DNA from: an uncultured Eubacteriales bacterium
GTDB lineage: Bacteria > Bacillota > Clostridia > Saccharofermentanales > Saccharofermentanaceae
Length of the DNA stretch: 64,000 bases
Direction of reading: 5' to 3'
Assembly (NCBI GenBank): GCA_900314745.1
Contig: OMWK01000005.1
Coordinates: forward strand, 12,696 to 76,695
Shown: positions 1 through 64,000 of the stretch, piece after piece
Numbering within the stretch: position 1 is the first letter of the stretch
How the letters are laid out: each line of letters starts with the position of its first letter
Notes under the pieces: generated by a model
Seen by the model: only the letters and a program-made list of their open reading frames with translations
Databases searched by the model: none
What the model was told of the DNA's origin: nothing
Made by a program: the position numbers and the translations under genes

Positions 1-801
1 GGATATGACATTACTGTCGAATGCGTAGATATCAACGGCATCGGCAACGCCGAGATCTCTGACGGCATAGCCAGAACCAAGGCTCATAAGCTCATTAAGG
101 GCCGCAACCGTATTAATGTCCGGGTGCTCCGTAAGAAGCTGCATCGTCCCCTCGTAAGCCGATTCCCTCGTGGATATACAGTTGACGGTATAGATGTCGG
201 TTACTCTTCCCGACTCATTGACAGCGTCACAGAATCCCTGCTCACGCTGCTGGCCGTTCGCGGAATTGATGTCATAATTGACTATGCCGACAGTAAGCGG
301 ACCGGGATTATTCTCCAAAGCCTGTTCACCGGCCATTCTTCCCGCGAGATAATTATCTGTCATGATCCTGCATGACACTTCCTCACAGTTGACATCGCTG
401 TCTATAACTATGACCGGAATACCAGCTTCGATCGCTTCATTTATCGCCTCCGCATTTCCGTTGTAATCGATGGCGGAGAATATGATCGCCTGAGCCTGTC
501 CCATGATGGCAGCCCTTATCATCTCATTCTGCGCCTCGTAATTCTCCTCGCTCGCGGGAGCGACAAAAGTCATGTTCAGGTTATATTCGGAGGCTGCCGC
601 ATGGGCACCGTATGACACACTTCTCCAGAAAGCGGAAACATCTGATTTGCCGATGACAACGATATACGATTTGTCGTCGCCCCTCCTGATATATTCACTG
701 CCGGCATTTCTTCTCACAAGAGTATAGATGCCGATTCCGAGAAGAAGCAGCAGTATCAGCGACATGATGATTATGTACGGGAACTTAATCTTACTTCTCA
801 T
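1..801 (-). CDS. Membrane-anchored sugar-binding protein (RbsB/LacI-like periplasmic binding fold), probable XylFII-type sensor partner; 3' end runs off the window
   Basis: Not in the ORF track. Manual translation from ATG at 801 is open to base 1: MRSKIKFPYIIIMSLILLLLLGIGIYTL (N-terminal TM) then VIGKSDVSAFWRSVSYGAHAAASEY...QAIIFSAIDYN...IPVIVIDSD...TDNYLAGRMAG...QQREQGF. It overlaps the kinase stop by 11 nt. Confidence 0.9.
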   Translation of the reverse strand, partial: MRSKIKFPYIIIMSLILLLLLGIGIYTLVRRNAGSEYIRRGDDKSYIVVIGKSDVSAFWRSVSYGAHAAASEYNLNMTFVAPASEENYEAQNEMIRAAIMGQAQAIIFSAIDYNGNAEAINEAIEAGIPVIVIDSDVNCEEVSCRIMTDNYLAGRMAGEQALENNPGPLTVGIVNYDINSANGQQREQGFCDAVNESGRVTDIYTVNCISTRESAYEGTMQLLTEHPDINTVAALNELMSLGSGYAVRDLGVADAVDIYAFDSNVIS

Positions 802-2451
802 ACTTTCTCTCCTCTGTCACCTTAGGTATCCTTACTGTCACGCATGTTCCCTCATCCAGTTCTGATCTTACGGTGATGCCGTACTTATCTCCAAAATAGA
901 TCTTGATTCTGTCATTGACATTCTTAACACCTATACCGTGATTATCGGTTCCGTCATTGACGAACAGTTCGGCTATCTGCTCCTCGCTCATACCGACGCC
1001 GTTGTCCTCAACCTCCATCACTATGTCATCACCATCTTCACGGATGCGAATCGCAATGTGTCCGTCATCCATCATGTTGAGACCGTGATAGAGAGCATTC
1101 TCGATAAGAGGCTGCAAAGTGATCTTATTGCAGTAATAAGCATTGCAGGATTCCTCCACATCAAACTCATAGTCGAAGTGGTTGGTATAACGGAACTTCT
1201 GGATCTTGAGGTAGCACTCGGCGTGCTGCACCTCCTTTTCGATCGGGATGATCTCCTGCCCGCGGCTTATGCTGATCCTGAAGAGCTTAGCGAGCGAGTT
1301 TACCATGAGAACCGCTTCCTCTGTCTTGCCTTCCTCACACATCCACGAGATGGAATCAAGTGTGTTATACAGGAAGTGCGGATTGATCTGCGCCTGCAGT
1401 GCCTTAAGCTCAGTCTTACGAAGCGTTGTCTCCTCGGCCTTTACCTCCTCCATGAGCTGCTGTATGCGCTTTACGAGGTGCTCGAACGAATCAGACAGGT
1501 CGTTAACTTCAACGGAACCCTCTATAGGCTCGAATACGAAGTCCGCCGCGAAAGATACGAGAACAGGCTTCCGCTTAAGAATGTAAGAAGCACTATGACA
1601 AGGAAGATCAGAACCGAAGCCGTAGCCATGGTCGTAACCCTCTCGGCAACGGTCTCATCGAGGAAAGTAACGCCGACGATCCTCCAGTTGCAGTTATCAA
1701 GCGACCTTACGGTATATATGACTCCGTCAGCGATATGCGAACCATCCTCGAGCTCCAGAAGATTCTCCTCGTCCTCGCTCTTAAGACCCGCATAGATAAG
1801 CTGCTGCTGAGGGTGATAGATGATATTGCCGTCACCGTCGATGATAAAGCAGTATCCGTGCTGTCCAATGCCGATGTCGTCGATATATGTTGCTATCGCG
1901 GAGAACCTTACGTCTATCGCAATCTTCGCGGCATTGCTGAACGTCTCCTCCGCCGTCTTCGTAAGCGTTACTACCCACGGGTAATAATCCTGAAGCACGG
2001 TAACGACGTGCGGAGGCGATATGCTGATCCCGCCGCTCGCGTTCGAAGGAACCGAGAACAGGGACAGATTGGTGTAGATCATCTCCTTGGTATCGTAGTT
2101 GGACCAGATGCCCGTGTTGTTGTTATGCATGTCATATGTAGCAATCATGACTACATCATCACGTATGTTGATAAGGCTCTCGAACAACTCCTCCTGAGAA
2201 TCGGGGTCCTCCACACTGTTCATGTAGAGCTTATCCATTATCTCTGTCATGTCGCGGGTATAGTTGTTTATTGTGAGCGCCACCTGCTCCACAGACTGGC
2301 CGGCGCTGGTTACGGCAGCTTTCTCAAGTGAATCCCTGAACGCGAGGTTAAAGATTATGAGTACGATGATGACCGAGGTAAACACCATGGTCACAACAAC
2401 AAGCGTCATCGCCCTTGAAAGCGATATGGATGACTGTCTTCTCTTCCCCAT
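791..2451 (-). pseudogene. YesM/LytS-type sensor histidine kinase, frameshifted and split into 1522..2451 (TM-Cache-TM) and 791..1453 (His_kinase + HATPase)
   Basis: The N-part has two TM helices around an extracellular domain and stops at TAG 1522-1524. The -1 frame from about 1552 reads FAADFVFEPIEGSVEVNDLSDSFEHLVKRIQQLMEEV (second half of a HAMP) into QAQINPHFLYNTL, LQPLIENALYHG, DNGVGM, GIGVKNV. The first HAMP helix is missing. An assembly error cannot be excluded. Confidence 0.8.
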
Positions 2452-2453
2452 TA

Positions 2454-4064
2454 TCAGACGTCTGCTCCTGTCGCATCTTCTTCGCTCATCTGCTTCTTAT
2501 ACTGGATGGGAGACATTCCGGTCTCCTTCTTGAAGCTGTAGCTGAAATAATGCTGGTCGACATAACCGCACTTCAACGCTACGTCCTTGACCTTAAAAGC
2601 AGGATACTTAAGAAGGGTCACGGCTTCCTCCATCCTCCTCTTGGTAAGCAGCTCAATGAATGTGCTTCCCGTCTCTCTTCTTACGAGAGCGCTTAAGTAA
2701 TTTGGGCTCACCGCGATCTCACGGCTTACGCTCACAAGCGAGATATCCGGATTCGAGAATTCCCTGTTTATGTACTCGAGAGCAAGTTCGCAGTGTCTTG
2801 AACCGGACTTCCTGCACTGATCCTTAACAAGCTCCGCCGCACTTACGCACAGCTTCCTGCAGTAATCCCTGATATTAGAGATGTTGCCGTAAAGATCCGT
2901 CATCTGAAGCGGGCACTCTGCCTGAAGTCTGTCGGTATGCTCCTTGTCCACAACGGAATACAGTATCTTGTACACGGATGAGGTAAGGTTCGGCACTATG
3001 AAGTTCGCGGTAAGCTTATACTTGCTCACGTTGTCAAGCGAGTCGAAAAGCCTGTCACATGTCTCTTCAGCTTCCTTTATGAGTCCGCCTCTGACATACC
3101 TCTCCTCCATCGCAACGAAGTCCTCGAATCTCTCTATGTCAGAGAAGAAATCATTCTCCACATCGGAAATGTATCTGATGCTGCCGGACGCATCATTATC
3201 GTAAGAAAGCGCATTCATGGCCTCCACATAGAGCTCGTGCAGGTTAACGATGTCGTCGCCGATCCTGCTTATGCCGATGAATGACCTTAAGTTCATGATC
3301 CTGTCGACGCTCTGGCTTATATCCTCAACCGCGATATGGAGGTACTTCTCGAGAGTTCTTCTCGTTCCGTACAAAAGCGTAACCACACGCCCGTCCATAT
3401 AGAAACTCACGTGCTTCATGTACTTGTCGAGGATGAGGTCCAGAGAATTGATGCAGGCCTTGGATGTCACATTCAATCCGTTCTTATCGCATATGCCGAT
3501 AACCATTACACAATAGGATATCTCTGTTCCCGGCTCCAGAAGCCCCTGCCTTGATGCTTCACTTATGATGTTGCCGCGGTTGTTGACCGAATCGGCATGC
3601 TGGAAACCGTCAAGAAGAAGCGGAACAACAAATGACAATGTATCGAGATGCTCCTTAGCTTCGTTATTCGAACGGAACTGCTCGAACTTCTTGTCGATTA
3701 TCTTCCTTATCTTAATGAGTTCGGAACTTAATTCATCAGCTGAAATGGGCTTAAGAAGGTAGCTGATGATGTTGTACTGGATAGCCTGCTTGGCGTATTC
3801 AAAGACCTCGTATCCCGTCAGGAACACTATCTGCGTGGAAGGCCTTACCTCGCGGACCTGCCTCGCGAGCTCGATTCCGCCTATGAAAGGCATCATGATA
3901 TCCGTCAGAAGAAGGTCCGGACAAAGTTTCTCCATAAGATCAAGAGCCTCGGCTCCGTTGCTTGCCTCACCGACAAGTTCGAATCCCAGGCTGTTCCAGT
4001 CTATCTTCCTGACTAACGCTCTTCTGATCCCTTCTTCGTCATCCGCAACTATTACGGTATACAT
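2454..4064 (-). CDS. YesN-type response regulator (REC + AraC HTH), 536 aa
   Basis: REC motifs VIVADDE, LLLTDIMMP, LTGY, YLLKPI; C-terminal AraC HTH YLSALVRRETG...VALKCGYVDQHYFSYSFKK; RBS GAAGGAGG. Confidence 0.93.
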   Translation of the reverse strand: MYTVIVADDEEGIRRALVRKIDWNSLGFELVGEASNGAEALDLMEKLCPDLLLTDIMMPFIGGIELARQVREVRPSTQIVFLTGYEVFEYAKQAIQYNIISYLLKPISADELSSELIKIRKIIDKKFEQFRSNNEAKEHLDTLSFVVPLLLDGFQHADSVNNRGNIISEASRQGLLEPGTEISYCVMVIGICDKNGLNVTSKACINSLDLILDKYMKHVSFYMDGRVVTLLYGTRRTLEKYLHIAVEDISQSVDRIMNLRSFIGISRIGDDIVNLHELYVEAMNALSYDNDASGSIRYISDVENDFFSDIERFEDFVAMEERYVRGGLIKEAEETCDRLFDSLDNVSKYKLTANFIVPNLTSSVYKILYSVVDKEHTDRLQAECPLQMTDLYGNISNIRDYCRKLCVSAAELVKDQCRKSGSRHCELALEYINREFSNPDISLVSVSREIAVSPNYLSALVRRETGSTFIELLTKRRMEEAVTLLKYPAFKVKDVALKCGYVDQHYFSYSFKKETGMSPIQYKKQMSEEDATGADV

Positions 4065-4092
4065 GGAAGCCCTCCTTCAGACACTAAATTAT

Positions 4093-4122
4093 ATTATAAA
4101 AGATCAAAACTGTCGCATGCAA
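4093..4122 (-). promoter_or_regulatory. Putative sigma-A promoter of the RR-HK-SBP operon
   Basis: Minus strand reads TTGCAT-18 nt-TATAAT upstream of the RR RBS. Confidence 0.5.
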
Positions 4123-4137
4123 AAACTGCATACGACA
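4111..4137 (-). terminator. Probable intrinsic terminator of the ABC operon, overlapping the -35 of the RR promoter
   Basis: Minus strand TGTCGTATGCA-GTTTT-TGCATGCGACA forms an 11-bp stem with one G-U pair, followed by GTTTTGATCTTTT. Confidence 0.6.
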
Positions 4138-4173
4138 ATTCTGATGTTGGGGAGGTTATATATCAGGAAAGAA

Positions 4174-5421
4174 TTATTTCTTTCTTGATTTAACATCAAA
4201 TGCGACTGCGATGATGAATATTATTCCCTTAACGATGTACTGATAGGAGATATCAATACTCATGAGGTTCATGCCGTTTGTGAGGGACATGATAACAAAT
4301 GTGCCGATGATGGCGTTTGTTACCTTACCTATGCCGCCGCTTACGGCCGTGCCTCCGATGTAAGAAGATGCGATGGCATCCATCTCAAAAGCAAGTCCTG
4401 CCGTAGGTGTTGCAGAAGACAGTCTCGATGTGTAGAGGAAGCCTGCAACTGCAGCAAGTACCGACATTGAGCAGAAAGCGAAAAGTGTAACTTTCTTAAC
4501 GTCTACGCCGGAGAGCTCAGCAGCCTGATCGTTGCCTCCGATGCCGTAGATGTGACGGCCAAGCTTAGTCTTGGAGAGCATGAAAGCATATCCTGCGAGA
4601 ATGACGCCTACTATGCAGGCACTGATCGGGATACCCTTGTTGATGGCGAGCATCCATGCTGCGAAGAGGATTACGACCGATACTGCAATGCATCCGGTGA
4701 TGAAGATAGAGAGCGAAACTACGGGAAAATCATACTTTTCCTTATTTCTTCTGCTTCTTACCTGGAACCATACAAAAGCTGCGACTGCGATGCATGCGAT
4801 AATCATGGTGACGATGTGAACACCTGTGGTGTTGCCCGGAATGTCGGGAATGAAGCCCTGGCACATTGCCTTGAATGTCTCGTCAGTAACAATGATCGTA
4901 CCAGACTTTGCAAGGGACCTTGTGAGAAGTCCTCTGAAGATGAACATGCCCGCGAGAGTAGTTATGAATGCGGGGATTCCGAATTTTGTTACCAGTGTTC
5001 CCTGATAGAAACCGATCGCAAGGCCCATGAGAAGAACTGCAAGCATTGCGATCCAGACGTTTACGCCCATCTTCTCCATCATTATCGCCGCCACGGCACC
5101 GGAAAGGCCGGCTACATATCCGCACGACAGGTCGATGTGCTTAAGGATCAATATGAGTGTCATTCCTATGGCGAGCACAGCTACGTATGCCGCCTGGTTA
5201 AAAAGATTCGTTATATTCTGTGCCGTAAAGAACTTGCCGTCTGTCCAGATCTGGAATACAAGCATGATTACTACGAGCGCAAAATACATCATATAGCTCG
5301 TGGCATTTGTCTTAATGAGCGTAATAAGCTCCTTAAACGCTGCCATTGTCTTGCCGCCGGAGCGGCTCTCGTCATCGTATCCAAGAGCGATATCCGCTGC
5401 TGTTGATTGCGATTTGCCCAT
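4174..5421 (-). CDS. gguB: Monosaccharide ABC transporter permease (GguB/XylH family)
   Basis: Multi-TM; motifs IDLSCG, GIPAFITTLAGM, GRHIYGIGGNDQAAELSG, FEMDAIAS, GGIGKV; RBS AGGAGG. Confidence 0.9.
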   Translation of the reverse strand: MGKSQSTAADIALGYDDESRSGGKTMAAFKELITLIKTNATSYMMYFALVVIMLVFQIWTDGKFFTAQNITNLFNQAAYVAVLAIGMTLILILKHIDLSCGYVAGLSGAVAAIMMEKMGVNVWIAMLAVLLMGLAIGFYQGTLVTKFGIPAFITTLAGMFIFRGLLTRSLAKSGTIIVTDETFKAMCQGFIPDIPGNTTGVHIVTMIIACIAVAAFVWFQVRSRRNKEKYDFPVVSLSIFITGCIAVSVVILFAAWMLAINKGIPISACIVGVILAGYAFMLSKTKLGRHIYGIGGNDQAAELSGVDVKKVTLFAFCSMSVLAAVAGFLYTSRLSSATPTAGLAFEMDAIASSYIGGTAVSGGIGKVTNAIIGTFVIMSLTNGMNLMSIDISYQYIVKGIIFIIAVAFDVKSRKK

Positions 5422-5439
5422 TGTTTTCCCTCCTAATTC

Positions 5440-6969
5440 TTATGCACTAATGGCCATCTTCATGACCTTCTCTTCAGTTGCTTCCTCTATCGGCAATTCA
5501 CCGGTGATCCTTCCCTCGCTCATGACATAGAGTCTGTCAGACATGCCCAGGACTTCGGGAAGTTCAGATGAGATCATGATTATGCTCATTCCCTGAGCGA
5601 CAAGTTCATTCATTATCGAGTAGATCTCATACTTGGCACCGACATCGATTCCTCTCGTAGGCTCATCCAGGATAAGGACCTTAGGATGCGAGAACAGCCA
5701 TTTGGCTATCTGCACCTTCTGCTGGTTTCCTCCGGAGAGATTGCCGACCTTCTGGGCTACGGTTGGAGTCTTGATATTGATTTCTTTCCTGTACTGATTG
5801 GCGACACCGATCTCTTTGTTATCGTCGATGGAGACTCTCTTGATGAGCTCTTCAAGGTTGGCGATCGAGATGTTGTATCTTACATCCTGTATAAGCACCA
5901 GTCCGTTGCCCTTACGGTCTTCAGACACGTAAGCCAGACCTTTCTTGATAGCCTGCTTCGGAGTCTTGAAGTTAACCCTCTCGCCGTCGATCCAGACATC
6001 ACCTGAAGTTATCTTATATTTGTACGGATTACCGAAGACTGCGAGCGCACATTCCGTTCTGCCCGCACCCATCAATCCCTGAAGACCTACGATCTCGCCT
6101 CTTCTTACGTTGAAGCTTACATCCTTCAGGATCTGCCTTCCTGTAGCGCGGTCCTCTGCGGAGAGATTCCTAACCTCGAACATGATGTCGGAGATGTGCT
6201 TTTCGGTGCGCTTGGGATAGATGTCGTCAATGGTCCTTCCGACCATGTTCTTTATTATGTTAGCCTCAGAGATGTCGTCTGTCGCAGCATCCAGCGAGCA
6301 GATAGTCGAACCGTCCCTCAAGACCGTAATCGTGTCCGCTATGGCAGTTACCTCGCGGAGCTTATGAGAGATCATGATGCAGGTTATCCCCTGCTCCTTA
6401 AGCTCTCTCATGATGTTAAGAAGATTCTCACTGTCATCTTCGTTGAGCGATGAAGTGGGCTCATCGAAGATAAGGAGACTGCAGTTCTTCGAAAGTGCCT
6501 TAGCTATCTCGACCAGCTGCTGCTTACCTGTATTAAGCGTCTTAACTGCAGCTGCGGGATTGACCTTAAGCCTGACCTTCTCAAGATACTTCTGAGCCTG
6601 AATGATCGTCTCATTCCAGTCGATCGAATGATTTCTCATAATCTCGTGGCCCATAAAGATATTCTCATAAACCGACAGTTCCGGGAATAAAGCCAGTTCC
6701 TGATAGATTATGGCAATACCCTTATTCTCGCTGTCCGCAATACTTCTAAACTGCTGTATTTCTCCGTTAAGCACGATATCCCCCGTATATGTTCCGTATT
6801 TCCATACACCGGACAGAACCTTCATCAGCGTGCTTTTACCGGCACCGTTCTCGCCGACAAGGCAGTGGATCTCACCCTTCTTAACCTTAAAATTCACATT
6901 GTTTAAAGCTTTGACCCCCGGAAACTCTTTACATATGTTTCTCATTTCCAGGATATATTCGTCAGACAT
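5440..6969 (-). CDS. gguA: Monosaccharide ABC transporter ATP-binding protein, tandem NBD (GguA/XylG family)
   Basis: Walker A GENGAGKST, IFDEPT, second-domain LSGGNQQK and ILDEPTRGIDVGAK. Confidence 0.93.
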   Translation of the reverse strand: MSDEYILEMRNICKEFPGVKALNNVNFKVKKGEIHCLVGENGAGKSTLMKVLSGVWKYGTYTGDIVLNGEIQQFRSIADSENKGIAIIYQELALFPELSVYENIFMGHEIMRNHSIDWNETIIQAQKYLEKVRLKVNPAAAVKTLNTGKQQLVEIAKALSKNCSLLIFDEPTSSLNEDDSENLLNIMRELKEQGITCIMISHKLREVTAIADTITVLRDGSTICSLDAATDDISEANIIKNMVGRTIDDIYPKRTEKHISDIMFEVRNLSAEDRATGRQILKDVSFNVRRGEIVGLQGLMGAGRTECALAVFGNPYKYKITSGDVWIDGERVNFKTPKQAIKKGLAYVSEDRKGNGLVLIQDVRYNISIANLEELIKRVSIDDNKEIGVANQYRKEINIKTPTVAQKVGNLSGGNQQKVQIAKWLFSHPKVLILDEPTRGIDVGAKYEIYSIMNELVAQGMSIIMISSELPEVLGMSDRLYVMSEGRITGELPIEEATEEKVMKMAISA

Positions 6970-7011
6970 GTGTATTTCCTCTCAGTTTCTTATTGGCTTC
7001 GATTGAAATAA

Positions 7012-7057
7012 GCGGACCGGGAAGTCACATTCTTGGGGGCAATGCTACCCGGTCCGC
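7012..7057 (-). terminator. Intercistronic stem-loop between SBP and ATPase genes (partial terminator or mRNA-stabilising hairpin)
   Basis: Perfect 10-bp GC-rich outer stem GCGGACCGGG/CCCGGTCCGC with inner pairing, followed by only TTATTT on the minus strand. Confidence 0.7.
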
Positions 7058-7098
7058 GCAACCTTATTTTTAGTTCTGATTAATTGATGATCCTGTCA

Positions 7099-8241
7099 TC
7101 ATCCGGGATAGCCTTCAATGTCGGAAGCACTTACATAACCTGCATCGACGGGCTCGTTGATATTGTCGAGTGTGATAACGGTAACCGCTGTCTCATTGGA
7201 AGGAACATCGGATACGCCGTTGTTATAAGTTGTGGATGTGGAAGGTGTTCCGCCGGAAAGGATTGCATTGACCATGTCACATGTTGTGGATGCGAGAGAT
7301 GCAGTATTCTTCCAGATTGTCATGCTCTGAAGACCTGAGCAGATGTAGCCCAAGGAAGCTGTCTCACAGTCCTGACCTGTTACTACGAATGAAGTAACGT
7401 CAGCGTCAGCATTGAACGCATCAGCGATAGCTCTTGCAGTACCGTCATTAGGTGCGAGAATTGCGACATCACCCTTAAGAGAAGCGTCGTTGGCAACGAG
7501 GTTTGCCTCAGCAAGTGACTTAGCTGTATTGAAATCCCAGTTAGTTGTAATAGTACCGAGAATATTGGAGAGTGCCTCGTGATCTGCTGTTACATCGAGA
7601 GTCTGGCCGATATAAGGCTCGATTGCATCGCAATTTGCAACAGTGAACTGACCGTTTGCTACAGCCTCGGAGAGAACTGACCATGCGCCTGCGAAGAAGA
7701 TGAAAGCGTTGTTATCTGTTGTAGCACCGGAGTAAAGATAAAGCGGTACATCTGTCTGACCTGCATAAGCATCGATAAGATACTGTCCCTGCTGAACTCC
7801 TACATCAAAGCTGTTAAATGTTACATAGTAATCAACAGCGTCCGTATCTGTGATAAGTCTGTCGTAGCAGATAACCTCAACGCCTGCAGCGTGAGCAACT
7901 TCAACTGCCTGTGCAGCTGCCGTAGCATCCTGAGCGCAGATAACGAGAACATCGATTCCCTTTTCGATGAGTGACTCTACGTTGGTAAGCTCAGTAGCAG
8001 AGCTGCCCTGTGAGAAAAGAACCTCGGAAGTAAAACCAGCGTCACCCAAAATGGATGTGAAGGAAGCCTCGTCCTGGATCCACCTCGGCTCATCTCTTGT
8101 AGGAAGTACTATACCGACCTGCAGTTCGCCGTCTCCTGTAGCAGCAGCGCCGCCCTCATCCTGGTTGGGCGCAAGTGCACAGCCTGCGAGTGAAGCAGCC
8201 ATAGTAACGCTCAGAACAGTTGAAATAATCTTCTTTTTCAT
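7099..8241 (-). CDS. Sugar ABC transporter substrate-binding lipoprotein (ChvE/XylF-like)
   Basis: Lipobox LAGC; VGIVLPTRDEPRWIQD, VICYDRLI, APNDGTA, VTGQD, QSMTIWK. Confidence 0.9.
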   Translation of the reverse strand: MKKKIISTVLSVTMAASLAGCALAPNQDEGGAAATGDGELQVGIVLPTRDEPRWIQDEASFTSILGDAGFTSEVLFSQGSSATELTNVESLIEKGIDVLVICAQDATAAAQAVEVAHAAGVEVICYDRLITDTDAVDYYVTFNSFDVGVQQGQYLIDAYAGQTDVPLYLYSGATTDNNAFIFFAGAWSVLSEAVANGQFTVANCDAIEPYIGQTLDVTADHEALSNILGTITTNWDFNTAKSLAEANLVANDASLKGDVAILAPNDGTARAIADAFNADADVTSFVVTGQDCETASLGYICSGLQSMTIWKNTASLASTTCDMVNAILSGGTPSTSTTYNNGVSDVPSNETAVTVITLDNINEPVDAGYVSASDIEGYPG

Positions 8242-8411
8242 TACCTCATTCTCCTTTGGTTAAATGATTTACAATCTCTTCGATTGCCTTGTTGGAATGA
8301 GGTTAACAATCTTTACTTTCTGCAAAAATCGAAAGTGTTATCAAGATAGTGAGAAAATTTCCTGTTAATTCCCGAGTAAAAAATCGCACATAAATTATCC
8401 AACAAATAATG

Positions 8412-8443
8412 TTGGAAATCTTATGCTTTGTTTTTGGAAATCT
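8412..8443 (-). promoter_or_regulatory. Direct repeat AGATTTCCAA x2 (22-nt period) upstream of the ABC operon; candidate binding site of the AraC-type RR
   Basis: Forward TTGGAAATCT at 8412-8421 and 8434-8443. A -10-like GATAAT lies 12 nt downstream of the proximal copy on the minus strand. Confidence 0.5.
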
Positions 8444-8501
8444 ACAAATCGGTTCTTAAACGCCTGATCTTGTGTTGTTCATACACGAATTCATCCACAA
8501 A

Positions 8502-8528
8502 AAAGGACACCAAAAGATGGTGTCCTTT
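8502..8528 (-). terminator. Intrinsic terminator of tRNA-Gly
   Basis: AAAGGACACCA-5 nt-TGGTGTCCTTT stem with a T-tract on the minus strand. Confidence 0.8.
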
Positions 8529-8533
8529 ATATC

Positions 8534-8607
8534 TGGAGCGGGTGATGGGAATCGAACCCACGTGGTCAGCTTGGAAGGCTGAAGTTCTACCATTGAACTA
8601 CACCCGC
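8534..8607 (-). tRNA. tRNA-Gly (TCC), CCA encoded
   Basis: GCGGGTGTAGTTCAATGGTAGAACTTCAGCCTTCCAAGCTGACCACGTGGGTTCGATTCCCATCACCCGCTCCA; anticodon loop CTTCCAA. Confidence 0.97.
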
Positions 8608-8622
8608 GTGAAGTGCTTATGT

Positions 8623-8651
8623 ATAATACAACACTGATTTGGAAATGTCCA
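8623..8651 (-). promoter_or_regulatory. Sigma-A promoter of tRNA-Gly
   Basis: TGGACA-17 nt-TATTAT on the minus strand. Confidence 0.65.
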
Positions 8652-8663
8652 ATACTTTTTGAC

Positions 8664-8693
8664 AAAAAAGAACCGCCCTTTACGGACGGTCCT
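8664..8693 (-). terminator. Intrinsic terminator of the SH3 lipoprotein gene
   Basis: Minus strand GGACCGTCC-GTAAA-GGGCGGTTC followed by TTTTTT. Confidence 0.75.
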
Positions 8694-8713
8694 GTCATTA
8701 CTTATTCATTTCC

Positions 8714-9142
8714 TTATGAAGGAGCCTGAGTAAGATAAGTAGCGGAAATATAGAATCCGTCAGATGTCTTATACCATGAAGAATCCGTAACAGCGACGAT
8801 CTGAACCTGCTGATTACGTGTCAGAGTTCCTACGATATCGTACTCTGTTGAAGGTCCCTTCCTTACTCTCAAGAACTCACCCTCGGAAACGGCAGCATAC
8901 ATGATAACCGGAGAATCAAGTACTGTCTCTCCCCATGTTACGGCGATGTCGCTCGACGGAAGAGGTCCCGAATATACAGGAATCGTGGTCGTCGGTGTAG
9001 TTGTAGTCTCGACCGGGATGGGCGTGGGTGTTATATCAACAAAAGATGTCTCAACCGGTGTTTCTTCCTTACCGCAGGCTGCAAAAGCCGCAACTACTGA
9101 TAAAGCACACGCAACTGAAATAATTCTCTTAATATTCTTCAC
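8714..9142 (-). CDS. Small lipoprotein with Thr/Pro-rich linker and C-terminal bacterial SH3 domain
   Basis: Lipobox FAAC, TPTPIPVETTTTPTTT linker, FLRVRKGPSTEYDIVGTL...SSWYKT...FYISATYL; GGAGG RBS before a GTG start. Confidence 0.85.
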   Translation of the reverse strand: MKNIKRIISVACALSVVAAFAACGKEETPVETSFVDITPTPIPVETTTTPTTTIPVYSGPLPSSDIAVTWGETVLDSPVIMYAAVSEGEFLRVRKGPSTEYDIVGTLTRNQQVQIVAVTDSSWYKTSDGFYISATYLTQAPS

Positions 9143-9206
9143 GGTTAAAGCCTCCGTTAATAATCTACCTCTAATTATATACTATTTTTCTATTCTTCAA
9201 ATATTT

Positions 9207-9800
9207 TTATACAGATTTTTGATCCGGCGCCAAAAGATAGAAAGCTTCGTGATCTTCCCATCTTCCGTTGATATGCATATATGAGATACGCCTGCCCTCG
9301 TGAACAAAACCGCACCGCCTGATAAGCGCCAGGGATTTCTCGTTATTCGGCAAGATAAATGCCTCTATGCGGTGTATCTTCATGACATCCATGATCATGC
9401 GGCAGGCCTCGGTAAGCGCCTCCGTCATATAGCCTTTTCCCGTCTCTTCCTCATCCATGTGATATCCCACGGCACAGCTCATCATGCCGCCGTAGGCAAA
9501 GTTGAAGAAGGTCACCCTCCCCAATATGCGGTCGGGTTCTCCCTTACGGAAAATATACAAAGGCACAAGCCTTCCTTCAGCATATTCACCGCAGTCGTAG
9601 CGCAGATAATCCTTCTGGGTGCGCTCGGTGAAGTAGCTGTCGCTGTGAGTCTGAGACCACTTCTTGTGAAAAGCCCTGTTGCGGATGAGGTAGTCTGCAA
9701 CCATCTTGGAAGAAGAGCGCTTAAGTACGGCAAGCCTCAGCCTGTCCGTCTCCATCGCGAATAGCTCATTGCCCCTTAACCTGTCCACTAATTCATACAT
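9207..9800 (-). CDS. RimJ/RimL-family GNAT N-acetyltransferase
   Basis: ETDRLRL, VGYHMDEEETGKGYMTEAL, HRIEAFILPNNEKSLALIRRCGFVHEG. Start moved to ATG 9800, coupled to the upstream stop. Confidence 0.88.
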   Translation of the reverse strand: MYELVDRLRGNELFAMETDRLRLAVLKRSSSKMVADYLIRNRAFHKKWSQTHSDSYFTERTQKDYLRYDCGEYAEGRLVPLYIFRKGEPDRILGRVTFFNFAYGGMMSCAVGYHMDEEETGKGYMTEALTEACRMIMDVMKIHRIEAFILPNNEKSLALIRRCGFVHEGRRISYMHINGRWEDHEAFYLLAPDQKSV

Positions 9801-9801
9801 A

Positions 9802-10533
9802 TTATTTCTGCCCTTCCTGCACGAAAGAAACAATCACATCAACCGTAATCGCGATCTGCGCTTCCCCCGTAATTGAAGATTCGCCGTCCCCCTTCTGCTT
9901 TCCGTACGACCCGAACTGGGCATGATTGCCGCCTTCGATTACGAACTCTTCTGCATTCGCAGGAACATTGGAACGGTCATTTATAAATGCTTCCATATCC
10001 ATCACATGGTCTTCCGATCCGTAGATAAGAAGCGCCCTCATCCCTGCAAGCGACTTTGTCGAGTACGAACCCAGAAGGATAATGCCGTCAAACTGCCTCT
10101 CATTCTCCGAAGCATAAAGAGCAGAAGCTGCGCCTCCCAGCGAATGTCCGCCGATATACCAATGATCGTATTCATACTCCGACATAACGTCTTCCGCTCC
10201 GTCACTGTTAAGAACCGCAAGCCTTGCCGGCATACTCACGAGCATCACATCAACACCCTGAGACGCCAGTTGGTGCAGTAAAGGTGCATACGCCTCCTCT
10301 TCCACTTTGCCTCCGGGATAAAACACAAACGCATTCTCAGAAGAAGACCCGTCGAAAAACCAGCCGTAATCGGTCCTGCTTATATTTACGTTCCCATCAG
10401 AAGAAAGCGCATCAATAGCAGTCTGATCCGCATGATAGTATGTCTGGGTATAGAATATGGTTCCCAACAGCAGCAACACCGAGAAGAAACATACAACCGT
10501 AAGCACTTTCCTTCTGTTAACCATGTAGTACAT
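9802..10533 (-). CDS. Alpha/beta hydrolase (Abhydrolase_5-like) with N-terminal anchor
   Basis: FYPGGKV oxyanion region, GGHSLGG nucleophile elbow, GSED, GGNHAQFG. Confidence 0.88.
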   Translation of the reverse strand: MYYMVNRRKVLTVVCFFSVLLLLGTIFYTQTYYHADQTAIDALSSDGNVNISRTDYGWFFDGSSSENAFVFYPGGKVEEEAYAPLLHQLASQGVDVMLVSMPARLAVLNSDGAEDVMSEYEYDHWYIGGHSLGGAASALYASENERQFDGIILLGSYSTKSLAGMRALLIYGSEDHVMDMEAFINDRSNVPANAEEFVIEGGNHAQFGSYGKQKGDGESSITGEAQIAITVDVIVSFVQEGQK

Positions 10534-10567
10534 TTTACATCTTTAGTGACGGCTGCGTAACATAAAC

Positions 10568-10596
10568 TTGACTTTGCGTATTCTTCCCCATATAAT
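10568..10596 (+). promoter_or_regulatory. Sigma-A promoter of tRNA-His/tRNA-Gln
   Basis: TTGACT-17 nt-TATAAT. Confidence 0.8.
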
Positions 10597-10621
10597 TCAT
10601 AGGCTGACAGAAAGCCGATAT

Positions 10622-10699
10622 GGTGGGATTAGTTCAGCTGGTTAGAGCGCCAGTTTGTGGCACTGGAAGTCATGGGTTCGAATCCCATATCCCACCCCA
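10622..10699 (+). tRNA. tRNA-His (GTG) with genome-encoded G-1 and CCA
   Basis: G-GTGGGAT...ATCCCAC-C-CCA acceptor; anticodon arm CCAGT-TTGTGGC-ACTGG; GGTTCGAATCC T-arm. Confidence 0.97.
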
Positions 10700-10720
10700 C
10701 TTATTTCTTAACCCTGTCAC

Positions 10721-10795
10721 TGGGGTGTCGCCAAGGGGTAAGGCACGGGTCTTTGACTCCCGTATTCGTAGGTTCAAATCCTGCCACCCCAGCCA
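10721..10795 (+). tRNA. tRNA-Gln (TTG), CCA encoded
   Basis: TGGGGTG...CACCCCA-G-CCA; anticodon loop CTTTGAC; GGTTCAAATCC. Confidence 0.96.
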
Positions 10796-10806
10796 TTACG
10801 ACATTT

Positions 10807-10834
10807 AAAAACTCTCGGATTCCCGAGAGTTTTT
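10807..10834. terminator. Bidirectional intrinsic terminator
   Basis: AAAAACTCTCGG-ATTC-CCGAGAGTTTTT between convergent genes. Confidence 0.85.
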
Positions 10835-10856
10835 GTTTGCTTATGTTTTCTGCTGA

Positions 10857-11840
10857 TCAGGACAGCTCTATCCGCGCACCGTTAAGCTGCGTTAACACCT
10901 GATATCCCCTGCCCGTATAGATCGATATATCCGCGGCAGCAGAATCGGGATATATTGTGATGTAGAACGCATGCTCGCCGTTCTCCTTAATATAAAGGCA
11001 GAGGTAATCTTCTCCCATCACATCACTTAACTTCGGGATCTGCTCCTCCCACACGCCGTTGAGGATCTCGAGCACATCCTCGTCAGTAAGCTCACCTTCA
11101 TCAACTTCAATGCCGGTAACTCTGTACTGCGCACTCTCGAAAAGCTCATCGTGGTCATCGCCGTAAGTAAAGTCACCGAAATACACAGAATCCGGCACGC
11201 TTTGCAGACTCATGTTATCAGGCATATCGTACTGTTCGTTAATATAAGCTTCAAAGTCTTCCTCAAAGGTCTCATCCCAACGCATATAGGTCTTAAAGAG
11301 ATCATCATAAAAATCGTCGTCTTCAGACGTATACACATAGAAATAACCGTCCTCGGGGAGCACGGGAGACGTAACACGGTACTGTCTGTCATCATAATTG
11401 GTCAGAGTAATGGTTATATCGCTTGTAACTTCTTCGCCGTATTTGTCGGAAAGGTACTCGATAATGAGTTCTCTGTCAGCATCGATCAGTTCTTTCTTCT
11501 TCACCTCGTAGTAGATACCGGTAGCAAGTATAGCCGTGACCAAAGAAGCAACAACAGCGATAGTGACTATCTTCAGCACCTTATGTTTCCTGATATAAGC
11601 AATTCCGAATATCAACTGGTAGAGGATACAGATCGGATATATCGGGACGACACACAACCACAGGAAACAATTCGCTATAGCATCGAATCCGTAAATGTAC
11701 GGACCGCCGAACAAACCGGACTGAACACCGTGTATCCCGACTTCGATAAGCGGGACAAATGGAAGATAGCTCAAGAAAAATAGGACAACGCCTATTATTC
11801 CGAATACTTTCTTTGCTTTACCTTTGTTTTGAGATGCCAT
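10857..11840 (-). CDS. Hypothetical membrane protein (about 3 N-terminal TM helices plus a strongly acidic soluble domain)
   Basis: RBS GGGGAGGTG before ATG 11840; own promoter TTGACA-16-TATTAT at 11865-11892; no family recognised. Confidence 0.8.
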   Translation of the reverse strand: MASQNKGKAKKVFGIIGVVLFFLSYLPFVPLIEVGIHGVQSGLFGGPYIYGFDAIANCFLWLCVVPIYPICILYQLIFGIAYIRKHKVLKIVTIAVVASLVTAILATGIYYEVKKKELIDADRELIIEYLSDKYGEEVTSDITITLTNYDDRQYRVTSPVLPEDGYFYVYTSEDDDFYDDLFKTYMRWDETFEEDFEAYINEQYDMPDNMSLQSVPDSVYFGDFTYGDDHDELFESAQYRVTGIEVDEGELTDEDVLEILNGVWEEQIPKLSDVMGEDYLCLYIKENGEHAFYITIYPDSAAADISIYTGRGYQVLTQLNGARIELS

Positions 11841-11936
11841 ATCTATCACCTCCCCGTTAAGGTGATAATACAATATTTATTTTGATTGTCAAAGTATCTT
11901 TAAGAAATTCACACAATTTGCCACAATTCCGAACAC

Positions 11937-11975
11937 AAGAAACCCCTCTGCAAGTACGTAGCAGAGGGGTTTCTT
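11937..11975 (-). terminator. Intrinsic terminator of tRNA-Lys
   Basis: Perfect 15-bp arms AAGAAACCCCTCTGC / GCAGAGGGGTTTCTT with a 9-nt loop. Confidence 0.85.
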
Positions 11976-11982
11976 ATGTATT

Positions 11983-12058
11983 TGGTGACCCATTCGGGGC
12001 TTGAACCCGAGGCCCCTTGATTAAAAGTCAAGTGCTCTACCAACTGAGCTAATGGATC
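11983..12058 (-). tRNA. tRNA-Lys (TTT), CCA encoded
   Basis: GATCCATTAGCTCAGTTGGTAGAGCACTTGACTTTTAATCAAGGGGCCTCGGGTTCAAGCCCCGAATGGGTCACCA. Confidence 0.97.
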
Positions 12059-12072
12059 ATAAGAGCCATTGA

Positions 12073-12101
12073 ATTATAAGGTAATAGCATGCTTAAATCA
12101 A
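12073..12101 (-). promoter_or_regulatory. Sigma-A promoter of tRNA-Lys
   Basis: TTGATT-17 nt-TATAAT on the minus strand. Confidence 0.7.
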
Positions 12102-12104
12102 GAA

Positions 12105-13730
12105 TCACTTCTGCTCTTCATCCTTGACAATAAGTGTCGCAGAACCGTAAGCCTTAAGTGGTCTGCCGTTCTCGTCGAACTCCGTTGTATACTTAACCCG
12201 GAACGGGATCCGCTCGGCTGTCAGAGGTATCACACCCTCAAGGTGCTCGACACCCTGAGCAAGCTTGCGATGCCAGTCCATATACATATCGTAGTAGTCC
12301 ATCGGGAACAGTCCGCTGTCGAATACGGGCTGAGGATAGTTCTCAACCACCGCAGGAACGCCCAGGTCTCTCATGCATCTTAAGCACGGTCTCATCTTCT
12401 TTGTGGAAATCTCATATTCCCATGCATAAGTATTGTTGTTCTCGCTTGCCATGCGGAACTTCTTCTCGCTGTCTGCAAGAGCCTCGAAGCGTCTTCTGTC
12501 CGAAGTGATGTTTCTTACCATAGCGTAGAAAAGATACTGATCGCCTGCGCGGCCTATCATGCGAAGCTCATTTCTGACGAGAATCTTCTCTTCCCCGCAG
12601 ATCTTCGAACAAATCGTTGCCCAGACCTCACAGGTAACTTCTTCCTCAGTTATGATGGCATCGTTAAGGGCGTCAATGAACTTTCTTACGTTAAACTCAT
12701 CCATTGCCCCGAGAAGATCAAATCCAAGCATCTCCTTGGCAGTGAGATTCATGCCGATCTCTCTTATGTATTTCTCGTTGACCCTTACGAACTCTATCTT
12801 CTTATCCCTGAATGTAAAAACAGCGGCAGGTCCGGACATATGATTAAACAGCAGTGTCTCGATCGACTGCGGATCCCAGAACCTTCCGGTCTTAATGGAA
12901 TGCATCAGTTCATTAGAAGCGACTACGGGCTCATGGTCGAGCTTCATAAGCTTCTCACGGAACTCATCTTCCTCAAGAGGCTTCGAGTACAGATAACCCT
13001 GTATGTAGTTGCAGCCGATGCTCTTCATGTAGTCCGCCTGCTCATTTGTCTCGACGCCTTCTGCAACGACCGGTGTATTGAGCCACTTGGTCATCTGAAC
13101 GATGGAACTTATGATGGCGCCTCCTCTTCCTCCTATGTCACCTGACAGGAAGTTCATGTCAAGTTTGATGACATCGACATCAAGGTCCTTAAGGACGTTA
13201 AGCGATGAATAACCGCTTCCGAAGTCATCCATCTCCACCTTGTACCCGAGCTCGTGGAACTTATCGATAACATCCGTCATAAGCTCCATGCCTCCAATCG
13301 CTGATGTCTCAGTAATCTCGATATGAATATACTCAACAGGAATGTCGTACTCCTTACGGATGCACTCGACCTGCTCCACATAATCGTGGTTATATACGTC
13401 ATAGCGCGACATGTTTACAGATATCGGTACAACAGGAAAGCCTTCATCAATACACTTTCTTAGAAATTTGCAGACATTCTCACACACAACAAGATCTGCA
13501 CTGAAGACCATATCGTTCTTCTCGAATACCGGAATGAAATCAGACGGCATCTGAAGACCGTAAAGCGGATGCTTCATACGCATAAGAGCCTCCGCACCGA
13601 TCATTCGTCCGGTAACGTGATTCATCTTAGGCTGATAAACATTATAGATATGACCGTAGTTAACGGCATCAAAGAAATATGATACGAGTTCCTGTTCGGT
13701 CATCTTGCGCTTGGCATCAGAGTCTGGCAT
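12105..13730 (-). CDS. EAL-domain c-di-GMP phosphodiesterase with C-terminal PAS-like region(s)
   Basis: YQPK, GAEALMR, SVNMS, IEITET, MDDFGSGYSSL, IKLD, VAEGVE, IQGYLYSKP all present; no GGDEF. Confidence 0.9.
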   Translation of the reverse strand: MPDSDAKRKMTEQELVSYFFDAVNYGHIYNVYQPKMNHVTGRMIGAEALMRMKHPLYGLQMPSDFIPVFEKNDMVFSADLVVCENVCKFLRKCIDEGFPVVPISVNMSRYDVYNHDYVEQVECIRKEYDIPVEYIHIEITETSAIGGMELMTDVIDKFHELGYKVEMDDFGSGYSSLNVLKDLDVDVIKLDMNFLSGDIGGRGGAIISSIVQMTKWLNTPVVAEGVETNEQADYMKSIGCNYIQGYLYSKPLEEDEFREKLMKLDHEPVVASNELMHSIKTGRFWDPQSIETLLFNHMSGPAAVFTFRDKKIEFVRVNEKYIREIGMNLTAKEMLGFDLLGAMDEFNVRKFIDALNDAIITEEEVTCEVWATICSKICGEEKILVRNELRMIGRAGDQYLFYAMVRNITSDRRRFEALADSEKKFRMASENNNTYAWEYEISTKKMRPCLRCMRDLGVPAVVENYPQPVFDSGLFPMDYYDMYMDWHRKLAQGVEHLEGVIPLTAERIPFRVKYTTEFDENGRPLKAYGSATLIVKDEEQK

Positions 13731-13768
13731 AAGTGGCCCCCGGAAGTTTCAGACTTTAATTCATTATA

Positions 13769-14005
13769 TCAGAATTCATCGACCTCGAGGATGTCATAAT
13801 GCACGTAAGAGGTCACCGGCTCCTGTGCAATGTAGGTAACGGGATCGGGATTGTGGTCATCTATCACGGGCAAAGTCTCTTCCGACGCTTCCGCGCTTAC
13901 TTCAGGCACGCTTAAGGCCCTTACCTGATTTATGTGATGCAGTGCACCCGCTGCCAAAGCGGCGAGACAAACCGCGCCAACTGCTTCTTTAACTCTCTTC
14001 TTCAA
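13769..14005 (-). CDS. Small hypothetical exported or membrane-anchored protein (78 aa)
   Basis: TTG start 6 nt after the upstream stop; basic N-terminus plus hydrophobic stretch followed by an acidic tail; fills an otherwise empty gap. Confidence 0.5.
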   Translation of the reverse strand: MKKRVKEAVGAVCLAALAAGALHHINQVRALSVPEVSAEASEETLPVIDDHNPDPVTYIAQEPVTSYVHYDILEVDEF

Positions 14006-14011
14006 ATATAC

Positions 14012-14989
14012 TTATCCCCAGTAATTGAACTTAACGCGCTCGGCGAAAGGCTTCTTGCTCGGAGCATGGAAATCATCCGCGGCTTTGCCTACGGGAAGGA
14101 TGCACACCACGTCATAACCTTCCGGCACATTAAGGATCTGTGCGATCTTATCGCAGATTCTATCCTCATCTGTTATATGGCCTTCATACCAGCAGCTTTG
14201 ATATCCGAGTTCCACTATTGCAAGCAGCATGTTCTCTATCGCTGCAGAATAATCCTGTATAGCAAAGCAGCGGTCGCGGTAAGCATTTATCTTACGCGAC
14301 AGCACAACGATCATCGCGGGGGCTGTCTGCGCAACCGGAGGATCAATGACAGCCTTAATGCGGTCGAGCACGTCCCTGTCATCGACTACTATAAGATCCG
14401 TCGTCTGCTTATTGCAGCCGGAAGGCGCATCGATACCACATGATGCAATCGCCATGAGGTCCTCCTTCGGTACAGGCTCATCCTTAAACTTTCCGCGGTA
14501 GCTGTGGCGCGTCGCGATGGTCTGCACGGCAGACTTAAGGCTCATGATGTAGATCTGGCACGGGTTCGCCTCATCCCAGTAAGTCTCGAGCACCTCAAGT
14601 TCCCTGAAGCCGAGACTTCTGTAAAATGCATTTGTAATGTCGTAATCCGGGTACATGCCGCTTCTTACCGTCTTCACCTGTATGTAAGAGAACCCCTTGG
14701 CACAAGCGTAATCCTTCGCCGCAGCGAAAAGCCTGCGCCCTACTCCTTTTCGATGGCTTTCCTTAAGCACACCCATAACAGCGAGCTCCACAGTGGTATC
14801 TCCGGTCTCCTTAAGGCAGAGAAAGCCCACCGGCTTCTCACCGTCATAGTAAGCAAAGAAAGGACATTCCTGAGAATCCCTTATGTAACCTTCACGGCTC
14901 TCCTCGACCTCGAACCACTCGGTAAGCGCTTCGAGTATAGAGCGGGAGATTTCCTTCTTAGTTTCCCTATCCTCAATAAATCTGATCAT
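14012..14989 (-). CDS. GNAT acetyltransferase - nitroreductase fusion
   Basis: N-half: VELAVMGVLKESHRKGVGRRL, TNAFYRSLGF. C-half: IATRHSYRGKF, APSGCNKQ, DYSAAIENMLLAIVELGYQSCW, CILPVG. Confidence 0.88.
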   Translation of the reverse strand: MIRFIEDRETKKEISRSILEALTEWFEVEESREGYIRDSQECPFFAYYDGEKPVGFLCLKETGDTTVELAVMGVLKESHRKGVGRRLFAAAKDYACAKGFSYIQVKTVRSGMYPDYDITNAFYRSLGFRELEVLETYWDEANPCQIYIMSLKSAVQTIATRHSYRGKFKDEPVPKEDLMAIASCGIDAPSGCNKQTTDLIVVDDRDVLDRIKAVIDPPVAQTAPAMIVVLSRKINAYRDRCFAIQDYSAAIENMLLAIVELGYQSCWYEGHITDEDRICDKIAQILNVPEGYDVVCILPVGKAADDFHAPSKKPFAERVKFNYWG

Positions 14990-15711
14990 TACAGATGCTC
15001 CAGCATTGATTCATATAGTCCCGGCACCATAGAGGTACTAAGTACCATAATCACGGTGGCAAGGTCAATTAGCGCATGCCCTATCATTATAGGCAGCGGA
15101 TTCCGGTTCTTATAGTAATGCCAACACAGTATTATAGTCAAAGGCAAAAACGAGAAGAACCTGTAAAGAACATACTTCAGGTCAAACATTGTCGGAATGA
15201 AGCAGTGCTGCAGTGCGAAGAAGAATGCAGGAACAAGTATCGCTGCCGCCTTGTTTGTTATGCCGTTAACGCCGAATCCGAGATACAGTCCGTCCTCGGC
15301 AAGTGCGGTGGTTACAGGAAGCAGAAGGAAAACGAGAATTGCAACCGGCTTGCTCAATGGAGCTGCCATCATCGCCGCCTCCAAAGGCATTACAGTACCA
15401 TAGATGACAAACGCCGACAGATACATACCTCCCATACCGACAACCAGGACCAGAAGCGATATGAGGATGACCTGCTTTACAGATGTCTTTCCTTTCTCAT
15501 AGTTTATCTTCTCTTTGAATGTCTTTCCTTCCTGACGCGCATAGTAGAACAGAAGGATTATCGTAAACAGATTTACTGCCACCGCCACAGGCGTCCACCA
15601 GGAAGTTACCTCACTTAATTCCCTGCCTGAAATCGACATTATGCAAATGTAAATGATTAAGAACAAACTCGACCTCAAAGGAAGCAGAAATGCAGCATTA
15701 GTATTTTCCAT
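14989..15711 (-). CDS. CPBP (CAAX/Abi) family intramembrane glutamic endopeptidase
   Basis: Multi-TM; ALAEDGLYLG (EExxxR variant), FFALQH, HALIDL. Confidence 0.78.
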   Translation of the reverse strand: MENTNAAFLLPLRSSLFLIIYICIMSISGRELSEVTSWWTPVAVAVNLFTIILLFYYARQEGKTFKEKINYEKGKTSVKQVILISLLVLVVGMGGMYLSAFVIYGTVMPLEAAMMAAPLSKPVAILVFLLLPVTTALAEDGLYLGFGVNGITNKAAAILVPAFFFALQHCFIPTMFDLKYVLYRFFSFLPLTIILCWHYYKNRNPLPIMIGHALIDLATVIMVLSTSMVPGLYESMLEHL

Positions 15712-16282
15712 CAGATGCCCTCTCTTTCATGACAAACGCTTCGGAAGCGCTCTTGATCATATTCATGGCTGCCTTAAGCGTTGATTTAAAGACCCCGGTA
15801 GCAATCATTGCCGCTATTCCGTGTGAATAAATAACAGTATTGTTTACGACACGCAAAGAAGCTTCGGGTGTAAGACCGGTGTCACCGGAGATGCCCGCTA
15901 TAAGCTTCTCGTTCACCTGCCCCTTGGGAAGATCTTCAATGCTGTACGGCTTGCTTACAGGACCTTCGCCCAAGTACAGAAATTTAAAAAGATTCGGCTC
16001 TTTGATCGCAGTCTCAATGTATGAACTGCCCAGCTTCTCAAAAGCATCCGCGCCGGAAGTTCCGGACAGATCCGTCTTATTGGAGACATATTCCGACGCA
16101 TATTCATAAAGAGCCTTACGAAGGCCTTCCATATTATCAAAATGCCATGCGATGGGCTGAGTGGAACACCCTATCCTCTTTGCCAGTGTATGAATGCTTA
16201 ACGAACGGTATCCTTCTTCGATCAGCATATCAAGTGCATTCTGAAGAATGATCTCTTTTGTGATAGTAACTTTACGAGCCAT
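15698..16282 (-). CDS. TetR/AcrR family transcriptional regulator
   Basis: N-terminal HTH ILQNALDMLIEEGYRSLSIHTLAKRIGCSTQPIAWHF. Confidence 0.92.
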   Translation of the reverse strand: MARKVTITKEIILQNALDMLIEEGYRSLSIHTLAKRIGCSTQPIAWHFDNMEGLRKALYEYASEYVSNKTDLSGTSGADAFEKLGSSYIETAIKEPNLFKFLYLGEGPVSKPYSIEDLPKGQVNEKLIAGISGDTGLTPEASLRVVNNTVIYSHGIAAMIATGVFKSTLKAAMNMIKSASEAFVMKERASDGKY

Positions 16283-16292
16283 TTGACCACCT

Positions 16293-16351
16293 TAATATAA
16301 CAGTTATTATATAACAACTGTTATATTATTCAAAGTCAGTCTGGTTGTCAA
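16293..16351 (-). promoter_or_regulatory. TetR operon promoter with a perfect 13-bp inverted-repeat operator
   Basis: TTGACA (16346-16351)-17-TAATAT. Arms TAATATAACAGTT (16293-16305) and AACTGTTATATTA (16316-16328) cover the -10 and start site. Confidence 0.8.
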
Positions 16352-16355
16352 CTAA

Positions 16356-17435
16356 CTATCTTAAGTAAAACTTCCTGAAATCATCAAAATCATTGATGCC
16401 ATAATCAGAATATGAGAAATCACCCTGCTCTATGCGGATCCTCTCATACCAGTCCAAAGTCTCATCGATATTAGGCGTATCAACTCCGGCGAAGACTCCT
16501 ATCTGCTTGATAATAGAGAGTCCGTAAGAGAAATCCGCAGTAAAATACCTCGAATGAAGATCCGGTATGAATTTCCCGTCAACTTCAACCGAAGGCGTAG
16601 TCAGGCCTCTGAATGCCGGTATCCATGATATCTTAGCCGTCATCGCCTCTACAGTCGGACTCTCATAATGTATGCGGAGCGACTTTACAAATTCGAGCCT
16701 GAACTCAGGCAGAGCTTTACAGATACTCTGTTCCTCTTCATCGCATGCGATGAGAAGCCTCGACGATGCATCATCCCATTCCTCATAGAACAAAGGCAGA
16801 CTGTCATAGACAACACCCGGCTTATAATCCCCGAATATAGTCCTCAGTCTGGTCGTATGAAGTATCGGATTAGACGGAGTCATCGTAAGGTTAAGATAGT
16901 TCGGGATCGGCTTACACGGCTTGTCATAGATTGACGATATGAGTTCACAGCACCTGTCAACTTCACTCGCAGGCAATGACGCAACATGCAGTTCTCCTCT
17001 GTAACCCATTGATCTTACGGTCCTGCCCTTCACGACTAATCTCGCAATAGCAGGAACGCGCTCAATCGCGAAGAACGTGTTGCCGCGTTCAATGCACATA
17101 GCGAATGCACACTCACTTCCGCCGTTCCCCGGGACCACACCTATTATGGCGTCAGGCCTCGCATGCTCGTATATAACGGATGCGATATCCCTCATCATCG
17201 ACGAGGGCAGTGTGATCATAATGAAATCCGCGTCAGAAAAAGCTTCTGAAGGATCATTCGTAGCTTTACGAATGTCTCCTTCCAAAGTAGTTACATCATT
17301 CTCATCAACGATATTAAGGTGAGAACCGAAGACTTCCGGCTTAGAGGTATAGGCGGTCACGTCGTGCCCCTTAGAAGCACAGTGCACCATGAACTGCGTG
17401 CCTATGTTACCGCCCCCGACTACAGTTATCCTCAT
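16356..17435 (-). CDS. NAD/NADP octopine/nopaline (opine) dehydrogenase family protein
   Basis: Rossmann VVGGGNIG; LTMTPSNPILHT, LFYEEWD, SRYFTADFSYGL. Confidence 0.85.
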   Translation of the reverse strand: MRITVVGGGNIGTQFMVHCASKGHDVTAYTSKPEVFGSHLNIVDENDVTTLEGDIRKATNDPSEAFSDADFIMITLPSSMMRDIASVIYEHARPDAIIGVVPGNGGSECAFAMCIERGNTFFAIERVPAIARLVVKGRTVRSMGYRGELHVASLPASEVDRCCELISSIYDKPCKPIPNYLNLTMTPSNPILHTTRLRTIFGDYKPGVVYDSLPLFYEEWDDASSRLLIACDEEEQSICKALPEFRLEFVKSLRIHYESPTVEAMTAKISWIPAFRGLTTPSVEVDGKFIPDLHSRYFTADFSYGLSIIKQIGVFAGVDTPNIDETLDWYERIRIEQGDFSYSDYGINDFDDFRKFYLR

Positions 17436-17440
17436 GGTTC

Positions 17441-19987
17441 TTATTCAGTACCCTTAGATGCAGTCTTCCTCTTATGAGGCTTCTTCTTGGTCGTGATGAA
17501 GGTCATATCCTCATCACCTTCGTTATAGTCAATTACGATATCGACCACATCCTTGAGACTGCCGTCGAGAGTCATATCGGAGAGCTTATCCTCAATCTGC
17601 TTCCTGATGACCTTACGAAGTGGCCTCGCACCGTACTTAGGATCATATCCCTGCTTGGCAAGTCTGTTTGCAGCCCTGTCCGTGATGCTTCCGACAATGC
17701 CCTTGTCGGAAAGAACGGAGAATACTTCCTTCATCATGATATCGACGATCTGTCTGATCTCCTCAGGCTTCAATTCGCTGAATATGATGGTCTCGTCAAC
17801 ACGGTTCAGGAACTCGGGTCTGAACGTCTCCTTCAATGCGGAATTGACCTTGGACTCGAGAGCCTCCTCGGTACCGGAGAAGAATCCGATAGTCGGAGCC
17901 TTAGCGGTGTTGCCCGCATTACTTGTCATGATGATGATCGCGTTCTCGAAGTTAACGTGAACACCGTGGCTGTCCGTGAGTCTTCCCTCATCGAGCATCT
18001 GAAGCAGGAGATTAAAGACATCGGCATGTGCCTTCTCAATCTCATCGAAGAGAATAACGCAGTAAGGCTTATGTCTTACCTGCTCTGTAAGCTGGCCCGA
18101 ATCCTCGTGACCTACATATCCCGGAGGAGAACCGATCAGCTTACTTACCGAATGCGGCTCCATATATTCTGACATATCGATTCTGATTAGAGCTTCCTCT
18201 GTACCGAACATAACCTCGGTCAGAGCCTTAACAAGTTCAGTCTTACCTACACCGGTAGGACCTACGAAGATGAACGAAGCAGGCTTATGCTTCTTTGTGA
18301 AGCCGGAGCGGTTACGTCTTACAGCCTGTGCCACTGCACTTACTGCCTTGTCCTGACCTATTACTCTCTCGTGCAGCCTCTCCTCAAGGTGAATGAGCTT
18401 CTCAGATTCACTCTCGGATATGGACTTACAGGGAATGCCCGTCCACATCTCTACTACTCTCGCTATATCCTCTACAGTAATAGGATCCGGCGTTACTTCA
18501 TCCTTAAGGCTCTCGAACTCCTGCTGTGCCTTCTCTGATGCGGCACGAAGCTCGGCAACCTTGGCATAGAACTGCTCTCGCTCGGAGAGTGTCAGTCCTT
18601 CCATCTTCTCGACCATAGCCGAGTATTCCTTGGTGGACTTGTTATATGCCTCTTCAGCCTTCTTAAGCTTAACGAGCTTGATGTTATCGAGATTGGCACG
18701 TGAGCCCGCCTCATCGATCAGGTCGATCGCCTTATCTGGCAGATAGCGGTCCGTGATATACCTCTTGGATGCCTGTACTGAGAACTTGATTACCTCGGGT
18801 GAATAAGTGACGTTATGATGCTTCTCATAGTAATCCTTGATTCCCATAAGGATATCAACAGCCACCTCTTCGGAAGGCTCGTTAACGACAACCTTCTGGA
18901 ATCTTCTCTCAAGCGCGGAATCCTTCTCGATCTTCTTGTACTCAGCCGTTGTCGTGGAACCGATGATCCTGAGTTCACCACGCGCAAGCGCAGGCTTCAG
19001 AATGTTGGCTGCATTAGTCGAGCCCTCGGAATCTCCCGCGCCCATGATTGTATGAAGCTCATCGATAACGAGAATAATATTCTCCTCTCTTATGGCCTCG
19101 TTGATGACACCCTTGATACGGTTCTCGAACATACCTCGGAACTGAGTACCTGCTACCATTGCAGGAAGATCAAGCTGCCAGATCTGCATATTCTGCAGCT
19201 TCTCGGGCACCGTACCGTCTACGATCTTATTCGCAAGGCCCTGGGCTATCGCAGTCTTACCTACACCCGGCTCACCGATAAGAACGGGATTATTCTTGGT
19301 TCTTCTGTTGAGAATCTGAACGACACGGTCTATCTCGGTATCTCTTCCAAGGATCCTGTCGATCTTCCCCTCCTTCGCGCGCTCCGTAAGGTTCGTTCCG
19401 AACTCATTAAGGAACTTAAGTCTCCTCTTGGAATTCTTATCCCTGGAACGAGCCTTCTTGCCTCCTGCGGCATCGTCACCGGAAGCCTCCTCTTCCCCGT
19501 TCTTGTTCCCGCCGAAAAGCGAATCCATAAAACTGCTTATCGGATTATTACCGGGTCTTGTACCGTAACTGTCCTCGGCGGGGATGTCCGAATCCTTACC
19601 GATATCGGCGACTCCCACATTATTCTGGTCGTCATCGATGAAATCCATCGAATCATCAACTTCCTCGAACGAATCACCAGGCTCGTCAAAATCATATCCG
19701 CCGTCGACTCCGTCGAAGCCGTCAAAATTCTCACCCGTGAGTGCCTTAAGGAAGTCCGCAGGATTTGTAGCATTACCGGTCTTGCCGATGATATTCTCCA
19801 CTCTGTCGCTCATCTCATCGATGTTGTCGGCATTGATTCCCGCTGCCGCGAACATATCGCTGATTCCGGCAAATCCGGACTCATAAGCGCACTTCATGCA
19901 ATATCCGTCATCTATTCGTCTGCCGTTCTCATAACGGCTGGTGAACACTATTGCCTGCCTCTTCTTACATACTGAACATAATGGCAT
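17441..19987 (-). CDS. clpC: ATP-dependent Clp protease ATP-binding subunit (ClpC/ClpE-like) with N-terminal CxxC...CxxC domain
   Basis: Two AAA modules: GEPGVGKT/IILVIDE and GPTGVGKT/VILFDE; coiled-coil middle domain; IGF ClpP-docking loop; N-terminal CSVC...CMKC instead of Clp_N repeats. Confidence 0.88.
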   Translation of the reverse strand: MPLCSVCKKRQAIVFTSRYENGRRIDDGYCMKCAYESGFAGISDMFAAAGINADNIDEMSDRVENIIGKTGNATNPADFLKALTGENFDGFDGVDGGYDFDEPGDSFEEVDDSMDFIDDDQNNVGVADIGKDSDIPAEDSYGTRPGNNPISSFMDSLFGGNKNGEEEASGDDAAGGKKARSRDKNSKRRLKFLNEFGTNLTERAKEGKIDRILGRDTEIDRVVQILNRRTKNNPVLIGEPGVGKTAIAQGLANKIVDGTVPEKLQNMQIWQLDLPAMVAGTQFRGMFENRIKGVINEAIREENIILVIDELHTIMGAGDSEGSTNAANILKPALARGELRIIGSTTTAEYKKIEKDSALERRFQKVVVNEPSEEVAVDILMGIKDYYEKHHNVTYSPEVIKFSVQASKRYITDRYLPDKAIDLIDEAGSRANLDNIKLVKLKKAEEAYNKSTKEYSAMVEKMEGLTLSEREQFYAKVAELRAASEKAQQEFESLKDEVTPDPITVEDIARVVEMWTGIPCKSISESESEKLIHLEERLHERVIGQDKAVSAVAQAVRRNRSGFTKKHKPASFIFVGPTGVGKTELVKALTEVMFGTEEALIRIDMSEYMEPHSVSKLIGSPPGYVGHEDSGQLTEQVRHKPYCVILFDEIEKAHADVFNLLLQMLDEGRLTDSHGVHVNFENAIIIMTSNAGNTAKAPTIGFFSGTEEALESKVNSALKETFRPEFLNRVDETIIFSELKPEEIRQIVDIMMKEVFSVLSDKGIVGSITDRAANRLAKQGYDPKYGARPLRKVIRKQIEDKLSDMTLDGSLKDVVDIVIDYNEGDEDMTFITTKKKPHKRKTASKGTE

Positions 19988-20024
19988 AATCTTATCCTCT
20001 TTCCTTTATCCTTATTCCTTATGT

Positions 20025-23000
20025 TTATTCCTTAACTTTCCTTCGAACCTTCGGTCCGGTCGATATCTCCAGAGCTTCAAGTTCAAGCTTATCAACATCT
20101 ATGAACGCCGACAAGTCAGCGTACTGTCCATTCTTCTTAGCCTTCTCGAGCAAAGGCTTAATGAACTGACCCGTGTATGAACCCTTAACCTTGGCAACCT
20201 GCTCCGGTGTGCCCTTAGCGACTATTGTACCGCCTTCATCGCCGCTCTCGGGTCCCAGATCAATGATATAATCCGCAGTCTTGATAACATCCAGATTATG
20301 CTCGATGACCAGCACGGTATTGTTATTTTCCGTAAGCCTCTCAAGGATGTCAACCAATTTATGCACATCCGCCACATGAAGTCCCGTCGTAGGCTCATCC
20401 AGGACATACAGAGTCTTACCGGTCGACCTTCTCGAGAGCTCTGATGCGAGCTTGACTCGCTGAGCCTCTCCTCCGGAGAGTTCCGTTGAGGGCTGACCCA
20501 ATTTAATATACCCCAGACCAACTTCCTTAAGTGTCCTTACTTTGCGGTAAATATTAGGCACGGAAGCGAAGAACTCACAGGCCTCATCAACCGACATATC
20601 GAGCACATCAGCTATGTTCTTGCCCTTGTATTTAACCTCGAGCGTCTCCCTGTTGTATCTTCTTCCCTTACATACATCACACTTAACATAGACATCGGCA
20701 AGGAAATGCATCTCGATCTTATTGACACCGTCACCGTTACAGGCTTCGCATCTTCCGCCCTTGACGTTGAAGCTAAATCTTCCGTTCTTATAACCTCTCA
20801 TCTTGGCGTCGGGCGTATTCGCATAAAGTGCCCTTATGAGATCGAACACGCCTATGTATGTGGCAGGATTGCTTCGCGGAGTTCTGCCGATAGGAGACTG
20901 GTCGATTACAATGAGCTTATCAAGCTTGCTGTATCCCTTTATCGATTCGCACTTTACCTTCTTCTTACGCGCTCCGTTAAGCTCGTGCTGAAGAACGGGA
21001 ACCAGAGTTGAATTGATAAGAGATGACTTACCTGATCCGGACACGCCCGTAATGCACGTAAATACTCCGAGAGGGATATCCACATCTATGTTCTTAAGGT
21101 TATTGACCGAAGCGCCCTTAATGCTAAGAACATTCTCAGGGTCAAAAGGCCTTCTGTTCTTAGGCACGGGGATGAACTTCTTACCGCTTAGGTACTGACC
21201 TGTTATGGATTCAGGCACCTTGGATATCTCATCCGCAGTTCCCTGTGCAACCACCTGTCCTCCGAGCATTCCTGCTCCGGGGCCGATGTCGACAATGTGA
21301 TCTGCCGCTCTCATCGTATCCTCATCGTGCTCAACAACTATAACGGAATTGCCAAGATCCCTTAACTTGAACAGCGTACCGAGGAGCTTCTCATTGTCCC
21401 TCTGGTGAAGTCCGATGGAAGGCTCATCCAGAATATAGAGAACACCCTGAAGTCCGGAGCCGATCTGGGTCGCAAGCCTTATTCTCTGAGCCTCTCCGCC
21501 TGATAACGTCATGGCAGGGCGGCTTAATGTCATATACTCGAGTCCTACGTCAGACAGGAACTGAAGTCTGGCTCTTATCTCCCTCAGAATGGGATCCGCA
21601 ATAGTGGCATTTCTCTTGCTGAACGTAAGCTTGGAGAAGAACTTCAGTTCATCCTTAACGGACTTGTTCGTAAGTTCACTGATATTAGTCTTATTGATAT
21701 AGATGGACAGACTCTCCTTACGAAGTCTCGCACCGCTGCAAAGAGGACAGATATCTGAACTCATGTACTGCTCGTACGAAGCCCTGGCATCCTCGCCGTA
21801 AGCCTCCTTATACCGGCGCATTATGCTGTGCGTCAGTCCTTCCCACGCTGCGTAATAATCCCCGTCCCTTCTGTATGTACTGTTCGAGGTGTCGATCTTC
21901 ATCTTCTCACCGCCGTTGCCATACATGATGATATCCTTGATCTTCTTGGGAAGCTTATTATAAGGAGTATCGAGTGAGAAATTATATTTCTCGGACAAAG
22001 CTACAATGAAGCCCCTGCCCCAGCTCTTGGTATCATTGAAATTCCAGCCGCCTGCAGTTATGGCGCCTTCATTCAAGGACAGCTTGGGATCGTTGATGCA
22101 AAGGTCGGGATCAACCCTGATAAGCGAACCGATGCCCGAACACTCAGGACATGCTCCGTATGCATTATTAAACGAGAAGCTTCTCGGAGTTATCTCACCG
22201 TAAGATATGCCACAGTCAGGGCACGACAGATTCTGGGAGAACATCTCCTCCGATACTTCATATGTCTTCTCACCCGTCGCTTCGTCCTCAGAAGTCAGGA
22301 CCTGCGCCTCAACAACGAGAAGTCCGTCCGTAAGCTTAAGTGCCGTCTCACACGAATCGTACAGTCTGGTCGTATTCGAATCCCTCAATACCAGTCTGTC
22401 TATTACTACTTCTATATTGTGCTTAACATTCTTGTCGAGCTTGACATAGTCGATCTCTTCGCCGAGATCATACATCGATCCGTCGATTCTCGCCCTGACA
22501 TAACCCGACTTCCTGTAATCCTCGAGAAGCTTGCCGTACTCGCCCTTCTTACCCCTTACGGTAGGCGCCATTACGATAAGCCTCGTACCCTCAGGATAGA
22601 GTTTAAGCTTATCAACTATCTGGTCTATGGACTGGGACGTAATGGGCTTGCCACACTTCCAGCATACGGGCTGGCCGACACGGGCATAAAGAAGTCTCAG
22701 ATAATCATAGATCTCGGTTACCGTTCCTACGGTAGATCTCGGGTTATGGCTGGTCGTCTTCTGGTCTATTGATATCGCAGGAGACAGACCCTCTATGCTG
22801 TCCACGTCAGGCTTCTCCATCTGTCCCAGGAACATACGGGCATAAGAAGACAGGGACTCCACATAGCGTCTCTGTCCTTCAGCATAGATCGTATCGAAAG
22901 CAATGGAACTCTTACCCGAACCCGACAGACCCGTCAAAACTACGAGTTCGTCTCTCGGTATATCGAGATCTATGTTCTTGAGGTTATTCTCCCTCGCACC

Positions 23001-23030
23001 GTGTATCCTTATATACTTATATTCTTTCAT
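20025..23030 (-). CDS. uvrA: Excinuclease ABC subunit A
   Basis: [36 protein letters not shown] twice, zinc-finger CxxC pairs. Start placed at ATG 23030; the track starts at TTG 23042. Confidence 0.97.
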
Positions 23031-23043
23031 CAATCGCACCAAT

Positions 23044-23057
23044 AGAATATTTGTTCG
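23044..23057 (-). promoter_or_regulatory. Putative LexA (SOS/Cheo) box upstream of uvrA
   Basis: Minus strand CGAACAAATATTCT versus the Firmicutes consensus GAAC-N4-GTTC (one mismatch), between a TG-extended -10 (TAAACT) and the start codon. Confidence 0.6.
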
Positions 23058-23125
23058 TTTTTCTCAAGTAAGCATAGTTTACCACAGAAAGACGGCTTTG
23101 TCTTTCTTCTTATTATTAAAATATG

Positions 23126-23605
23126 TCAAATTTTGGATTTGAATACGTAGTAAACAGCCAGTGCGATTCCCGCCATGATAATAAGGAACAGTATTCCTCC
23201 TATCGCATCGGATATCCCCATCTTGTCATCATAGACGTACTTGGTGCAGTTGTCGGCAGGGTCTTCAGGGTTATAGCGGATCTTCTGCTGTTTTCTTTCC
23301 CAAAAGGCACCTGATCCCTCGCCTTCATTCCTGTAGATCTTACCGTCTTCAGCCTCGAACTCGTACGTAATGATGCACTTTAAGTCGTAATCCTCACCTT
23401 CTTTGGTGTGTCTTACATTCTTCTTCACCATTCTACGGCTCAGGACAGTACCGACAGCAACGCCCGTCATCTTCGCATAACGCTCGCGCATACTCTTCCT
23501 CTTAGCAGCATTCTTAACCGAAGACGCGACAGCAAAGAGAATTATCAGCACTAGGCTTAGGACAAGAACCCCTATCCACATATACATATTCGTATCCATA
23601 TCCAT
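23126..23605 (-). CDS. DUF3592-like two-TM membrane protein
   Basis: GGAGG RBS before ATG 23605; TM, then beta-rich domain ([14 protein letters not shown]...IRYNPEDP), then TM. Confidence 0.75.
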
Positions 23606-23639
23606 AATCCATCCCTCCAAATTAAATATATTATACTCC

Positions 23640-23668
23640 TTGCCTTTTCGAAAATGCTGTGATATTAT
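23640..23668 (+). promoter_or_regulatory. Sigma-A promoter of tRNA-Glu
   Basis: TTGCCT-17 nt-TATTAT with a TG extension. Confidence 0.55.
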
Positions 23669-23709
23669 ACTCGAGCGTTTCGTCTTGCGCATTACATTCG
23701 CTTATAGAT

Positions 23710-23784
23710 GGCCCCATGGTCAAGCGGTTAAGACGGCGCCCTCTCAAGGCGCAATCACGAGTTCGATTCTCGTTGGGGTCACCA
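23710..23784 (+). tRNA. tRNA-Glu (CTC), CCA encoded
   Basis: GGCCCCATGGTCAAGCGGTTAAGACGGCGCCCTCTCAAGGCGCAATCACGAGTTCGATTCTCGTTGGGGTCACCA. Confidence 0.97.
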
Positions 23785-23789
23785 CTTAT

Positions 23790-23820
23790 AAACCCGGTTC
23801 ACTCGAACCGGGTTTTCTTT
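23790..23820. terminator. Intrinsic, probably bidirectional, terminator after tRNA-Glu
   Basis: AAACCCGGTTC-ACTC-GAACCGGGTTT followed by TCTTTTGTTTT. Confidence 0.85.
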
Positions 23821-23823
23821 TGT

Positions 23824-23836
23824 TTTATAAACCACG
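23824..23836 (+). repeat. Left arm of a perfect 13-bp inverted repeat bracketing the serine hydrolase gene
   Basis: TTTATAAACCACG; exact reverse complement at 25767-25779. Confidence 0.85.
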
Positions 23837-23863
23837 ACCTGCGCAGCATCGACGAATTACACT

Positions 23864-25711
23864 TTAAACGTTCCAGAATCTCATTAATTCAAATACAACC
23901 ATTGCCGCTGCAAAAGATACGTTGCCGAATACGTTTACTATGTACTTAAACTTACCCTTGCCGCCCTTGGTGAGAGCTTTGACGGATACAAATGCTGACG
24001 CGAGACACACTGCAAAGCAAAGAATCTGCACGAAGCAGCCAATGACGCCCTGCATCTTATAAAGTCCGTACTGTTCATTCAGCACACTGAGCCAGAAACC
24101 GATGACACCGGCAGAGACGATCTTCGCGATCTGCGCTGCCGTAATGATCTTTGAACCTTCATAGGGCTTATTCTTCCCGGCAATTACTTTTATGAGCTTG
24201 ATGATAAGAAGCACGGCTGCAGCAAGTACGATCAACACATAAAGACACATCAAAATAAGCTCAGCCGCCAGCCCCTTCTCGGTAACATAACCGGAAGACG
24301 CGATATCGAATACGCGTGTGCCGTCATCGAGAACCTTATACTCAGCCGCCATTCCGAGCGAATCATCCTGTAAGTAAAAAGCATCCTCGGCAAATCTTGT
24401 AATGGTATACATGCCTGCGACATCGTACTCATCTTCGCTTACTCGCGTGATCGGCATGAGTCCCAACATCGACATGAATCTCAGAGGACCGCGTCTCCAC
24501 GACCTCGCACTGATGCACAGCCCCGACAGATCCTGCGAAGAAAGGTCACCGCATGTTGTCTCCGGTATCTGAATGACAGGATCACCGAACACGAGCTGAT
24601 CCATGGCTTGATGAGGCTTACCGCTGCCGTTCATAAGAGTAACAACACCGATGCCGCTTACGGGATCGAATTCAAGGTTAGCGGAGCCGCCGTTGGTTCC
24701 CCCGTTGTGGCCCAATGTGGATGCATATTCATAATCGGCAAGCCAGAAACCGTGACAGCAGGAAGCAATATCAGTACTGCCGCAGAACATCGTGGCAGAG
24801 AACAACTCATCTCTTGTGGACTCGTTCTCGAACAGAGGATTCTCGTCTGACACAAGAGCGGAACAGTATAGTGCCATATCCTCGATCGTACCGCAGGCAG
24901 CACCTGCAGGATACGGCTGGATGAAGCAAAGCTGATGACCGTTAGCTACCCAGGAATCACCGGCTCGCTGATAATTCACGAACTGCTGTCTTCTCTCGTA
25001 AACCCACTCGTTATCGTTATGTGCCGGTGCGATGGCAGTGTGCTCCATGCCGAGCACATCGAAGATATGCTCATGTACATAATCCTCATAAGACTGGCCT
25101 GTGATGCACTCGACTACATAGCCTGCGAGTGCCGCACCATAGTTGCTGTAGGAAGCAACCTCGCCCGGGCGGTACATCTGTACCGGCTCTGAATACTGCA
25201 AAGCTTCCCCCAGATCCATGATGTCATTCTCATCTGTGACCTGCATTGCCCATGTCGACTCACCCCAGCCGGCATTGTGGTTCATGAGATTCAACATGGT
25301 GATGGGATCGTCATATCTTAAGTTATGGAAGAATCCTTCAGGCAGGTAATTACGGATGTCCTCGTTAAGGTCTATCCTCCCCTGCTCCCACAACTGCATT
25401 ACGCTGACCCAGACCAATGTCTTGGAGCAGGAACCCCACTCATAAACAGTGTCATCAGGTGTCGCCTCAATCCCGTTCCCAATGTCGATATATCCGAACG
25501 CCCCCGAATAGACCAGTTCACCGCCGTTTACAACTGCAACTGCGAATGACGGATACTCGTTCTCATTCTCTGAAGCCCACTGTTCGATCCGACTTCCTAC
25601 TTCGTCGATCGGGATACCCGAAGGCGTCTCGTTCCGGGCTGCCATTACCGCAGTGGACATACCTGCGAGCACCGCGGCTGTCGTTAAACCTGCAATGATC
25701 TTCTTAAGCAT
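23864..25711 (-). CDS. Secreted, C-terminally membrane-anchored serine hydrolase (beta-lactamase/PBP-like family)
   Basis: Signal peptide; SxxK (WGSCSKT), YxN (YSNY), HNGG; about four C-terminal TM helices; AAGGAGG RBS. Confidence 0.9.
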   Translation of the reverse strand: MLKKIIAGLTTAAVLAGMSTAVMAARNETPSGIPIDEVGSRIEQWASENENEYPSFAVAVVNGGELVYSGAFGYIDIGNGIEATPDDTVYEWGSCSKTLVWVSVMQLWEQGRIDLNEDIRNYLPEGFFHNLRYDDPITMLNLMNHNAGWGESTWAMQVTDENDIMDLGEALQYSEPVQMYRPGEVASYSNYGAALAGYVVECITGQSYEDYVHEHIFDVLGMEHTAIAPAHNDNEWVYERRQQFVNYQRAGDSWVANGHQLCFIQPYPAGAACGTIEDMALYCSALVSDENPLFENESTRDELFSATMFCGSTDIASCCHGFWLADYEYASTLGHNGGTNGGSANLEFDPVSGIGVVTLMNGSGKPHQAMDQLVFGDPVIQIPETTCGDLSSQDLSGLCISARSWRRGPLRFMSMLGLMPITRVSEDEYDVAGMYTITRFAEDAFYLQDDSLGMAAEYKVLDDGTRVFDIASSGYVTEKGLAAELILMCLYVLIVLAAAVLLIIKLIKVIAGKNKPYEGSKIITAAQIAKIVSAGVIGFWLSVLNEQYGLYKMQGVIGCFVQILCFAVCLASAFVSVKALTKGGKGKFKYIVNVFGNVSFAAAMVVFELMRFWNV

Positions 25712-25736
25712 ATCTATACCTCCTTAGACGATATAC

Positions 25737-25766
25737 ATCATAACACGAGGTATAATTTTCTGTCAA
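25737..25766 (-). promoter_or_regulatory. Sigma-A promoter of the serine hydrolase, immediately inside the right inverted repeat
   Basis: TTGACA-18 nt-TATGAT; the -35 overlaps the TGA stop of the upstream gene. Confidence 0.7.
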
Positions 25767-26212
25767 CGTGGTTTATAAATATCCTGCTGTTTATTCTTGA
25801 ATCTTGTAAGGTCCTCGTTCATCTGATCGGCGGCCTTCTTGTCAAGGAACCATCCTATTATGACTACGCCGGCGTAGATGATGACCACGCTGATTGCAAC
25901 AGACACGGCTGTCACAACAAGGTTGCGGTCGACCGGATGTCCTCCGAACATGAAGGCAAGTATCAGGACGACCGTCATCAGCATCTGCACGGCATTCTTA
26001 ACCAAAGTCTGCTTTACGCTAAGCTCCTTCCCGTCCCGTGTTATGAGTGCTGGAATGGTACCTATAACCCCGTAGATCAGAGGATACATGAATACTTCAT
26101 AGCCGAACTTCTGTTCAGGCCTTAAGAGGAGACCCAGAACGAGCATCGCGGCATTGATCAGAGCAACGCTTATGAAGAAGTTTCCGAGCATGTTTTTAAG
26201 CTTGTCCTTCAC
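25763..26212 (-). CDS. Four-TM membrane protein (DUF3021-like), probable LytTR regulatory system inhibitor
   Basis: Four hydrophobic segments and the tail ADQMNEDLTRFK; ATGA-type overlap with the LytTR gene. Confidence 0.78.
   Translation of the reverse strand: MKDKLKNMLGNFFISVALINAAMLVLGLLLRPEQKFGYEVFMYPLIYGVIGTIPALITRDGKELSVKQTLVKNAVQMLMTVVLILAFMFGGHPVDRNLVVTAVSVAISVVIIYAGVVIIGWFLDKKAADQMNEDLTRFKNKQQDIYKPR
25767..25779 (-). repeat. Right arm of the 13-bp inverted repeat
   Basis: CGTGGTTTATAAA; lies within the last codons (IYKPR) of the upstream membrane protein. Confidence 0.85.
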
Positions 26213-26658
26213 CTTCTGTCACCTCTTAGTTTCTCTTTCATATCAGGCACGTATTTACGTGAGACAATAACGTCCTCACCGTTACTAAGCCGGCATAGGA
26301 AACGTCCGTTAAGTGCAGGGCGTATCTGCTCTATCTTCATCAGGTTCACCAACACCTGCTTGGAGATCCTTAAGTAATTCTCGGCGGGCAGCATATCCTC
26401 GAACTCATAAAGTCTTCTGCGTGACTCATAGCAGTCGTTATCAAGATAGATAAAGCACCTGTCATCCACGGCTTCAACATAGAGTATGTCGGACAAAGCG
26501 ATACGGTACTGTTTCTCGTCCTTGTACGCCTCCACATGTCCGTCCCTAAGCTTTATGAAACGCACGATCTCATTCACGCGCTCATTCACACGCCAGCATC
26601 CGATCTCAATGTATTCCTTCTGCGAAGGATCTATGTTCTTTATGTTGATCTCCATCAA
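26209..26658 (-). CDS. Stand-alone LytTR DNA-binding regulator (no receiver domain)
   Basis: ILYVEAVDDRCFIY, YESRRRLYEFEDML, YLRISKQVLVNL, VIVSRKYV. Confidence 0.92.
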   Translation of the reverse strand: MMEINIKNIDPSQKEYIEIGCWRVNERVNEIVRFIKLRDGHVEAYKDEKQYRIALSDILYVEAVDDRCFIYLDNDCYESRRRLYEFEDMLPAENYLRISKQVLVNLMKIEQIRPALNGRFLCRLSNGEDVIVSRKYVPDMKEKLRGDRR

Positions 26659-27989
26659 AGATAGCTCTCGTTTACGGCAAACTGTCCTTCTCCTTTAAGA
26701 TAGCAGTCGAAGAAATCAAGCACGATCCGGTTCAGAGTATCCGTGCACTTCTCGTGATTCACTGTGCTTTCTGAAGTATTGAGCATTCCGGCCAGGAAGG
26801 GCGAGAACAGCGGCAGGTCCGTAAGATCCATATGTGCCGCGCCCCTGAAGTAAGTGCTGAAGCCTTCGTCTGCGTTATCAAGTATAACATTATTCGAGTA
26901 CGTATATCCCGTCTCATAAGCTTCCAAACGGCTTTGATGGTGCTCGTCGTTATCGATAGCGAGGATGGGAGTTGAATATCTTTCTTCGTTAACCTCCGGC
27001 ATTCCGTTGCTGACTCCTGTCTGCTCACCGAGCATGGTACCGTCGATGTCGATGACCGCCGAGATGTCTGCTCTTCTTCCGACAGTAACTGCCGTCGCGC
27101 CTCCGAGAGAGTGCCCCATCAGGCCGATCCTGGATGTGTCCATGAGTCTTCCCCACTCCTGCTCATAAGTCTCATTCTCCAGCTCATCTATGACAAAATT
27201 CATATCCTCTTCGCGAAGCCTCATCCATTCGGATGTGATCTCATAAACCTCTTCCTCGCTCATGTCATTATCATTTCCTCCGACATATAAAGCAGTTTGG
27301 AGAAACTCCGGATCAACGGTGATAAGCTTACCTTCAGAATCGTGAGTAAAGAATGAATGATACGGATGGTCCAGACTTGCCACTACATAACCGTGACTTG
27401 CAAGCTCCATGAATGTCGATGCATTGCTCTGATAATAACCGAATGCGCCATGTGAGAATATGACAAGAGGAAGAGAGTGACTTGCGATATCTTCATCATC
27501 GGGATAGTAGAAATGAACCGGTACTTCTCTATAGGAACCGTCATTCTCAAACTCCTCGATACGGGATTCATCTATGAGGATTATGCTGTCTTCCTTAACC
27601 TCATATTCTCCGGTCAAAGGTCTTCCGTGATAGTCGGCAAAAACGAACGCCGGTATCATATTCACAGTAAGAAGAATTACACTTATCACTGCACTCATTA
27701 CGATGGCAAACTTCTTTTTGGTCTTATTGTTCTTCCTGTATAAAACCGCGAACAGACCTGCAACAGCGATTCTTACCACAAGTATGGTAAGCAGAGCCTT
27801 AAATCTGAATCCGAGGTCGATACCCGGAAGGAAGACCATAAGAAGAAAGAGAACGAGTTCCGCAGAATCCGCCACGAACCTTCTCGGGGTCCATCTTCTT
27901 TTCGACGTGGGGCGTGTAAGCTCAAATGCCGTAAACCCGAGTTCCAGTATCAGTAATGCTGCAAGTAAAATGTATGCCATATAGTGCAC
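26655..27989 (-). CDS. Membrane-anchored alpha/beta hydrolase (PAF-acetylhydrolase/lipase-like); start may be ATG 27980
   Basis: About four N-terminal TMs; IFSHGAFG, VASLDHPY, GHSLGG, DIDG, AHMDLTD. Confidence 0.88.
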   Translation of the reverse strand: MHYMAYILLAALLILELGFTAFELTRPTSKRRWTPRRFVADSAELVLFLLMVFLPGIDLGFRFKALLTILVVRIAVAGLFAVLYRKNNKTKKKFAIVMSAVISVILLTVNMIPAFVFADYHGRPLTGEYEVKEDSIILIDESRIEEFENDGSYREVPVHFYYPDDEDIASHSLPLVIFSHGAFGYYQSNASTFMELASHGYVVASLDHPYHSFFTHDSEGKLITVDPEFLQTALYVGGNDNDMSEEEVYEITSEWMRLREEDMNFVIDELENETYEQEWGRLMDTSRIGLMGHSLGGATAVTVGRRADISAVIDIDGTMLGEQTGVSNGMPEVNEERYSTPILAIDNDEHHQSRLEAYETGYTYSNNVILDNADEGFSTYFRGAAHMDLTDLPLFSPFLAGMLNTSESTVNHEKCTDTLNRIVLDFFDCYLKGEGQFAVNESYL

Positions 27990-28005
27990 CGCCTTTCTTA
28001 CGGCG

Positions 28006-28075
28006 ACTATATGGCATTACATAACCGTTCTCAACAGCTTACACGGCAAGATGCATTTTGCCGCGGTAAGATGCA
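28006..28075 (-). promoter_or_regulatory. LytTR-system promoter: direct repeat upstream of the -35
   Basis: Minus strand TGCATCTTACCG (28064-28075) and TGCATCTTGCCG (28044-28055), 11/12 identical with a 20-nt period, then TTGAGA (28029-28034)-17-TATAGT (28006-28011). Confidence 0.75.
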
Positions 28076-28081
28076 CAAATA

Positions 28082-29317
28082 TCAGTCGAATCTCTCGTCT
28101 ATGACTCTCTTGGACTTCTTCTCGGATCTCGGGAGCAGGCCGATCTCGACAACCTTAACGATAGGTGTGAATCCGATTCTGGACTTAACTGCAGCTGCAA
28201 TCCTCTCACCGAGTTCATTGAAATCATACTCACCCGAAGTCTCGACATAGATCCTCATCGTGTCGCGGCCGTCGAGGTGTGATATGCGGATCTGATACTC
28301 GGAAGAGCACTCGGGGAATGTCTTCAGGATCTCCTCGATCTGAGCGGGGAATACATTGACGCCCTTGATCTTCATCATGTCGTCTGTTCTGCCCTTAATG
28401 ACATCGATACGGGGGAACTTAGAGCCGCACTTGCAGGGCTCGGGGATGATTCTGGACAGATCATGAGTCCTGTAACGGATAAGAGGAGCTCCCTCCTTAA
28501 CGAGAGTCGTGATAACGATCTCACCCCACTCGCCGTCCGGGAGCGGCTTCAGCGTAACAGGATCGATAATCTCAAGATAGATATAATCATCCCAGTAATG
28601 CATATACTTCTCGCCCGGGCAGTTGATGCCGATACCGGGGCCGTAGATCTCGGTAAGGCCGTAGATATCGAACAGTTCGATGCCGAGTTCATTGTGGATT
28701 CTCTCACGCATCTTATCGCCCCATCTCTCGGAACCGATGATGCCCTTCTTAAGATGGATCTTATCCTTGATACCTCTCTTCTCTATCTCTTCAGCAAGGA
28801 GCAATGCATAGGAAGATGTCGCACAAAGAACGGTGGACTTCATGTCCATCATGAACTGCAATTGCTTATCGGTATTGCCGGGTCCCATCGGAATACACAT
28901 GGCACCGAGCTTCTCGGCACCTAACTGGAATCCGATACCTGCGGTCCAAAGTCCGTATCCCGGAGTGATATGAATGCGGTCCATATTGGTGATGCCAGCC
29001 ATCTCGTAGCAGCGCTTGAACTGGATTGCCCAGTCGTCAACATCCTTGGCTGTATAGGGAATAATTACGGGAAGTCCCGTAGTTCCTGAAGAGGAATGGA
29101 TACGCACGATCTGATCCTCGGGTGCAGTCATGAGTCCCAACGGATATGCCTCACGAAGGTCGTTCTTCTCCGAGAAAGGAAGCTTCTCGAAGTCCTCTGC
29201 CGAGTTAACGCCCCTGATACCGGCTTCCTCGAGCTTCCTGCCATAGAAGCTTCCCGCCTTAACGAGCGCCTCGATCCTGCTGTTAACCTGCTCCAGTTGC
29301 TTGTCACTGATCCTCAT
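28082..29317 (-). CDS. paaK: Phenylacetate-CoA ligase family protein
   Basis: IHSSSGTTG, PGYGLWTAG, DIYGLTE, RYRTHDL, GRTDDMMKIKGVN. Confidence 0.92.
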   Translation of the reverse strand: MRISDKQLEQVNSRIEALVKAGSFYGRKLEEAGIRGVNSAEDFEKLPFSEKNDLREAYPLGLMTAPEDQIVRIHSSSGTTGLPVIIPYTAKDVDDWAIQFKRCYEMAGITNMDRIHITPGYGLWTAGIGFQLGAEKLGAMCIPMGPGNTDKQLQFMMDMKSTVLCATSSYALLLAEEIEKRGIKDKIHLKKGIIGSERWGDKMRERIHNELGIELFDIYGLTEIYGPGIGINCPGEKYMHYWDDYIYLEIIDPVTLKPLPDGEWGEIVITTLVKEGAPLIRYRTHDLSRIIPEPCKCGSKFPRIDVIKGRTDDMMKIKGVNVFPAQIEEILKTFPECSSEYQIRISHLDGRDTMRIYVETSGEYDFNELGERIAAAVKSRIGFTPIVKVVEIGLLPRSEKKSKRVIDERFD

Positions 29318-29326
29318 ATTCCCTCC

Positions 29327-29917
29327 TTAAATTGACGCATATTCCAAAGCCTTGAAGTTAAGCTCGTGGAACTGCGGTTTAACCTTCTTTACCAGTGCTT
29401 CCTTAATGTCTTCGATGCCGACTTCACCGAGGAAACCTCCCCTTGCGGCGGCACCTAAGAGCACCATGTTCATTACCTTCGCTGAACCTAAGTCTGCCAG
29501 CGCTTTATCCGTGTTGACGATAACAAGCTTGCCTATAAGTCCGCCTTCGAGGGACTTAAGATAATCCGTCATCTTGGAGCCCTCATAAGCAGAGCCCTGA
29601 AGCGCAGCAGTTACGGGCATCATCGCGCGGTCGGAAGTTATCACTGTGCCGCCTTGCTTAAGGTAGGACAAAGCACGCACTGTCTCCGCGGGTTCGAAGC
29701 CGATTATAAGATCCGCACACCCGCTTCCGATAAGAGGCGACGAACATGTTCCTATGCGGAGGTAACTTAATACACTTCCGCCCCTCTGCGCCATGCCGAT
29801 GGTCTCGGCAGATCTGACGCTTAAGCCTTTCGACATGGATGCGGCTGCAGTGAGCTTGCTCGCGAGAACAGTGCCCTGCCCTCCAACTCCGCAAAGAATG
29901 ATATTTGTTGTACTCAT
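29327..29917 (-). CDS. iorB: Indolepyruvate:ferredoxin oxidoreductase beta subunit
   Basis: GVGGQGTV, ETIGMAQRGGSV, NMVLLGA; start at ATG 29917 overlapping the iorA stop. Confidence 0.92.
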   Translation of the reverse strand: MSTTNIILCGVGGQGTVLASKLTAAASMSKGLSVRSAETIGMAQRGGSVLSYLRIGTCSSPLIGSGCADLIIGFEPAETVRALSYLKQGGTVITSDRAMMPVTAALQGSAYEGSKMTDYLKSLEGGLIGKLVIVNTDKALADLGSAKVMNMVLLGAAARGGFLGEVGIEDIKEALVKKVKPQFHELNFKALEYASI

Positions 29918-31734
29918 TCCTTCACCGCCTTTCCGATGGCATTGCAGGGGCAGACCTGCGAACACAGGCCGCACCCGTTGCAAAGAGCGGTATCAATTGC
30001 CACATGTCCGTCCTTAAGAACAACACCGGGGCAGCCGATCTCACGGATACACATCTTGCAGTCGACGCACTTATCGAGGTCGACCTCATAAGGCGTCTCG
30101 GGCTTAAACAGCACTGCGCACGGCGCCTCGAAAAGAATCGCCTTCACACCCGGCTCGTCTGCGACTTTCTTCACGACTTCCACTGCCTCATCAAGCTTGA
30201 AAGGATCCTGCCTTACCACAGTCTCCACGCCGATTCCCCTAAAGATGCTCTCGATGTCGATCTTATCCGTGAACTCTCCCATCATAGTATGGCCTGTTCC
30301 CGGGTGAGGCTGGTGACCCGTCATGGCCGTAGTCGAGTTATCGAGAACTATGAGCGTCATGTCAGCCTGGTTATAAACTGCATTTACGACACCCGTTATT
30401 GCAGAAGCAAAGAATGTTGAATCGCCTACAAACGCAAAGCACTTGGTATCGGGCTTAACCCTGCCGACTCCCTGTGCGATGCCAAGACCCGCACCCATGC
30501 AAAGACAGGTATCAACCATATCAAGAGGCATGGCGTTACCCAGAGTGTAGCAGCCGATGTCGCCTGCAAATATCGTCTCCTTGCCCTTCATGGCCTTCTT
30601 GACGGCATAGAAGGAAGCTCTGTGGGGACATCCCGCACAAAGCACCGGAGGACGCACCGGAAGCTCAGGAGTATTCATTTTCTCACAGGAAGGGAGTTCC
30701 CATCCCATAAAGTCACTTATGTATTTCTGTACAAGATCCGGCATGTTCTCGCCTGAACGGGCGACATGTCCCGTCAGCTTACCCGTAATCTTCACGTCAA
30801 TATGATTCTTACCGCACAACTGAAGAACATGTCTCTCGATATAAGGGTCAAGTTCCTCAATTACCAGGACTTCATCAACGTCATTAAGGAAAGTCGACAC
30901 CAGCTTATCAGGGAACGGAAACGGCGTGCTTATCTTAAGAAGAGACGGCACCTGTTTCTTATCTGACCGGGCTTTTGTAACTATATCCAAAGCATTGGCA
31001 AAGGATATTCCCTGCGAGATAACACCATAAGTTGTATTACCCTCGATGAATGTATTAGGTGACGAGCGGTAAGAGAACTCCGCCGACAGCTTATCATTGC
31101 GCTCCTCTATCTTCGCATGATTGGCGTATGAAAGCTTTGGAAATATTACCCAGCGCTTGGAATCCTTAACGAATCCCTCAGGCCTGTGGTCCTCATACTC
31201 CGCATAATCACGCACGTCGATGCTCTGGTAGGAGTGGCACACTCGCGTAGTGGGACGCATAAAAACGGGAGTACCGTACTTCTCGGAAAGCTCGAAAGCT
31301 TCGAAGATCATCTCATAAGCTTCCTTCGCATCTGAAGGATCGAAGCACGGAACCTTGGAATACTCTGCAAATGTCCTGGTGTCCTGTTCTGTCTGTGATG
31401 AGATCGGACCGGGGTCATCTGCAACAAGGACTACCATTCCTCCCTTTACGCCTACATACTCAAGGCTCATCAAAGGATCGGATGCGACATTAAGTCCCAC
31501 CTGCTTCATGGTAACCAGGGTTCTCGCTCCCGAATATGCTGCACCTGCGGCAACCTCCAGAGCGGCCTTCTCGTTGACGGACCACTCAACATATATGCTT
31601 CCGTCATTCTCTTTGGCTATAGTCTCGAGGACTTCAGTCGAAGGAGTACCCGGGTACCCTGCGACGAGATTGACACCTGCCGCTATGCAGGCCCTGCCTA
31701 TCGCCTCGTTTCCCATCAGAAATTCTTTATGCAT
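29914..31734 (-). CDS. iorA: Indolepyruvate:ferredoxin oxidoreductase alpha subunit
   Basis: GYPGTPSTE, MKQVGLNVA, LCAGCPHR, GDIGCY, GDSTF, two C-terminal 4Fe-4S motifs. Confidence 0.95.
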   Translation of the reverse strand: MHKEFLMGNEAIGRACIAAGVNLVAGYPGTPSTEVLETIAKENDGSIYVEWSVNEKAALEVAAGAAYSGARTLVTMKQVGLNVASDPLMSLEYVGVKGGMVVLVADDPGPISSQTEQDTRTFAEYSKVPCFDPSDAKEAYEMIFEAFELSEKYGTPVFMRPTTRVCHSYQSIDVRDYAEYEDHRPEGFVKDSKRWVIFPKLSYANHAKIEERNDKLSAEFSYRSSPNTFIEGNTTYGVISQGISFANALDIVTKARSDKKQVPSLLKISTPFPFPDKLVSTFLNDVDEVLVIEELDPYIERHVLQLCGKNHIDVKITGKLTGHVARSGENMPDLVQKYISDFMGWELPSCEKMNTPELPVRPPVLCAGCPHRASFYAVKKAMKGKETIFAGDIGCYTLGNAMPLDMVDTCLCMGAGLGIAQGVGRVKPDTKCFAFVGDSTFFASAITGVVNAVYNQADMTLIVLDNSTTAMTGHQPHPGTGHTMMGEFTDKIDIESIFRGIGVETVVRQDPFKLDEAVEVVKKVADEPGVKAILFEAPCAVLFKPETPYEVDLDKCVDCKMCIREIGCPGVVLKDGHVAIDTALCNGCGLCSQVCPCNAIGKAVKE

Positions 31735-31789
31735 AACTTAACCTCTGCAAGTAATTACCAACTTAGAGATTATACAACAAATAAAGAAA

Positions 31790-31815
31790 GACCGCTCCGT
31801 ATAAACGAAGCGGTC
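31790..31815 (-). terminator. Intrinsic terminator of fba
   Basis: Minus strand GACCGCTTCG-TTTATA-CGGAGCGGTC followed by TTTCTTT. Confidence 0.8.
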
Positions 31816-31843
31816 AGTAAACAATTCGATCGTTTCTTTAAGA

Positions 31844-32812
31844 TCAGATCTTTCCGTCAGAACCGAGAACATACTTGATCTTATGGGCAACCATATCCTT
31901 AACAGCCTGACGAGCGGGCTTCAGGTACTGACGAGGATCGAAGTGATCAGGATGCTCTGCGAAGTACTTTCTGATGTTACCTGTCATAGCAAGACGGATA
32001 TCGGAGTCGATATTGATCTTGCAGACTGCGAGCTTAGCTGCCTCACGGAGCTGCTCCTCAGGGATACCAACAGCATCAGGCATGTTTCCGCCGTACTCGT
32101 TAACCATCTTAACGAATTCCTGAGGTACGGAAGAAGAACCGTGCAGAACGATAGGGAATCCGGGAAGTCTCTTGATGCACTCTTCGAGAACGTCAAAGCG
32201 AAGCGGAGGAGGTACGAGGATACCGTCAGCGTTTCTTGTGCACTGAGCAGCTGTGAACTTATAAGCACCGTGTGATGTACCGATTGCGATAGCGAGGGAG
32301 TCGCAGCCTGTTCTGGAAACGAACTCTTCAACTTCTTCAGGTCTTGTGTAAGCTTCCTTACCGGACTCTACAGCAACCTCATCCTCGATACCAGCGAGAG
32401 TACCAAGCTCAGCCTCAACAACTACGCCGTGAGCATGTGCATACTCAACAACCTGCTTTGTGAGGGCGATATTCTCTTCAAAAGGCTTGGAAGAAGCATC
32501 GATCATGACAGATGTGAAACCGCCGTCGATACAGTTCTTACAAAGTTCGAATGTGTCACCGTGGTCAAGGTGCAGTGCGATCGGGATCTGAGGATTCTCG
32601 ATAACTGCTGCCTCAACGAGCTTTACGAGATATGTGTGATTAGCGTAAGCTCTTGCGCCCTTGGAAACCTGAAGGATAACAGGGCTGTTAAGCTCGCCTG
32701 CTGCCTCTGTGATTCCCTGAACGATCTCCATGTTGTTAACGTTGAAAGCACCGATAGCGTAACCGCCGTCATAAGCCTTCTTGAACATTTCGGTAGTTGT
32801 TACCAATGGCAT
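31844..32812 (-). CDS. fba: Class II fructose-1,6-bisphosphate aldolase
   Basis: LHLDHG, VEAELG, IGTSHGAYK, VLHGSS, KINIDSD. Confidence 0.96.
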   Translation of the reverse strand: MPLVTTTEMFKKAYDGGYAIGAFNVNNMEIVQGITEAAGELNSPVILQVSKGARAYANHTYLVKLVEAAVIENPQIPIALHLDHGDTFELCKNCIDGGFTSVMIDASSKPFEENIALTKQVVEYAHAHGVVVEAELGTLAGIEDEVAVESGKEAYTRPEEVEEFVSRTGCDSLAIAIGTSHGAYKFTAAQCTRNADGILVPPPLRFDVLEECIKRLPGFPIVLHGSSSVPQEFVKMVNEYGGNMPDAVGIPEEQLREAAKLAVCKINIDSDIRLAMTGNIRKYFAEHPDHFDPRQYLKPARQAVKDMVAHKIKYVLGSDGKI

Positions 32813-32896
32813 AAGCTACAATCTCCTTTGAATAATGTTAGGATAGAATGCTTGTCGAACCTGATCAACAAACTTCTTGTATTTTACCATATATAT

Positions 32897-34483
32897 TCAG
32901 GAATTAGTACGAGTAACTCTATAGATATCAACATCATAGGTTCCATAACCTATCTCATTGGTATAAGGCATGTAATAGGAACCCATATACTCTATCGATA
33001 TACCGTCAGCGTCCTTAAAGTAATATTCATAGTACGAGATCGGCTCGAGATCATATAACTCAAAATCAAATGCACTGAATATATAGCATTCGTCCGTGTA
33101 ATCCCATACCTCATCAGCCTGATCGATGTAGGTATAGTCCAGATCAAAGACGTCGTAGCTCTGAAGCACCGTAAAGGTCTCCTGCGTTACATAATGGCTC
33201 GATTCCGGGAAATAGTAACCCGCCACTCCCAAAGTCTCCTCATAGAAGTGGATGAACACGGGATTTCCGCCCGCCATCGCAGTGACATCGGAGATCATCC
33301 GGTCTCTGTCGTTGTTACTGACAATGCGGTATTCTCCGTAAGCGTTCACGAAGAAGGTGACCGTCATGAAAGCTACAAGGATGATCGCAGGAACTTTCCT
33401 GTTCTTACACAAAGTCACAAGACAGGCAACGAATACTATGCCCGCTCCCGAGAGAATGTAGAAGTATCTGTTAGCAAATATCGGTAGAACGAATTTTGTC
33501 ACGAGGAAGAATCCCGTCACAGAAAGTCCCAGAGTAATTGTTAAGTATATGAGCTTATAAAGATTGGGCCAGCCTTCCTTGATCTGCTTGACGCTTACAA
33601 GCTCGCTCAGCCTGTTAACTTCCCTGAATCGTCCCTTCTTAATAAGCAGGAGGTAATTGATGAACGGCATGAAGATTATGAGCACTACTGACGGGAAAGC
33701 AAAAAGAAGGTTCCCGTAGCTTATGACCATGCCGATGAAAGCAATATACAGAGCATAAGGCCATGTATTCGTGCTGTTCCAGAAGTGATCCATGGCATTT
33801 CCGGCCTGTCCGAGAAGAACTATCAGCCACGGTATGTAAAGCACCGCAACAATAACGCCGCTTATAAGGAACTTTTTTACGTTATCCTTCTTCTTCATTA
33901 TGATCGAACCGATAACGTTGACGCCGTAAACGCAGAACGCCGCGATCAGTGAGACGTTATGCGTATACATGCACATGAGCGCAAAGACAGTAAACTTAAC
34001 AAGGTCACTCTTCTTATCGCCGAAGAATGCAAGCATCGAATAGATGAACATTCCCGTCGTCAGAACATAAGCCAGTACCGTGGGCCTTATGGCAACACCA
34101 AAATAATAGTTATATCCGGAAACAAGGAAAAGAAATGCGGCAAGAAAAGCACACGTCTTCCCCATGAGTCTTCGAAGGGGAAACATGGCCAGAAAGAAAA
34201 GCACAGACAGAATGATTGCCGTGCAAAGACGAAGGCTCAGAAGGCCGGTGCCGAACACCTCCGAGAAGATCTTCAGAACTATCGAGTACAGCGGCGGGCT
34301 GTAGTCGAGCTTGATAAGATCGAACATCTCCTTCCACGAATGAAGGTTCAGAAAATACTGATATGAATTATCGTAAGCCGTGCAGTTCTCATGGCACAGA
34401 ACAAAGCTCCATACCAAAAGTGCAGCTGTGAAAGCGAAGCCTGCAAGCGCATACAGTATCGATGTTTTCTTAGTCTTCTCCAT
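32897..34483 (-). CDS. GT-C fold membrane glycosyltransferase-like protein (GT39/PMT_2-like)
   Basis: Many TMs; first loop AYDNSY...DYSPPLY; NRYF motif; soluble acidic C-terminal domain. Confidence 0.7.
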   Translation of the reverse strand: MEKTKKTSILYALAGFAFTAALLVWSFVLCHENCTAYDNSYQYFLNLHSWKEMFDLIKLDYSPPLYSIVLKIFSEVFGTGLLSLRLCTAIILSVLFFLAMFPLRRLMGKTCAFLAAFLFLVSGYNYYFGVAIRPTVLAYVLTTGMFIYSMLAFFGDKKSDLVKFTVFALMCMYTHNVSLIAAFCVYGVNVIGSIIMKKKDNVKKFLISGVIVAVLYIPWLIVLLGQAGNAMDHFWNSTNTWPYALYIAFIGMVISYGNLLFAFPSVVLIIFMPFINYLLLIKKGRFREVNRLSELVSVKQIKEGWPNLYKLIYLTITLGLSVTGFFLVTKFVLPIFANRYFYILSGAGIVFVACLVTLCKNRKVPAIILVAFMTVTFFVNAYGEYRIVSNNDRDRMISDVTAMAGGNPVFIHFYEETLGVAGYYFPESSHYVTQETFTVLQSYDVFDLDYTYIDQADEVWDYTDECYIFSAFDFELYDLEPISYYEYYFKDADGISIEYMGSYYMPYTNEIGYGTYDVDIYRVTRTNS

Positions 34484-34537
34484 AACCTGCTTATGATACC
34501 ATAATTATCACTTAACCGTCAGTTTATTACCATGCGG

Positions 34538-35425
34538 TTAAAGAGGAAATGCCACGGCCTCACGGTACAGCGTCTGCAAGGTTTCTATGAAGTGATCCAG
34601 GCTTTTCCTGCTGTCAGTCTTATGCGTACACAGCACCAGGTGGAATCGCTCCTCACAGTCAAACGGTATCCAGGACAAAAGCCCGCTGTGATCATTCAAA
34701 AATCCCGGTGCCAGGCAGATCCCTCTTCCCGATGCAACGTTTATGCAAGTGCTGTCGTGATCCGGACTGTTAAAGTAGTCTATCCTGCCTGATGATATAA
34801 GTCTTTGCTGTACCTGCTTAAGCGCAGGCGGCGACCCGCCTCCGACCATCAAAGTCCTGCCGTAAAGATCCTCTTCCCTTATCAGGTCTTTTGAAGCCAA
34901 TGGATCGTTCCTTTCAGAAATGAGATAGATTCTGGAATCAAAGAGCTTATGCACATTTATGCCCGGAATATGCCTGGTCTGCTCCTCAAGCGCAAAGAAC
35001 ACATCAGCCTCACCTTTAAGAAAGGTCTCGATGCCGTTCTCATACTGAAAGACCGGAGTTATCTGAACTCCGGGCATGTCATTCCCGAATCTTCGTATCG
35101 CTTCAGGAAGAAAGTAAACAGCCTGCCTTACCATGAGACAAATGCTTATATTATCCGTGTATCTGGCACTGAAGTTCTGCCCGAGTTCAATGGCACGCTT
35201 CAGCTCCTTCCTCATTCCCGTAAGATACTGTGTAAACTGCTCACCTGCGGGCGTAAGGGATGCACCTTTCCCGCCCCTCTCGAAAATTGCAAAGCCGACC
35301 TCCTCTTCAAGAAGCCTTATCTGATAAGAGAATGTCGGCTGACTCACAAAACAGTTCTCCGCAGCTCTGCTGAAGTTAAGCGTATGCGCAAGTTCTATAC
35401 AGTAATCTATCTGTTTTGTATTCAT
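34538..35425 (-). CDS. LysR family transcriptional regulator
   Basis: LNFSRAAENCFVSQPTFSYQIRLLEEEVG...LTPAG; divergent from the flavodoxin operon. Confidence 0.95.
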   Translation of the reverse strand: MNTKQIDYCIELAHTLNFSRAAENCFVSQPTFSYQIRLLEEEVGFAIFERGGKGASLTPAGEQFTQYLTGMRKELKRAIELGQNFSARYTDNISICLMVRQAVYFLPEAIRRFGNDMPGVQITPVFQYENGIETFLKGEADVFFALEEQTRHIPGINVHKLFDSRIYLISERNDPLASKDLIREEDLYGRTLMVGGGSPPALKQVQQRLISSGRIDYFNSPDHDSTCINVASGRGICLAPGFLNDHSGLLSWIPFDCEERFHLVLCTHKTDSRKSLDHFIETLQTLYREAVAFPL

Positions 35426-35462
35426 GGAACACCTCGCATGCTATTTAATTCTTAAATTGATT

Positions 35463-35507
35463 ATACAGCATTTCTATTGGACTTATAAATAATTCAACAG
35501 CGATAAT
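35463..35507 (+). promoter_or_regulatory. LysR T-N11-A box and promoter of the flavodoxin operon
   Basis: ATACAGCATTTCTAT (ATA-N9-TAT) at 35463-35477 next to TGGACT-18-GATAAT. Confidence 0.45.
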
Positions 35508-35552
35508 GTAATCACAAGAGTAAATCAGATCACCCCAAAGGAGGATAAGATC

Positions 35553-36074
35553 ATGGCAAAAGTATTGATAGCATTCTTCTCCAGAGCAGATGAGAATTAT
35601 TTCGGCGGAGCGATGAGATATGTGACTGTCGGCAACACAGAAATCGCTGCAGGGCTTGCCAAGGAACTGACCCACGCGGACACCTTTAAGATCGAGATGC
35701 AAAAGCCCTACTCTCCCGTATACCTGACCTGCATCGATGAAGCGAAGAAAGATTTAAGGGAGAACGCACGTCCTGAGCTTACTAACTACCTTGAGAGCAT
35801 AGATGAATACGACACCATTGTGCTCGGATACCCAAACTACTGGGGAACGATACCGATGGCAGTGGCTACATTCCTTGAAAGATATGATTTTACGGGTAAG
35901 ACGATCCTCCCCTTCTGCACCAACGAAGGAAGCGGAATGGGATCTTCCGAACGTGATGTTAAGAAGTACGCTAAAGGAGCTGATGTTAAGAATGGACTGT
36001 CGATTACGGGCTCCCAGGCAGCAAATTCAAAAGATGACCTTAAGAAATGGCTTGCAGCTAACGGAATAATCTAA
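35553..36074 (+). CDS. Flavodoxin (Flavodoxin_4 type)
   Basis: AFFSRADENY...GNTE, LGYPNYWGT, PFCTNEGSG; AAGGAGG RBS. Confidence 0.92.
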   Translation: MAKVLIAFFSRADENYFGGAMRYVTVGNTEIAAGLAKELTHADTFKIEMQKPYSPVYLTCIDEAKKDLRENARPELTNYLESIDEYDTIVLGYPNYWGTIPMAVATFLERYDFTGKTILPFCTNEGSGMGSSERDVKKYAKGADVKNGLSITGSQAANSKDDLKKWLAANGII

Positions 36075-36090
36075 GGAGACGATATCTGAT

Positions 36091-36675
36091 ATGGAATACA
36101 CCAAAGGTTATGTTTATGAATTAATGGACCAGGGAGGTCCGACTGACAACAGAGAACCTTACTTCAGGGAAGCTGTTGAAGAGATGATGAGAGCAAGAGT
36201 TCTCTGTGCCAAAGCAAATGCGTGCATGCCTGATGATCCCGCTTATGTAGGATACCTGGAAGAACTCTTCGGAAGAAAACTTGATGATGTAAGGATACTT
36301 ACCCCGTTTACATGTGATTTCGGAAACCGTGTAAAATTCGGCAAAGGAGTATTTATCAATCATTCAGCAATCCTTTCCGCATCCGGCGGCATCGAATTCG
36401 AAGACGGAGTAATGTCCGCACCGGGACTTCACATCGCGAGCATCAACCACGATATGAACGAACGGCACACCAAATACACTTATGGAAAAGTTCTCGTTAA
36501 AAAGAATGCCTGGCTTGGGATGAACGTAACGATCTGTCCGGGCGTCACGATTGGAGAATACGCAGTAGTGGCAGCAGGCGCAGTAGTAACAAAGGACGTA
36601 CCTGCATATGCAGTAGTCGGAGGAGTACCTGCAAAAGTCATAAAGATGCAGGATTCATCGCAGCAGAAAGAATAA
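36091..36675 (+). CDS. Sugar O-acetyltransferase (Maa/LacA hexapeptide family)
   Basis: PFTCDFG, hexapeptide repeats, AWLGMNVTICPGVTIG...GAVVTKDVP...GGVPAKVIK. Confidence 0.9.
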   Translation: MEYTKGYVYELMDQGGPTDNREPYFREAVEEMMRARVLCAKANACMPDDPAYVGYLEELFGRKLDDVRILTPFTCDFGNRVKFGKGVFINHSAILSASGGIEFEDGVMSAPGLHIASINHDMNERHTKYTYGKVLVKKNAWLGMNVTICPGVTIGEYAVVAAGAVVTKDVPAYAVVGGVPAKVIKMQDSSQQKE

Positions 36676-36689
36676 AGGAGAAATTCAAA

Positions 36690-37529
36690 ATGGAATACGT
36701 AACACTTAACAACGGGATCAAATGTCCTGCAATCGGAATCGGCACTTATATGCTTAAGCCGGAAGATGCCAGAAACAGCGTCAGGGAAGCACTTAAGATG
36801 GGATACTCTCTTATCGATACGGCAAACGCATATGTCAACGAGAGAGCTGTCGGAAGAGGAATGAAGGAAAGCGGCATCAAGCGAGAGGACATCTTCCTCT
36901 CCACCAAGCTCTGGCCGAGCGAATACGAGAATCCCGATGCTGTCAACGAGACCCTTGCAAGGCTGGGCGTCGACTATGTAGATCTCCTCTATATCCATCA
37001 GCCGGCAGGCAACTGGCTAGAAGGCTACCGTCTTCTCGAGAAAGCATATAAGGAAGGCAAAGCAAGAAGCATCGGCATCTCCAATTTCGAGGGGAGGTAC
37101 ATAGAAGAGCTCGAGACGAAGTGGGAGATCGCACCGCAGTTCATACAGGTTGAAGCGCACCCCTACTTCACCCAGAAAGAGCTTCGCAAGACACTCGACA
37201 AGTACGATATCAAGCTTATGAGCTGGTATCCTCTGGGACACGGCGACAAGTCGCTTATAAACGAGCCCGTCTTCGCAGAACTCGGAAAGAAATACGGCAA
37301 GAGCCCGGCCCAGATCATTCTTCGCTGGCATACGCAGATGGGATTTGTAGTAATACCCGGAAGCAAAAATGTCGATCACATCAGGGACAATCTGAACATC
37401 CTGGACTTCACTCTTACAGACGAAGAGATGCAGACGATCGCCAGACTCGATAAGGGGCAAAGATACTACCACAGGACCGAAGAACAGCTCGTTCAGTTCG
37501 CCGCCTGGCATCCGAAGTTCGAGACCTGA
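36690..37529 (+). CDS. Aldo/keto reductase (DkgA-like)
   Basis: IGIGTY, IDTANAY, LSTKLW, DLLYIHQP, SIGISNF, QVEAHPY, VIPGS. Confidence 0.95.
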   Translation: MEYVTLNNGIKCPAIGIGTYMLKPEDARNSVREALKMGYSLIDTANAYVNERAVGRGMKESGIKREDIFLSTKLWPSEYENPDAVNETLARLGVDYVDLLYIHQPAGNWLEGYRLLEKAYKEGKARSIGISNFEGRYIEELETKWEIAPQFIQVEAHPYFTQKELRKTLDKYDIKLMSWYPLGHGDKSLINEPVFAELGKKYGKSPAQIILRWHTQMGFVVIPGSKNVDHIRDNLNILDFTLTDEEMQTIARLDKGQRYYHRTEEQLVQFAAWHPKFET

Positions 37530-37547
37530 TAATTTTACACCAATAAA

Positions 37548-37569
37548 AACGCCGGGAATTCCCGGCGTT
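37548..37569. terminator. Palindromic terminator between convergent genes
   Basis: Perfect palindrome AACGCCGGGAATTCCCGGCGTT with an A-tract on its left (T-tract on the minus strand). Confidence 0.8.
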
Positions 37570-37644
37570 CATTATTACGATTGTTATCTTCGTTCCGCTT
37601 ACTGTCTATGATCCGCTTCCTTTAATAACGACTCAATAACAGTA

Positions 37645-39318
37645 TCACATAACGACCACTATATGGTCATATTCGCCCTCAGGCACTTCAACAGAAGAAG
37701 GATCATCGGAAATAACAAACCCGATGTTCTTGCTTCTGAAGAAAGTCTCCATCATATCCACCTTACAAAAATCCGGGAAGAAATATCCGTCCCAGATCCT
37801 CTGGTTCCAGATAACAAGATAGCTGTCCTCTGTATACTCCGTGTTCTCCTCAGAAGATGCCGCGAGAGCATTCCATGCATCGTCATACCATAAGTCACTG
37901 GGGATATAATCATCACCGCCCACGAGATAATCGTAATTAAATAGCACATGACCTCCGAGCACCGCGATAACAAGATACAAAGCTACAGCAAGGTAGAAGC
38001 ACTTCATCTTCTCCGAAGTAAACTTGTTAAGCATATAATAGCAGAAGATTCCTCCCACCAGTATCGCAATCGTTCCCATATAGCGGTAGAAGCTTCCGAA
38101 CCCCTCTGCCTCCTCTACACTCATCGAGAAGATGTACATCAGGATCATAAAGAAAACGTATACCCAATAAGTTATGAACACATACTTAAACCAGAACTTA
38201 GGCTCCTTCTTCTTCTCGAAGATAATGAGAAATACAAATCCGAAGAAAACTCCCCACACGAGCATTACCTGAGCGTATTCGCTCATAAAGGATACGGACT
38301 GTACAATCACACCCTTAATGACATATTGTATAAGATCTGGTGACTTATCGTTAAGAAGGTCAAGAAATCTCTCAACTGACGACGCCTGTCTACTTTGGCT
38401 GATATCAGTGTATATGAACGAATTTCTTATCCTGTACAGCAAATTCAGCACCACGGGAATAGCAGCAACGAGGATCGTTCTTAATGCTTTCCCCTTCTTC
38501 AATGCTATGAACAGTGCAAGTGCTGCAGCTAGAAAGAACAATCCGGAGAACTTCACCATAACAAGAAAAGACAGTATCAGAATAAGCGACACGACATCCT
38601 TCTTCTCATCAAACTTCGTCTCAGCGATGAACACGATACATCCAAGCGCCACCATTCCAAGAGTTCCGTCTACAGCCAAAGACAAGGTGCTTACAGCAAC
38701 TGAAGTAAGAAACACGAACGATGCTGCGGCACATATACCAAGAAGAACCTTCTTAAGCTTATCCTTACACTTCGCAAGCACAGCGAAAAGCACACTTACC
38801 GATGCCATATTCAATGCAGCCTGAGCCGTAAAACAATTAGCGATACTAAAACCGAACGACTTAGTCACTATATATATCCAAGTCGCGGTTCCGGGGGGAT
38901 ATGTGCTGAATCCGATTTCAGGTGTAACGGGATAAGAATCATCATAAAAAATAACCTTACACATTCTGTACCAGTGACTGAAATCATCAGGATTTGAAAG
39001 TCCCCTGTCTCTTGTTATGAAGCGTATCCAGGTCACGCCAAGGATCATGAATACAATCACCGGATCAGCAAAAGTTAAAGGTATCTTATTAATCCTATCC
39101 TTCCCTGTAAAAAAAAGTGATACGGGAATCATCAAACATCCTGTAGTAATGAAGATCCAATATCCGACATTAAGCACGCCGGCAACTCCCGCAAGATATA
39201 GAACTAATACCGCCGAAGATATGAACATCAATGGGAAGAAACAAGCTTTCTTTCCAAGCACGGAAGTATAAAGAATGTAAAAGCCGATTACAGCAAAGAT
39301 AAACAAGACCGACTCCAT
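37645..39318 (-). CDS. Polytopic membrane protein, GT-C-like
   Basis: About 13-14 TMs; loop motifs NPDDFSHW and TYPPG typical of GT-C-like proteins; acidic soluble C-terminus. Confidence 0.62.
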   Translation of the reverse strand: MESVLFIFAVIGFYILYTSVLGKKACFFPLMFISSAVLVLYLAGVAGVLNVGYWIFITTGCLMIPVSLFFTGKDRINKIPLTFADPVIVFMILGVTWIRFITRDRGLSNPDDFSHWYRMCKVIFYDDSYPVTPEIGFSTYPPGTATWIYIVTKSFGFSIANCFTAQAALNMASVSVLFAVLAKCKDKLKKVLLGICAAASFVFLTSVAVSTLSLAVDGTLGMVALGCIVFIAETKFDEKKDVVSLILILSFLVMVKFSGLFFLAAALALFIALKKGKALRTILVAAIPVVLNLLYRIRNSFIYTDISQSRQASSVERFLDLLNDKSPDLIQYVIKGVIVQSVSFMSEYAQVMLVWGVFFGFVFLIIFEKKKEPKFWFKYVFITYWVYVFFMILMYIFSMSVEEAEGFGSFYRYMGTIAILVGGIFCYYMLNKFTSEKMKCFYLAVALYLVIAVLGGHVLFNYDYLVGGDDYIPSDLWYDDAWNALAASSEENTEYTEDSYLVIWNQRIWDGYFFPDFCKVDMMETFFRSKNIGFVISDDPSSVEVPEGEYDHIVVVM

Positions 39319-39358
39319 GTTCTCATTATACTACATTGAAAGGCGTTAGTCATAAAAA

Positions 39359-39380
39359 AGCGCCGGTACTTACCGGCGCT
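39359..39380 (-). terminator. Intrinsic terminator
   Basis: AGCGCCGGTA-AG-TACCGGCGCT followed by TTTTT on the minus strand. Confidence 0.8.
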
Positions 39381-39405
39381 TCCATTAACACATTATTGGT
39401 TCTTC

Positions 39406-40503
39406 TTATGAGAATAAGTAGTACAGCAATCCTAATGCAACGATCGCGAGGATGATCGCGATGATGACTCTGAAAGCGGATACAGGTGACTTTCCTGCGA
39501 TCCTGCCTGTCTGTCCGTTAACAACGAAGTTATAGATCGTTCCGTTGAACTTGAAATTCGAGATCCAGATAGGAGCAAGAAGATACTTGAAAGTAATCTT
39601 GTCATAAGAAGTCGCGAGCTTAACATCCTTAACGCGGTCAGCCTTATATCTCGCCCTGACGTTCTCTCTAATGTGCTGCTCGAGCTTCGCCCTGATCTGA
39701 CTTTGTGCAATATTCCATCCGTCATCAAGACCCAGTGAATATCTCTCGGCAGCGAAGCCTGCAATGAACTGGGGATCGTAATCACGGAGCTTAGAGAAGT
39801 CAAAGCTCGATACTGTCTTGATGTTACTGTCATTCGTCTTCGTGCTGGCATAGACAACTTCATCGTCGATGAACTCATCGTGAACACCGCTGCACTTATA
39901 CCATCTGGTCTTCGTGTTGCCGTCCTTATCCTTGTAATCCTTGCCGTAGCTTGCGGAATAGGATGATGTCGTCTGTGAATCGAATGTCCAGTAAGGAAGG
40001 TAGATGCCGTGGAACTCCTTGGCTTCGCAGCTCTTCTTCGCCTTGGAAGGAGCAAAGAGCTTCTTGCCGAGCCAACTCTTGAAGAGCTCTGCCGCCCTCT
40101 CTCTTGATATCTCGAAAGGAACGATGCCGCCGGGAGCCATTACATCCTCGTCATCATCTACGGGCATTACGTTAGTGGATCCGCAGAAAGGACAGGTCGA
40201 AGCAGTCTCGGTCATGTCGTACATTGCGGAACCGCCGCAGTTCTTACAGGTGATATTCTTCTTCTTTGCTCCCCAGTCCTTGCTTGTACGAAGTTTGGCG
40301 GAATTGAAGTCAATCTCCTGTGTAGCAGTTCCTGCCTCATCAGGCTTAGGCAGTTCCTTGTGATAACCGCAGTATTCGCAGGTCATCGACAGTGTTGCCG
40401 GGTCATAAGCTACAGTAGCGCCGCAATTGGGACATTTCTTATCGGTAATGTCTTCGGTAGCACCCTGTACGATCTCTTCAGGTAAATTCTCATTCTCTGC
40501 CAT
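39406..40503 (-). CDS. YdjG-like zinc-ribbon protein with C-terminal TM
   Basis: CPNCG...CEYCG and CKNCG...CPFCGS ribbons; GIYLPYWTFD, LLAPIW, VNGQTG; GGAGAG RBS before ATG 40503. Confidence 0.78.
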   Translation of the reverse strand: MAENENLPEEIVQGATEDITDKKCPNCGATVAYDPATLSMTCEYCGYHKELPKPDEAGTATQEIDFNSAKLRTSKDWGAKKKNITCKNCGGSAMYDMTETASTCPFCGSTNVMPVDDDEDVMAPGGIVPFEISRERAAELFKSWLGKKLFAPSKAKKSCEAKEFHGIYLPYWTFDSQTTSSYSASYGKDYKDKDGNTKTRWYKCSGVHDEFIDDEVVYASTKTNDSNIKTVSSFDFSKLRDYDPQFIAGFAAERYSLGLDDGWNIAQSQIRAKLEQHIRENVRARYKADRVKDVKLATSYDKITFKYLLAPIWISNFKFNGTIYNFVVNGQTGRIAGKSPVSAFRVIIAIILAIVALGLLYYLFS

Positions 40504-40579
40504 GGTCCCTCTCCTCATATAAAAATCATTACCGAAATTATAACATATTCAAATTATGTTGATACTATTAGGGCAACAA

Positions 40580-40605
40580 AAAACTCCTTCTTGCGAAGGA
40601 GTTTT
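40580..40605 (-). terminator. Intrinsic terminator of the aconitase-citrate synthase operon
   Basis: AAAACTCCTTC-TTGC-GAAGGAGTTTT. Confidence 0.85.
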
Positions 40606-40626
40606 CTTAAGTCCGGTTTAAGGATT

Positions 40627-41991
40627 TCAGACTATGCCCTTACGCTCATCGACAGGGATGTATTCACGTCTCTTGCTTACGCACTTATAAGCAGGACGCA
40701 TGATCCTTCCTCCTGTGACAACCTCCTCGATCCTGTGAGCACTCCAGCCCGCGATTCTTGCACTTGCAAAAATCGGAGTAAAGAGTTCCGGAGGTATGCC
40801 GAGCATTGAATAAACAAAGCCCGCATAGTAGTCAACGTTTGCACACATGATCTTGTCAGACTTCTTGACTTCGTGGAAGACCTCGGGAGCAATTCTCTCG
40901 ACCATCGTATAGAGGTTGAAGATATCGTCCTTTCCTGTCTCCTTCGCAAGCTCCTCAGCGTGCATCTTAAGAAGTCTTGTTCTAGGGTCAGAAAGTGTAT
41001 ATACAGCATGTCCGATACCGTAGATGAGGCCCGACTTGTCAAAGGCCTCCTTCCTGATGATCTTGGCAAGATAATCTCTGACCTGATATTCATCAGTCCA
41101 GTCACTTACCTTTTCGCGCAGGTCGCACATCATGGCGTAAGCCTTGTTGGATGCGCCGCCGTGCTGAGGGCCCTTAAGAGAGCCTACTGCAGCCGCAATG
41201 GCGGAATATGTGTCAGTACCCGTGGAAGATACCGCGTGAGTTACGAAGGACGAATTGTTACCGCCGCCGTGCTCAGCATGAAGTACAAGCGCGAGGTCAA
41301 GAACACGTGCCTCAAGTTCTGTGAACTCTCCGTCGGGACGGATGAGATGCAGGATGTTCTGTGCCGTGCTGTACTCGGGCACGGGATCATGCAGGAAAAG
41401 ACTCTTATGCTCAACGTAGTGAAGTCTTGCCATGTAACCGTAAGCGATCATTACAGGGAATCTCGCTATGAGTTCGATGCACTGGCGCATAACGTTGGAT
41501 ACTTCAAGTGAATCCGGATTGCTGTCGTAGGAATAAGAAGCAAGAACGGATCTTGCAAGCTTATTCATGACATCAGGGCTCGGAGCCTTCAGGATCATGT
41601 CCTCGGTAAATCCGTCAGGAAGAGGTCTCTTGGAGGAAAGCAGCGCTCTGAACTCCTCGAGTTCCTTCTCCGTGGGAAGATCTCCCGTGATGAGAAGGAA
41701 AGCGATCTCCTCATAACCGAATCTCTTCTTATAGAAACCGTTAACAAGGTCTGTTACTTCATAACCCTGGTAGTAAAGTCTTCCGTCTACAGGCATTCTG
41801 TCTCCGTCATCCATAAGGTAACTCATTACCTCACCGACTTCAGTAAGACCTACGAGAACACCCGTACCGTCGTTGTTACGCAAGCCGCGCTTTACGTTAT
41901 ATCTTCCGTAGAGCTCGGGTTCGATCTTAGCCTTCTTACCCGCAACCTTGGCGAGTTTGCTTATTATTTCTTCGTTGTTCATTTCAGCCAT
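40627..41991 (-). CDS. gltA: Citrate synthase (Si-type family)
   Basis: LHAEHGGGN, GPQHGGA, YGIGHAVY, DPR, ANVDYY, ARIAGW; TGATG coupling to aconitase. Confidence 0.93.
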   Translation of the reverse strand: MAEMNNEEIISKLAKVAGKKAKIEPELYGRYNVKRGLRNNDGTGVLVGLTEVGEVMSYLMDDGDRMPVDGRLYYQGYEVTDLVNGFYKKRFGYEEIAFLLITGDLPTEKELEEFRALLSSKRPLPDGFTEDMILKAPSPDVMNKLARSVLASYSYDSNPDSLEVSNVMRQCIELIARFPVMIAYGYMARLHYVEHKSLFLHDPVPEYSTAQNILHLIRPDGEFTELEARVLDLALVLHAEHGGGNNSSFVTHAVSSTGTDTYSAIAAAVGSLKGPQHGGASNKAYAMMCDLREKVSDWTDEYQVRDYLAKIIRKEAFDKSGLIYGIGHAVYTLSDPRTRLLKMHAEELAKETGKDDIFNLYTMVERIAPEVFHEVKKSDKIMCANVDYYAGFVYSMLGIPPELFTPIFASARIAGWSAHRIEEVVTGGRIMRPAYKCVSKRREYIPVDERKGIV

Positions 41992-43925
41992 CAGGCATTC
42001 TCCTTGGTGTAATTAAGAAGGCCTCCTGCGAGGAGCATATCCTTCTGTCTGTCTGAGATCACGAGCTCAGTCTCAAAGGAATAACCCTGAGTCTTGTTTG
42101 TGATCGTAACAGTCTTGCCGGAAGCGGCAGCCTCAACCTGCTCTCTTGCATTCTCGATAACGAGCTCATCGAGCATGTTGATCTTATCGTAGTCAGCAGC
42201 ATCCTTGAATGTTAAAGGAAGGATACCGTTGTTGATGAGGTTTGCCATGTGGATTCTAGCGAAAGAGAGTGCGATTACACCCTTAACGCCAAGCTGCAAA
42301 GGTGCAAGAGCAGCGTGCTCTCTGGAAGAACCCTGACCGTAGTTCTGTCCGCCGATGATGAATCCGCCGTTGTTCTCCTTCGCTCTTGCCGGGAACTGCT
42401 CATCACAGGGTGTGAGACAGTAGTCTGCAAGGTAAGGGATGTTGGATCTGAACGGCAGAAGCTTCGCATTGGAAGGCATGATGTGGTCTGTCGTGATGTT
42501 GTCCTCAACCTTTATGAGTGTCTTGCCCTCAACTGTATCAGCGAGCTTATGGTGTGCAGGGAAAGGCTTGATGTTAGGTCCTCTTACTACCTCTACATCC
42601 TCAGGTGTAGCAGAAGGCATGATAACCATGTTGTCGTTAACCTTGAATGCATCAGGCATTGTTACTACCGGCGGCTCACCGAAGTCAGCAGGGTTTGTAA
42701 CTACACCTGTGATAGCGGCAACAGCAGCAACCTCAGGGCTTACAAGATAGATGGAAGCGGACTTCGTTCCGGATCTTCCGTAGAAGTTTCTGTTATTTGT
42801 TCTTAAGGATACAGCGTTAGTCTTAGGAGACTGACCCATACCGATACAGGGACCGCATCCGCACTCGATGATTCTTGCACCTGCTTCGATCATGTCGGCA
42901 AGAGCACCCATCTCAGCGAGCATGTTGAATACCTGCTTGGATCCGGGAGCGATAACGAGTGAAACATCAGGATGAACTGTGTGACCCTTCAGGATCTTAG
43001 CAACCTTGAGCATGTCGTAAAGTGAAGAGTTTGTGCAGGAACCGATGCAGCACTGGTCAACCTTAAGACCCTCGATCTCCTTAACTGTTACAACCTGGTC
43101 AGGCATGTGAGGCTTAGCAACGAGAGGTACGAGTTTGGAAAGATCAATCTCGATCTCCTCATCGTAAACTGCATCCTCGTCAGCCTTGAGCTCTGTCCAT
43201 ACCTCTTCTCTTCCCTGTGCCTTGAGGAAAGCCTTAGTAACCTCATCAGAAGGGAAAACGGATGTTGTAGCACCGAGCTCGGCACCCATGTTTGTGATAG
43301 TTGCTCTCTCGGGAACTGTGAGAGATGCAAGTCCGTCACCTGCATACTCGACGATCTTGCCTACACCGCCCTTAACGGACATGATGCGGAGAACCTCGAG
43401 GATGATATCCTTGGCTGTTGTCCAGGGAGCGAGCTTATTCTTCAATGTAACTCTTACCATCTTGGGCATTGTGATGTAGTAGGGACCGCCGCCCATTGCC
43501 ACTGCAACGTCAAGTCCGCCTGCACCGATGGCGAGCATTCCGATACCGCCGCATGTAGGTGTGTGAGAGTCAGAACCGAGAAGTGTCTGACCCGGAACAC
43601 CGAATCTCTCGATGTGAACCTGGTGGCAAACACCGTTACCGGGACGGCTGAATCTGATGCCGTGCTTATTCGCTACTGTCTGGATGTACTTGTGGTCATC
43701 AGCATTCTCGAAGCCGGACTGAAGCATGTTGTGATCGATGTAAGCAACAGAGAGCTTAGTCTTAACCTGATCGATGCCCAGAGCCTCGAACTGGAGGTAA
43801 GCCATGGTACCCGTAGAATCCTGTGTAAGTGTCTGGTCGATTCGAAGAGCGATCTCCTCGCCAACCTTCATCTCACCGGAAAGTAGATGGTCCTTAATGA
43901 TCTTCTGCGAAATTGTTAAACCCAT
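41991..43925 (-). CDS. acnA: Aconitate hydratase (short, about 640-aa type)
   Basis: TQDSTG, GSDSHT, IGSCTN, CGCGPCIG, TTDHI, GQGSSREHAA. Confidence 0.94.
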   Translation of the reverse strand: MGLTISQKIIKDHLLSGEMKVGEEIALRIDQTLTQDSTGTMAYLQFEALGIDQVKTKLSVAYIDHNMLQSGFENADDHKYIQTVANKHGIRFSRPGNGVCHQVHIERFGVPGQTLLGSDSHTPTCGGIGMLAIGAGGLDVAVAMGGGPYYITMPKMVRVTLKNKLAPWTTAKDIILEVLRIMSVKGGVGKIVEYAGDGLASLTVPERATITNMGAELGATTSVFPSDEVTKAFLKAQGREEVWTELKADEDAVYDEEIEIDLSKLVPLVAKPHMPDQVVTVKEIEGLKVDQCCIGSCTNSSLYDMLKVAKILKGHTVHPDVSLVIAPGSKQVFNMLAEMGALADMIEAGARIIECGCGPCIGMGQSPKTNAVSLRTNNRNFYGRSGTKSASIYLVSPEVAAVAAITGVVTNPADFGEPPVVTMPDAFKVNDNMVIMPSATPEDVEVVRGPNIKPFPAHHKLADTVEGKTLIKVEDNITTDHIMPSNAKLLPFRSNIPYLADYCLTPCDEQFPARAKENNGGFIIGGQNYGQGSSREHAALAPLQLGVKGVIALSFARIHMANLINNGILPLTFKDAADYDKINMLDELVIENAREQVEAAASGKTVTITNKTQGYSFETELVISDRQKDMLLAGGLLNYTKENA

Positions 43926-43982
43926 GAAAGTTCCTCCATGTATATAAATAATACGTACGCATTAAATTATGCCACGAAGAGC

Positions 43983-44012
43983 ATTATATTGGTCGCGGCT
44001 TGATGTTGTCAA
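43983..44012 (-). promoter_or_regulatory. Sigma-A promoter of acn-gltA
   Basis: TTGACA-18 nt-TATAAT. Confidence 0.75.
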
Positions 44013-44030
44013 TTTTAATAAGGATTTTCG

Positions 44031-44039
44031 GATAATCAG
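44031..44039 (+). repeat. Left copy of 9-bp direct repeat GATAATCAG flanking the adenylation/kinase-MFS cassette
   Basis: Identical 9-mer at 47558-47566, in the 27-nt gap after trmH. Confidence 0.5.
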
Positions 44040-44055
44040 GCAAAAGATTGGACCT

Positions 44056-45270
44056 TCACTTTGCCTGCTGTCTGCTTATGGCCGAATTACAAACGAATAT
44101 ATTCGCCAATGAAATGCAGAGCATTAACAGCATGACATAAACGATGCCCCACTTCGTAAGCAAGCTTCCTACAGCGGAAAGGAAGAGCGCACCTGCTTTT
44201 TTCGCTGTGTTTAATGCAACCAGGCTTCCCTGCTGTGCTTCGACCTCGTCAACCTTAAGAGAGATATTCTGCACAAGAGTAATAAACGGATCACGTGCAA
44301 ATGCAATCATAAAATAACCTGCGATCATGATCGCTCTCTTCCCTGTGTTTCCTGTAATCCACGGAAGGATCTGCAGGATCAGACCAGCCGTAAGCATTAT
44401 TGACACCAGAACAGCAGCACGGTCCTTGAAAGTTGAATAGGTCCTGCTCATGAGGATATTCGATAAAAATCTGAGCAGATAAACCAAGGAAGATATGAGT
44501 CCGAGAAGCCAGATAATATGCCCAGGTTCATGATCATTAAGCAAAGTCTGGAAGTTAAGCCGCGCATATGTAAGTCCTGTTCCCGTTATCGCCGTAAACA
44601 TGGCAAAAGATATGAGAAGCAGTATACCGAACGAGCTCATAGACGCACGTCTTCTCTTCTTTTCCAGATTTCTGATACAAATCTCATTTGAAGAAGTATC
44701 CCCACGTGTGATAAACACCGCACATACCACACCCGCAGAGCTTAAGCCCATGCAGGCGAACATAGGAAGATAAGCATTAATCTCAAAAAGAGAGCCGCAA
44801 AGCAAAGATGTGATCATCATGACTATTGAAGTTATACCGCTTGCATCAGATTGATATGTGACATACATATCTTCCTTGTACTCGCTCACAAGTTTACGCT
44901 TCAACACAGCTGTTCCTATAGCACTCAGTGTGTGAGCAATACACTTTATAAACCCTCCTATAAGAACAACAATGAACCCGGGAGCGAACGTAATGCAGGC
45001 AGAAGACAGCACGAAGCAGACACTTCCCGTGATTACAGCAGTTTTGTTGCCGACGCGGTTTATCCACTTAAGAAGAGGGTACTGAATAATCAGAGAGAAA
45101 CCGAGCGAAAGGAATGTCAGCCATGATACAGCCGCCACCGACAGGCCTTTCACTTCAGTAAGGAACATCGCATCATAGACAATGAAAAACAAAAGGTCCG
45201 TCTCTAATGCAGTATATCCGAGATACCACCGGAAAAAACTGTTACTGTAACGAGCTCTGATGCTTCCCAT
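44056..45270 (-). CDS. MFS transporter
   Basis: About 12 TMs; degenerate motif A (KWINRVGNK); overlaps the upstream fusion gene by 29 nt. Confidence 0.85.
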   Translation of the reverse strand: MGSIRARYSNSFFRWYLGYTALETDLLFFIVYDAMFLTEVKGLSVAAVSWLTFLSLGFSLIIQYPLLKWINRVGNKTAVITGSVCFVLSSACITFAPGFIVVLIGGFIKCIAHTLSAIGTAVLKRKLVSEYKEDMYVTYQSDASGITSIVMMITSLLCGSLFEINAYLPMFACMGLSSAGVVCAVFITRGDTSSNEICIRNLEKKRRRASMSSFGILLLISFAMFTAITGTGLTYARLNFQTLLNDHEPGHIIWLLGLISSLVYLLRFLSNILMSRTYSTFKDRAAVLVSIMLTAGLILQILPWITGNTGKRAIMIAGYFMIAFARDPFITLVQNISLKVDEVEAQQGSLVALNTAKKAGALFLSAVGSLLTKWGIVYVMLLMLCISLANIFVCNSAISRQQAK

Positions 45271-47542
45271 TTCCGTCCTGCCTTAAGTGTCCGTTCCAGT
45301 ATTCCAAAGATCTCCGTCTGGCTTCTTTCAATTCCTCATCCGTAAACACACCCGGAAGAATAACAGAAGCTATACAGATCCTGGCTGCGTGTATTCCTCT
45401 GATCCTCTCCTTCATGTCAGACAACACTTTATCTTCAATATCCGGATAGTAGGACTTAAGATAAACGTCAAACAAAGCTCCGGCTTTTAACTTATCGACT
45501 CCTAACTTCGCGACGCATTGTTCATCGGTCATGAATGAAGGAAGGAAAACATAATGCGAATACATACAAAGATGATCAAACACCGGGTCCCCCTTACCGC
45601 TTATAACAAGATCGATGAACTTTATCCCGTCATTAAATATCATCGCATTTCCGGGGTGACAGTCACCATGAATAAAATGATCCGAATCAGGTATCGATGC
45701 TATGATATCCGAGATTTTCTGAATCTCCTCCTCATTGCAGTAAGCGTGATCTATTTGCTGTGCACATGATAACGATATGCCCTTAAGATCCTGAATGCTC
45801 TCATCACTCATGCTGATCTTATGCATACTCTTCACCGCTCCTGCGAAAAGCTTAATCAGTTCCTGACAATTTCCTGTACCACACCTTATGGCTTCCTCAA
45901 TTACAGTACCACCAAGCCTGTCGAACATGACACCATACCGGGTATCCGAACGGACCATCTCATACGCCTTAGGAACAGGCAGCCCCTTCCCGTATGCTAT
46001 CCGTGTATGTTCAAGTTCCAGCCTGATACGCTCATACGGAACCGACTGTTTATACAGCTTGATAACCTTGTCACTGCCGATCGCATATACTATGGCCTTT
46101 CTTCCCTGTCCAATAATCTGAAGATCGGGTGATTCCTGTTTTCTGAATTCATCCCAGCTTCCTTCGGGAGGATAGAGACTTCTTTTATCAGTCTTTCCGG
46201 TCTCGAGCAAAGGAAACTCTTCCAAATGAATATAGTTTGTAGGTATCATGTATTCAGGCAGAATATCCAGAAGTTTCTGTCTCATCATGACCTCATCAAC
46301 AATTATGTCACCGGTATAGAAAACAATTATGGATGAGATATCTTTATAAACAAATCCCCTGACTACAAGATTCTTGATGCCGCTTACCTGTCTTACCGCG
46401 TTTCCCACCTCATCAGGCTCAATTCTGTAACCGTTAATCTTGAACATCTCATCGATTCTTCCGCATATAACAAGATCACCGTCAGAAGTCATCATTCCGG
46501 CATCACCTGAATGAATAATTGTCCCGTTTATTTTCTTCCTGGTCAGTTCAGGAAGATTCAGATATCCCCTGACAAAAGGATCGCGGAAACACAACTCTCC
46601 GGTATACCCTGCCGGAACCTCTTTACCGTTCTCATCAAGGATAAGGATTTCAACATCCGACTGTGGCTTACCGACAGGTGCCGGAGTCTGCGGATGTGTC
46701 AGTTCCTTCAGCGTCAGAAGACATCCGGACTCAGTTGATGCATAGCAGTTGATACATCTTGTTCCATCAAGATACAAACCATCCGCAGGTTCACTTGACA
46801 GAACACATGTCTTAAGACTCTTTTTGAGAGGGAGCAGTTTACGGAGCCTGGAAGGTGTAAGATACCCGCAGTTAACATCATTTCTGCAAAGATATTCGGC
46901 AAAACTTTCCGAGTCATCACAATACTCATAAGGAACGATCGCCACAGCGTTTCCGAACACACTTGAGAATCCGACGATAATAGGCATTGATACAAAGCTT
47001 ATCGGACTCATGACAGAATATGTATCCTCAGGAGCGAGAATCGGAACTCCATTCAGGATTGCTGATTTCCATGCATTAATAAGCGTTCCGTATTCATGCA
47101 TGACACCTTTGGGATTTCCGGTAGTTCCCGATGTGTAAGCTATATAGCAAAGGCTGTGAAGATCGGAAGTCTCATATCCGTCTATAGGTTCCGTTCTTTT
47201 TATCTCTTCCCATAAAGACTCATCAACAAACAGTTTACAGTTACAGTCTTTCCTTATGAAATCAGTTCTTTTATCGTTACCTGTCTCTGCTAAAACAAAT
47301 GCAGCCCCTGCCCTGATAGTCCCGATCATGCAGGCATAAAGATCTGTGCCTCTGGGAAGACAGTACATTACGACGTCCTCGGTACCTATCCTTCTCGATT
47401 TAAGCCAGGCATAGATTCTTCCGGTGACAGTCCAGTATTCCTTGAAAGTTAACCTGTTCTCAGATTCATACTTAATAGCTGTCCTGTCCGGCGTATTCAG
47501 CACATGCTCATAAAGAGTATCGAGTATTGTATTATCAACCAT
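45242..47542 (-). CDS. Adenylation (AMP-binding, ANL/NRPS-like) domain fused to an aminoglycoside-phosphotransferase/choline-kinase-like domain
   Basis: A3 YTSGTTGNPKG, A5 YASTE, A7 SGDAG, A8 GRIDEMFKINGYRIE, A10 PLLETGKTDK; then GQGRKAIVY, VIKLY, HGDCHPGN, FIDL; AGGAGG RBS. Confidence 0.88.
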   Translation of the reverse strand: MVDNTILDTLYEHVLNTPDRTAIKYESENRLTFKEYWTVTGRIYAWLKSRRIGTEDVVMYCLPRGTDLYACMIGTIRAGAAFVLAETGNDKRTDFIRKDCNCKLFVDESLWEEIKRTEPIDGYETSDLHSLCYIAYTSGTTGNPKGVMHEYGTLINAWKSAILNGVPILAPEDTYSVMSPISFVSMPIIVGFSSVFGNAVAIVPYEYCDDSESFAEYLCRNDVNCGYLTPSRLRKLLPLKKSLKTCVLSSEPADGLYLDGTRCINCYASTESGCLLTLKELTHPQTPAPVGKPQSDVEILILDENGKEVPAGYTGELCFRDPFVRGYLNLPELTRKKINGTIIHSGDAGMMTSDGDLVICGRIDEMFKINGYRIEPDEVGNAVRQVSGIKNLVVRGFVYKDISSIIVFYTGDIIVDEVMMRQKLLDILPEYMIPTNYIHLEEFPLLETGKTDKRSLYPPEGSWDEFRKQESPDLQIIGQGRKAIVYAIGSDKVIKLYKQSVPYERIRLELEHTRIAYGKGLPVPKAYEMVRSDTRYGVMFDRLGGTVIEEAIRCGTGNCQELIKLFAGAVKSMHKISMSDESIQDLKGISLSCAQQIDHAYCNEEEIQKISDIIASIPDSDHFIHGDCHPGNAMIFNDGIKFIDLVISGKGDPVFDHLCMYSHYVFLPSFMTDEQCVAKLGVDKLKAGALFDVYLKSYYPDIEDKVLSDMKERIRGIHAARICIASVILPGVFTDEELKEARRRSLEYWNGHLRQDGNGKHQSSLQ

Positions 47543-47557
47543 ACCGTCCTCCTGTAC

Positions 47558-47566
47558 GATAATCAG
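47558..47566 (+). repeat. Right copy of 9-bp direct repeat GATAATCAG
   Basis: See 44031-44039. Confidence 0.5.
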
Positions 47567-47569
47567 CCG

Positions 47570-48352
47570 TTAATCTCTAAGTTCCTGAAGGACATAGCCG
47601 ATTATCGAAGCGGCGGAAGCTGCATTAAGCGATTCTGCCTTACCCTGCATCCTTATCTTCACCTTGATATCGCACTGATCTATGGTGGAAGCCTTAAGTC
47701 CCGCGCCCTCATTTCCTATGAAATACGCGGCCGGCAGATCAATCTTCGCCTGACTTAAGTCATCGCCGTGAAGCTCTGCCGCGATGACCTTAACTCCCTT
47801 GCCGTGAAGTGCGCTTATCATATCATTTGAATTTTCAAAGGATGTAATATTCACTCTCCAGATGGAACCCATCGAAGCACGGATGACCTTGTCGTTAAAA
47901 GGATCCACAGTGTTCTTGGTGATAAGAATCCCTGTGAAATCAAAGGCATCCGCGATCCTTATCATGGTTCCGAGGTTGCCCGGGTCCTGTATATCCTCAA
48001 GGCACATGAAGATATCCTTCCCGTCCCCTCTTAAAACCACATCTCCCGAAGAAACTGGTCGTTTTGCAACAAGCGCCATCCCCTGAGGGTGTACGGTCTG
48101 CGATATCTTCTTAAAACACGTCTCGCTTAAAATAAGGCACTCGCATGAGAACCGGTCCGCATGCGCGATTGCCCACGAAGCGTGTTCTTCATCAGCAACC
48201 ACAATTGAAGGCACAACGCCGCATCCGAGCGCGTCCTCACAGCCTCTCACACCCTCAATGAATACGACGCCCTCACGGCGTGCATTCTTACCGTCATGAA
48301 GCGAAGCCAAATACTTTACTTTTGGATTGTCTTTGCTTGTGATGATATCCAC
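47570..48352 (-). CDS. TrmH/SpoU family RNA 2'-O-methyltransferase
   Basis: ITSKDNP, EDIQDPGNLGTMIR, GNEGAG, ESLNAASA. Confidence 0.93.
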   Translation of the reverse strand: MDIITSKDNPKVKYLASLHDGKNARREGVVFIEGVRGCEDALGCGVVPSIVVADEEHASWAIAHADRFSCECLILSETCFKKISQTVHPQGMALVAKRPVSSGDVVLRGDGKDIFMCLEDIQDPGNLGTMIRIADAFDFTGILITKNTVDPFNDKVIRASMGSIWRVNITSFENSNDMISALHGKGVKVIAAELHGDDLSQAKIDLPAAYFIGNEGAGLKASTIDQCDIKVKIRMQGKAESLNAASAASIIGYVLQELRD

Positions 48353-48363
48353 GAATTCACCCG

Positions 48364-50460
48364 TTACTGATCATAAACAACAAAGAGCGCACTTAATGAA
48401 GGAACTCCAGCCTGCATAGGACCGAAGCTTATTCCCTTTATTACGGCGTCTGAACTTAGTGACACGGCAGGAGCCTCTACGGGTTCCAGCTTAAAATCGC
48501 GCCCGCTGTCGTCCAGCTTGAAGTATGCGCCCTTGTGTCCCCTGTTGATAAAAACCACAACCTTGCGTGCACCCTGGGAAGGAAGCACGGTATTGCCGAA
48601 TGCATCCCTGCTCTCATTATCAAGGAACCTCTCGAAAACGATTACGTCTTCGGAAGTGTAAAGCGTCCTGTAAAAACCGGTGCGGAGGACCTGATTCTCT
48701 ACACGAAGCTTAGCAAGCTTTCTGCAGTATTCAAGCTGCTCCACGCCTTCACGGGGAACCTTGCCCCACGGATACGTCCTTCTGTTGAACGGATCCTTAT
48801 ATCCGTCCATGAGAATCTCATCGCCGTAATAAACACAGGGAGCTCCGATGTATCCGATCTGAATTGCGTAACCTAACTTGCAAAGGTCAGCACACCTTGA
48901 AGCCTCGGACTCGGGTACACATATCTTCTGCTGGTCTTCCTTGTTATCGGTATCCCACGGCTTGCTCATCATTGTATAAGCGCGCGGAACATCGTGTGAA
49001 GACAGAAGGTTCATTATGCAGTAGTAGCTCTGCGCGGGATATCTCTCGCGGAAGCCTTCCAGACGTGCGTTGAACACCTTTGCCGATACATATCCCTGAA
49101 GGAACTCGAGCACTGTGGTCCTGAACGTATAACCCATTACAGAATCATGCGTGGAACCGAGCATAAAGTCTCTGTATGAACCATAGGAGCACTTATTGCT
49201 CGCGTCCTCCCATACTTCACCGACGAGCATGCCTTCCCCGCCGGTCTTAGCCTTAATGACATCCCTCATCTGTCTGATGAAAGAATCAGGAAGCTCATCA
49301 GATACATCTAGTCGAAGTCCTGACGCACCTCTTCCAATCCAAGTGTCTACGACACCGCCGTCGCCGAAGATGAACTTTCTGTAGGAAAGATCATTCTCAT
49401 CGACATTGGGAAGATCGGGGAAACCCCACCACGAATCGTAAACGGTGTACCCGTCCTCATTCTTATAGAAGTTGTACCAGGATCTGTACGGACTCTCCAC
49501 GCCCTTCTCGTACGCTTCAAAAGCACCCGTGCCCTCATACCTTCCGAACTTGTTGAAGTAACGGGAATCAGCTCCGGTATGCGAGAACACGCCGTCGAGA
49601 ATGAGTCTTATGCCCTTCTCCCTGCACGCGTTCTGAAGCACAGCGAAAGCCTCGTTGCCGCCAAGCATCGGATCCACATTATGGTAATCGGCAGTATCGT
49701 ATCTGTGAGACGATCTTGCCTCGAATATCGGATTAAGATAGATGATATCTATACCGAGAGACTTAATATAATCGAGATGCTCGGCTATTCCCTTAAGAGA
49801 ACCGCCGAAGAAGTCACAGGCAAGATAACCCGTAGACGGCTTGCCCTTGATATCAACATCCTCGTACCAGTCGTCGTGATATACGCGCTCCTCCCTTGGG
49901 GATGCATTCATCATCCGCTCAACAGTGAACTCCTTATCACGCGCAAATCTGTCCGGGAAGATCTGATAGATCAGAGCGCCCTTCATATGATCAGGAGTCT
50001 TGAAATCCCTTCGGTATGCGGTTATCTGCCATGCATACGGATACTTATCCTCATCGGCGCCGATTCTCGGAGGTTCATGATAAAGCTTGCCCGAACCGTC
50101 CTCGGTGTCGCCCTCAAGGACATAGTACTTGGTGTGGATCTCAGATACCGGCTCATGGTCCTCGTCCTCGGAAGGGACCATCTCAGCGATCCTGAATCTG
50201 AACCAATAGAAAACGAGACCGGGCTCATGCGGGAGCATAAGCCTTGTCTCGTATCTTGTTGTTTCTGTGTCTGTTCCTTCAGACTTTACTTCATGCATCG
50301 GCTCTTCATGATACGAGAAGCCGTAAAGTCCGTAAGAATAACAAAGTGTAACTTCCGAACTGTCAGAAGAAGCGTCGAATCTGATAGTTATCTCAGTATC
50401 AGTCGGCTGCGCACCATAAGGTGACCTGTACAGAGGAAGTCTGGACGCATGAAAGAACAT
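48364..50460 (-). CDS. GH13 neopullulanase/amylopullulanase-type glycogen-degrading enzyme
   Basis: YQIFPDRF, IYLNPIF, HRYDT, ILDGVFSH, catalytic LRLDVSDE / VGEVWED / SSHD. Confidence 0.92.
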   Translation of the reverse strand: MFFHASRLPLYRSPYGAQPTDTEITIRFDASSDSSEVTLCYSYGLYGFSYHEEPMHEVKSEGTDTETTRYETRLMLPHEPGLVFYWFRFRIAEMVPSEDEDHEPVSEIHTKYYVLEGDTEDGSGKLYHEPPRIGADEDKYPYAWQITAYRRDFKTPDHMKGALIYQIFPDRFARDKEFTVERMMNASPREERVYHDDWYEDVDIKGKPSTGYLACDFFGGSLKGIAEHLDYIKSLGIDIIYLNPIFEARSSHRYDTADYHNVDPMLGGNEAFAVLQNACREKGIRLILDGVFSHTGADSRYFNKFGRYEGTGAFEAYEKGVESPYRSWYNFYKNEDGYTVYDSWWGFPDLPNVDENDLSYRKFIFGDGGVVDTWIGRGASGLRLDVSDELPDSFIRQMRDVIKAKTGGEGMLVGEVWEDASNKCSYGSYRDFMLGSTHDSVMGYTFRTTVLEFLQGYVSAKVFNARLEGFRERYPAQSYYCIMNLLSSHDVPRAYTMMSKPWDTDNKEDQQKICVPESEASRCADLCKLGYAIQIGYIGAPCVYYGDEILMDGYKDPFNRRTYPWGKVPREGVEQLEYCRKLAKLRVENQVLRTGFYRTLYTSEDVIVFERFLDNESRDAFGNTVLPSQGARKVVVFINRGHKGAYFKLDDSGRDFKLEPVEAPAVSLSSDAVIKGISFGPMQAGVPSLSALFVVYDQ

Positions 50461-50463
50461 GAC

Positions 50464-52107
50464 TTACTTAGTCTCTTCTTTCTTGCTGTCTGAAGCAGCG
50501 GGCTTCTTTGCTGAAGACTTCTTTGCAGATGACTTCTTGGCAGGTGCTTTCGCAGCGGCCTTCTTAGTCTCAGTCTTCTTTGCTGCAGGCTTCTTATCCT
50601 CGGCCTTCTTCTCCTCAGGCTTCTTCTCTTCCTTAGGAGCTTCCTCCTCAAGAGGAATACCTGTGATGAGAGAATAGAGACCTGCGTACTCCTTGGCACT
50701 CTTCTTCCATGAATAGTCTCCGCTCATGCCGGCCTTAACGAGCTTATCCCAGACATCCTTGTGATTTCTGTAAAGATCGCAGGCGTACTTGGTAACGAAG
50801 AGGAACTCGTGAGCATTGATATTGGCAAATGAGAAACCGTTGCCCTCACCCGTAAACTCGTTATAAGGAGTAACAGTATCCTTAAGTCCGCCTGTCTCAC
50901 GTACAACCGGAACAGTACCGTATGCCATGGATACGAGCTGCGAGAGACCGCAGGGTTCGAACAGTGAAGGCATAAGGAAGATATCGGCACCAGCATAGAT
51001 AGTATGTGCAAGACCTGAGTCAAAATCGATGCATGCGCACATCTTGCCGGGATTTCTGTTAGCCGTATCAACAAGTGCTCTCTCGTAATAGTTATCGCCT
51101 GTTCCGAGGATAACGATCTGCATGCCGTCATAGAGCATCTCATCCAGTACATAGAGGAGAAGATCGAGACCCTTTTGGTCAACGAGTCTGGAAATCATAG
51201 CACACAGAGGTGCACCGGGATTGACCTCGAGACCGAGCTGCTTCTGGAGTGATTCCTTACATGCAGCCTTACCCTTCTGATAGGTCTTGATATCGTACTT
51301 AACCGGGATCTTGTCATCCTTCTTCGGATTGTACTCAAGGTCATTGATACCGTTTAAGATACCGGATACCTTGTAAGCGTACTTCTGAAGAGTATAGTTA
51401 AGTCCCTCACCGTAGTAATCGGTCATGATCTCGTACGCATATGTAGGAGAAACCGTCGTTACGGAATTGGAGAATACGATACCTGCCTTCATGAAGTTGA
51501 TCGCACGGTCCTTGATGCAGAACTCGTCTCTTAAATACTCATCGGGAAGATCGAGCATCTCCCTTACTACATCAGTAGCGTGAACGCCCTGATACTTCAG
51601 GTTGTGGATTGTAAATACGGTCTGCACATTTGTGTGGTAGCCGTGCTTCTTGAAGTGAGCATCGAGAAGCAGAGGCATCATGCCGGTCTGCCAGTCGTTG
51701 CAGTGAAGAACGTTAGGCTCGAAGTTCATGAAGTCACCCATGAAGTCGAGAACAGCTCTTTGATAGAAGCAGTAACGCTCGATATCGAATACATACTCGA
51801 CATAGATCTGATCAAAGTTGAAATAGTATTCGTTATCTACGAAGTAGAAGATCGTTCCGTTCTTCTCGAGCTGGAACAGACCTGCATAGAGTGATCTCCA
51901 GCCCATTCTTACGAGCTTCCAGCCGAGGAACTGCATCTCGTCCTGATACTTGATCTTGATCTTCTTATAAAGAGGAAGGATGACTCTAGCGTCAATATTG
52001 TCCTTGTTAAGTTCTACAGGGAGTGCACCGACAACGTCAGCGAGACCTCCGACCTTAACAAAAGGACTTACCTCAGATGATGCAAATAATACTTTAATCT
52101 TCTCCAT
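50464..52107 (-). CDS. glgA: Glycogen synthase with a 61-aa Lys/Ala/Glu-rich C-terminal tail
   Basis: KVGGLADV, HCNDWQT, TIHNL, ISRLVDQKG, PSLFEPCGL; tail EEEAPKEEKK...KAPAKKSSAKK. Confidence 0.96.
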   Translation of the reverse strand: MEKIKVLFASSEVSPFVKVGGLADVVGALPVELNKDNIDARVILPLYKKIKIKYQDEMQFLGWKLVRMGWRSLYAGLFQLEKNGTIFYFVDNEYYFNFDQIYVEYVFDIERYCFYQRAVLDFMGDFMNFEPNVLHCNDWQTGMMPLLLDAHFKKHGYHTNVQTVFTIHNLKYQGVHATDVVREMLDLPDEYLRDEFCIKDRAINFMKAGIVFSNSVTTVSPTYAYEIMTDYYGEGLNYTLQKYAYKVSGILNGINDLEYNPKKDDKIPVKYDIKTYQKGKAACKESLQKQLGLEVNPGAPLCAMISRLVDQKGLDLLLYVLDEMLYDGMQIVILGTGDNYYERALVDTANRNPGKMCACIDFDSGLAHTIYAGADIFLMPSLFEPCGLSQLVSMAYGTVPVVRETGGLKDTVTPYNEFTGEGNGFSFANINAHEFLFVTKYACDLYRNHKDVWDKLVKAGMSGDYSWKKSAKEYAGLYSLITGIPLEEEAPKEEKKPEEKKAEDKKPAAKKTETKKAAAKAPAKKSSAKKSSAKKPAASDSKKEETK

Positions 52108-52108
52108 A

Positions 52109-53218
52109 TCAGATACCAGCGCCCTTTCCTATAACTACGGGATAATCAGGATGTCCGATAAGTCTTACGCCCGGTCTTACAAATGAATTCTTATCAAGGA
52201 TTACATTCTCAAGATGGCAGTTCTCTGAGATGTGAACGTCCTGCATTACAACGCAGTTCTTAACCGTTGTGTTCTTTGAGATCGTAGCACTTCTGAAGAT
52301 GATCGAGTGATCGATGTCGCCATAGATGCGGCAACCATCGGAGATGATAGAAGTCTTGACCTCGGCATTGTCAAAGTAAAGTGTAGGAGCTTCATCCTTA
52401 ACCTTCGTATAGATAGGCTTGCCGCTCCAGAACAGATCGTTTCTTGTCTCATCCTTAAGAAGTGACATAGAAGCGTTGAAGTATGTCTGAACGCTGTTGA
52501 TACGAAGAGCCGTGCCTGCGTACTCGTAAGCGTAGACCTTAATCTCGTCGAACATCTTAACCATGGAGTGCAGACCGAAGTGTGTCTGTCCGTGGCTCAT
52601 CTGTCTCGAGATGATATCGATGAGCATGTCTCTTCTCAGGCAGATGATTCCGAGTGATGTCTTATTCGAAGTAGCCTTCTGGGGATTGTAGAGCATATCC
52701 TTTACGAAGCCCTTATCATCTGTTTCGAGAATGTAGCACGGATGACCATACTTAAGAGCATCACGGTTATACATTACCGTAAGGTCAGCTCCGCTTGACT
52801 CGTGAGCCTTGATCATATCATCGAAAGTACAGTTAAGGATGATATTGGAATTAGCTACGATGGCGTATGTGGATCTTGAATGTCTTAAGAAGTCGAGAAC
52901 ACCTGCGAGCTCCTCATCACCTGTGATATTGGATGCCTCGGAGTTAACGTACGGAGGCAGGATGTGAAGTCCGTCGTTCTTCCTGTCAAGTGACCAAGGT
53001 GAACCTGTTCCCAGGTGGTCCATCAACGACTTGTACTTGTTATATGTCAGGATACCTACGTTCTTGATACCGGAATTGACCATGTCTGAGAGCATGAAGT
53101 CGATGATCCTGTATCTACCTCCGAACGGAACGGCGGACAGAGCTCTCGGTTCGGAAAGCTCACCCAATCCAATCTTCTTATTGTCGGCCAGTATGAGGCC
53201 CATAACATCATTAAACAT
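52109..53218 (-). CDS. glgD: Glucose-1-phosphate adenylyltransferase subunit GlgD
   Basis: LSAVPFGGRYRIIDF without the GGxGxRL loop; left-handed beta-helix C-terminus; adjacent to glgC. Confidence 0.93.
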   Translation of the reverse strand: MFNDVMGLILADNKKIGLGELSEPRALSAVPFGGRYRIIDFMLSDMVNSGIKNVGILTYNKYKSLMDHLGTGSPWSLDRKNDGLHILPPYVNSEASNITGDEELAGVLDFLRHSRSTYAIVANSNIILNCTFDDMIKAHESSGADLTVMYNRDALKYGHPCYILETDDKGFVKDMLYNPQKATSNKTSLGIICLRRDMLIDIISRQMSHGQTHFGLHSMVKMFDEIKVYAYEYAGTALRINSVQTYFNASMSLLKDETRNDLFWSGKPIYTKVKDEAPTLYFDNAEVKTSIISDGCRIYGDIDHSIIFRSATISKNTTVKNCVVMQDVHISENCHLENVILDKNSFVRPGVRLIGHPDYPVVIGKGAGI

Positions 53219-53242
53219 TTTTATTCCTCCTTCTGACCTTTC

Positions 53243-54499
53243 TTATACTCTGAACTTCTCTTCGATAACGGACTTATCACCCGCATCGATATCCGAATCG
53301 ATCATGGAGTTGCCGGGGATCTCGGCACCGTCCTTGATCTTCAATCCGCGCTCAAATACGCAGATTCCTTCAGAGCACAGCTTGTGGTTCGTATAAGGAC
53401 CTTCGCCCTCGATCTTCGGTCCGGCCTTAACGTCCTTACCGATGATCGTTCCGAAGTCTACGATACATCTTTCGAGTCTCGCGCCTTCCTTAACTACTAC
53501 ACCCGGAAGGAGAACGCAGTCCTTAACGACCGCTCCCTTCTCTACGATTACTGATTCAGACAGAACGGAGTGATTTACTTCACCGAAGATACGGCATCCG
53601 TCTGTAAGAGCTGAGTTGGTAACCTTACCCGACTCACCGATGAACTGTGAAGGCTTAACAGGGTTTCTCGAATAGATTCTCCAGGAACGGTCAACGAGGT
53701 TGATGTCCTCAGGCTTGTCGAGAATATCCATGTTAGTCTCCCACAGGGATGAGATCGTTCCTACATCCTTCCAGTAACCTGCGAATCTGTAAGCAAACAG
53801 CTTCTTACCGCCGTTAAGGAGCATCGGGATGATGTTCTTACCGAAGTCGTTGTTGGACTCGGGATCAGCCTCGTCTCTTACGAGAGCTTCACGCAGAACC
53901 TTCCATGTGAAGCAGTAAACACCCATGGAAGCGAGATTGCTCTTCGGCTTCGCAGGCTTCTCCTCGAACTCAACGATCTGATCCTCACCCTCGGTATTCA
54001 GGATACCGAATCTGGGAGCCTCCTCCCACGGTACTTCGTAAACTGCTACGGTAGCGTCAGCCTCTCTCTCGATGTGGCTTCTAAGCATTGCGCCGTAGTC
54101 CATCTTATAGATATGGTCACCTGAGAGGATTACAACATACTCAGGATCAAAATCATCAAGGAAGTCCTTGTTCTGATAGATAGCATTAGCTGTTCCCTTA
54201 TACCAGTCAGACTTACCTGATCTCTGGTAAGGGGGAAGGATATATGCACCTGCATTGTTACGGTCGAGATCCCAAGGATGTCCGTTACCTACGTATGTGT
54301 TCAATGCAAGCGGCTGATACTGTGACAGGACTCCAACTCGCTCAATACCCGAGTTAACACAGTTGGACAAAGGGAAATCGATGATTCTGTAACGGCTTCC
54401 GAACGGAACCGCAGGCTTGGCTACAGTCTTCGTGAGAACACCGAGTCTTGCTCCCTGGCCTCCTGCAAGTATCATTGCAACTACATCAGTCTTAGCCAT
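53243..54499 (-). CDS. glgC: Glucose-1-phosphate adenylyltransferase
   Basis: [45 protein letters not shown]. Confidence 0.97.
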
Positions 54500-56540
54500 T
54501 TTTTCCTACCTCCGAATTACTTATGTTCTTCTTTTTATTCTCTGTTGTTTTCTTTGCCGGTGCCTTCTTGGCTGCCGGCTTCTTAGCTGCTGCCGGCTTC
54601 TTCGACTCGACCGGTTTCTTCGCCGCGGTCTTCCTGATCTTCGGCTTCTCGGGATCCTTGACCTTCATGAAGTAAACACCTGCGAGCGGCGGTAAGTTAA
54701 ACTTCACGTGATAAGGCTTACCCTGGAAAGGTTCGTCTATCGCCTCGAAAGTGCCCTCCATGCTTACTCCGGTAGGATATCCGCTACCGCCGAAAGCCAT
54801 ATCGTCCGTATTCAGAACGATCTTGTATGTACCGAGCTCATATACGGGGATCTTGTACTCTTCAAGAGGCTGAGGAACCATGTTAAGAGCAACATAGATA
54901 TCGTTCTCATCCTTCTTGGGACTCTTCCTTGTATAAACGAATACGTTATTGACTGTATCATCAGCCGCGATCCACTCGAAGCCTGCCCATGTATGATCAT
55001 CACGCCAAAGCTGTCCGTGCTCGATATAGAACTGGTTGAGCTTGGAGCAGTAATCCTGGAGGAGTCTGTGTGACTCGTAGTCGAGCATGAACCACTCGAG
55101 CTGCTCGTAGAATCTCCACTCGATGAACTGACCGAACTCAGCGCCCATGAAGTTAAGCTTCGCACCGGGGTGGCTCATCTGATACATGAACAGTGTACGG
55201 AGTGAAGCGAACTTCCTCCATACGTCACCCGGCATCTTATTGATGAGTGAATACTTACCGTGTACTACCTCATCGTGCGACAGGCTAAGAACATAGTTCT
55301 CAGCGAAAGCGTACATCATCGAGAAAGTGAACTCATCGTGATGCCAGCCTCTTGCATATGAATCTGTGGAGAAATAATCCAGAGTATCGTGCATCCATCC
55401 CATGTTCCACTTATGTGTGAACCCGAGACCGCCGTCTTCAACAGGATGAGATACCTTAGGCCAAGCCGTTGACTCCTCAGCGATCATCATTACGCCGGGA
55501 TAATTCTTCCTGATAGTTGAATTGAGCTTCTTGAAGAATTCAATGGCTTCAAGATTCTCATTTCCGCCGTACTTGTTAGGGATGTAGTTCTGACGTCCGT
55601 AGTCCCTGTAGAGCATGGAGCTTACGGCATCAACACGAAGTCCGTCGATATGGAATTCGTTGATCCAGAATACGGCATTCGAGATCAGGAAAGAGACAAC
55701 CTCATTCTTGGAATAATCGAATACATATGTACCCCACTCTCTGTGCTCACCGATTCTCGGATCAGCATACTCATAACAGGGAGTACCGTCGAATCTTACA
55801 AGTCCCTCGAGGTTCTTCGGGAAGTGTGCGGGAACCCAGTCAAGAAGAACTGCGATGCCGCTTTGATGGAGCATATCCACCATGAACTTGAAGTCTGCGG
55901 GAGTTCCGAATCTTGAGGTTGCTGCATAGTAACCCGTAACCTGATAGCCCCATGATGCATCGAGCGGATGCTCAAGAACAGGCATAAGCTCGATATGTGT
56001 GTAATGCATCTTCTTGCAGTAATCAACAAGATCAAGAGCTATCTCTCTGTATGTGAAGAAGTTTCCGTCCGGATGCTGTCTCCATGAACCCAGGTGCATC
56101 TCATAGATGTTGATAGGTCTTGCAGCAAGAGCATCAGGCCTGTTCTTCATGTAATCCTTATCACCCCACTCATAATCATCGGGGTTATAAACGATCGATG
56201 CATTGTTAGGTCTGGTCTCAAAATGTCTCGCATAAGGATCGCCCTTATCGTAGATTCTGGAATCAGCTCCGACTACTCTGTACTTATAGCGGTCCCACTG
56301 GGATACACCGGGAATCTTAACTTCCCAAATACCGGTGCCGCCTAATTTATTCATCTGATTGGAAATTGCATTCCAGTCGTTGAAATCTCCTATAACGCTG
56401 ACAGAGAGAGCATTAGGTGCCCAAACTCTGAAAACATATCCTTCATTACCGTCAGACTCTTTATATGGATGAGCTCCCAAAAGATTGTAGCTCATGTAAT
56501 TGTCTCCGCGGTTAAACAAATAAGCCTCGTCCATACGCAT
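54492..56540 (-). CDS. glgB: 1,4-alpha-glucan branching enzyme with a Lys/Ala/Pro-rich C-terminal tail; start may be ATG 56534
   Basis: [55 protein letters not shown]; tail [18 protein letters not shown]. Confidence 0.97.
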
Positions 56541-56564
56541 GCCTCCGCCTTTTACTACGCGTAT

Positions 56565-56593
56565 ATTATATAATTATTTTTTTATAATTCCAA
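56565..56593 (-). promoter_or_regulatory. Putative sigma-A promoter of the glg operon
   Basis: TTGGAA-17 nt-TATAAT. Confidence 0.6.
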
Positions 56594-56603
56594 CTGAAAA
56601 CAC

Positions 56604-56633
56604 AAAAAAAACGGGGGCTGAAGCCCCTCGTTT
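56604..56633 (-). terminator. Intrinsic terminator after the epimerase gene
   Basis: Minus strand AAACGAGGGGCT-TC-AGCCCCCGTTT followed by TTTTT. Confidence 0.8.
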
Positions 56634-56670
56634 GTGCAATTTTACAAAAGGTTAATATTTGCGTTTGAAC

Positions 56671-57909
56671 TTACAGTTCTTCGCTCGCGCGCTCGTTGCG
56701 TCTTAAGATCTCGCAGCACATTCTGATGTTGTGATACGGACACTTCCATTCATCTACAAGAGGCTTGGAAAGATCCGGTACACCGTCCTTGGATACTTCC
56801 ATATACCATTCGGCAGGTCGGGTCTTAACGATCATGTGATCTCTTATGAATTCCCATGTCTTCCTCTCGGCCATCTTATAACGCTTGTCGCCCGTCTTCA
56901 TGAAGGCATTTACGAATCCGACGACCGCTTCAGCCTGTATCCACCACGCACGTTCTTCCTTAACGATACCGTTCTCGATCTCATAAGCCATGGAGTTTCC
57001 GTCGAATCCGTACTCCAGAGTCTTCTCTGCAAGAGCTGCTGATATCGGCGCCATTCTCTCGGAAAGATTGTCATCTCCCAGGATGCTGCACGTTCTGTCA
57101 AGAAGCCAGCTCATCTCAATATCATGACCTATCGAACGAAGATCTATGAGACTGTTGAAATCCCTGTCAAAGAATACTTCAAGTCTTCCCTCGTTCGGGT
57201 TATAGACCCTGTTCTCTATCATATCGAGGATCTTGTAGATCTTCCTCTTTACGAACTGATCCTTCGTCTCCTTGTTGATCCTGTAAAGCTCGGTATAAGC
57301 CTCCATGATATGAAGGAGAGTATTCATTGTGCGGTAAGCCTGAACTCCGTTCTCAGACAGATGCGGATTGTTATCCATGATGAAGTCCCTGCCGAACGAC
57401 TCGAGATAGCCTATCTCATCAGTGAACATGTTCTCGACGCAGTTCTTGAGATAATACGCGAACTTGAACGCCTCTATGTCACCCGTTACCTCATAATACT
57501 CGCAAAGCGCATATATCGCGAAAGCGTGATTATATGCATGCTTCGTGGTATCGGAAGGCTTGCCGTCATATGTAACGGACCAGTAGATTCCGCCGTATTC
57601 AGGATCGAAGTAATGATCCCTGAAGAATACATAAGCACGTCTTGCTCCCTCGAGGATATCGAGAGAAGAATAACCGGCATCCTGAAGTTTGACTTCACTC
57701 AACGCACCGTCCATGCAAAGCTTGTAGCAGGTGCTCATGACCCAGAGGATACGGCTGTTCAATACACAGCCCTTGTCAGCCTTGGGTTCAATCGTCCCGT
57801 CAGACTTAACATAGCCGTAGTATCCGCCGTACTCTTTGTCCACCATTCCTAACCAGAACGGCAGAAGATCATGTATGAGATGAATCTTAATTTCAGGAGA
57901 AATAGCCAT
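56671..57909 (-). CDS. AGE-family epimerase, probably cellobiose 2-epimerase
   Basis: KGCVLNSRILW, YNHAFAIYAL, RTMNTLLHIMEA, GHDIE, WWIQAE, WKCPYH. Confidence 0.9.
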   Translation of the reverse strand: MAISPEIKIHLIHDLLPFWLGMVDKEYGGYYGYVKSDGTIEPKADKGCVLNSRILWVMSTCYKLCMDGALSEVKLQDAGYSSLDILEGARRAYVFFRDHYFDPEYGGIYWSVTYDGKPSDTTKHAYNHAFAIYALCEYYEVTGDIEAFKFAYYLKNCVENMFTDEIGYLESFGRDFIMDNNPHLSENGVQAYRTMNTLLHIMEAYTELYRINKETKDQFVKRKIYKILDMIENRVYNPNEGRLEVFFDRDFNSLIDLRSIGHDIEMSWLLDRTCSILGDDNLSERMAPISAALAEKTLEYGFDGNSMAYEIENGIVKEERAWWIQAEAVVGFVNAFMKTGDKRYKMAERKTWEFIRDHMIVKTRPAEWYMEVSKDGVPDLSKPLVDEWKCPYHNIRMCCEILRRNERASEEL

Positions 57910-57934
57910 AAAATTATTCTAACATCCCGTGCTG

Positions 57935-58474
57935 TTACTTGGCAAACTCAGCGCCCTTTGAGAAAGCCTCCATGTTACCGGGGATGAACTTATGACGTCT
58001 CTCAGGAAGGATCTCATAAAGAGCGGACTCGAACGACTCCTTCTTAAAGCATCCTGTTGCTGCCGACATACATCCGAGCATGGAGATCGTAGCGAACGCC
58101 ATGTTGCCGAGATCACTTGCTATCTTGCTCGCTTCCATCGGTATGAACTTAATATCCTTACGTGTAGGCTCAACATAGAAAAGTGAAGAATCGATAATGA
58201 GGATTCCGCCCGGATTAAGATATGACTCAAACTTCTCGACAGAAGGCTGATTGAGACAGATAAGTACATCTGCGTTGTTTACTACAGGCGAACCGATGGG
58301 CTCGTCAGAGATAACAACTGAGCAGTTCGCCGTTCCGCCTCTCATCTCAGGACCGTAAGACGGGAACCATGAGACTTCCTTACCTTCATACAAAGCTGCC
58401 TCTGCAGCCATCTTACCTGCGGAAAGAATTCCCTGACCGCCGAAGCCTGCGAGGATTATAGAAAAATCTATCAT
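57935..58474 (-). CDS. 2-oxoacid:ferredoxin oxidoreductase gamma subunit
   Basis: AGFGGQGIL, PSYGPEMRGG. Confidence 0.93.
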   Translation of the reverse strand: MIDFSIILAGFGGQGILSAGKMAAEAALYEGKEVSWFPSYGPEMRGGTANCSVVISDEPIGSPVVNNADVLICLNQPSVEKFESYLNPGGILIIDSSLFYVEPTRKDIKFIPMEASKIASDLGNMAFATISMLGCMSAATGCFKKESFESALYEILPERRHKFIPGNMEAFSKGAEFAK

Positions 58475-59265
58475 GCGTTCGCTCCTTCCTTCGCGGCCTT
58501 AAGATCTGCCTCGACCTTCTTGAAATCGATATCCTCTCCCTTGAATACGCCGAGAGGATACTGAGGGATCATCTTCTCCTTGAGCCACTCCATGGCTTCG
58601 AGAGGTTCCTTACCCCAGTTGGTGGGACATGTCGAAAGGAACTCGACCATAGTAAATCCGAGGTTAGCCTGCTGTGCGAGGAAAGCCTGCTTGATGGCCT
58701 TCTTGGCTGCCATGATGTTCTTGTAATCAGTAAGGCAAACACGCTCTACATAAGCTGCACCTGTAAGGGGCGCGATCAACTCACTTACGTTAACGGGATA
58801 ACCCTGGTAAGAAGCGTCTCTTCCGAAAGGAGATGTTGTGGTTACCTGACCGAGAAGTGTGGTAGGAGCCATCTGACCTGAAGTCATTCCGTAAACTGCA
58901 TTGTTGATGAAGAATGCAGTGATCTTCTCTCCTCTTGCTGCTGCGTGAATAATCTCGGCAGCACCGATGGAAGCAAGGTCACCGTCTCCCTGATATGTGA
59001 AGACAACCTTGTCCTTAAGATTTCTCTTGATACCTGTTGCAACAGCGGGAGCTCTTCCGTGTGCAGCCTGAACCGCATCACAGGAGAAGTACTCGTAACT
59101 GTTATAGGAGCATCCTACAGATGCAACAGAAACAGTATCCTCGAGGATACCCATCTCACACATTACTTCACCTATAAGTCTGTGAATAATACCGTGTGTA
59201 CATCCCGGGCAATAGTGAAAAGGCTTGCCCGTCAAACCCTTTGTAGCTTCAAAAACAACAGCCAT
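58471..59265 (-). CDS. 2-oxoacid:ferredoxin oxidoreductase beta (TPP-binding) subunit
   Basis: YCPGCTHG, VGCS, AHGRA, QGDGDL...NNAVYGMTSGQ, STCPTNW. Confidence 0.93.
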   Translation of the reverse strand: MAVVFEATKGLTGKPFHYCPGCTHGIIHRLIGEVMCEMGILEDTVSVASVGCSYNSYEYFSCDAVQAAHGRAPAVATGIKRNLKDKVVFTYQGDGDLASIGAAEIIHAAARGEKITAFFINNAVYGMTSGQMAPTTLLGQVTTTSPFGRDASYQGYPVNVSELIAPLTGAAYVERVCLTDYKNIMAAKKAIKQAFLAQQANLGFTMVEFLSTCPTNWGKEPLEAMEWLKEKMIPQYPLGVFKGEDIDFKKVEADLKAAKEGANA

Positions 59266-60356
59266 CAGTCAAGTGCCTCCTTCTCGGGATTCTCGTGGAT
59301 CGCGATGATCTTATCAAGGATCTCCTTCTGCATAGGAAGGTTACCGCCCATTCTTCCGTAGAAGTGAACGGGCTTCTGTCCTCTGACAGCAAGCTGCACA
59401 TCCTCAACCATCTGTCCTGCGGAAAGCTCGATATCGAGGAAAGCCTTAACGTTAGGAAGAGCTGCCGTCTCGCGGATGACATTCTTCGGGAACGGCCAGA
59501 GAGTGATGGGACGGATCATACCGACCTTGATACCCTTCTCTGCTGCCTGTCTTATAACGTTACGGCAGATTCTCGAACATGTGGAGAATGCAACGATGAC
59601 AATCTCGGCATCTTCGATTCCGATAGCCTCGTATCTGACTTCGTCTCTCTCTATGATCTTGTACTTATCAACAAGCTCCTGATTCTTTCTCTCGAGATCA
59701 TCAGGCTGGATGTAGATTGAAGTAACCGTATTGTGCTCGGCTCTTCCACCTCTTCCGCATGCGGCCCAAGGCTTCTCGGGTTCAACGATAGGCTCCTCGT
59801 CTCTGAATGCGACAGGCTCCATCATCTGACCCAGAGTTCCGTCACCTAAGATCATGCAGAGCATCCTGTACTTATCGGCAAGGTTAAATGCCTCGACAGT
59901 AAGCTCATACAATTCCTGAACGGAAGCAGGTGCGATGACGATATTTCTGTAATCACCGTGTCCGCCGCCCTTAGTAGCCTGGAAATAGTCTCCCTGTGAA
60001 GGCTGAATTCCGCCAAGACCCGGGCCTGCTCTTACGATATTTACCGCAACAGCAGGAAGCTCTGCACCTGCGATATAAGATATTCCCTCCTGCTTCAGAG
60101 AGATTCCGGGAGATGACGAAGATGTCATTACTCTGAATCCTGCGGCAGCTGCACCGTATACCATATTGATAGCCGCTACCTCACTCTCGGCCTGAACGAA
60201 GTTTCCTCCGATCTGGACCATCTTCTTTGCCATATAATGCATTACCTCAGTCTGAGGTGTGATCGGGTAACCGAAGTAATTCCTGCAGCCGGCTCTAATA
60301 GCAGCTTCAGCAATAACCTCATTTCCCTTCATAAGTACTTTCTTCTGTGCCATCAT
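59265..60356 (-). CDS. vorB: 2-oxoacid:ferredoxin oxidoreductase alpha subunit (2-ketoisovalerate/VOR type)
   Basis: MKGNEVIAEAA, GYPITPQTE, QAESEVAA, TSSSSPG, RAGPGLGGIQPSQGDY. Confidence 0.88.
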   Translation of the reverse strand: MMAQKKVLMKGNEVIAEAAIRAGCRNYFGYPITPQTEVMHYMAKKMVQIGGNFVQAESEVAAINMVYGAAAAGFRVMTSSSSPGISLKQEGISYIAGAELPAVAVNIVRAGPGLGGIQPSQGDYFQATKGGGHGDYRNIVIAPASVQELYELTVEAFNLADKYRMLCMILGDGTLGQMMEPVAFRDEEPIVEPEKPWAACGRGGRAEHNTVTSIYIQPDDLERKNQELVDKYKIIERDEVRYEAIGIEDAEIVIVAFSTCSRICRNVIRQAAEKGIKVGMIRPITLWPFPKNVIRETAALPNVKAFLDIELSAGQMVEDVQLAVRGQKPVHFYGRMGGNLPMQKEILDKIIAIHENPEKEALD

Positions 60357-60363
60357 CTAATCC

Positions 60364-60570
60364 TCATCTTTCAACTGTAATGACAACATCGGGACATGTA
60401 GTAGCGCAGAAAGCGCAGCCGATGCACGAATCAAGATCAGTGCATACAGCGGGATGATAACCCTTGTTGTTAAGTCTCGTCTTATCAAGCTCGAGGATCT
60501 TCCTGGGACACGCATTGACACAAAGACCGCAGCCTTTGCACAGGTCGTCATTAAATGTGACTTTTGCCAT
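60364..60570 (-). CDS. 2x[4Fe-4S] ferredoxin-like delta subunit
   Basis: CKGCGLCVNACP and CIGCAFCATTCP. Confidence 0.93.
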   Translation of the reverse strand: MAKVTFNDDLCKGCGLCVNACPRKILELDKTRLNNKGYHPAVCTDLDSCIGCAFCATTCPDVVITVER

Positions 60571-60601
60571 TGCCTTATACTCCCTCTTATAAATTCATAG
60601 A

Positions 60602-60671
60602 ATTATAAAACGAAGGCAAATGATTTTCAATTCATAAGTGTTTATAGTCATTTATGTTTTTTGACCATAAA
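60602..60671 (-). promoter_or_regulatory. Promoter of the oxidoreductase operon with an upstream imperfect inverted repeat
   Basis: TTGAAA (60625-60630)-17-TATAAT (60602-60607); TTTATAGTCA (60641-60650)-11 nt-TGACCATAAA (60662-60671). Confidence 0.6.
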
Positions 60672-60678
60672 AGAACAT

Positions 60679-60707
60679 AAAAAAGCCCCGGCCGTGAAGC
60701 CGAGGCT
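60679..60707 (-). terminator. Intrinsic terminator of the SPFH gene
   Basis: Minus strand AGCCTCGGC-TTCACG-GCCGGGGCT followed by TTTTT. Confidence 0.8.
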
Positions 60708-60733
60708 CATATTCAGCATTTATCGGGCTGCGA

Positions 60734-62065
60734 TCAAGGCTGGGGCTTACCGCAGTTGGAGCAGAACTTACCTGTGTTCTGTGTTCCGCACTCACACGTC
60801 CAACCTGCTGCAGGCTGAGGCTTACCGCAGTTCGAGCAGAACTTACCTGTATTCTGTGTTCCGCACTCACATGTCCAACCTGAAGGAGCAACGGGCTGAG
60901 GCTTTCCGCAGTTAGAGCAGAACTTACCTGAGTTAGTCGTACCGCAAGAGCATGTCCAACCTGCCGCTGCCGGAGCCGGTGCAGGTGCGGGTGCAGGTGC
61001 AGGTGCTGCCTGCTGAGCCTGCTGCTGACCCATGAACTGGAATGCAGCATTGCCCATGCCGCCCATCTGGCCCATGCCGCCAACCATTCCCATGCCCATA
61101 AGGCCGTTAACCGCACCGTTGGCATTGCCAGCCGCAGTCTTCATAGCCTCTGTCTGGCCGAGAACAGCCTGAGCTGCGAGAGCATTAGGATCAGAACCAA
61201 ACATCTTGGACTGATCGATCTGCTCGATTCTCTCTCTACTCTTATCGTCAGGTGTGATGCCGCCGATAGCAACGGAGGAGATAACAACACCTCTGTTCTT
61301 GAGCCACTCCTCATCGAGAGCATCCTGCATGTATGTACGGAGCTTGCCCTGGTTGGAAGGCAGGTCAGCGAACATGATCCTATCAATGCTTCCGCACTTA
61401 TTGAGAACCTCAGAGAAGTTATCCATGAACTCGATTCTGGGCTGCTTGGGATCAGCGGGTGTACCCATGAACTGAGCATTAGTATACTCACCCTGGATAT
61501 TGCCGACCTGTGTCTGGAAGAACTTTACAGGATCCTTGATCGTGTATGAGAATACACCGTTAAGTCTGATGTAGATGTTTCTGTACTCAGGATCGTGATA
61601 AGGAAGTGCTGTAGGTGTACCGTACTTCTGATCTCTGATCTCGAGCATGTTAACGAAGTAGATCCTCTGCTGTGTAGCGATCTCTCCGCCCATCTTCATA
61701 CGTGTCCAAGTCTCGGAAACGAGCTTCTTAGCTGCGTCGAGGAATCCGTCATTACCTGCAAATACAGTAGGTGCAGATGATGAATCCCATGTGTACATAC
61801 CGGGCTGGATAGTAAAGTCAACTACCTTGCCGTTATCAACCATAAGACATGCAGTGTGCTCAGGAACTGCAATCATGGCACCGTTATTGATAACTTCAAC
61901 GTCACCCTTGTTGTGTCCCTTCTGCATTCTCCTTGCTCCCTGACGGACAAGAACATTCTGTCCCAGGGAATCACATGTAAAGAACTCGGTATACTGATCA
62001 GCTACTACAGATGATACAGAATCGCCGATTGCGCCCATTACATTAGAAATCAATCCCATATTCAT
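60734..62065 (-). CDS. SPFH/Band-7 domain protein (YdjI-like) with three C-terminal zinc ribbons
   Basis: AMIAVPEHTACLMVDNGK, QQRIYFVN, FMDNFSE...; Gln/Gly/Met and AP linker; 3x WTCxCGTxNxGKFCSNCGKPQP. Confidence 0.88.
   Translation of the reverse strand: MNMGLISNVMGAIGDSVSSVVADQYTEFFTCDSLGQNVLVRQGARRMQKGHNKGDVEVINNGAMIAVPEHTACLMVDNGKVVDFTIQPGMYTWDSSSAPTVFAGNDGFLDAAKKLVSETWTRMKMGGEIATQQRIYFVNMLEIRDQKYGTPTALPYHDPEYRNIYIRLNGVFSYTIKDPVKFFQTQVGNIQGEYTNAQFMGTPADPKQPRIEFMDNFSEVLNKCGSIDRIMFADLPSNQGKLRTYMQDALDEEWLKNRGVVISSVAIGGITPDDKSRERIEQIDQSKMFGSDPNALAAQAVLGQTEAMKTAAGNANGAVNGLMGMGMVGGMGQMGGMGNAAFQFMGQQQAQQAAPAPAPAPAPAPAAAGWTCSCGTTNSGKFCSNCGKPQPVAPSGWTCECGTQNTGKFCSNCGKPQPAAGWTCECGTQNTGKFCSNCGKPQP
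60737..60967 (-). repeat. Three tandem coding repeats (75-81 nt) encoding zinc ribbons
   Basis: Copies start at 60737, 60812 and 60893 with high DNA identity (GCTTACCGCAGTT...GAGCAGAACTTACCTG...CCGCA...TGTCCAACCTG). Confidence 0.9.
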
Positions 62066-62178
62066 TTCCTCCGTTAAATAATCTTTGGATATCCTTCGTC
62101 AATGACTCAAGACACCTTGATTATTTTACAATATTTCCGCAGAAACGACAAATATATTTTATGGGGATTCAACAAAAA

Positions 62179-63999
62179 TCACGCAGCATCCGTCGAGGTC
62201 GCTGCAGGGATTATCTGTTCCGTTCCGGCAAAGCCGTCAGTAATTCCGTCTCCCATATTCGGATGGATGTTCGAATAGATAAAATCAAAAACAAACAGCG
62301 CTATCAGGACTATTGCAACCGGAAGAAGTTTTGCAGGATTTATCTTTCTGATCCTGTCATCGATGATCGGCGACAGGAAGTAGATAAATGCGAGACCTGC
62401 AAGTCCGAATACGAGAAGTCCCTCAAGACAGATCCTGCCGTTTATGTTAAGGAAGAAGCCGTCGTAGTTCCACCACTCTGCCCCGAACGCATACTCGAGT
62501 ATTACACTCGTGACATACTCAAGTGTTCCGCACAAAGCCATGGTGGCAAAGAAGTGCTTGGAAGGGCTCTTGCGAAGCGGGAAAAGGAAGATGAGTATCG
62601 CGATACCGCCCGCGCCGTAGATAGGAAGCCACGGGCCGTGCATGACACCTCTGTTGATGTAGTGTCCCTGAAGCATGTAGTAGTAGACAACTTCCCATAC
62701 CCAGCCGAAGCCCGAGTAGATGAAGAACATTGTAACCAGTGACAGCACGGAGTAATGACGCATGTAATGCATGGAGGAAAGTCTGCTCTCCTTGCGCGAC
62801 TCGGGGATCGGCGCAAGCTTTGTAGGATATGCCAGCCCCTCCATCTCGTCACGCATGTACATGATGCGCTGCCTGCTTGCCTGGTTCTCCTCGTACTTGA
62901 TCTCGTCCTTCGTATTCCAGAGCACGACACCGAAATGCTCGGCAAAGAACTTCTTCGCTCCGGTAAGATTCTCGAGCTTGTACTCAGGTGCACTTAACAC
63001 GTGTACAGCCTCGGGATACGCGCCCTTGAGGCGGTTGAGATCACACTTCTCGAAGAGATATCTGTCGTTAAAATACTCGCTGCCCTTGATCGAATTAGCG
63101 ATAGCATCTGCCCTTAAGCGCGCATAGAACTCACTGTAGATCGCGAGCTTATACGGGTTTGTAAAGAAGATGTTCGTGATACCTGCAGTAATGACACCCA
63201 GGACATTCCAGCCAAACAGAGTGAAAGAGTTAACGAACATATTCCATTTGTTGCCGCGGGTCATTCGCCACGAGAGTCTTATGGCCTCAAAAGGGTTGAT
63301 CTTCGGGTTCTCGGCGAGTATGTAAGGCACCATGCAAAGTCCGTAGAAAACAACAGGGAACGCTACGATGGTGGCAAGCGCGAGATAAGAGACAACCGAG
63401 TAAACAGTCAAAGTCAGTGCGGCATTAAGCCAGCTCTTTGTTCTCATGAAGAACAGGAAGCGGTTGATGGAGACCTTCTTATAGATCCTCGCTTCCAATG
63501 CAACTCTTCTTATGACCGAGGTATAAACGAGCTGGACAAACATCCAGAAAGCGACTGCTATAACCGAGGATACTCCGATCATTACCGTATCAGCTACGCT
63601 CTTGGAACCGACGATGTTCAGCACTACAGATGAGATCGTGTCAACGATGGTTCCGTTTGTAAACGCATTGATTATGTGATTGATCGTTCCCGCTGACCTG
63701 GAGAAAACCGCATTTGTCTCCTCATCTTCAAATTCAACGAGTTCCGTCGCCCCGCGAATCTTATCCGAGAGAACAGATGCGCCGGTCATTGAAGCCGCTT
63801 TGTGTTCCGTCTCGATGATCGTATCCTCATAATCGCGGGTCACGATATCCATGACGTCTGATCTTGAAGAGATGAAGTTGTCGGACAGGATAAACTCCGC
63901 GCCGATGAATGCCGCGAACAGACACATCAGTACGAATACGAAGTAGTGGCTCCTGACGCTGCGCTTGGCAGCCGACTTACATTCTTTTCTCGTCTTTGT
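62179..63999 (-). CDS. DUF975-like membrane domain fused to a CmpB/TmcB-like putative ABC-transporter permease domain; 5' end beyond the window
   Basis: The frame stays open to the window edge (TKTRKECKSAAKRSVRSHYFVFVLMC). Middle AIRLSWRMTRGNKW...PY; C-terminal FFIYSGFGWVWE, NRGVMHGPWLPIYG, WWNY, GRICLE. Confidence 0.8.
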   Translation of the reverse strand, partial: TKTRKECKSAAKRSVRSHYFVFVLMCLFAAFIGAEFILSDNFISSRSDVMDIVTRDYEDTIIETEHKAASMTGASVLSDKIRGATELVEFEDEETNAVFSRSAGTINHIINAFTNGTIVDTISSVVLNIVGSKSVADTVMIGVSSVIAVAFWMFVQLVYTSVIRRVALEARIYKKVSINRFLFFMRTKSWLNAALTLTVYSVVSYLALATIVAFPVVFYGLCMVPYILAENPKINPFEAIRLSWRMTRGNKWNMFVNSFTLFGWNVLGVITAGITNIFFTNPYKLAIYSEFYARLRADAIANSIKGSEYFNDRYLFEKCDLNRLKGAYPEAVHVLSAPEYKLENLTGAKKFFAEHFGVVLWNTKDEIKYEENQASRQRIMYMRDEMEGLAYPTKLAPIPESRKESRLSSMHYMRHYSVLSLVTMFFIYSGFGWVWEVVYYYMLQGHYINRGVMHGPWLPIYGAGGIAILIFLFPLRKSPSKHFFATMALCGTLEYVTSVILEYAFGAEWWNYDGFFLNINGRICLEGLLVFGLAGLAFIYFLSPIIDDRIRKINPAKLLPVAIVLIALFVFDFIYSNIHPNMGDGITDGFAGTEQIIPAATSTDAA

Positions 64000-64000
64000 A

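Follow-up and report, generated by a model that had tools for sequence, protein, structure and literature searches.

We report here a two-gene cassette in which a gene for an adenylation-kinase fusion enzyme overlaps a gene for a major facilitator superfamily (MFS) transporter, found in a 64,000-nucleotide stretch of DNA from an uncultured Eubacteriales bacterium of the rumen (hereafter the window). Databases and literature held no name for such an adenylation-kinase fusion/pump system. Our preferred explanation, which we put forward tentatively, is that these genes may form a self-contained, horizontally mobile cassette for the carrier-free acylation and phosphorylation of a small molecule, followed by its export.

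Gene organization, expression and base composition

The fusion gene (45242..47542 on the reverse strand, stop codon included) encodes a protein of 766 aa and was defined from the open reading frame list, its translation and Pfam matches to AMP-binding and APH. The 404-aa MFS transporter gene (44056..45270, reverse strand), assigned by Pfam MFS_1, synteny, AlphaFold2 and Foldseek, overlaps it by 29 nt according to the coordinates (45242..45270, reverse strand). An earlier note on this DNA had described a two-domain ORF of this length overlapping an MFS gene, and both coordinates and translation agree with it. The overlap suggests that translation of the two genes may be coupled; in related loci, overlaps or gaps of a few nucleotides between the fusion and pump genes are the rule.

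A ribosome-binding site, AGGAGG, is present in the sequence 5 nt upstream of the fusion ATG (47548..47553, reverse strand). Upstream lies a SpoU-type methyltransferase gene, the stop of which is 27 nt from the start of the fusion gene, and a promoter scan of this gap revealed no promoter-like site. The scan detected a sigma-70-type promoter (TTGACA-18-TATAAT, 12 of 12 matches) directly past the MFS stop (43983..44012, reverse strand), which is predicted to drive the aconitase/citrate synthase genes and would thereby mark the 3′ edge of the cassette. The fusion and MFS genes are both covered in rumen metatranscriptomes of cattle and sheep, with a single metatranscriptome contig (45138-45413; n = 1) bridging the fusion/MFS overlap and an RNA contig (47310-47608) bridging the methyltransferase/fusion junction. 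In the window, the cassette appears to be co-transcribed with housekeeping genes.

The GC content of the cassette is 0.439, essentially the lowest among the 3.5-kb stretches of the window, and its GC3 is 0.44-0.47 compared with 0.53-0.56 for the flanking genes. These compositional signs, taken together with the spread of the family over at least six phyla (see below), suggest that the fusion and MFS genes are a horizontally acquired two-gene unit. A search of 72,556 plasmids found the cassette on none of them.

The adenylation domain

Residues 1-457 of the fusion (46172..47542, reverse strand) form an NRPS-type adenylation (A) domain, as judged from Pfam, NCBIfam, the PDB match and the conservation of motifs and pocket. 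Pfam AMP-binding matched residues 12-327 (E 1.8e-44), and the NCBIfam amino-acid adenylation profile TIGR01733 gave 184.8 bits, under its cut-off of 317.4. The best PDB hits were LgrA, TycA and GrsA, headed by the LgrA A domains with a full-sequence E of 4.9e-84 over two stretches. The translation contains the motifs A3 (YIAYTSGTTGNPKGV), A5 (NCYASTE), A7 (HSGDAG), A8 (GRIDEMFKINGYRIEP), A9 (LPEYMIP) and A10 (GKTDKR, with K450); given these core motifs and the AMP-binding match, the domain is a member of the ANL/NRPS adenylation family. When motif conservation was computed over 37 homologues of 46-58% identity, A3, A5, A8 and the A10 lysine (K450) were invariant and the A7 Asp was at least 90% conserved.

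The specificity positions are V184, S185, I188, Y227, V247, S249, C266, C274, L275 and K450. A domains that activate amino acids make contact with the alpha-amino group of the substrate through Asp235 (the A4 'FD') and the A5 'GPTE' Pro. In the fusion, A4 reads SFVSM, and alignment with LgrA places Val184 at the Asp235 site, which is Val in every fusion; A5 reads YASTE in place of YGPTE, the Pro being replaced by Ser269, which is invariant in the fusion family. Therefore, the substrate of the A domain is not an alpha-amino acid, as the earlier note had proposed from the missing Asp, and an amino-acid-activating A domain is ruled out by Val184 and Ser269. Judged from these pocket residues, an alpha-keto, alpha-hydroxy or aryl-alkanoic acid would be the most likely substrate class. 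A domains for alpha-hydroxy and alpha-keto acids have a small or aliphatic residue in place of D235 (Val in McyG), and a keto-acid A domain has another residue for the conserved A5 Pro, so that the fusion resembles the StsA/cereulide-type, enniatin EnSyn A1 and McyG domains at both sites (PMC11253843). Unlike the fusion, however, these domains belong as modules to multi-domain synthetases that contain carrier domains, and the overall similarity of the fusion to keto/hydroxy-acid A domains is no higher than that to ordinary amino-acid A domains.

The linker and the kinase domain

The A domain is followed by a conserved linker, residues 458-474 (PPEGSW...; 46121..46171, reverse strand), recognized by its conservation in the 37 homologues and by a negative T-domain HMM. 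W463 is invariant and P458, E460 and G461 are nearly so. The linker ties A10 straight to the kinase; a carrier domain would not fit, and the kinase occupies exactly the carrier-domain position. Custom T and C HMMs built from the nearest relatives matched none of the window ORFs of at least 40 aa (E<=10) and nothing within 8-10 kb of 39 fusion loci from at least six phyla, whereas the T-domain HMM gave 41 matches in related loci as a positive control. Pfam scans of 30 window proteins likewise revealed no PP-binding, Condensation or Thioesterase domain. The statement in the earlier note that carrier, condensation and thioesterase domains are missing from the window thus holds, and for the T and C domains it extends to the 39 loci. 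A canonical NRPS module was rejected on the same HMM results, together with the finding of only two Pfam domains in the protein.

Residues 475-766 (45245..46120, reverse strand) were assigned by Pfam, AlphaFold2 and Foldseek to the APH/eukaryotic-like kinase fold. Pfam APH (PF01636) matched residues 475-665 (E 2.9e-14; 53.9 bits against a cut-off of 23.2), and the AlphaFold2 model (pLDDT 91, pTM 0.87) had APH(3′), APH(2″) and MTR kinase as its best Foldseek matches (TM 0.53-0.59, probability 1.00); the domain is thus a member of this fold family. It shares with these enzymes the catalytic Lys, Asp, Asn and Asp, but the identity is just 14-17%. The kinase motifs are a Gly-loop (IGQGRKAIVY), Lys495 (VIKL), HGDCHPGN (D627, N632) and FIDL (D644), and K495, E509, D627, N632 and D644 are invariant in the 37 homologues. 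Given that the motif residues of both domains are invariant, both are predicted to be competent, in keeping with the earlier description of two intact domains; of the checks that the earlier note had called for, profile searches support the assignment of both domains and structure prediction that of the kinase.

Among curated profiles, TIGR02172 matched the kinase best; membership of that family was rejected because the score (77.6-80.5 bits) is under the cut-off of 228.2. Known aminoglycoside and macrolide phosphotransferases were rejected as well (APH(3′), 24 bits against 205; other NCBIfam equivalogs lower). The kinase family includes choline kinases. The nearest large kinase clade consists of STAS-APH fusions, and hundreds of the nearest relatives are STAS-APH or STAS-APH-HATPase_c_2 proteins. 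STAS-APH proteins have a kinase 24-30% identical to that of the fusion with the catalytic residues in common; unlike the fusion, the uncharacterised TIGR02172/STAS-APH proteins stand alone or are joined to STAS, HD or HATPase_c_2, and have no A domain. This clade hints at a possible regulatory role for the kinase, a reading absent from the earlier note. In relatives of 554-560 aa, only a degenerate kinase N-lobe is left and the pairing with a MATE pump is kept; therefore, the kinase step would be inessential to the core function and dispensable in some lineages.

The transporter and its partnership with the enzyme

The MFS protein scored 43.7 bits against Pfam MFS_1 (cut-off 33.4), and its AlphaFold2 model (pLDDT 80.5) has a pattern of long helices that fits a 12-TM MFS protein; profile and predicted helix pattern place it in the major facilitator superfamily. 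Its best Foldseek matches were FLVCR1/2, NorA, VMAT2 and MdfA (TM about 0.7 for FLVCR, NorA and MdfA), which are generic matches at 13-15% identity. A DHA1/2 drug:H+ antiporter was rejected, as there was no NCBIfam match and no GP-containing motif C (GxxxGPxxGG) in the TM5 region.

MFS homologues with 42-54% identity adjoin the fusion in 20 of the 34 informative genome loci. In nine of the 34, a non-homologous MATE efflux pump replaces the MFS protein in the identical slot, downstream of and overlapping the fusion gene, and in the remaining five no pump adjoins the fusion. The MATE partner has multidrug pumps as its best curated matches, and a weak HATPase_c_2 tail was seen in the MATE partners. 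Apart from the pump, no neighbour is conserved at the fusion loci. The MFS proteins form a small family whose divergence, at 43-54% identity, runs parallel to that of the enzyme. These data indicate that the MFS protein is, judging from synteny, a dedicated partner of the fusion enzyme, and the linkage is stronger than could be known from the single locus of the earlier note. The use of an MFS protein at 20 loci and of an unrelated MATE pump at nine supports export; we infer outward transport by the MFS protein, a direction not readable from sequence.

Distribution and nearest relatives of the fusion

Dozens of homologues of 750-790 aa with 46-58% identity were found in rumen and gut Clostridia, Bifidobacterium panos, Melainabacteria, Negativicutes, Succinivibrio, spirochaetes and Fibrobacter, and the fusion family thus covers at least six phyla; a protein from the MAG Clostridiales RGIG8863 is 99% identical. 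The search for this architecture and its synteny, suggested in the earlier note, shows that the enzyme is not the orphan it was taken to be but one member of a large family that crosses phyla and has the A-T-C NRPS-like enzymes as its sister group. Its homologues are not fragments of NRPS genes, the linkage to MFS genes is real and neither domain appears dead, so that none of the findings named in the earlier note as contrary to its reading was made. PADLOC anti-phage models matched neither the fusion nor the MFS, STAS-APH, A-T-C or MATE proteins. At one metagenome locus, integrase and recombinase genes lie beside the cassette.

The nearest relatives of the A domain are in uncharacterised A-T-C NRPS-like enzymes of about 995 aa from gut Clostridia (e.g., positions 7998-10985 of locus L048). 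Their A domain is 37-41% identical to that of the fusion, has Val at 235, lacks the A5 Pro and shares the first four pocket positions (V-A/S-I-F/Y), whereas the deeper pocket residues are G, I/V, F and A in the A-T-C enzymes and S, C/T, C and L in the fusion. Like the fusion loci, A-T-C loci often have a MATE pump downstream (11 loci carry one). In place of the kinase of the fusion, the A-T-C enzymes have a T domain with GGDSL and a C domain with an intact HHxxxDG; genes for carboxylesterase, STAS, SpoIIE and HATPase_c_2 proteins are further present at A-T-C loci. The A-T-C relatives are predicted biosynthetic acyl-transfer enzymes, so the fusion probably has a biosynthetic ancestry.

Proposed mechanism and competing explanations

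Under the preferred explanation, the A domain would form an acyl-adenylate from ATP and a carboxylic acid that lacks an alpha-amino group. Since there is no carrier domain or gene with the enzyme, an amine or hydroxyl of a small molecule may then receive the acyl group directly, as in McbA and NovL. The kinase would use a second ATP to phosphorylate a hydroxyl of the acceptor or product, for priming, masking or self-protection, and the translationally coupled MFS protein would export the product, as would the MATE pump in other genomes. The substrate class of the A domain, the molecule that the kinase phosphorylates, the direct transfer of the acyl group, the order in which the steps take place and the outward transport by the MFS protein are all inferred. 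That an NRPS-type A domain of the fusion clade can transfer an acyl group directly is an assumption made by analogy with the carrier-free ANL amide-bond synthetases McbA, NovL and CouL, the mechanism of which would be that proposed here; to our knowledge, none of these has a fused kinase or a coupled pump. They adenylate a non-amino carboxylic acid and, needing no carrier, pass it within a single active site to a small-molecule nucleophile, and come from actinomycete secondary-metabolite pathways (PMC6282839). Against this explanation stand the N-lobe-only relatives that are still paired with a pump, the STAS-fused kinase clade and the HATPase_c_2 tail of the MATE partners (the clade and the tail both hint at a regulatory rather than metabolic phosphorylation), and the five of 34 informative loci without an adjoining pump.

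A role in detoxification or resistance, in which a toxic carboxylic acid or antibiotic of the gut is inactivated by adenylation/conjugation and/or phosphorylation and expelled by the pump, is possible but rather unlikely. A unit of one enzyme and one pump, spread across phyla inside one habitat type, with a GC content under that of its flanks and, at one locus, integrase and recombinase neighbours, would suit such a role, as would the structural likeness of the kinase to antibiotic kinases (the bifunctional AAC(6′)-APH(2″) among them), the multidrug pumps matched by the MATE partner and the resemblance of the MFS protein to NorA and MdfA. However, we know of no resistance mechanism in which an NRPS-type A domain takes part; neither a riboswitch nor a conserved regulator of the TetR, MarR or MerR type was found; and the apparent co-transcription with housekeeping genes, the absence from the plasmids searched and the NCBIfam resistance equivalogs, far under their cut-offs, all argue against it. 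The deep parallel divergence of enzyme and MFS protein favours an old, dedicated pair, and the nearest relatives are the biosynthetic A-T-C enzymes. Uptake is still more doubtful, and we consider it improbable that the transporter imports a gut acid or alcohol-amine that the enzyme traps by phosphorylation and/or activation for assimilation. Transporter-plus-ligase pairs are common for aromatic and fatty acids, rumen bacteria need exogenous phenyl-alkanoic and branched-chain acids, and the structural matches of the MFS protein include the choline/ethanolamine transporters FLVCR1/2, beside a kinase family with choline kinases in it; but these matches are generic, the transporter at nine loci is a MATE protein, a family known as exporters only, and no downstream assimilation gene is conserved.

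The A domain might instead load a carrier encoded elsewhere (an ACP, a DltC-like protein or the T domain of another enzyme), with the kinase tailoring the final product of a dispersed NRPS-like pathway. This domain has all the motifs for thioester formation, the sister A-T-C enzymes use a fused T domain and stand-alone A domains working in trans are well known. We nevertheless regard such a pathway as quite unlikely, as no carrier or C domain lies within 8-10 kb at the 39 loci, the pump is the sole conserved partner, the need for a specific distant partner would hinder movement of two genes between phyla, and the kinase is joined through a short conserved linker in the T-domain position. Similarly small is the probability that the APH-like domain is a partner-switching sensor or protein kinase controlling the A domain or the pump, leaving the chemistry to the A domain. 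The hundreds of STAS-APH and STAS-APH-HATPase_c_2 relatives, the STAS, SpoIIE and HATPase_c_2 genes at sister-clade loci, the tail on the MATE partners and the pump-paired N-lobe-only relatives speak for it; the MFS protein of the window has no such tail, neither the window nor the fusion loci showed a STAS gene, and the fold and best structural matches are those of small-molecule kinases. The invariant catalytic residues would indicate phosphotransfer, not its target.

Going beyond the preferred explanation, it is possible but rather unlikely that the cassette represents a new class of minimal carrier-free biosynthetic cassettes, in which a kinase-bound acceptor replaces the phosphopantetheine arm. 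The product could then be an acyl conjugate, derived from an alpha-keto, alpha-hydroxy or aryl acid and phosphorylated, which is secreted and acts between anaerobes of the rumen and gut as a signal or an antimicrobial, and the cassette could be a mobile, streamlined offshoot of a larger uncharacterised STAS/A-T-C/carboxylesterase/MATE-HATPase_c_2/SpoIIE system. If this is true, partner-switching signalling in the larger system would be wired to metabolite export.

Comparison with other kinase systems

Hydroxyacyl-CoA kinase pathways (LvaE/LvaA; ACAD10/11-type) combine a CoA ligase, an APH-type kinase and an acyl-CoA-dehydrogenase-like eliminating enzyme. Such a pathway was rejected, as no ACAD-like or catabolic gene is conserved beside the fusion, with the pump its sole conserved partner. 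The mph(A)-mrx operon couples an APH-fold kinase gene to a gene for an MFS-like membrane protein, a pairing like that of the cassette; it has no adenylation domain and is plasmid- or integron-borne, unlike the cassette with its 72,556 negative plasmids, and NCBIfam resistance equivalog profiles revealed no sequence relation between the two. A precedent for combining acyl transfer with a kinase on one polypeptide is AAC(6′)-Ie/APH(2″)-Ia, although the partner of its kinase is an acetyltransferase and that in the fusion an adenylating enzyme.

Results

The cassette and its domains

The gene at 45242..47542 (-) encodes a 766-aa fusion of an NRPS-type adenylation (A) domain and an APH-fold kinase, and it overlaps by 29 nt the gene at 44056..45270 (-), which encodes a 404-aa MFS transporter. 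Pfam assigned residues 12-327 of the fusion to AMP-binding (E 1.8e-44) and residues 475-665 to APH/PF01636 (E 2.9e-14), and the transporter scored over the cut-off for MFS_1. The top NCBIfam profiles were below cut-off for both halves: TIGR01733 (amino-acid adenylation domain) with 184.8 bits for the N-terminal half and TIGR02172 with 77.6 bits for the C-terminal half. The translation contains the A-domain motifs A3 (YTSGTTGNPKG), A5 (NCYASTE), A7 (SGDAG), A8 (GRIDEMFKINGYRIEP), A9 (LPEYMIP) and A10 (GKTDK), together with the kinase Gly-loop (GQGRKAIVY), Lys495, HGDCHPGN and FIDL. Alignment to the LgrA structure placed Val184 at the position of Asp235, the alpha-amino-binding residue of amino-acid A domains (A4), and HMMs built from the carrier (T) and condensation (C) domains of the nearest relatives found neither domain in any window ORF. 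The observation made in the earlier note, which had listed most of these motifs, the A4 region without Asp, the 29-nt overlap and the lack of carrier and condensation domains, was confirmed in every detail. Only housekeeping functions were found among the 30 window proteins scanned with Pfam. By membership tests, the fusion has the ANL/NRPS A-domain fold and the APH kinase fold, and it falls outside the amino-acid-activating A domains, canonical NRPS modules, TIGR02172, every curated resistance kinase, the PADLOC defence systems and the Lva-type hydroxyacyl-CoA kinase pathway.

Across 37 aligned fusions, the A3 residues, A5 N265/Y267/A268/S269/E271, A8 G361/R362/K368/G371/R373 and A10 K450/D452 are invariant in the A domain, as are K495, E509, D627, N632 and D644 in the kinase, a pattern suggesting that selection for catalysis acts on both domains. 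The linker after A10 is conserved (P458, E460, G461, W463) and, at about 17 residues, too short to accommodate a carrier domain; a cryptic carrier domain there was rejected on this length and on the negative T-domain HMM. An AlphaFold2 model of the C-terminal 310 residues (pLDDT 91, pTM 0.87) makes the predicted kinase fold certain, and its top Foldseek matches were APH(3'), APH(2'') and MTR kinase (TM 0.53-0.59, 14-17% identity). Solved structures are too distant from this domain for their substrates to be transferred to it.

Specificity pocket

The ten specificity positions, read by anchoring on the A4, A5 and A10 motifs, are V-S-I-Y-V-S-C-C-L-K in the window fusion and V-[S/A]-I-Y-[I/V]-S-[C/T/A]-C-L-K across the fusions, and this conservation suggests that their A domains accept one substrate or a narrow set. 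Both alpha-amino contacts are missing in every fusion, Asp235 being replaced by Val and the Pro of 'GPTE' (A5) by Ser. A domains for alpha-hydroxy and alpha-keto acids carry a small or aliphatic residue instead of D235, with Val at this position in McyG, and the conserved Pro is replaced in the keto-acid domain StsA (2024 review, PMC11253843). Judged from these residues, it is safe to conclude that the predicted substrate is a carboxylic acid that lacks an alpha-amino group; it may reasonably be guessed to be an alpha-keto, alpha-hydroxy or aryl-alkanoic acid, but this is not a result.

Two observations touch on this chemistry. In two Fibrobacter loci (L031 6587-7882 (-), L032 2665-3993 (-)), the fusion gene has a divergent class I/II aminotransferase gene upstream, which fits a 2-oxo/keto-acid substrate, though in a single genus only. 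In the window itself, at 28082-31734 (-), a PaaK-like ligase (AMP-binding + AMP-binding_C_2, 411 aa) adjoins a 218-aa ORF and a 606-aa protein resembling indolepyruvate/2-oxoacid:ferredoxin oxidoreductase. These genes look like a typical aryl-keto-acid/arylacetate module, and would show that the organism handles aromatic 2-oxo acids; no link between the module and the cassette was found.

Family and distribution

The earlier note had called the fusion an orphan, which it is not: a search of 5.8 billion proteins gave about 68 clusters (90% identity) of the same two-domain architecture, whose members span 750-880 aa and share 46-58% identity with the window fusion. Where these homologues have public names, the names are generic ('AMP-binding protein', 'phosphotransferase', 'TIGR02172 family'), and no extra domains were found in the longer ones (817-882 aa). 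The view that the architecture is uncharacterised held up, as no name or description of it was found in Pfam, NCBIfam, PADLOC, public annotations or 8.3 million searchable full-text papers.

A scan of species-representative genomes returned 433 matches, of which the best 80 underlie all genome-locus counts for the fusion. They include a 99% identity match in the MAG Clostridiales bacterium RGIG8863 from water deer omasum and 35 further full-length fusion loci. The hosts among these best 80 matches comprise Butyrivibrio, Blautia, Ruminococcus, Christensenella, Mogibacterium, Acidaminococcaceae, Bifidobacterium panos, Gastranaerophilales/'Cyanobacteria', Succinivibrio, Spirochaetaceae/Sphaerochaetaceae and Fibrobacter, nearly all of them represented by rumen or gut MAGs. 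Hosts of the cassette belong to at least six bacterial phyla in herbivore and primate guts, and identity of about 50% across these phyla implies that the cassette has spread horizontally. Its composition is consistent with horizontal acquisition: the cassette GC of 0.439 is essentially the lowest of the window's 3.5-kb spans (mean 0.475, sd 0.014), and its GC3 of 0.44-0.47 is below the 0.53-0.56 of the glycogen, SpoU, aconitase and citrate-synthase genes that flank it. No full-length enzyme of the cassette was found on plasmids in PLSDB, and a plasmid-borne resistance gene was rejected on this ground.

Transporter partner

The linkage to an MFS gene proposed in the earlier note was borne out. 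Among the best 80 of the 433 matches, 36 genome loci hold a full-length fusion and 34 reach past the gene; in 20 of these 34, an MFS homologue (42-54% identity) adjoins the fusion, immediately downstream in 19, usually with an overlap of a few bases, and upstream in one (B. panos). An MFS gene also lies beside the fusion on two further metagenome contigs. In nine of the 34 loci, the downstream gene encodes instead a MatE-family protein of 560-640 aa, grouped by NCBIfam with MATE efflux transporters, and in the remaining five no pump adjoins the fusion. All-against-all clustering of the ORFs neighbouring the fusions gave no other conserved neighbour, regulator or small carrier-like ORF. To our knowledge, the MATE family is known only for export. 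That a non-homologous, export-only pump occupies the same translationally coupled position is the strongest argument for an efflux role.

The MFS family is small (38 matches, all at least 43% identical) and looks like a dedicated partner co-diverging with the fusion. The structure model of the transporter (pLDDT 80.5) is consistent with a 12-helix MFS, and its top structural matches, FLVCR1/2, which are choline/ethanolamine transporters, NorA, VMAT2 and MdfA, are generic, at 13-15% identity; no sequence match was found in PDB. In one rumen metatranscriptome contig (run X28), the MFS gene has a 1-nt insertion at window position 45184, which is strain variation or an assembly error. In two spirochaete loci (L030 10295-11892, L029 4586-5284), a 232-aa ORF that matches no Pfam family takes the place of the pump after the fusion. 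An alkaline-phosphatase-superfamily protein (Metalloenzyme/Phosphodiest) comes next in L030 and is a candidate phosphatase partner should the product be phosphorylated; the L029 sequence stops before this can be judged.

Relatives of the two domains

The next A-domain clade consists of A-T-C proteins of about 995 aa from Clostridia (37-41% identity), whose carrier domain has the GGDSL serine and whose condensation motif, HHxxxDG, is intact. They share with the fusion Val235, the loss of the A5 Pro and pocket positions 1-4 (VAIF...), but differ in the deeper pocket residues. Genes that recur in their loci encode MATE pumps (11 loci), cytoplasmic type-B carboxylesterases (13 loci), SpoIIE phosphatase and HATPase_c_2 proteins (13 loci) and a STAS-only protein (at least 14 loci, often directly upstream); two loci have a STAS-APH or HD-STAS-APH protein. 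This uncharacterised locus type of gut Clostridia, with a STAS-only gene, A-T-C (Val235), carboxylesterase and/or MATE pump, and HATPase_c_2 plus SpoIIE, is seen at L048 5891-14559, L078 4687-12682, L071 5094-12365, L043 7043-12325 and about 35 more (L042-L083); the arrangement looks like that of an NRPS-like enzyme under the control of partner switching.

For the kinase domain alone, a word-index search returned only four fragments and was replaced by HMMER, run exhaustively over 1.84 billion representatives, which gave 2717 matches. A few were stand-alone proteins of about 300 aa (33-44% identity); they were followed by very many longer proteins (about 390 aa) whose kinase domain begins near residue 100. 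Those that we sampled among the latter were all STAS-APH fusions, one of them STAS-APH-HATPase_c_2, and all kept the catalytic K/D/N/D. The STAS-APH family is very large, with hundreds of clusters at 50% identity, and its kinase catalytic residues are intact (library proteins P0136-P0273; L078 6571-7752; L071 7128-8858); it includes variants with HD_4, HATPase_c_2 or thymidylate-kinase domains, and we know of no characterised member.

Truncated relatives of 546-561 aa (L039 7914-9599, L040 7968-9608, L084 5876-7540, L085 6001-7683) have a degenerate Gly-loop and a stop right after the kinase N-lobe; the kinase has decayed, with the N-lobe kept. In those of 554-560 aa, the A domain is 53-58% identical. 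An overlapping MATE gene comes next in L084 and L085, and no pump adjoins in L039 and L040. Like the MATE partners of full-length fusions, this MATE protein carries a C-terminal domain of about 120 aa (L060 10307-12070, L020 3588-5513, L024 3192-4883, L084 7537-9267, L085 7661-9391) weakly similar to HATPase_c_2 kinases of the anti-sigma-factor type (custom HMM E 1e-8 to 3e-3; 'weak' in precomputed Pfam). It is unusual for a pump to carry a partner-switching kinase domain. Taken together, the A-T-C, STAS-APH and truncated relatives indicate that the conserved core of the group is the A domain plus an exporter, that the kinase is an addition, intact in most lineages and lost in some, and that the evolution of the group as a whole is intertwined with that of partner-switching regulators.

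Expression

Near-identical cassette sequence is present in cattle, sheep and goat gut metagenomes and in rumen metatranscriptomes. Both genes are partly covered by RNA-derived contigs, at a depth similar to that of the neighbouring aconitase gene, contig depth being a poor measure of expression level, and such contigs span the SpoU/fusion junction (47310-47608) and the fusion/MFS overlap (45138-45413). This shows that both genes are transcribed, probably as one unit into which transcription continues from upstream. As clues to a ligand, riboswitches and leader RNAs were sought with Rfam; none was found in window 43000-49000, and the 17 related loci gave only tRNAs.

Discussion

The best-supported reading, which we put forward tentatively and at somewhat less than even chances, is that the cassette is a minimal make-and-export unit. 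The A domain would turn a non-amino carboxylic acid into an acyl-adenylate; as no carrier is present, the acyl group would pass directly to a small-molecule nucleophile, a carrier-free transfer for which McbA, NovL and CouL are precedents (PMC6282839). The kinase, in the position of the carrier, would phosphorylate the acceptor or the product, and the pump would expel the product. A serious rival is a detoxification module, suggested by a unit of just one enzyme and one pump, by horizontal spread inside one habitat and by the antibiotic kinases that are the kinase's structural neighbours; make-and-export is favoured over it because the sister A-T-C enzymes are biosynthetic and because one exporter can stand in for the other (MFS/MATE). 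The same MATE pumps speak against uptake and trapping, which the unit may otherwise serve. Kinship with STAS-APH proteins and the existence of truncated forms suggest that the kinase may have a regulatory role, and a carrier protein may act in trans.

Several narrower readings were rejected. Anti-phage defence gave no PADLOC matches. Resistance to polyether ionophores (monensin type), raised by the rumen setting and the carboxylate-plus-hydroxyl chemistry, was rejected given the presence of the fusion family in intrinsically insensitive Gram-negative lineages, in reindeer and deer, in a primate Bifidobacterium and in CAG-named MAGs, and given the deep parallel divergence of enzyme and MFS. Hydroxy-acid catabolism like that of LvaE/LvaA would lack an ACAD-like partner, and CoA esters are not exported; lysolipid re-acylation like that of LplT-Aas does not agree with an NRPS-type A domain, the absence of an acyltransferase domain and the replacement of MFS by MATE.

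Both halves of the fusion come from well-studied superfamilies, and their combination is uncharacterised, widespread and mobile. What is new is the fusion itself, the loss of any carrier and the usual pairing with an efflux pump; use of an NRPS-type A domain without a carrier would be a plausible new mode. Given its spread over at least six gut phyla and its transcription in the rumen, the cassette probably has a function of general value in the gut habitat, either a metabolite that is secreted or tolerance of a widespread compound. If solved, the chemistry could add a carrier-free acyl-transfer route for NRPS-type A domains, assign a function to the TIGR02172/STAS-APH kinase clade with its hundreds of 50%-identity clusters, and open the related partner-switching-linked A-T-C systems. 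Experiments are feasible in B. panos DSM 109963, the sole cultured isolate with the fusion among the matches listed.

Two further features of the window were noted. A 557-aa protein (37645-39318 (-)) without a Pfam match and a 370-aa protein (39406-40518 (-)) with sub-threshold zinc-ribbon matches only are flanked by the TCA genes on one side and an aldo/keto reductase gene on the other. Directly after the MFS stop, a perfect consensus sigma-70 promoter (TTGACA, 18 nt, TATAAT; 43983-44012 (-)) lies in the 130-nt gap preceding the aconitase/citrate synthase genes (aconitase operon).

What the first reader, a model, noticed from the sequence alone, without database searches (positions are those of the whole stretch)
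50464..54665. Glycogen synthase and branching enzyme both carry histone-H1-like PAKK tails: possible granule-nucleoid tethering or condensate system
Seen: GlgA ends in a 61-aa low-complexity tail (50467-50649, EEEAPKEEKKPEEKKAEDKKPAAKKTETKKAAAKAPAKKSSAKKSSAKKPAASDSKKEETK). GlgB ends in a 57-aa tail (54495-54665, ...[36 protein letters not shown]...). GlgC, GlgD and the GH13 enzyme have no such tail. Established: canonical GlgA and GlgB end after their catalytic folds. AAKP/PAKK repeats bind DNA or polyanions in mycobacterial HupB, Pseudomonas PhaF and Cupriavidus PhaM (which link PHA granules to the nucleoid) and Pseudomonas AlgP (polyphosphate granules). Inference: the two enzymes that stay on the growing glycogen particle have each gained such a tail. 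This suggests glycogen granules are positioned or segregated on the nucleoid or polyP, or that the two enzymes co-condense. I do not know of this being described for glycogen.
Basis: partly seen in the sequence, partly recalled or inferred. Interest (0 to 1): 0.72.

Follow-up and report, generated by a model that had tools for sequence, protein, structure and literature searches.

The report
Lysine-rich disordered tails on glycogen enzymes
In a family of rumen and gut Clostridia, the two enzymes that build glycogen (synthase GlgA and branching enzyme GlgB) carry conserved, disordered, histone-H1-like "PAAKK" tails of a kind otherwise found mostly on DNA- and ribosome-binding proteins, which suggests, without proving, that glycogen synthesis is anchored to nucleic acids in these cells.

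Summary
GlgA (50464-52107, minus strand) ends in a 61-aa tail and GlgB (54492-56540, minus strand) in a roughly 55-aa tail. Both are K/A/P-rich and lie beyond every solved or curated GlgA/GlgB fold. They are the only such segments in the 64-kb window.

In 80 species-level relatives (Saccharofermentans-like MAGs and isolates) the operon glgB-glgC-glgD-glgA-GH13 is syntenic.
- GlgA has a tail in 80/80 loci.
- GlgB has one in 63/74, including all ~50 of the rumen clade; the trait is labile in a sister clade.
- GlgC, GlgD and GH13 never have one.
- About 240 neighbouring protein families lack such tails.

The tails keep composition, reading frame and a pentapeptide K-periodicity, but not sequence. 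They are predicted disordered, transcribed in sheep rumen, and vary by in-frame 15-nt repeats. They match no family above threshold.

A metagenome sample of [12 protein letters not shown] carriers consists mostly of histone-like, ribosomal, topoisomerase and trigger-factor proteins, plus one GH57 alpha-glucan enzyme.

Best reading (about 0.4): a non-specific polyanion (DNA/RNA) address tag that co-localises both enzymes and their glycogen particle. The function is untested. I found no prior description. It is a new variant of a known kind, of moderate to high interest.

The parts
54492..56540 (-). glgB, 1,4-alpha-glucan branching enzyme (682 aa): CBM48 + GH13 catalytic domain + Amy_C, followed by the tail
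   Evidence: Pfam. NCBIfam GlgB equivalog NF008967 scores 868 bits against a cut-off of 577. PDB GlgB chains align to residues 6-630.
54495..54665 (-). GlgB C-terminal tail (aa 626-682): [57 protein letters not shown]. Basic throughout, net charge about +14. The last codons (SEVGKNG) hold the glgC ribosome-binding site and overlap the glgC start by 8 nt.
   Evidence: The tail lies beyond all solved GlgB structures. Equivalent K-rich tails occur in 63/74 related species. Transcript contigs cover it.
53243..54499 (-). glgC, ADP-glucose pyrophosphorylase catalytic subunit. No tail.
   Evidence: NCBIfam NF003670 scores 571 bits against a cut-off of 470. Tail length is 0-2 aa in all related loci.
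52109..53218 (-). glgD, ADP-glucose pyrophosphorylase regulatory subunit. No tail.
   Evidence: TIGR02092 scores 366 bits against a cut-off of 237. Tail length is 0 in all related loci.
50464..52107 (-). glgA, ADP-glucose-type glycogen synthase (547 aa): GT5 + GT1, followed by the tail
   Evidence: Pfam. TIGR02095 scores 535 bits against a cut-off of 328. The equivalog NF001898 scores 600 bits against a cut-off of 603. PDB GlgA chains align to residues 5-481.
50590..50649 (-). GlgA tail, acidic/ampholytic first block (aa 487-506, EEEAPKEEKKPEEKKAEDKK, net -2)
   Evidence: Sequence. The first third of the GlgA tail is net negative in 51/80 species.
50467..50589 (-). GlgA tail, basic block of KKxxx pentapeptide repeats (aa 507-547, PAAKKTETKKAAAKAPAKKSSAKKSSAKKPAASDSKKEETK, net +10). 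The last codons are purine-rich and sit just upstream of the GH13 start codon at 50460.
   Evidence: The rest of the tail is net positive in 80/80 species. K-K spacing peaks at lags 5 and 10. AF2 gives pLDDT about 30 and no secondary structure for residues 489-547.
50503..50628 (.). Period-15-nt (pentapeptide) tandem repeats in the glgA tail DNA. An in-frame 15-nt insertion variant at 50502 is seen in a rumen metatranscriptome.
   Evidence: TRF. Insertion CTTCTTTGCTGAAGA in an X25 contig.
48364..50460 (-). GH13 enzyme (698 aa), last gene of the operon. It is maltodextrin-glucosidase- or cyclomaltodextrinase-like. Its body is acidic (net -30) and it has no tail.
   Evidence: Pfam. NCBIfam hits are all below their cut-offs. 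The gene is syntenic and tail-less in 75 loci.

Best explanation
What it is (shown): GlgA and GlgB of this Saccharofermentans-like lineage each carry a lineage-specific, intrinsically disordered C-terminal extension. It is built of (P/A/T)AAKK-type pentapeptide repeats. Lysine makes up 30-36%, arginine under 1%, and there are no aromatic residues. Composition, reading frame and positive charge are maintained by selection, while sequence and length drift through in-frame repeat gain and loss.

How it most likely works (inferred): the tails act as non-specific electrostatic address tags for cellular nucleic-acid polyanions. The target would be nucleoid DNA and/or ribosomal and messenger RNA. GlgA and GlgB are the two enzymes that work on the surface of the growing glucan. 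Tagging both would keep them together and would hold the nascent glycogen particle in the nucleic-acid-rich cytoplasm. The effect would be to disperse and partition glycogen, instead of letting it coalesce into nucleoid-excluded polar bodies as in E. coli. In this picture GlgA and GlgB play both roles that PhaM/PhaF play for PHB and AlgP plays for polyP: a granule-binding module plus an H1-like tail.
For: - Tails are real and lie outside all known folds.
- They are unique in the window.
- They are confined to GlgA and GlgB. A K-rich-window scan of 3256 ORFs in 1.45 Mb from 80 species gave 77 GlgA hits, 62 GlgB hits and 9 others. None of the 9 is a PAAKK tail on an enzyme. The loci sample about 240 protein families.
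- GlgA has a tail in 80/80 loci. GlgB has one in 63/74, including every member of the roughly 50-species rumen clade. GlgC, GlgD and GH13 never have one.
- All 240 listed GlgA hits from two searches are at least 500 aa long; the shortest, P0108, is N-terminally truncated and keeps an 89-aa tail.
- The reading frame is kept despite many indels. A +1 shift of AAG-rich DNA would give an R-rich tail, yet R is 0.3-0.6% against K at 30-36%.
- Both tails share a pentapeptide K-periodicity and the same top motifs, KKPAA / PAAKK / APAKK.
- A, P, S and T content co-varies between the two tails within genomes.
- The tail is predicted disordered.
- The operon, including both tail regions, is transcribed in sheep rumen.
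- Guilt by association: of 92 metagenomic proteins carrying [12 protein letters not shown], the attached domains are mostly HC2/H1-like (33), ribosomal proteins L21, L4, S2, S20 and S1 (17), topoisomerase I (4), trigger factor (4), SWIB (3), and Ku, RNAP and RsfS.
- PAKKA repeats bind DNA in mycobacterial Hlp and Ku (PMC3553676).
- H1-like tails tether PHB and polyP granules to the nucleoid (PMC13052382).
- A basic C-terminal tail localises the polymer synthase Ppk1 in Caulobacter (PMC3806658).
- Tail-less E. coli makes nucleoid-excluded polar glycogen condensates (PMC11042326).
Against: - There is no binding or localisation data for these proteins.
- The GlgA tail is only moderately basic (net +8 over 61 aa) and starts with an acidic block.
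- Both full-length proteins remain net negative, at -3 and -12. Polyanion binding could therefore be weak at physiological salt.
- The GlgB tail is missing in 11/74 species that keep a GlgA tail, so a tail on both enzymes is not obligatory.
- HC2 and H1-like HMM scores are below threshold.
- Only about 240 gene families near the operon, plus the window, were sampled. The whole proteome was not.
- Tail-composition correlations are not corrected for phylogeny.
Confidence: 0.4

Rival explanations
1. Direct enzyme-enzyme assembly or co-condensation. The basic tails bind the strongly acidic catalytic bodies of the partner enzyme, and the acidic block of the GlgA tail pairs with the purely basic GlgB tail. 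This would give a fuzzy GlgA-GlgB complex or coacervate that couples chain elongation to branching, with no nucleic acid involved.
For: - Catalytic bodies are acidic in all species. GlgA averages -14 and GlgB -28, while the tails are +10 and +15.
- The GlgA tail is a conserved diblock, with an acidic first third in 51/80 species and a basic remainder in 80/80.
- The GlgB tail appears only in lineages that already have a K-rich GlgA tail.
- Tail compositions co-vary within genomes.
- There is precedent for GlgA condensation in cyanobacteria (PMC13125920).
- Plant starch synthases have a disordered N-terminal extension (PMC6156364).
Against: - GH13 (net -23) and GlgC (net -12) are equally acidic, so the tails would not discriminate between partners.
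- GlgB body charge is the same with or without a tail within clade II.
- There are no aromatic or arginine 'sticker' residues.
- Elsewhere the same repeat is overwhelmingly attached to nucleic-acid binders.
Confidence: 0.2
2. Colloidal stabiliser or entropic bristle. The enzymes remain on the glycogen particle surface. Their charged, disordered tails form a brush that keeps particles soluble and apart by steric and electrostatic repulsion and keeps the surface accessible. No specific binding partner is needed.
For: - The tails are disordered. They are highly charged with no hydrophobic residues.
- Length and sequence are free to vary while composition is kept.
- Only the polymer-surface enzymes carry them.
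- Glycogen otherwise coalesces into large condensates (PMC11042326).
Against: - A bristle would not need the strict lysine-only, period-5 PAAKK pattern shared with DNA-binding tails.
- Net-negative bristles would be less risky in a nucleic-acid-rich cytoplasm.
- The number of enzyme molecules per particle may be too low to form a brush.
Confidence: 0.15
3. Polyphosphate-specific binding. The tails couple glycogen enzymes to polyP granules or chains, either by ionic binding or by PASK-like lysine polyphosphorylation of the acidic/Ser/Lys-rich GlgA tail. This would link carbon and phosphate stores.
For: - AlgP (H1-like) associates with polyP granules (PMC9239181).
- The basic tail of Ppk1 targets polyP (PMC3806658).
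- The GlgA tail mixes E/D, S and K.
Against: - No ppk gene or polyP evidence is available for this organism within the window.
- The carriers of the same repeat in metagenomes are DNA- or ribosome-associated proteins rather than polyP enzymes.
Confidence: 0.1
4. Non-adaptive low-complexity expansion, or a by-product of mRNA or charge constraints. Options are replication-slippage repeats tolerated at C-termini, purine-rich spacers serving translation of the downstream gene, or simple pI compensation of acidic enzymes.
For: - The DNA has period-15 repeats and shows an in-frame repeat-number polymorphism.
- The last codons of both tails overlap the ribosome-binding region of the next gene.
- GlgB body charge correlates weakly with tail charge across species (rho -0.41).
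Against: - The tail has been retained in 80/80 species and at least 156 protein clusters down to 68% catalytic identity.
- The K-frame is strictly kept.
- Tails are restricted to two functionally linked enzymes out of about 240 families.
- Equally acidic GH13 and GlgC never acquire a tail, and within clade II the GlgB body charge is independent of the tail.
- Only the last 10 or so codons can be explained by ribosome-binding-site constraints.
Confidence: 0.07

Closest known systems
PhaM (Cupriavidus necator) and PhaF (Pseudomonas putida): PHB granule-nucleoid tethers; AlgP (P. aeruginosa): polyP granule spacing
   Same: Each has a storage-polymer-binding module fused to a C-terminal K/A/P-rich, histone-H1-like low-complexity region. 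That region binds DNA non-specifically. Its loss gives fewer, larger, mis-positioned granules (PMC13052382; PMC9239181). AlgP and Hc2 show repeat-number variation, as seen here.
   Different: Here the tail sits directly on the biosynthetic enzymes (GT5 synthase and GH13 branching enzyme), not on a dedicated adaptor or phasin. The polymer is glycogen, for which no positioning factor is described. The GlgA tail has an acidic block. There is no sequence homology. DNA binding is untested.
Caulobacter crescentus Ppk1 basic C-terminal localisation tail
   Same: A storage-polymer synthase carries a short, highly basic C-terminal tail that is absent from the E. coli orthologue. The tail is needed to localise the enzyme to granules positioned along the chromosome (PMC3806658).
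   Different: The Ppk1 tail is 22 aa, and its own product (polyP) is the polyanion it binds. Glycogen is neutral, so the tails here must address something other than the product.
PAKKA-repeat tails of actinobacterial and Deinococcus DNA-binding proteins (Hlp/HupB, HupS, M. smegmatis Ku, topoisomerase I) and chlamydial Hc2
   Same: They share the pentapeptide lysine/alanine/proline repeat, disorder, rapid length evolution and a terminal position (PMC3553676; PMC2848022). The metagenome sample of [12 protein letters not shown] carriers is dominated by such proteins.
   Different: Those host proteins already bind DNA or RNA through a folded domain. GlgA and GlgB have no nucleic-acid function. The tails here score below the HC2 and H1-like model thresholds.
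Canonical bacterial GlgA and GlgB (E. coli, Agrobacterium, Cyanothece, Mycobacterium structures)
   Same: The catalytic architecture is fully conserved and the operon includes glgC and glgD, as in Firmicutes.
   Different: Canonical enzymes end within about 5 residues of the last fold element. These extend 55-60 aa further, and up to 172 aa in relatives.
Plant starch synthases with disordered N-terminal extensions (e.g. SS2; cited from PMC6156364 title and abstract only)
   Same: A disordered extension is appended to a starch/glycogen synthase.
   Different: Those extensions are N-terminal. The abstract concerns post-translational regulation of SS2. Their composition and any role in binding branching enzymes were not read here, and any analogy to complex formation rests on my own background knowledge.

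Membership tests
GlgA, ADP-glucose-type glycogen synthase (GT5) | GT5 N-terminal catalytic domain plus GT1 C-terminal Rossmann domain, with a full-length match to GlgA models | tested here: met
   PF08323 E=2.4e-73 and PF00534. TIGR02095 scores 535 bits against a cut-off of 328. The equivalog NF001898 scores 600.2 against 603, marginally below. PDB GlgA chains align over residues 5-481.
GlgA, ADP-glucose-type glycogen synthase (GT5) | N-terminal K-x-G-G-L ADP-glucose-binding motif, and genomic context with glgC | tested here: met
   KVGGLADV at residues 18-25, invariant in alignment A1. The operon glgB-glgC-glgD-glgA is syntenic in 80 loci.
GlgB, GH13 branching enzyme | CBM48 + GH13 catalytic domain + Amy_C, with an equivalog-level model match | tested here: met
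   Pfam. NF008967 scores 868 bits against a cut-off of 577. PDB GlgB E=1e-196.
Histone H1-like / Hc2 nucleoproteins (PF07382; NF038053 hist_H1_lk_Burk) | Score above the curated threshold of the family model | tested here: not met
   HC2 scores 16.5 bits (GlgA tail) and 19.1 bits (GlgB tail) against a cut-off of 40. NF038053 scores 20 bits against 80. Tail-only phmmer searches gave 0 hits. A few orthologues (P0012, P0029) are flagged PF07382 in the precomputed table.
Histone H1-like / PAKKA-type low-complexity tails (a compositional class, not a homologous family) | K/A/P-rich, lysine rather than arginine, pentapeptide periodicity, terminal position, predicted disorder | tested here: met
   K is 30-36%, A 21-23%, P 8-12% and R under 1%. 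K-K observed/expected is 1.9 and 1.6 at lag 5. Top 5-mers are KPAAK, KKPAA and PAAKK. pLDDT is about 30.
Histone H1-like / PAKKA-type low-complexity tails | Non-specific binding of DNA or another polyanion | not testable with these tools
   Indirect evidence only. The same repeat elsewhere is attached mainly to DNA- or ribosome-binding proteins.
Granule-nucleoid tethers (PhaM / PhaF / AlgP type) | One polypeptide with a granule-binding part and a C-terminal H1-like DNA-binding part | tested here: inconclusive
   The architecture is analogous. The glucan-binding catalytic domains (CBM48 in GlgB) carry a PAAKK tail. There is no phasin or PhaM homology, and glucan and DNA binding have not been shown.
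Granule-nucleoid tethers (PhaM / PhaF / AlgP type) | Loss of the tail or protein gives fewer, larger, mis-segregated granules | not testable with these tools
   This needs genetics and microscopy in an isolate or a heterologous host.

The most novel reading that the evidence does not exclude
Glycogen particles in Saccharofermentans-like bacteria are physically coupled to the nucleoid, or to the nucleoid-polysome interface, by H1-like tails carried on the synthase and the branching enzyme themselves. This would be the first positioning and partitioning mechanism described for glycogen. Its adaptor would be built into the biosynthetic enzymes, and it would have been acquired stepwise: GlgA first, then GlgB, possibly more than once.
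Probability: 0.22. Interest if true: 0.8.

Novelty: new variant of a known kind. Interest (0 to 1): 0.6.

Why it matters
Positioning systems are known for carboxysomes, magnetosomes, PHB granules and polyP granules. A 2025 review of bacterial organelle positioning does not mention glycogen at all. A 2024 review of prokaryotic alpha-glucan enzymes mentions no lysine-rich or disordered tails.

In E. coli, glycogen phase-separates into nucleoid-excluded polar condensates that skew cell division. A whole family of abundant rumen and gut fermenters has instead fitted both glycogen-building enzymes with nucleic-acid-type polycationic tails.

If the tails tether or co-localise the enzymes, this gives a simple, testable, transplantable handle on how bacteria control the size, number, dispersion and inheritance of glycogen particles. 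Glycogen turnover is central to feast-famine physiology in the rumen. It would also be a clean natural example of a low-complexity 'address tag' migrating from nucleic-acid-binding proteins onto metabolic enzymes.

If the tails turn out to be inert, the finding is a curiosity of low-complexity evolution.

Tried and rejected
- **Tail-only homology searches.** The word-indexed search of the GlgB tail and the exhaustive HMMER search of the GlgA tail against 1.84 billion representatives both returned nothing. The tails cannot be traced as a domain, and the first of these cost one capped search.
- **AlphaFold2 of GlgA.** A 28-sequence alignment gave a poor overall model (pLDDT 57). It is useful only for showing that the tail is unstructured, so I ran no fold search.
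- **Gene conversion or duplication between the two tails.** Sharing of peptide 4- and 5-mers within a genome is no higher than between genomes. There is only a small excess of shared 12-mers at the nucleotide level, compatible with codon usage. Rejected as the main origin. The 'joints' between the two tail regions in metatranscriptome contigs are assembly artefacts of the shared repeat.
- **Charge compensation of acidic enzymes.** Rejected. GH13 (net -23) and GlgC (net -12) never have tails, and within clade II the GlgB body charge is the same with and without a tail.
- **Compensation of a missing GlgB tail by a longer GlgA tail.** Not seen.
- **Finding where tailed GlgA ends phylogenetically.** A second search seeded from the most distant locus (L077) still returned only tailed proteins of at least 512 aa. 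The boundary with tail-less GlgA was not reached.
- **Whole-proteome count of tails in this genome.** Not possible with the tools. The substitutes were the window, about 240 neighbouring families and a metagenome motif sample.

Full report
**1. The observation**

The minus strand of the window carries a compact operon:
- glgB, 54492-56540
- glgC, 53243-54499
- glgD, 52109-53218
- glgA, 50464-52107
- a GH13 enzyme, 48364-50460

GlgA is 547 aa. Its GT5 and GT1 domains, the curated GlgA models and all solved GlgA or starch-synthase structures stop aligning at residues 478-484.

GlgB is 682 aa. Its Amy_C domain ends at residue 624, and solved branching enzymes end at query residues 621-639. Residues 626-682 form the second tail, net charge about +14.

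Both tails are therefore real, at the stated coordinates, and additional to the canonical folds.

**2. Not chance, and not a habit of the local genome**

- A six-frame scan of the 64-kb window for K-rich low-complexity 30-mers returns only these two segments.
- The DNA motif for KKPAAKK occurs twice, once per tail. It occurred in 0 of 100 shuffles.
- The window also encodes UvrA, a Clp ATPase, LysR- and AraC-type regulators, aconitase, citrate synthase, oxoacid:ferredoxin oxidoreductase subunits and others. None has such a tail.
- As a rough inference, if two of about 55 genes were tagged at random, the chance that they are exactly the synthase and the branching enzyme is below 0.1%.

**3. Conservation**

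A scan of one genome per GTDB species returned 80 loci. They come from rumen, horse-gut and digester MAGs and from three cultured 'Ruminococcaceae bacterium' isolates. Names include Saccharofermentans and Mageeibacillus-like. L017, from a water-deer omasum, has an identical GlgA. NCBI places Saccharofermentans in Oscillospiraceae, Clostridia.

The five-gene operon is syntenic throughout. The tail results are as follows:
- GlgA has a 50-172-aa tail in 80/80 loci.
- GlgB has a K-rich tail of at least 25 aa in 63 of the 74 loci holding both genes.
- GlgC, GlgD and GH13 have 0-2 extra residues almost everywhere, with a few short non-K-rich GH13 extensions (5-20 aa).

Two protein searches, one seeded from the window and one from the most distant locus, listed 156 distinct GlgA clusters. 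They range from 68% to 100% catalytic identity. All are at least 500 aa long and all have tails.

A neighbour-joining tree of the concatenated catalytic domains shows three clades:
- Clade I (digester-type): moderately basic GlgA tails (K 17-26%) and no K-rich GlgB tail, apart from one short, moderately basic one (L071, 29 aa, K 21%).
- Clade II: K-rich GlgA tails and GlgB tails in a patchy pattern that needs at least three state changes.
- Clade III (the large rumen clade holding the window): every species has both tails.

The GlgA tail is therefore ancestral. The GlgB tail came later, only against a K-rich GlgA-tail background, and is fixed in the window's clade.

**4. Specificity across neighbours**

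The 1.45 Mb of loci contains 3256 ORFs of at least 80 aa. That reduces to about 1100 non-overlapping ORFs in about 240 families. The K-rich scan hits GlgA 77 times, GlgB 62 times and only 9 other ORFs. The 9 others are lipoprotein linkers, N-termini of a membrane protein, and small ArsR-type HTH regulators with a KKKK tail. None is a PAAKK tail on an enzyme.

**5. Nature of the tails**

- Sequence is not conserved, but composition is. For GlgA, K is 30%, A 21%, E 14% and P 12%. For GlgB, K is 36%, A 23%, T 11% and P 8%. R is below 1% and aromatic residues are essentially absent.
- Lysines recur with period 5. Observed/expected is 1.9 and 1.6 at lag 5 and is depleted at lags 2-3. Both tails share the same top pentamers: KPAAK, KKPAA, PAAKK and APAKK.
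- The glgA tail DNA has period-15 tandem repeats. A rumen metatranscriptome contig carries an in-frame 15-nt insertion there. Length therefore evolves by repeat slippage.
- The lysine frame is always kept. A frameshift would give R/S-rich sequence, which is never seen.
- The GlgA tail is a diblock. Its first third is acidic in 51/80 species and the remainder is basic in 80/80. The GlgB tail is basic throughout.
- AF2 gives pLDDT of about 30 and no secondary structure for residues 489-547. The model as a whole is poor.
- Sheep-rumen metatranscriptome assemblies cover the operon, including both tail regions.
- The last codons of each tail overlap the ribosome-binding region or start of the next gene. 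This probably explains the conserved non-repeat ends (…SEVGKNG; …KKEETK).

**6. Family membership**

The catalytic parts are ordinary GlgA and GlgB. The tails are not members of any curated family:
- HC2 (PF07382) scores 16.5 and 19.1 bits against a cut-off of 40.
- The Burkholderia H1-like model scores 20 bits against a cut-off of 80.
- Tail-only searches of 5.8 billion and 1.84 billion proteins find nothing.

'Histone-H1-like' is thus a statement about a compositional and periodicity class, not about homology.

**7. What the same repeat is attached to elsewhere**

I scanned metagenome contigs for DNA encoding [12 protein letters not shown]. None of the carrier ORFs is GlgA or GlgB.

Pfam results for the 92 carriers of at least 130 aa:
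- HC2-like 30, linker histone 3
- ribosomal L21 8, L4 3, S2 2, S20 2, S1 2
- topoisomerase I 4, trigger factor 4, SWIB 3
- Ku, RNA polymerase beta, RsfS and EVE, 1 each
- three metabolic enzymes: IGPS, NuoC and a GH57 enzyme

The GH57 protein (L113) sits next to a GT4 glycogen-synthase-like gene in a probably Bacteroidota contig. It ends in …[25 protein letters not shown].

By association, then, the repeat is a nucleic-acid or ribosome-affinity module. There is also one anecdotal second case on an alpha-glucan enzyme.

**8. Mechanism**

Shown: the tails are selected, disordered PAAKK-type polycationic extensions confined to the two enzymes that act on the growing glucan surface.

Inferred, with confidence of about 0.4: they are non-specific address tags for nucleic-acid polyanions (nucleoid DNA and/or RNA and ribosomes). 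They would co-localise GlgA and GlgB and hold the nascent particle in that compartment.

This would work like PhaM and PhaF for PHB, like AlgP for polyP, and like the basic C-terminal tail that localises Caulobacter Ppk1. It contrasts with tail-less E. coli, where glycogen forms nucleoid-excluded polar condensates.

Rivals:
- direct electrostatic GlgA-GlgB assembly or condensation (0.2)
- a colloidal bristle on the particle surface (0.15)
- polyP-specific binding (0.1)
- a neutral or by-product low-complexity region (0.07)

Simple charge compensation is rejected. Equally acidic GH13 and GlgC never gain tails, and GlgB body charge is independent of the tail within clade II.

**9. Novelty and limits**

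Full-text searches found no description of such tails on glycogen enzymes. A 2024 review of alpha-glucan enzymes does not mention them. A 2025 review of organelle positioning does not mention glycogen.

I file the finding as a new variant of a known kind: known enzymes combined with a known class of tail, in a new combination and on a new polymer.

Limits:
- There is no experimental evidence.
- The whole proteome was not scanned.
- The phylogenetic boundary with tail-less GlgA was not reached.
- The tree and the correlations are simple and not corrected for phylogeny.

Noticed in passing
L113:964-2340 (+), with L113:50-928 (+): A GH57 family protein (459 aa) ends in a coiled-coil-like stretch followed by …[27 protein letters not shown]. 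It lies next to a GT4 glycogen-synthase-like gene fragment in a contig of 56% GC with pectin and GH3 genes, probably Bacteroidota. This may be a convergent PAAKK tail on another alpha-glucan enzyme.
   Followed up: partly
L060:736-1086, L061:1805-2158, L064:1822-2175, L072:1857-2213: Small ArsR-type HTH regulators (about 117 aa) upstream of the glg operon in clade II carry a C-terminal (K/E/D)-rich KKKKKK tail. This is a different style of basic tail, and here it sits on a DNA-binding protein.
   Followed up: partly
GlgA tails of clade II (e.g. L062:7992-9728; P0080-P0119): A conserved short motif, E-K-K-x-L-T-E-E-I-L-D, lies at the start of the otherwise unconserved GlgA tail. It is absent from the window's clade and may be a short linear interaction motif.
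   Followed up: no
GlgA C-termini of clade I (P0129-P0156; L070, L073): The extreme C-terminus …KKEKDDKKAK is conserved although the rest of the tail drifts. The downstream GH13 gene overlaps or abuts it, so the conservation may reflect the ribosome-binding site rather than the protein.
   Followed up: partly
window 50502 and 50485-50644; 54550-54602: Rumen metatranscriptome contigs show an in-frame 15-nt insertion in the glgA tail. They also show chimeric 'joints' between the glgA and glgB tail regions. The joints are best explained as assembly artefacts of the shared AAGAAGCCNGC repeat.
   Followed up: partly
window 45242-47542 (-) and 44056-45270 (-): A 766-aa fusion of an AMP-binding (adenylate-forming) domain with an APH-type phosphotransferase or kinase domain overlaps an MFS transporter gene. 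This is an unusual domain combination.
   Followed up: no
window 37645-39318 (-) and 10857-11873 (-): ORFs of 557 aa and 338 aa have no Pfam match at E<=1e-3.
   Followed up: no
window 56671-57909 (-): A cellobiose-2-epimerase-like (GlcNAc 2-epimerase fold) gene lies directly upstream of glgB. It scores below the equivalog cut-off (244 bits against 800).
   Followed up: no
window 54492-54499: The glgB stop and the glgC start overlap by 8 nt, with a GGAGG-like site inside the last glgB codons. glgA and GH13 are 3 nt apart. This indicates tight translational coupling across the operon.
   Followed up: partly
L017 versus window: The GTDB representative RGIG8863 (water-deer omasum MAG) has a 100% identical GlgA and GlgC but only 94% GlgB and 92% GH13 identity. 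GlgB-tail length also differs (59 aa in L017, 55 aa in the window, same cut point). Divergence within the operon is uneven.
   Followed up: no
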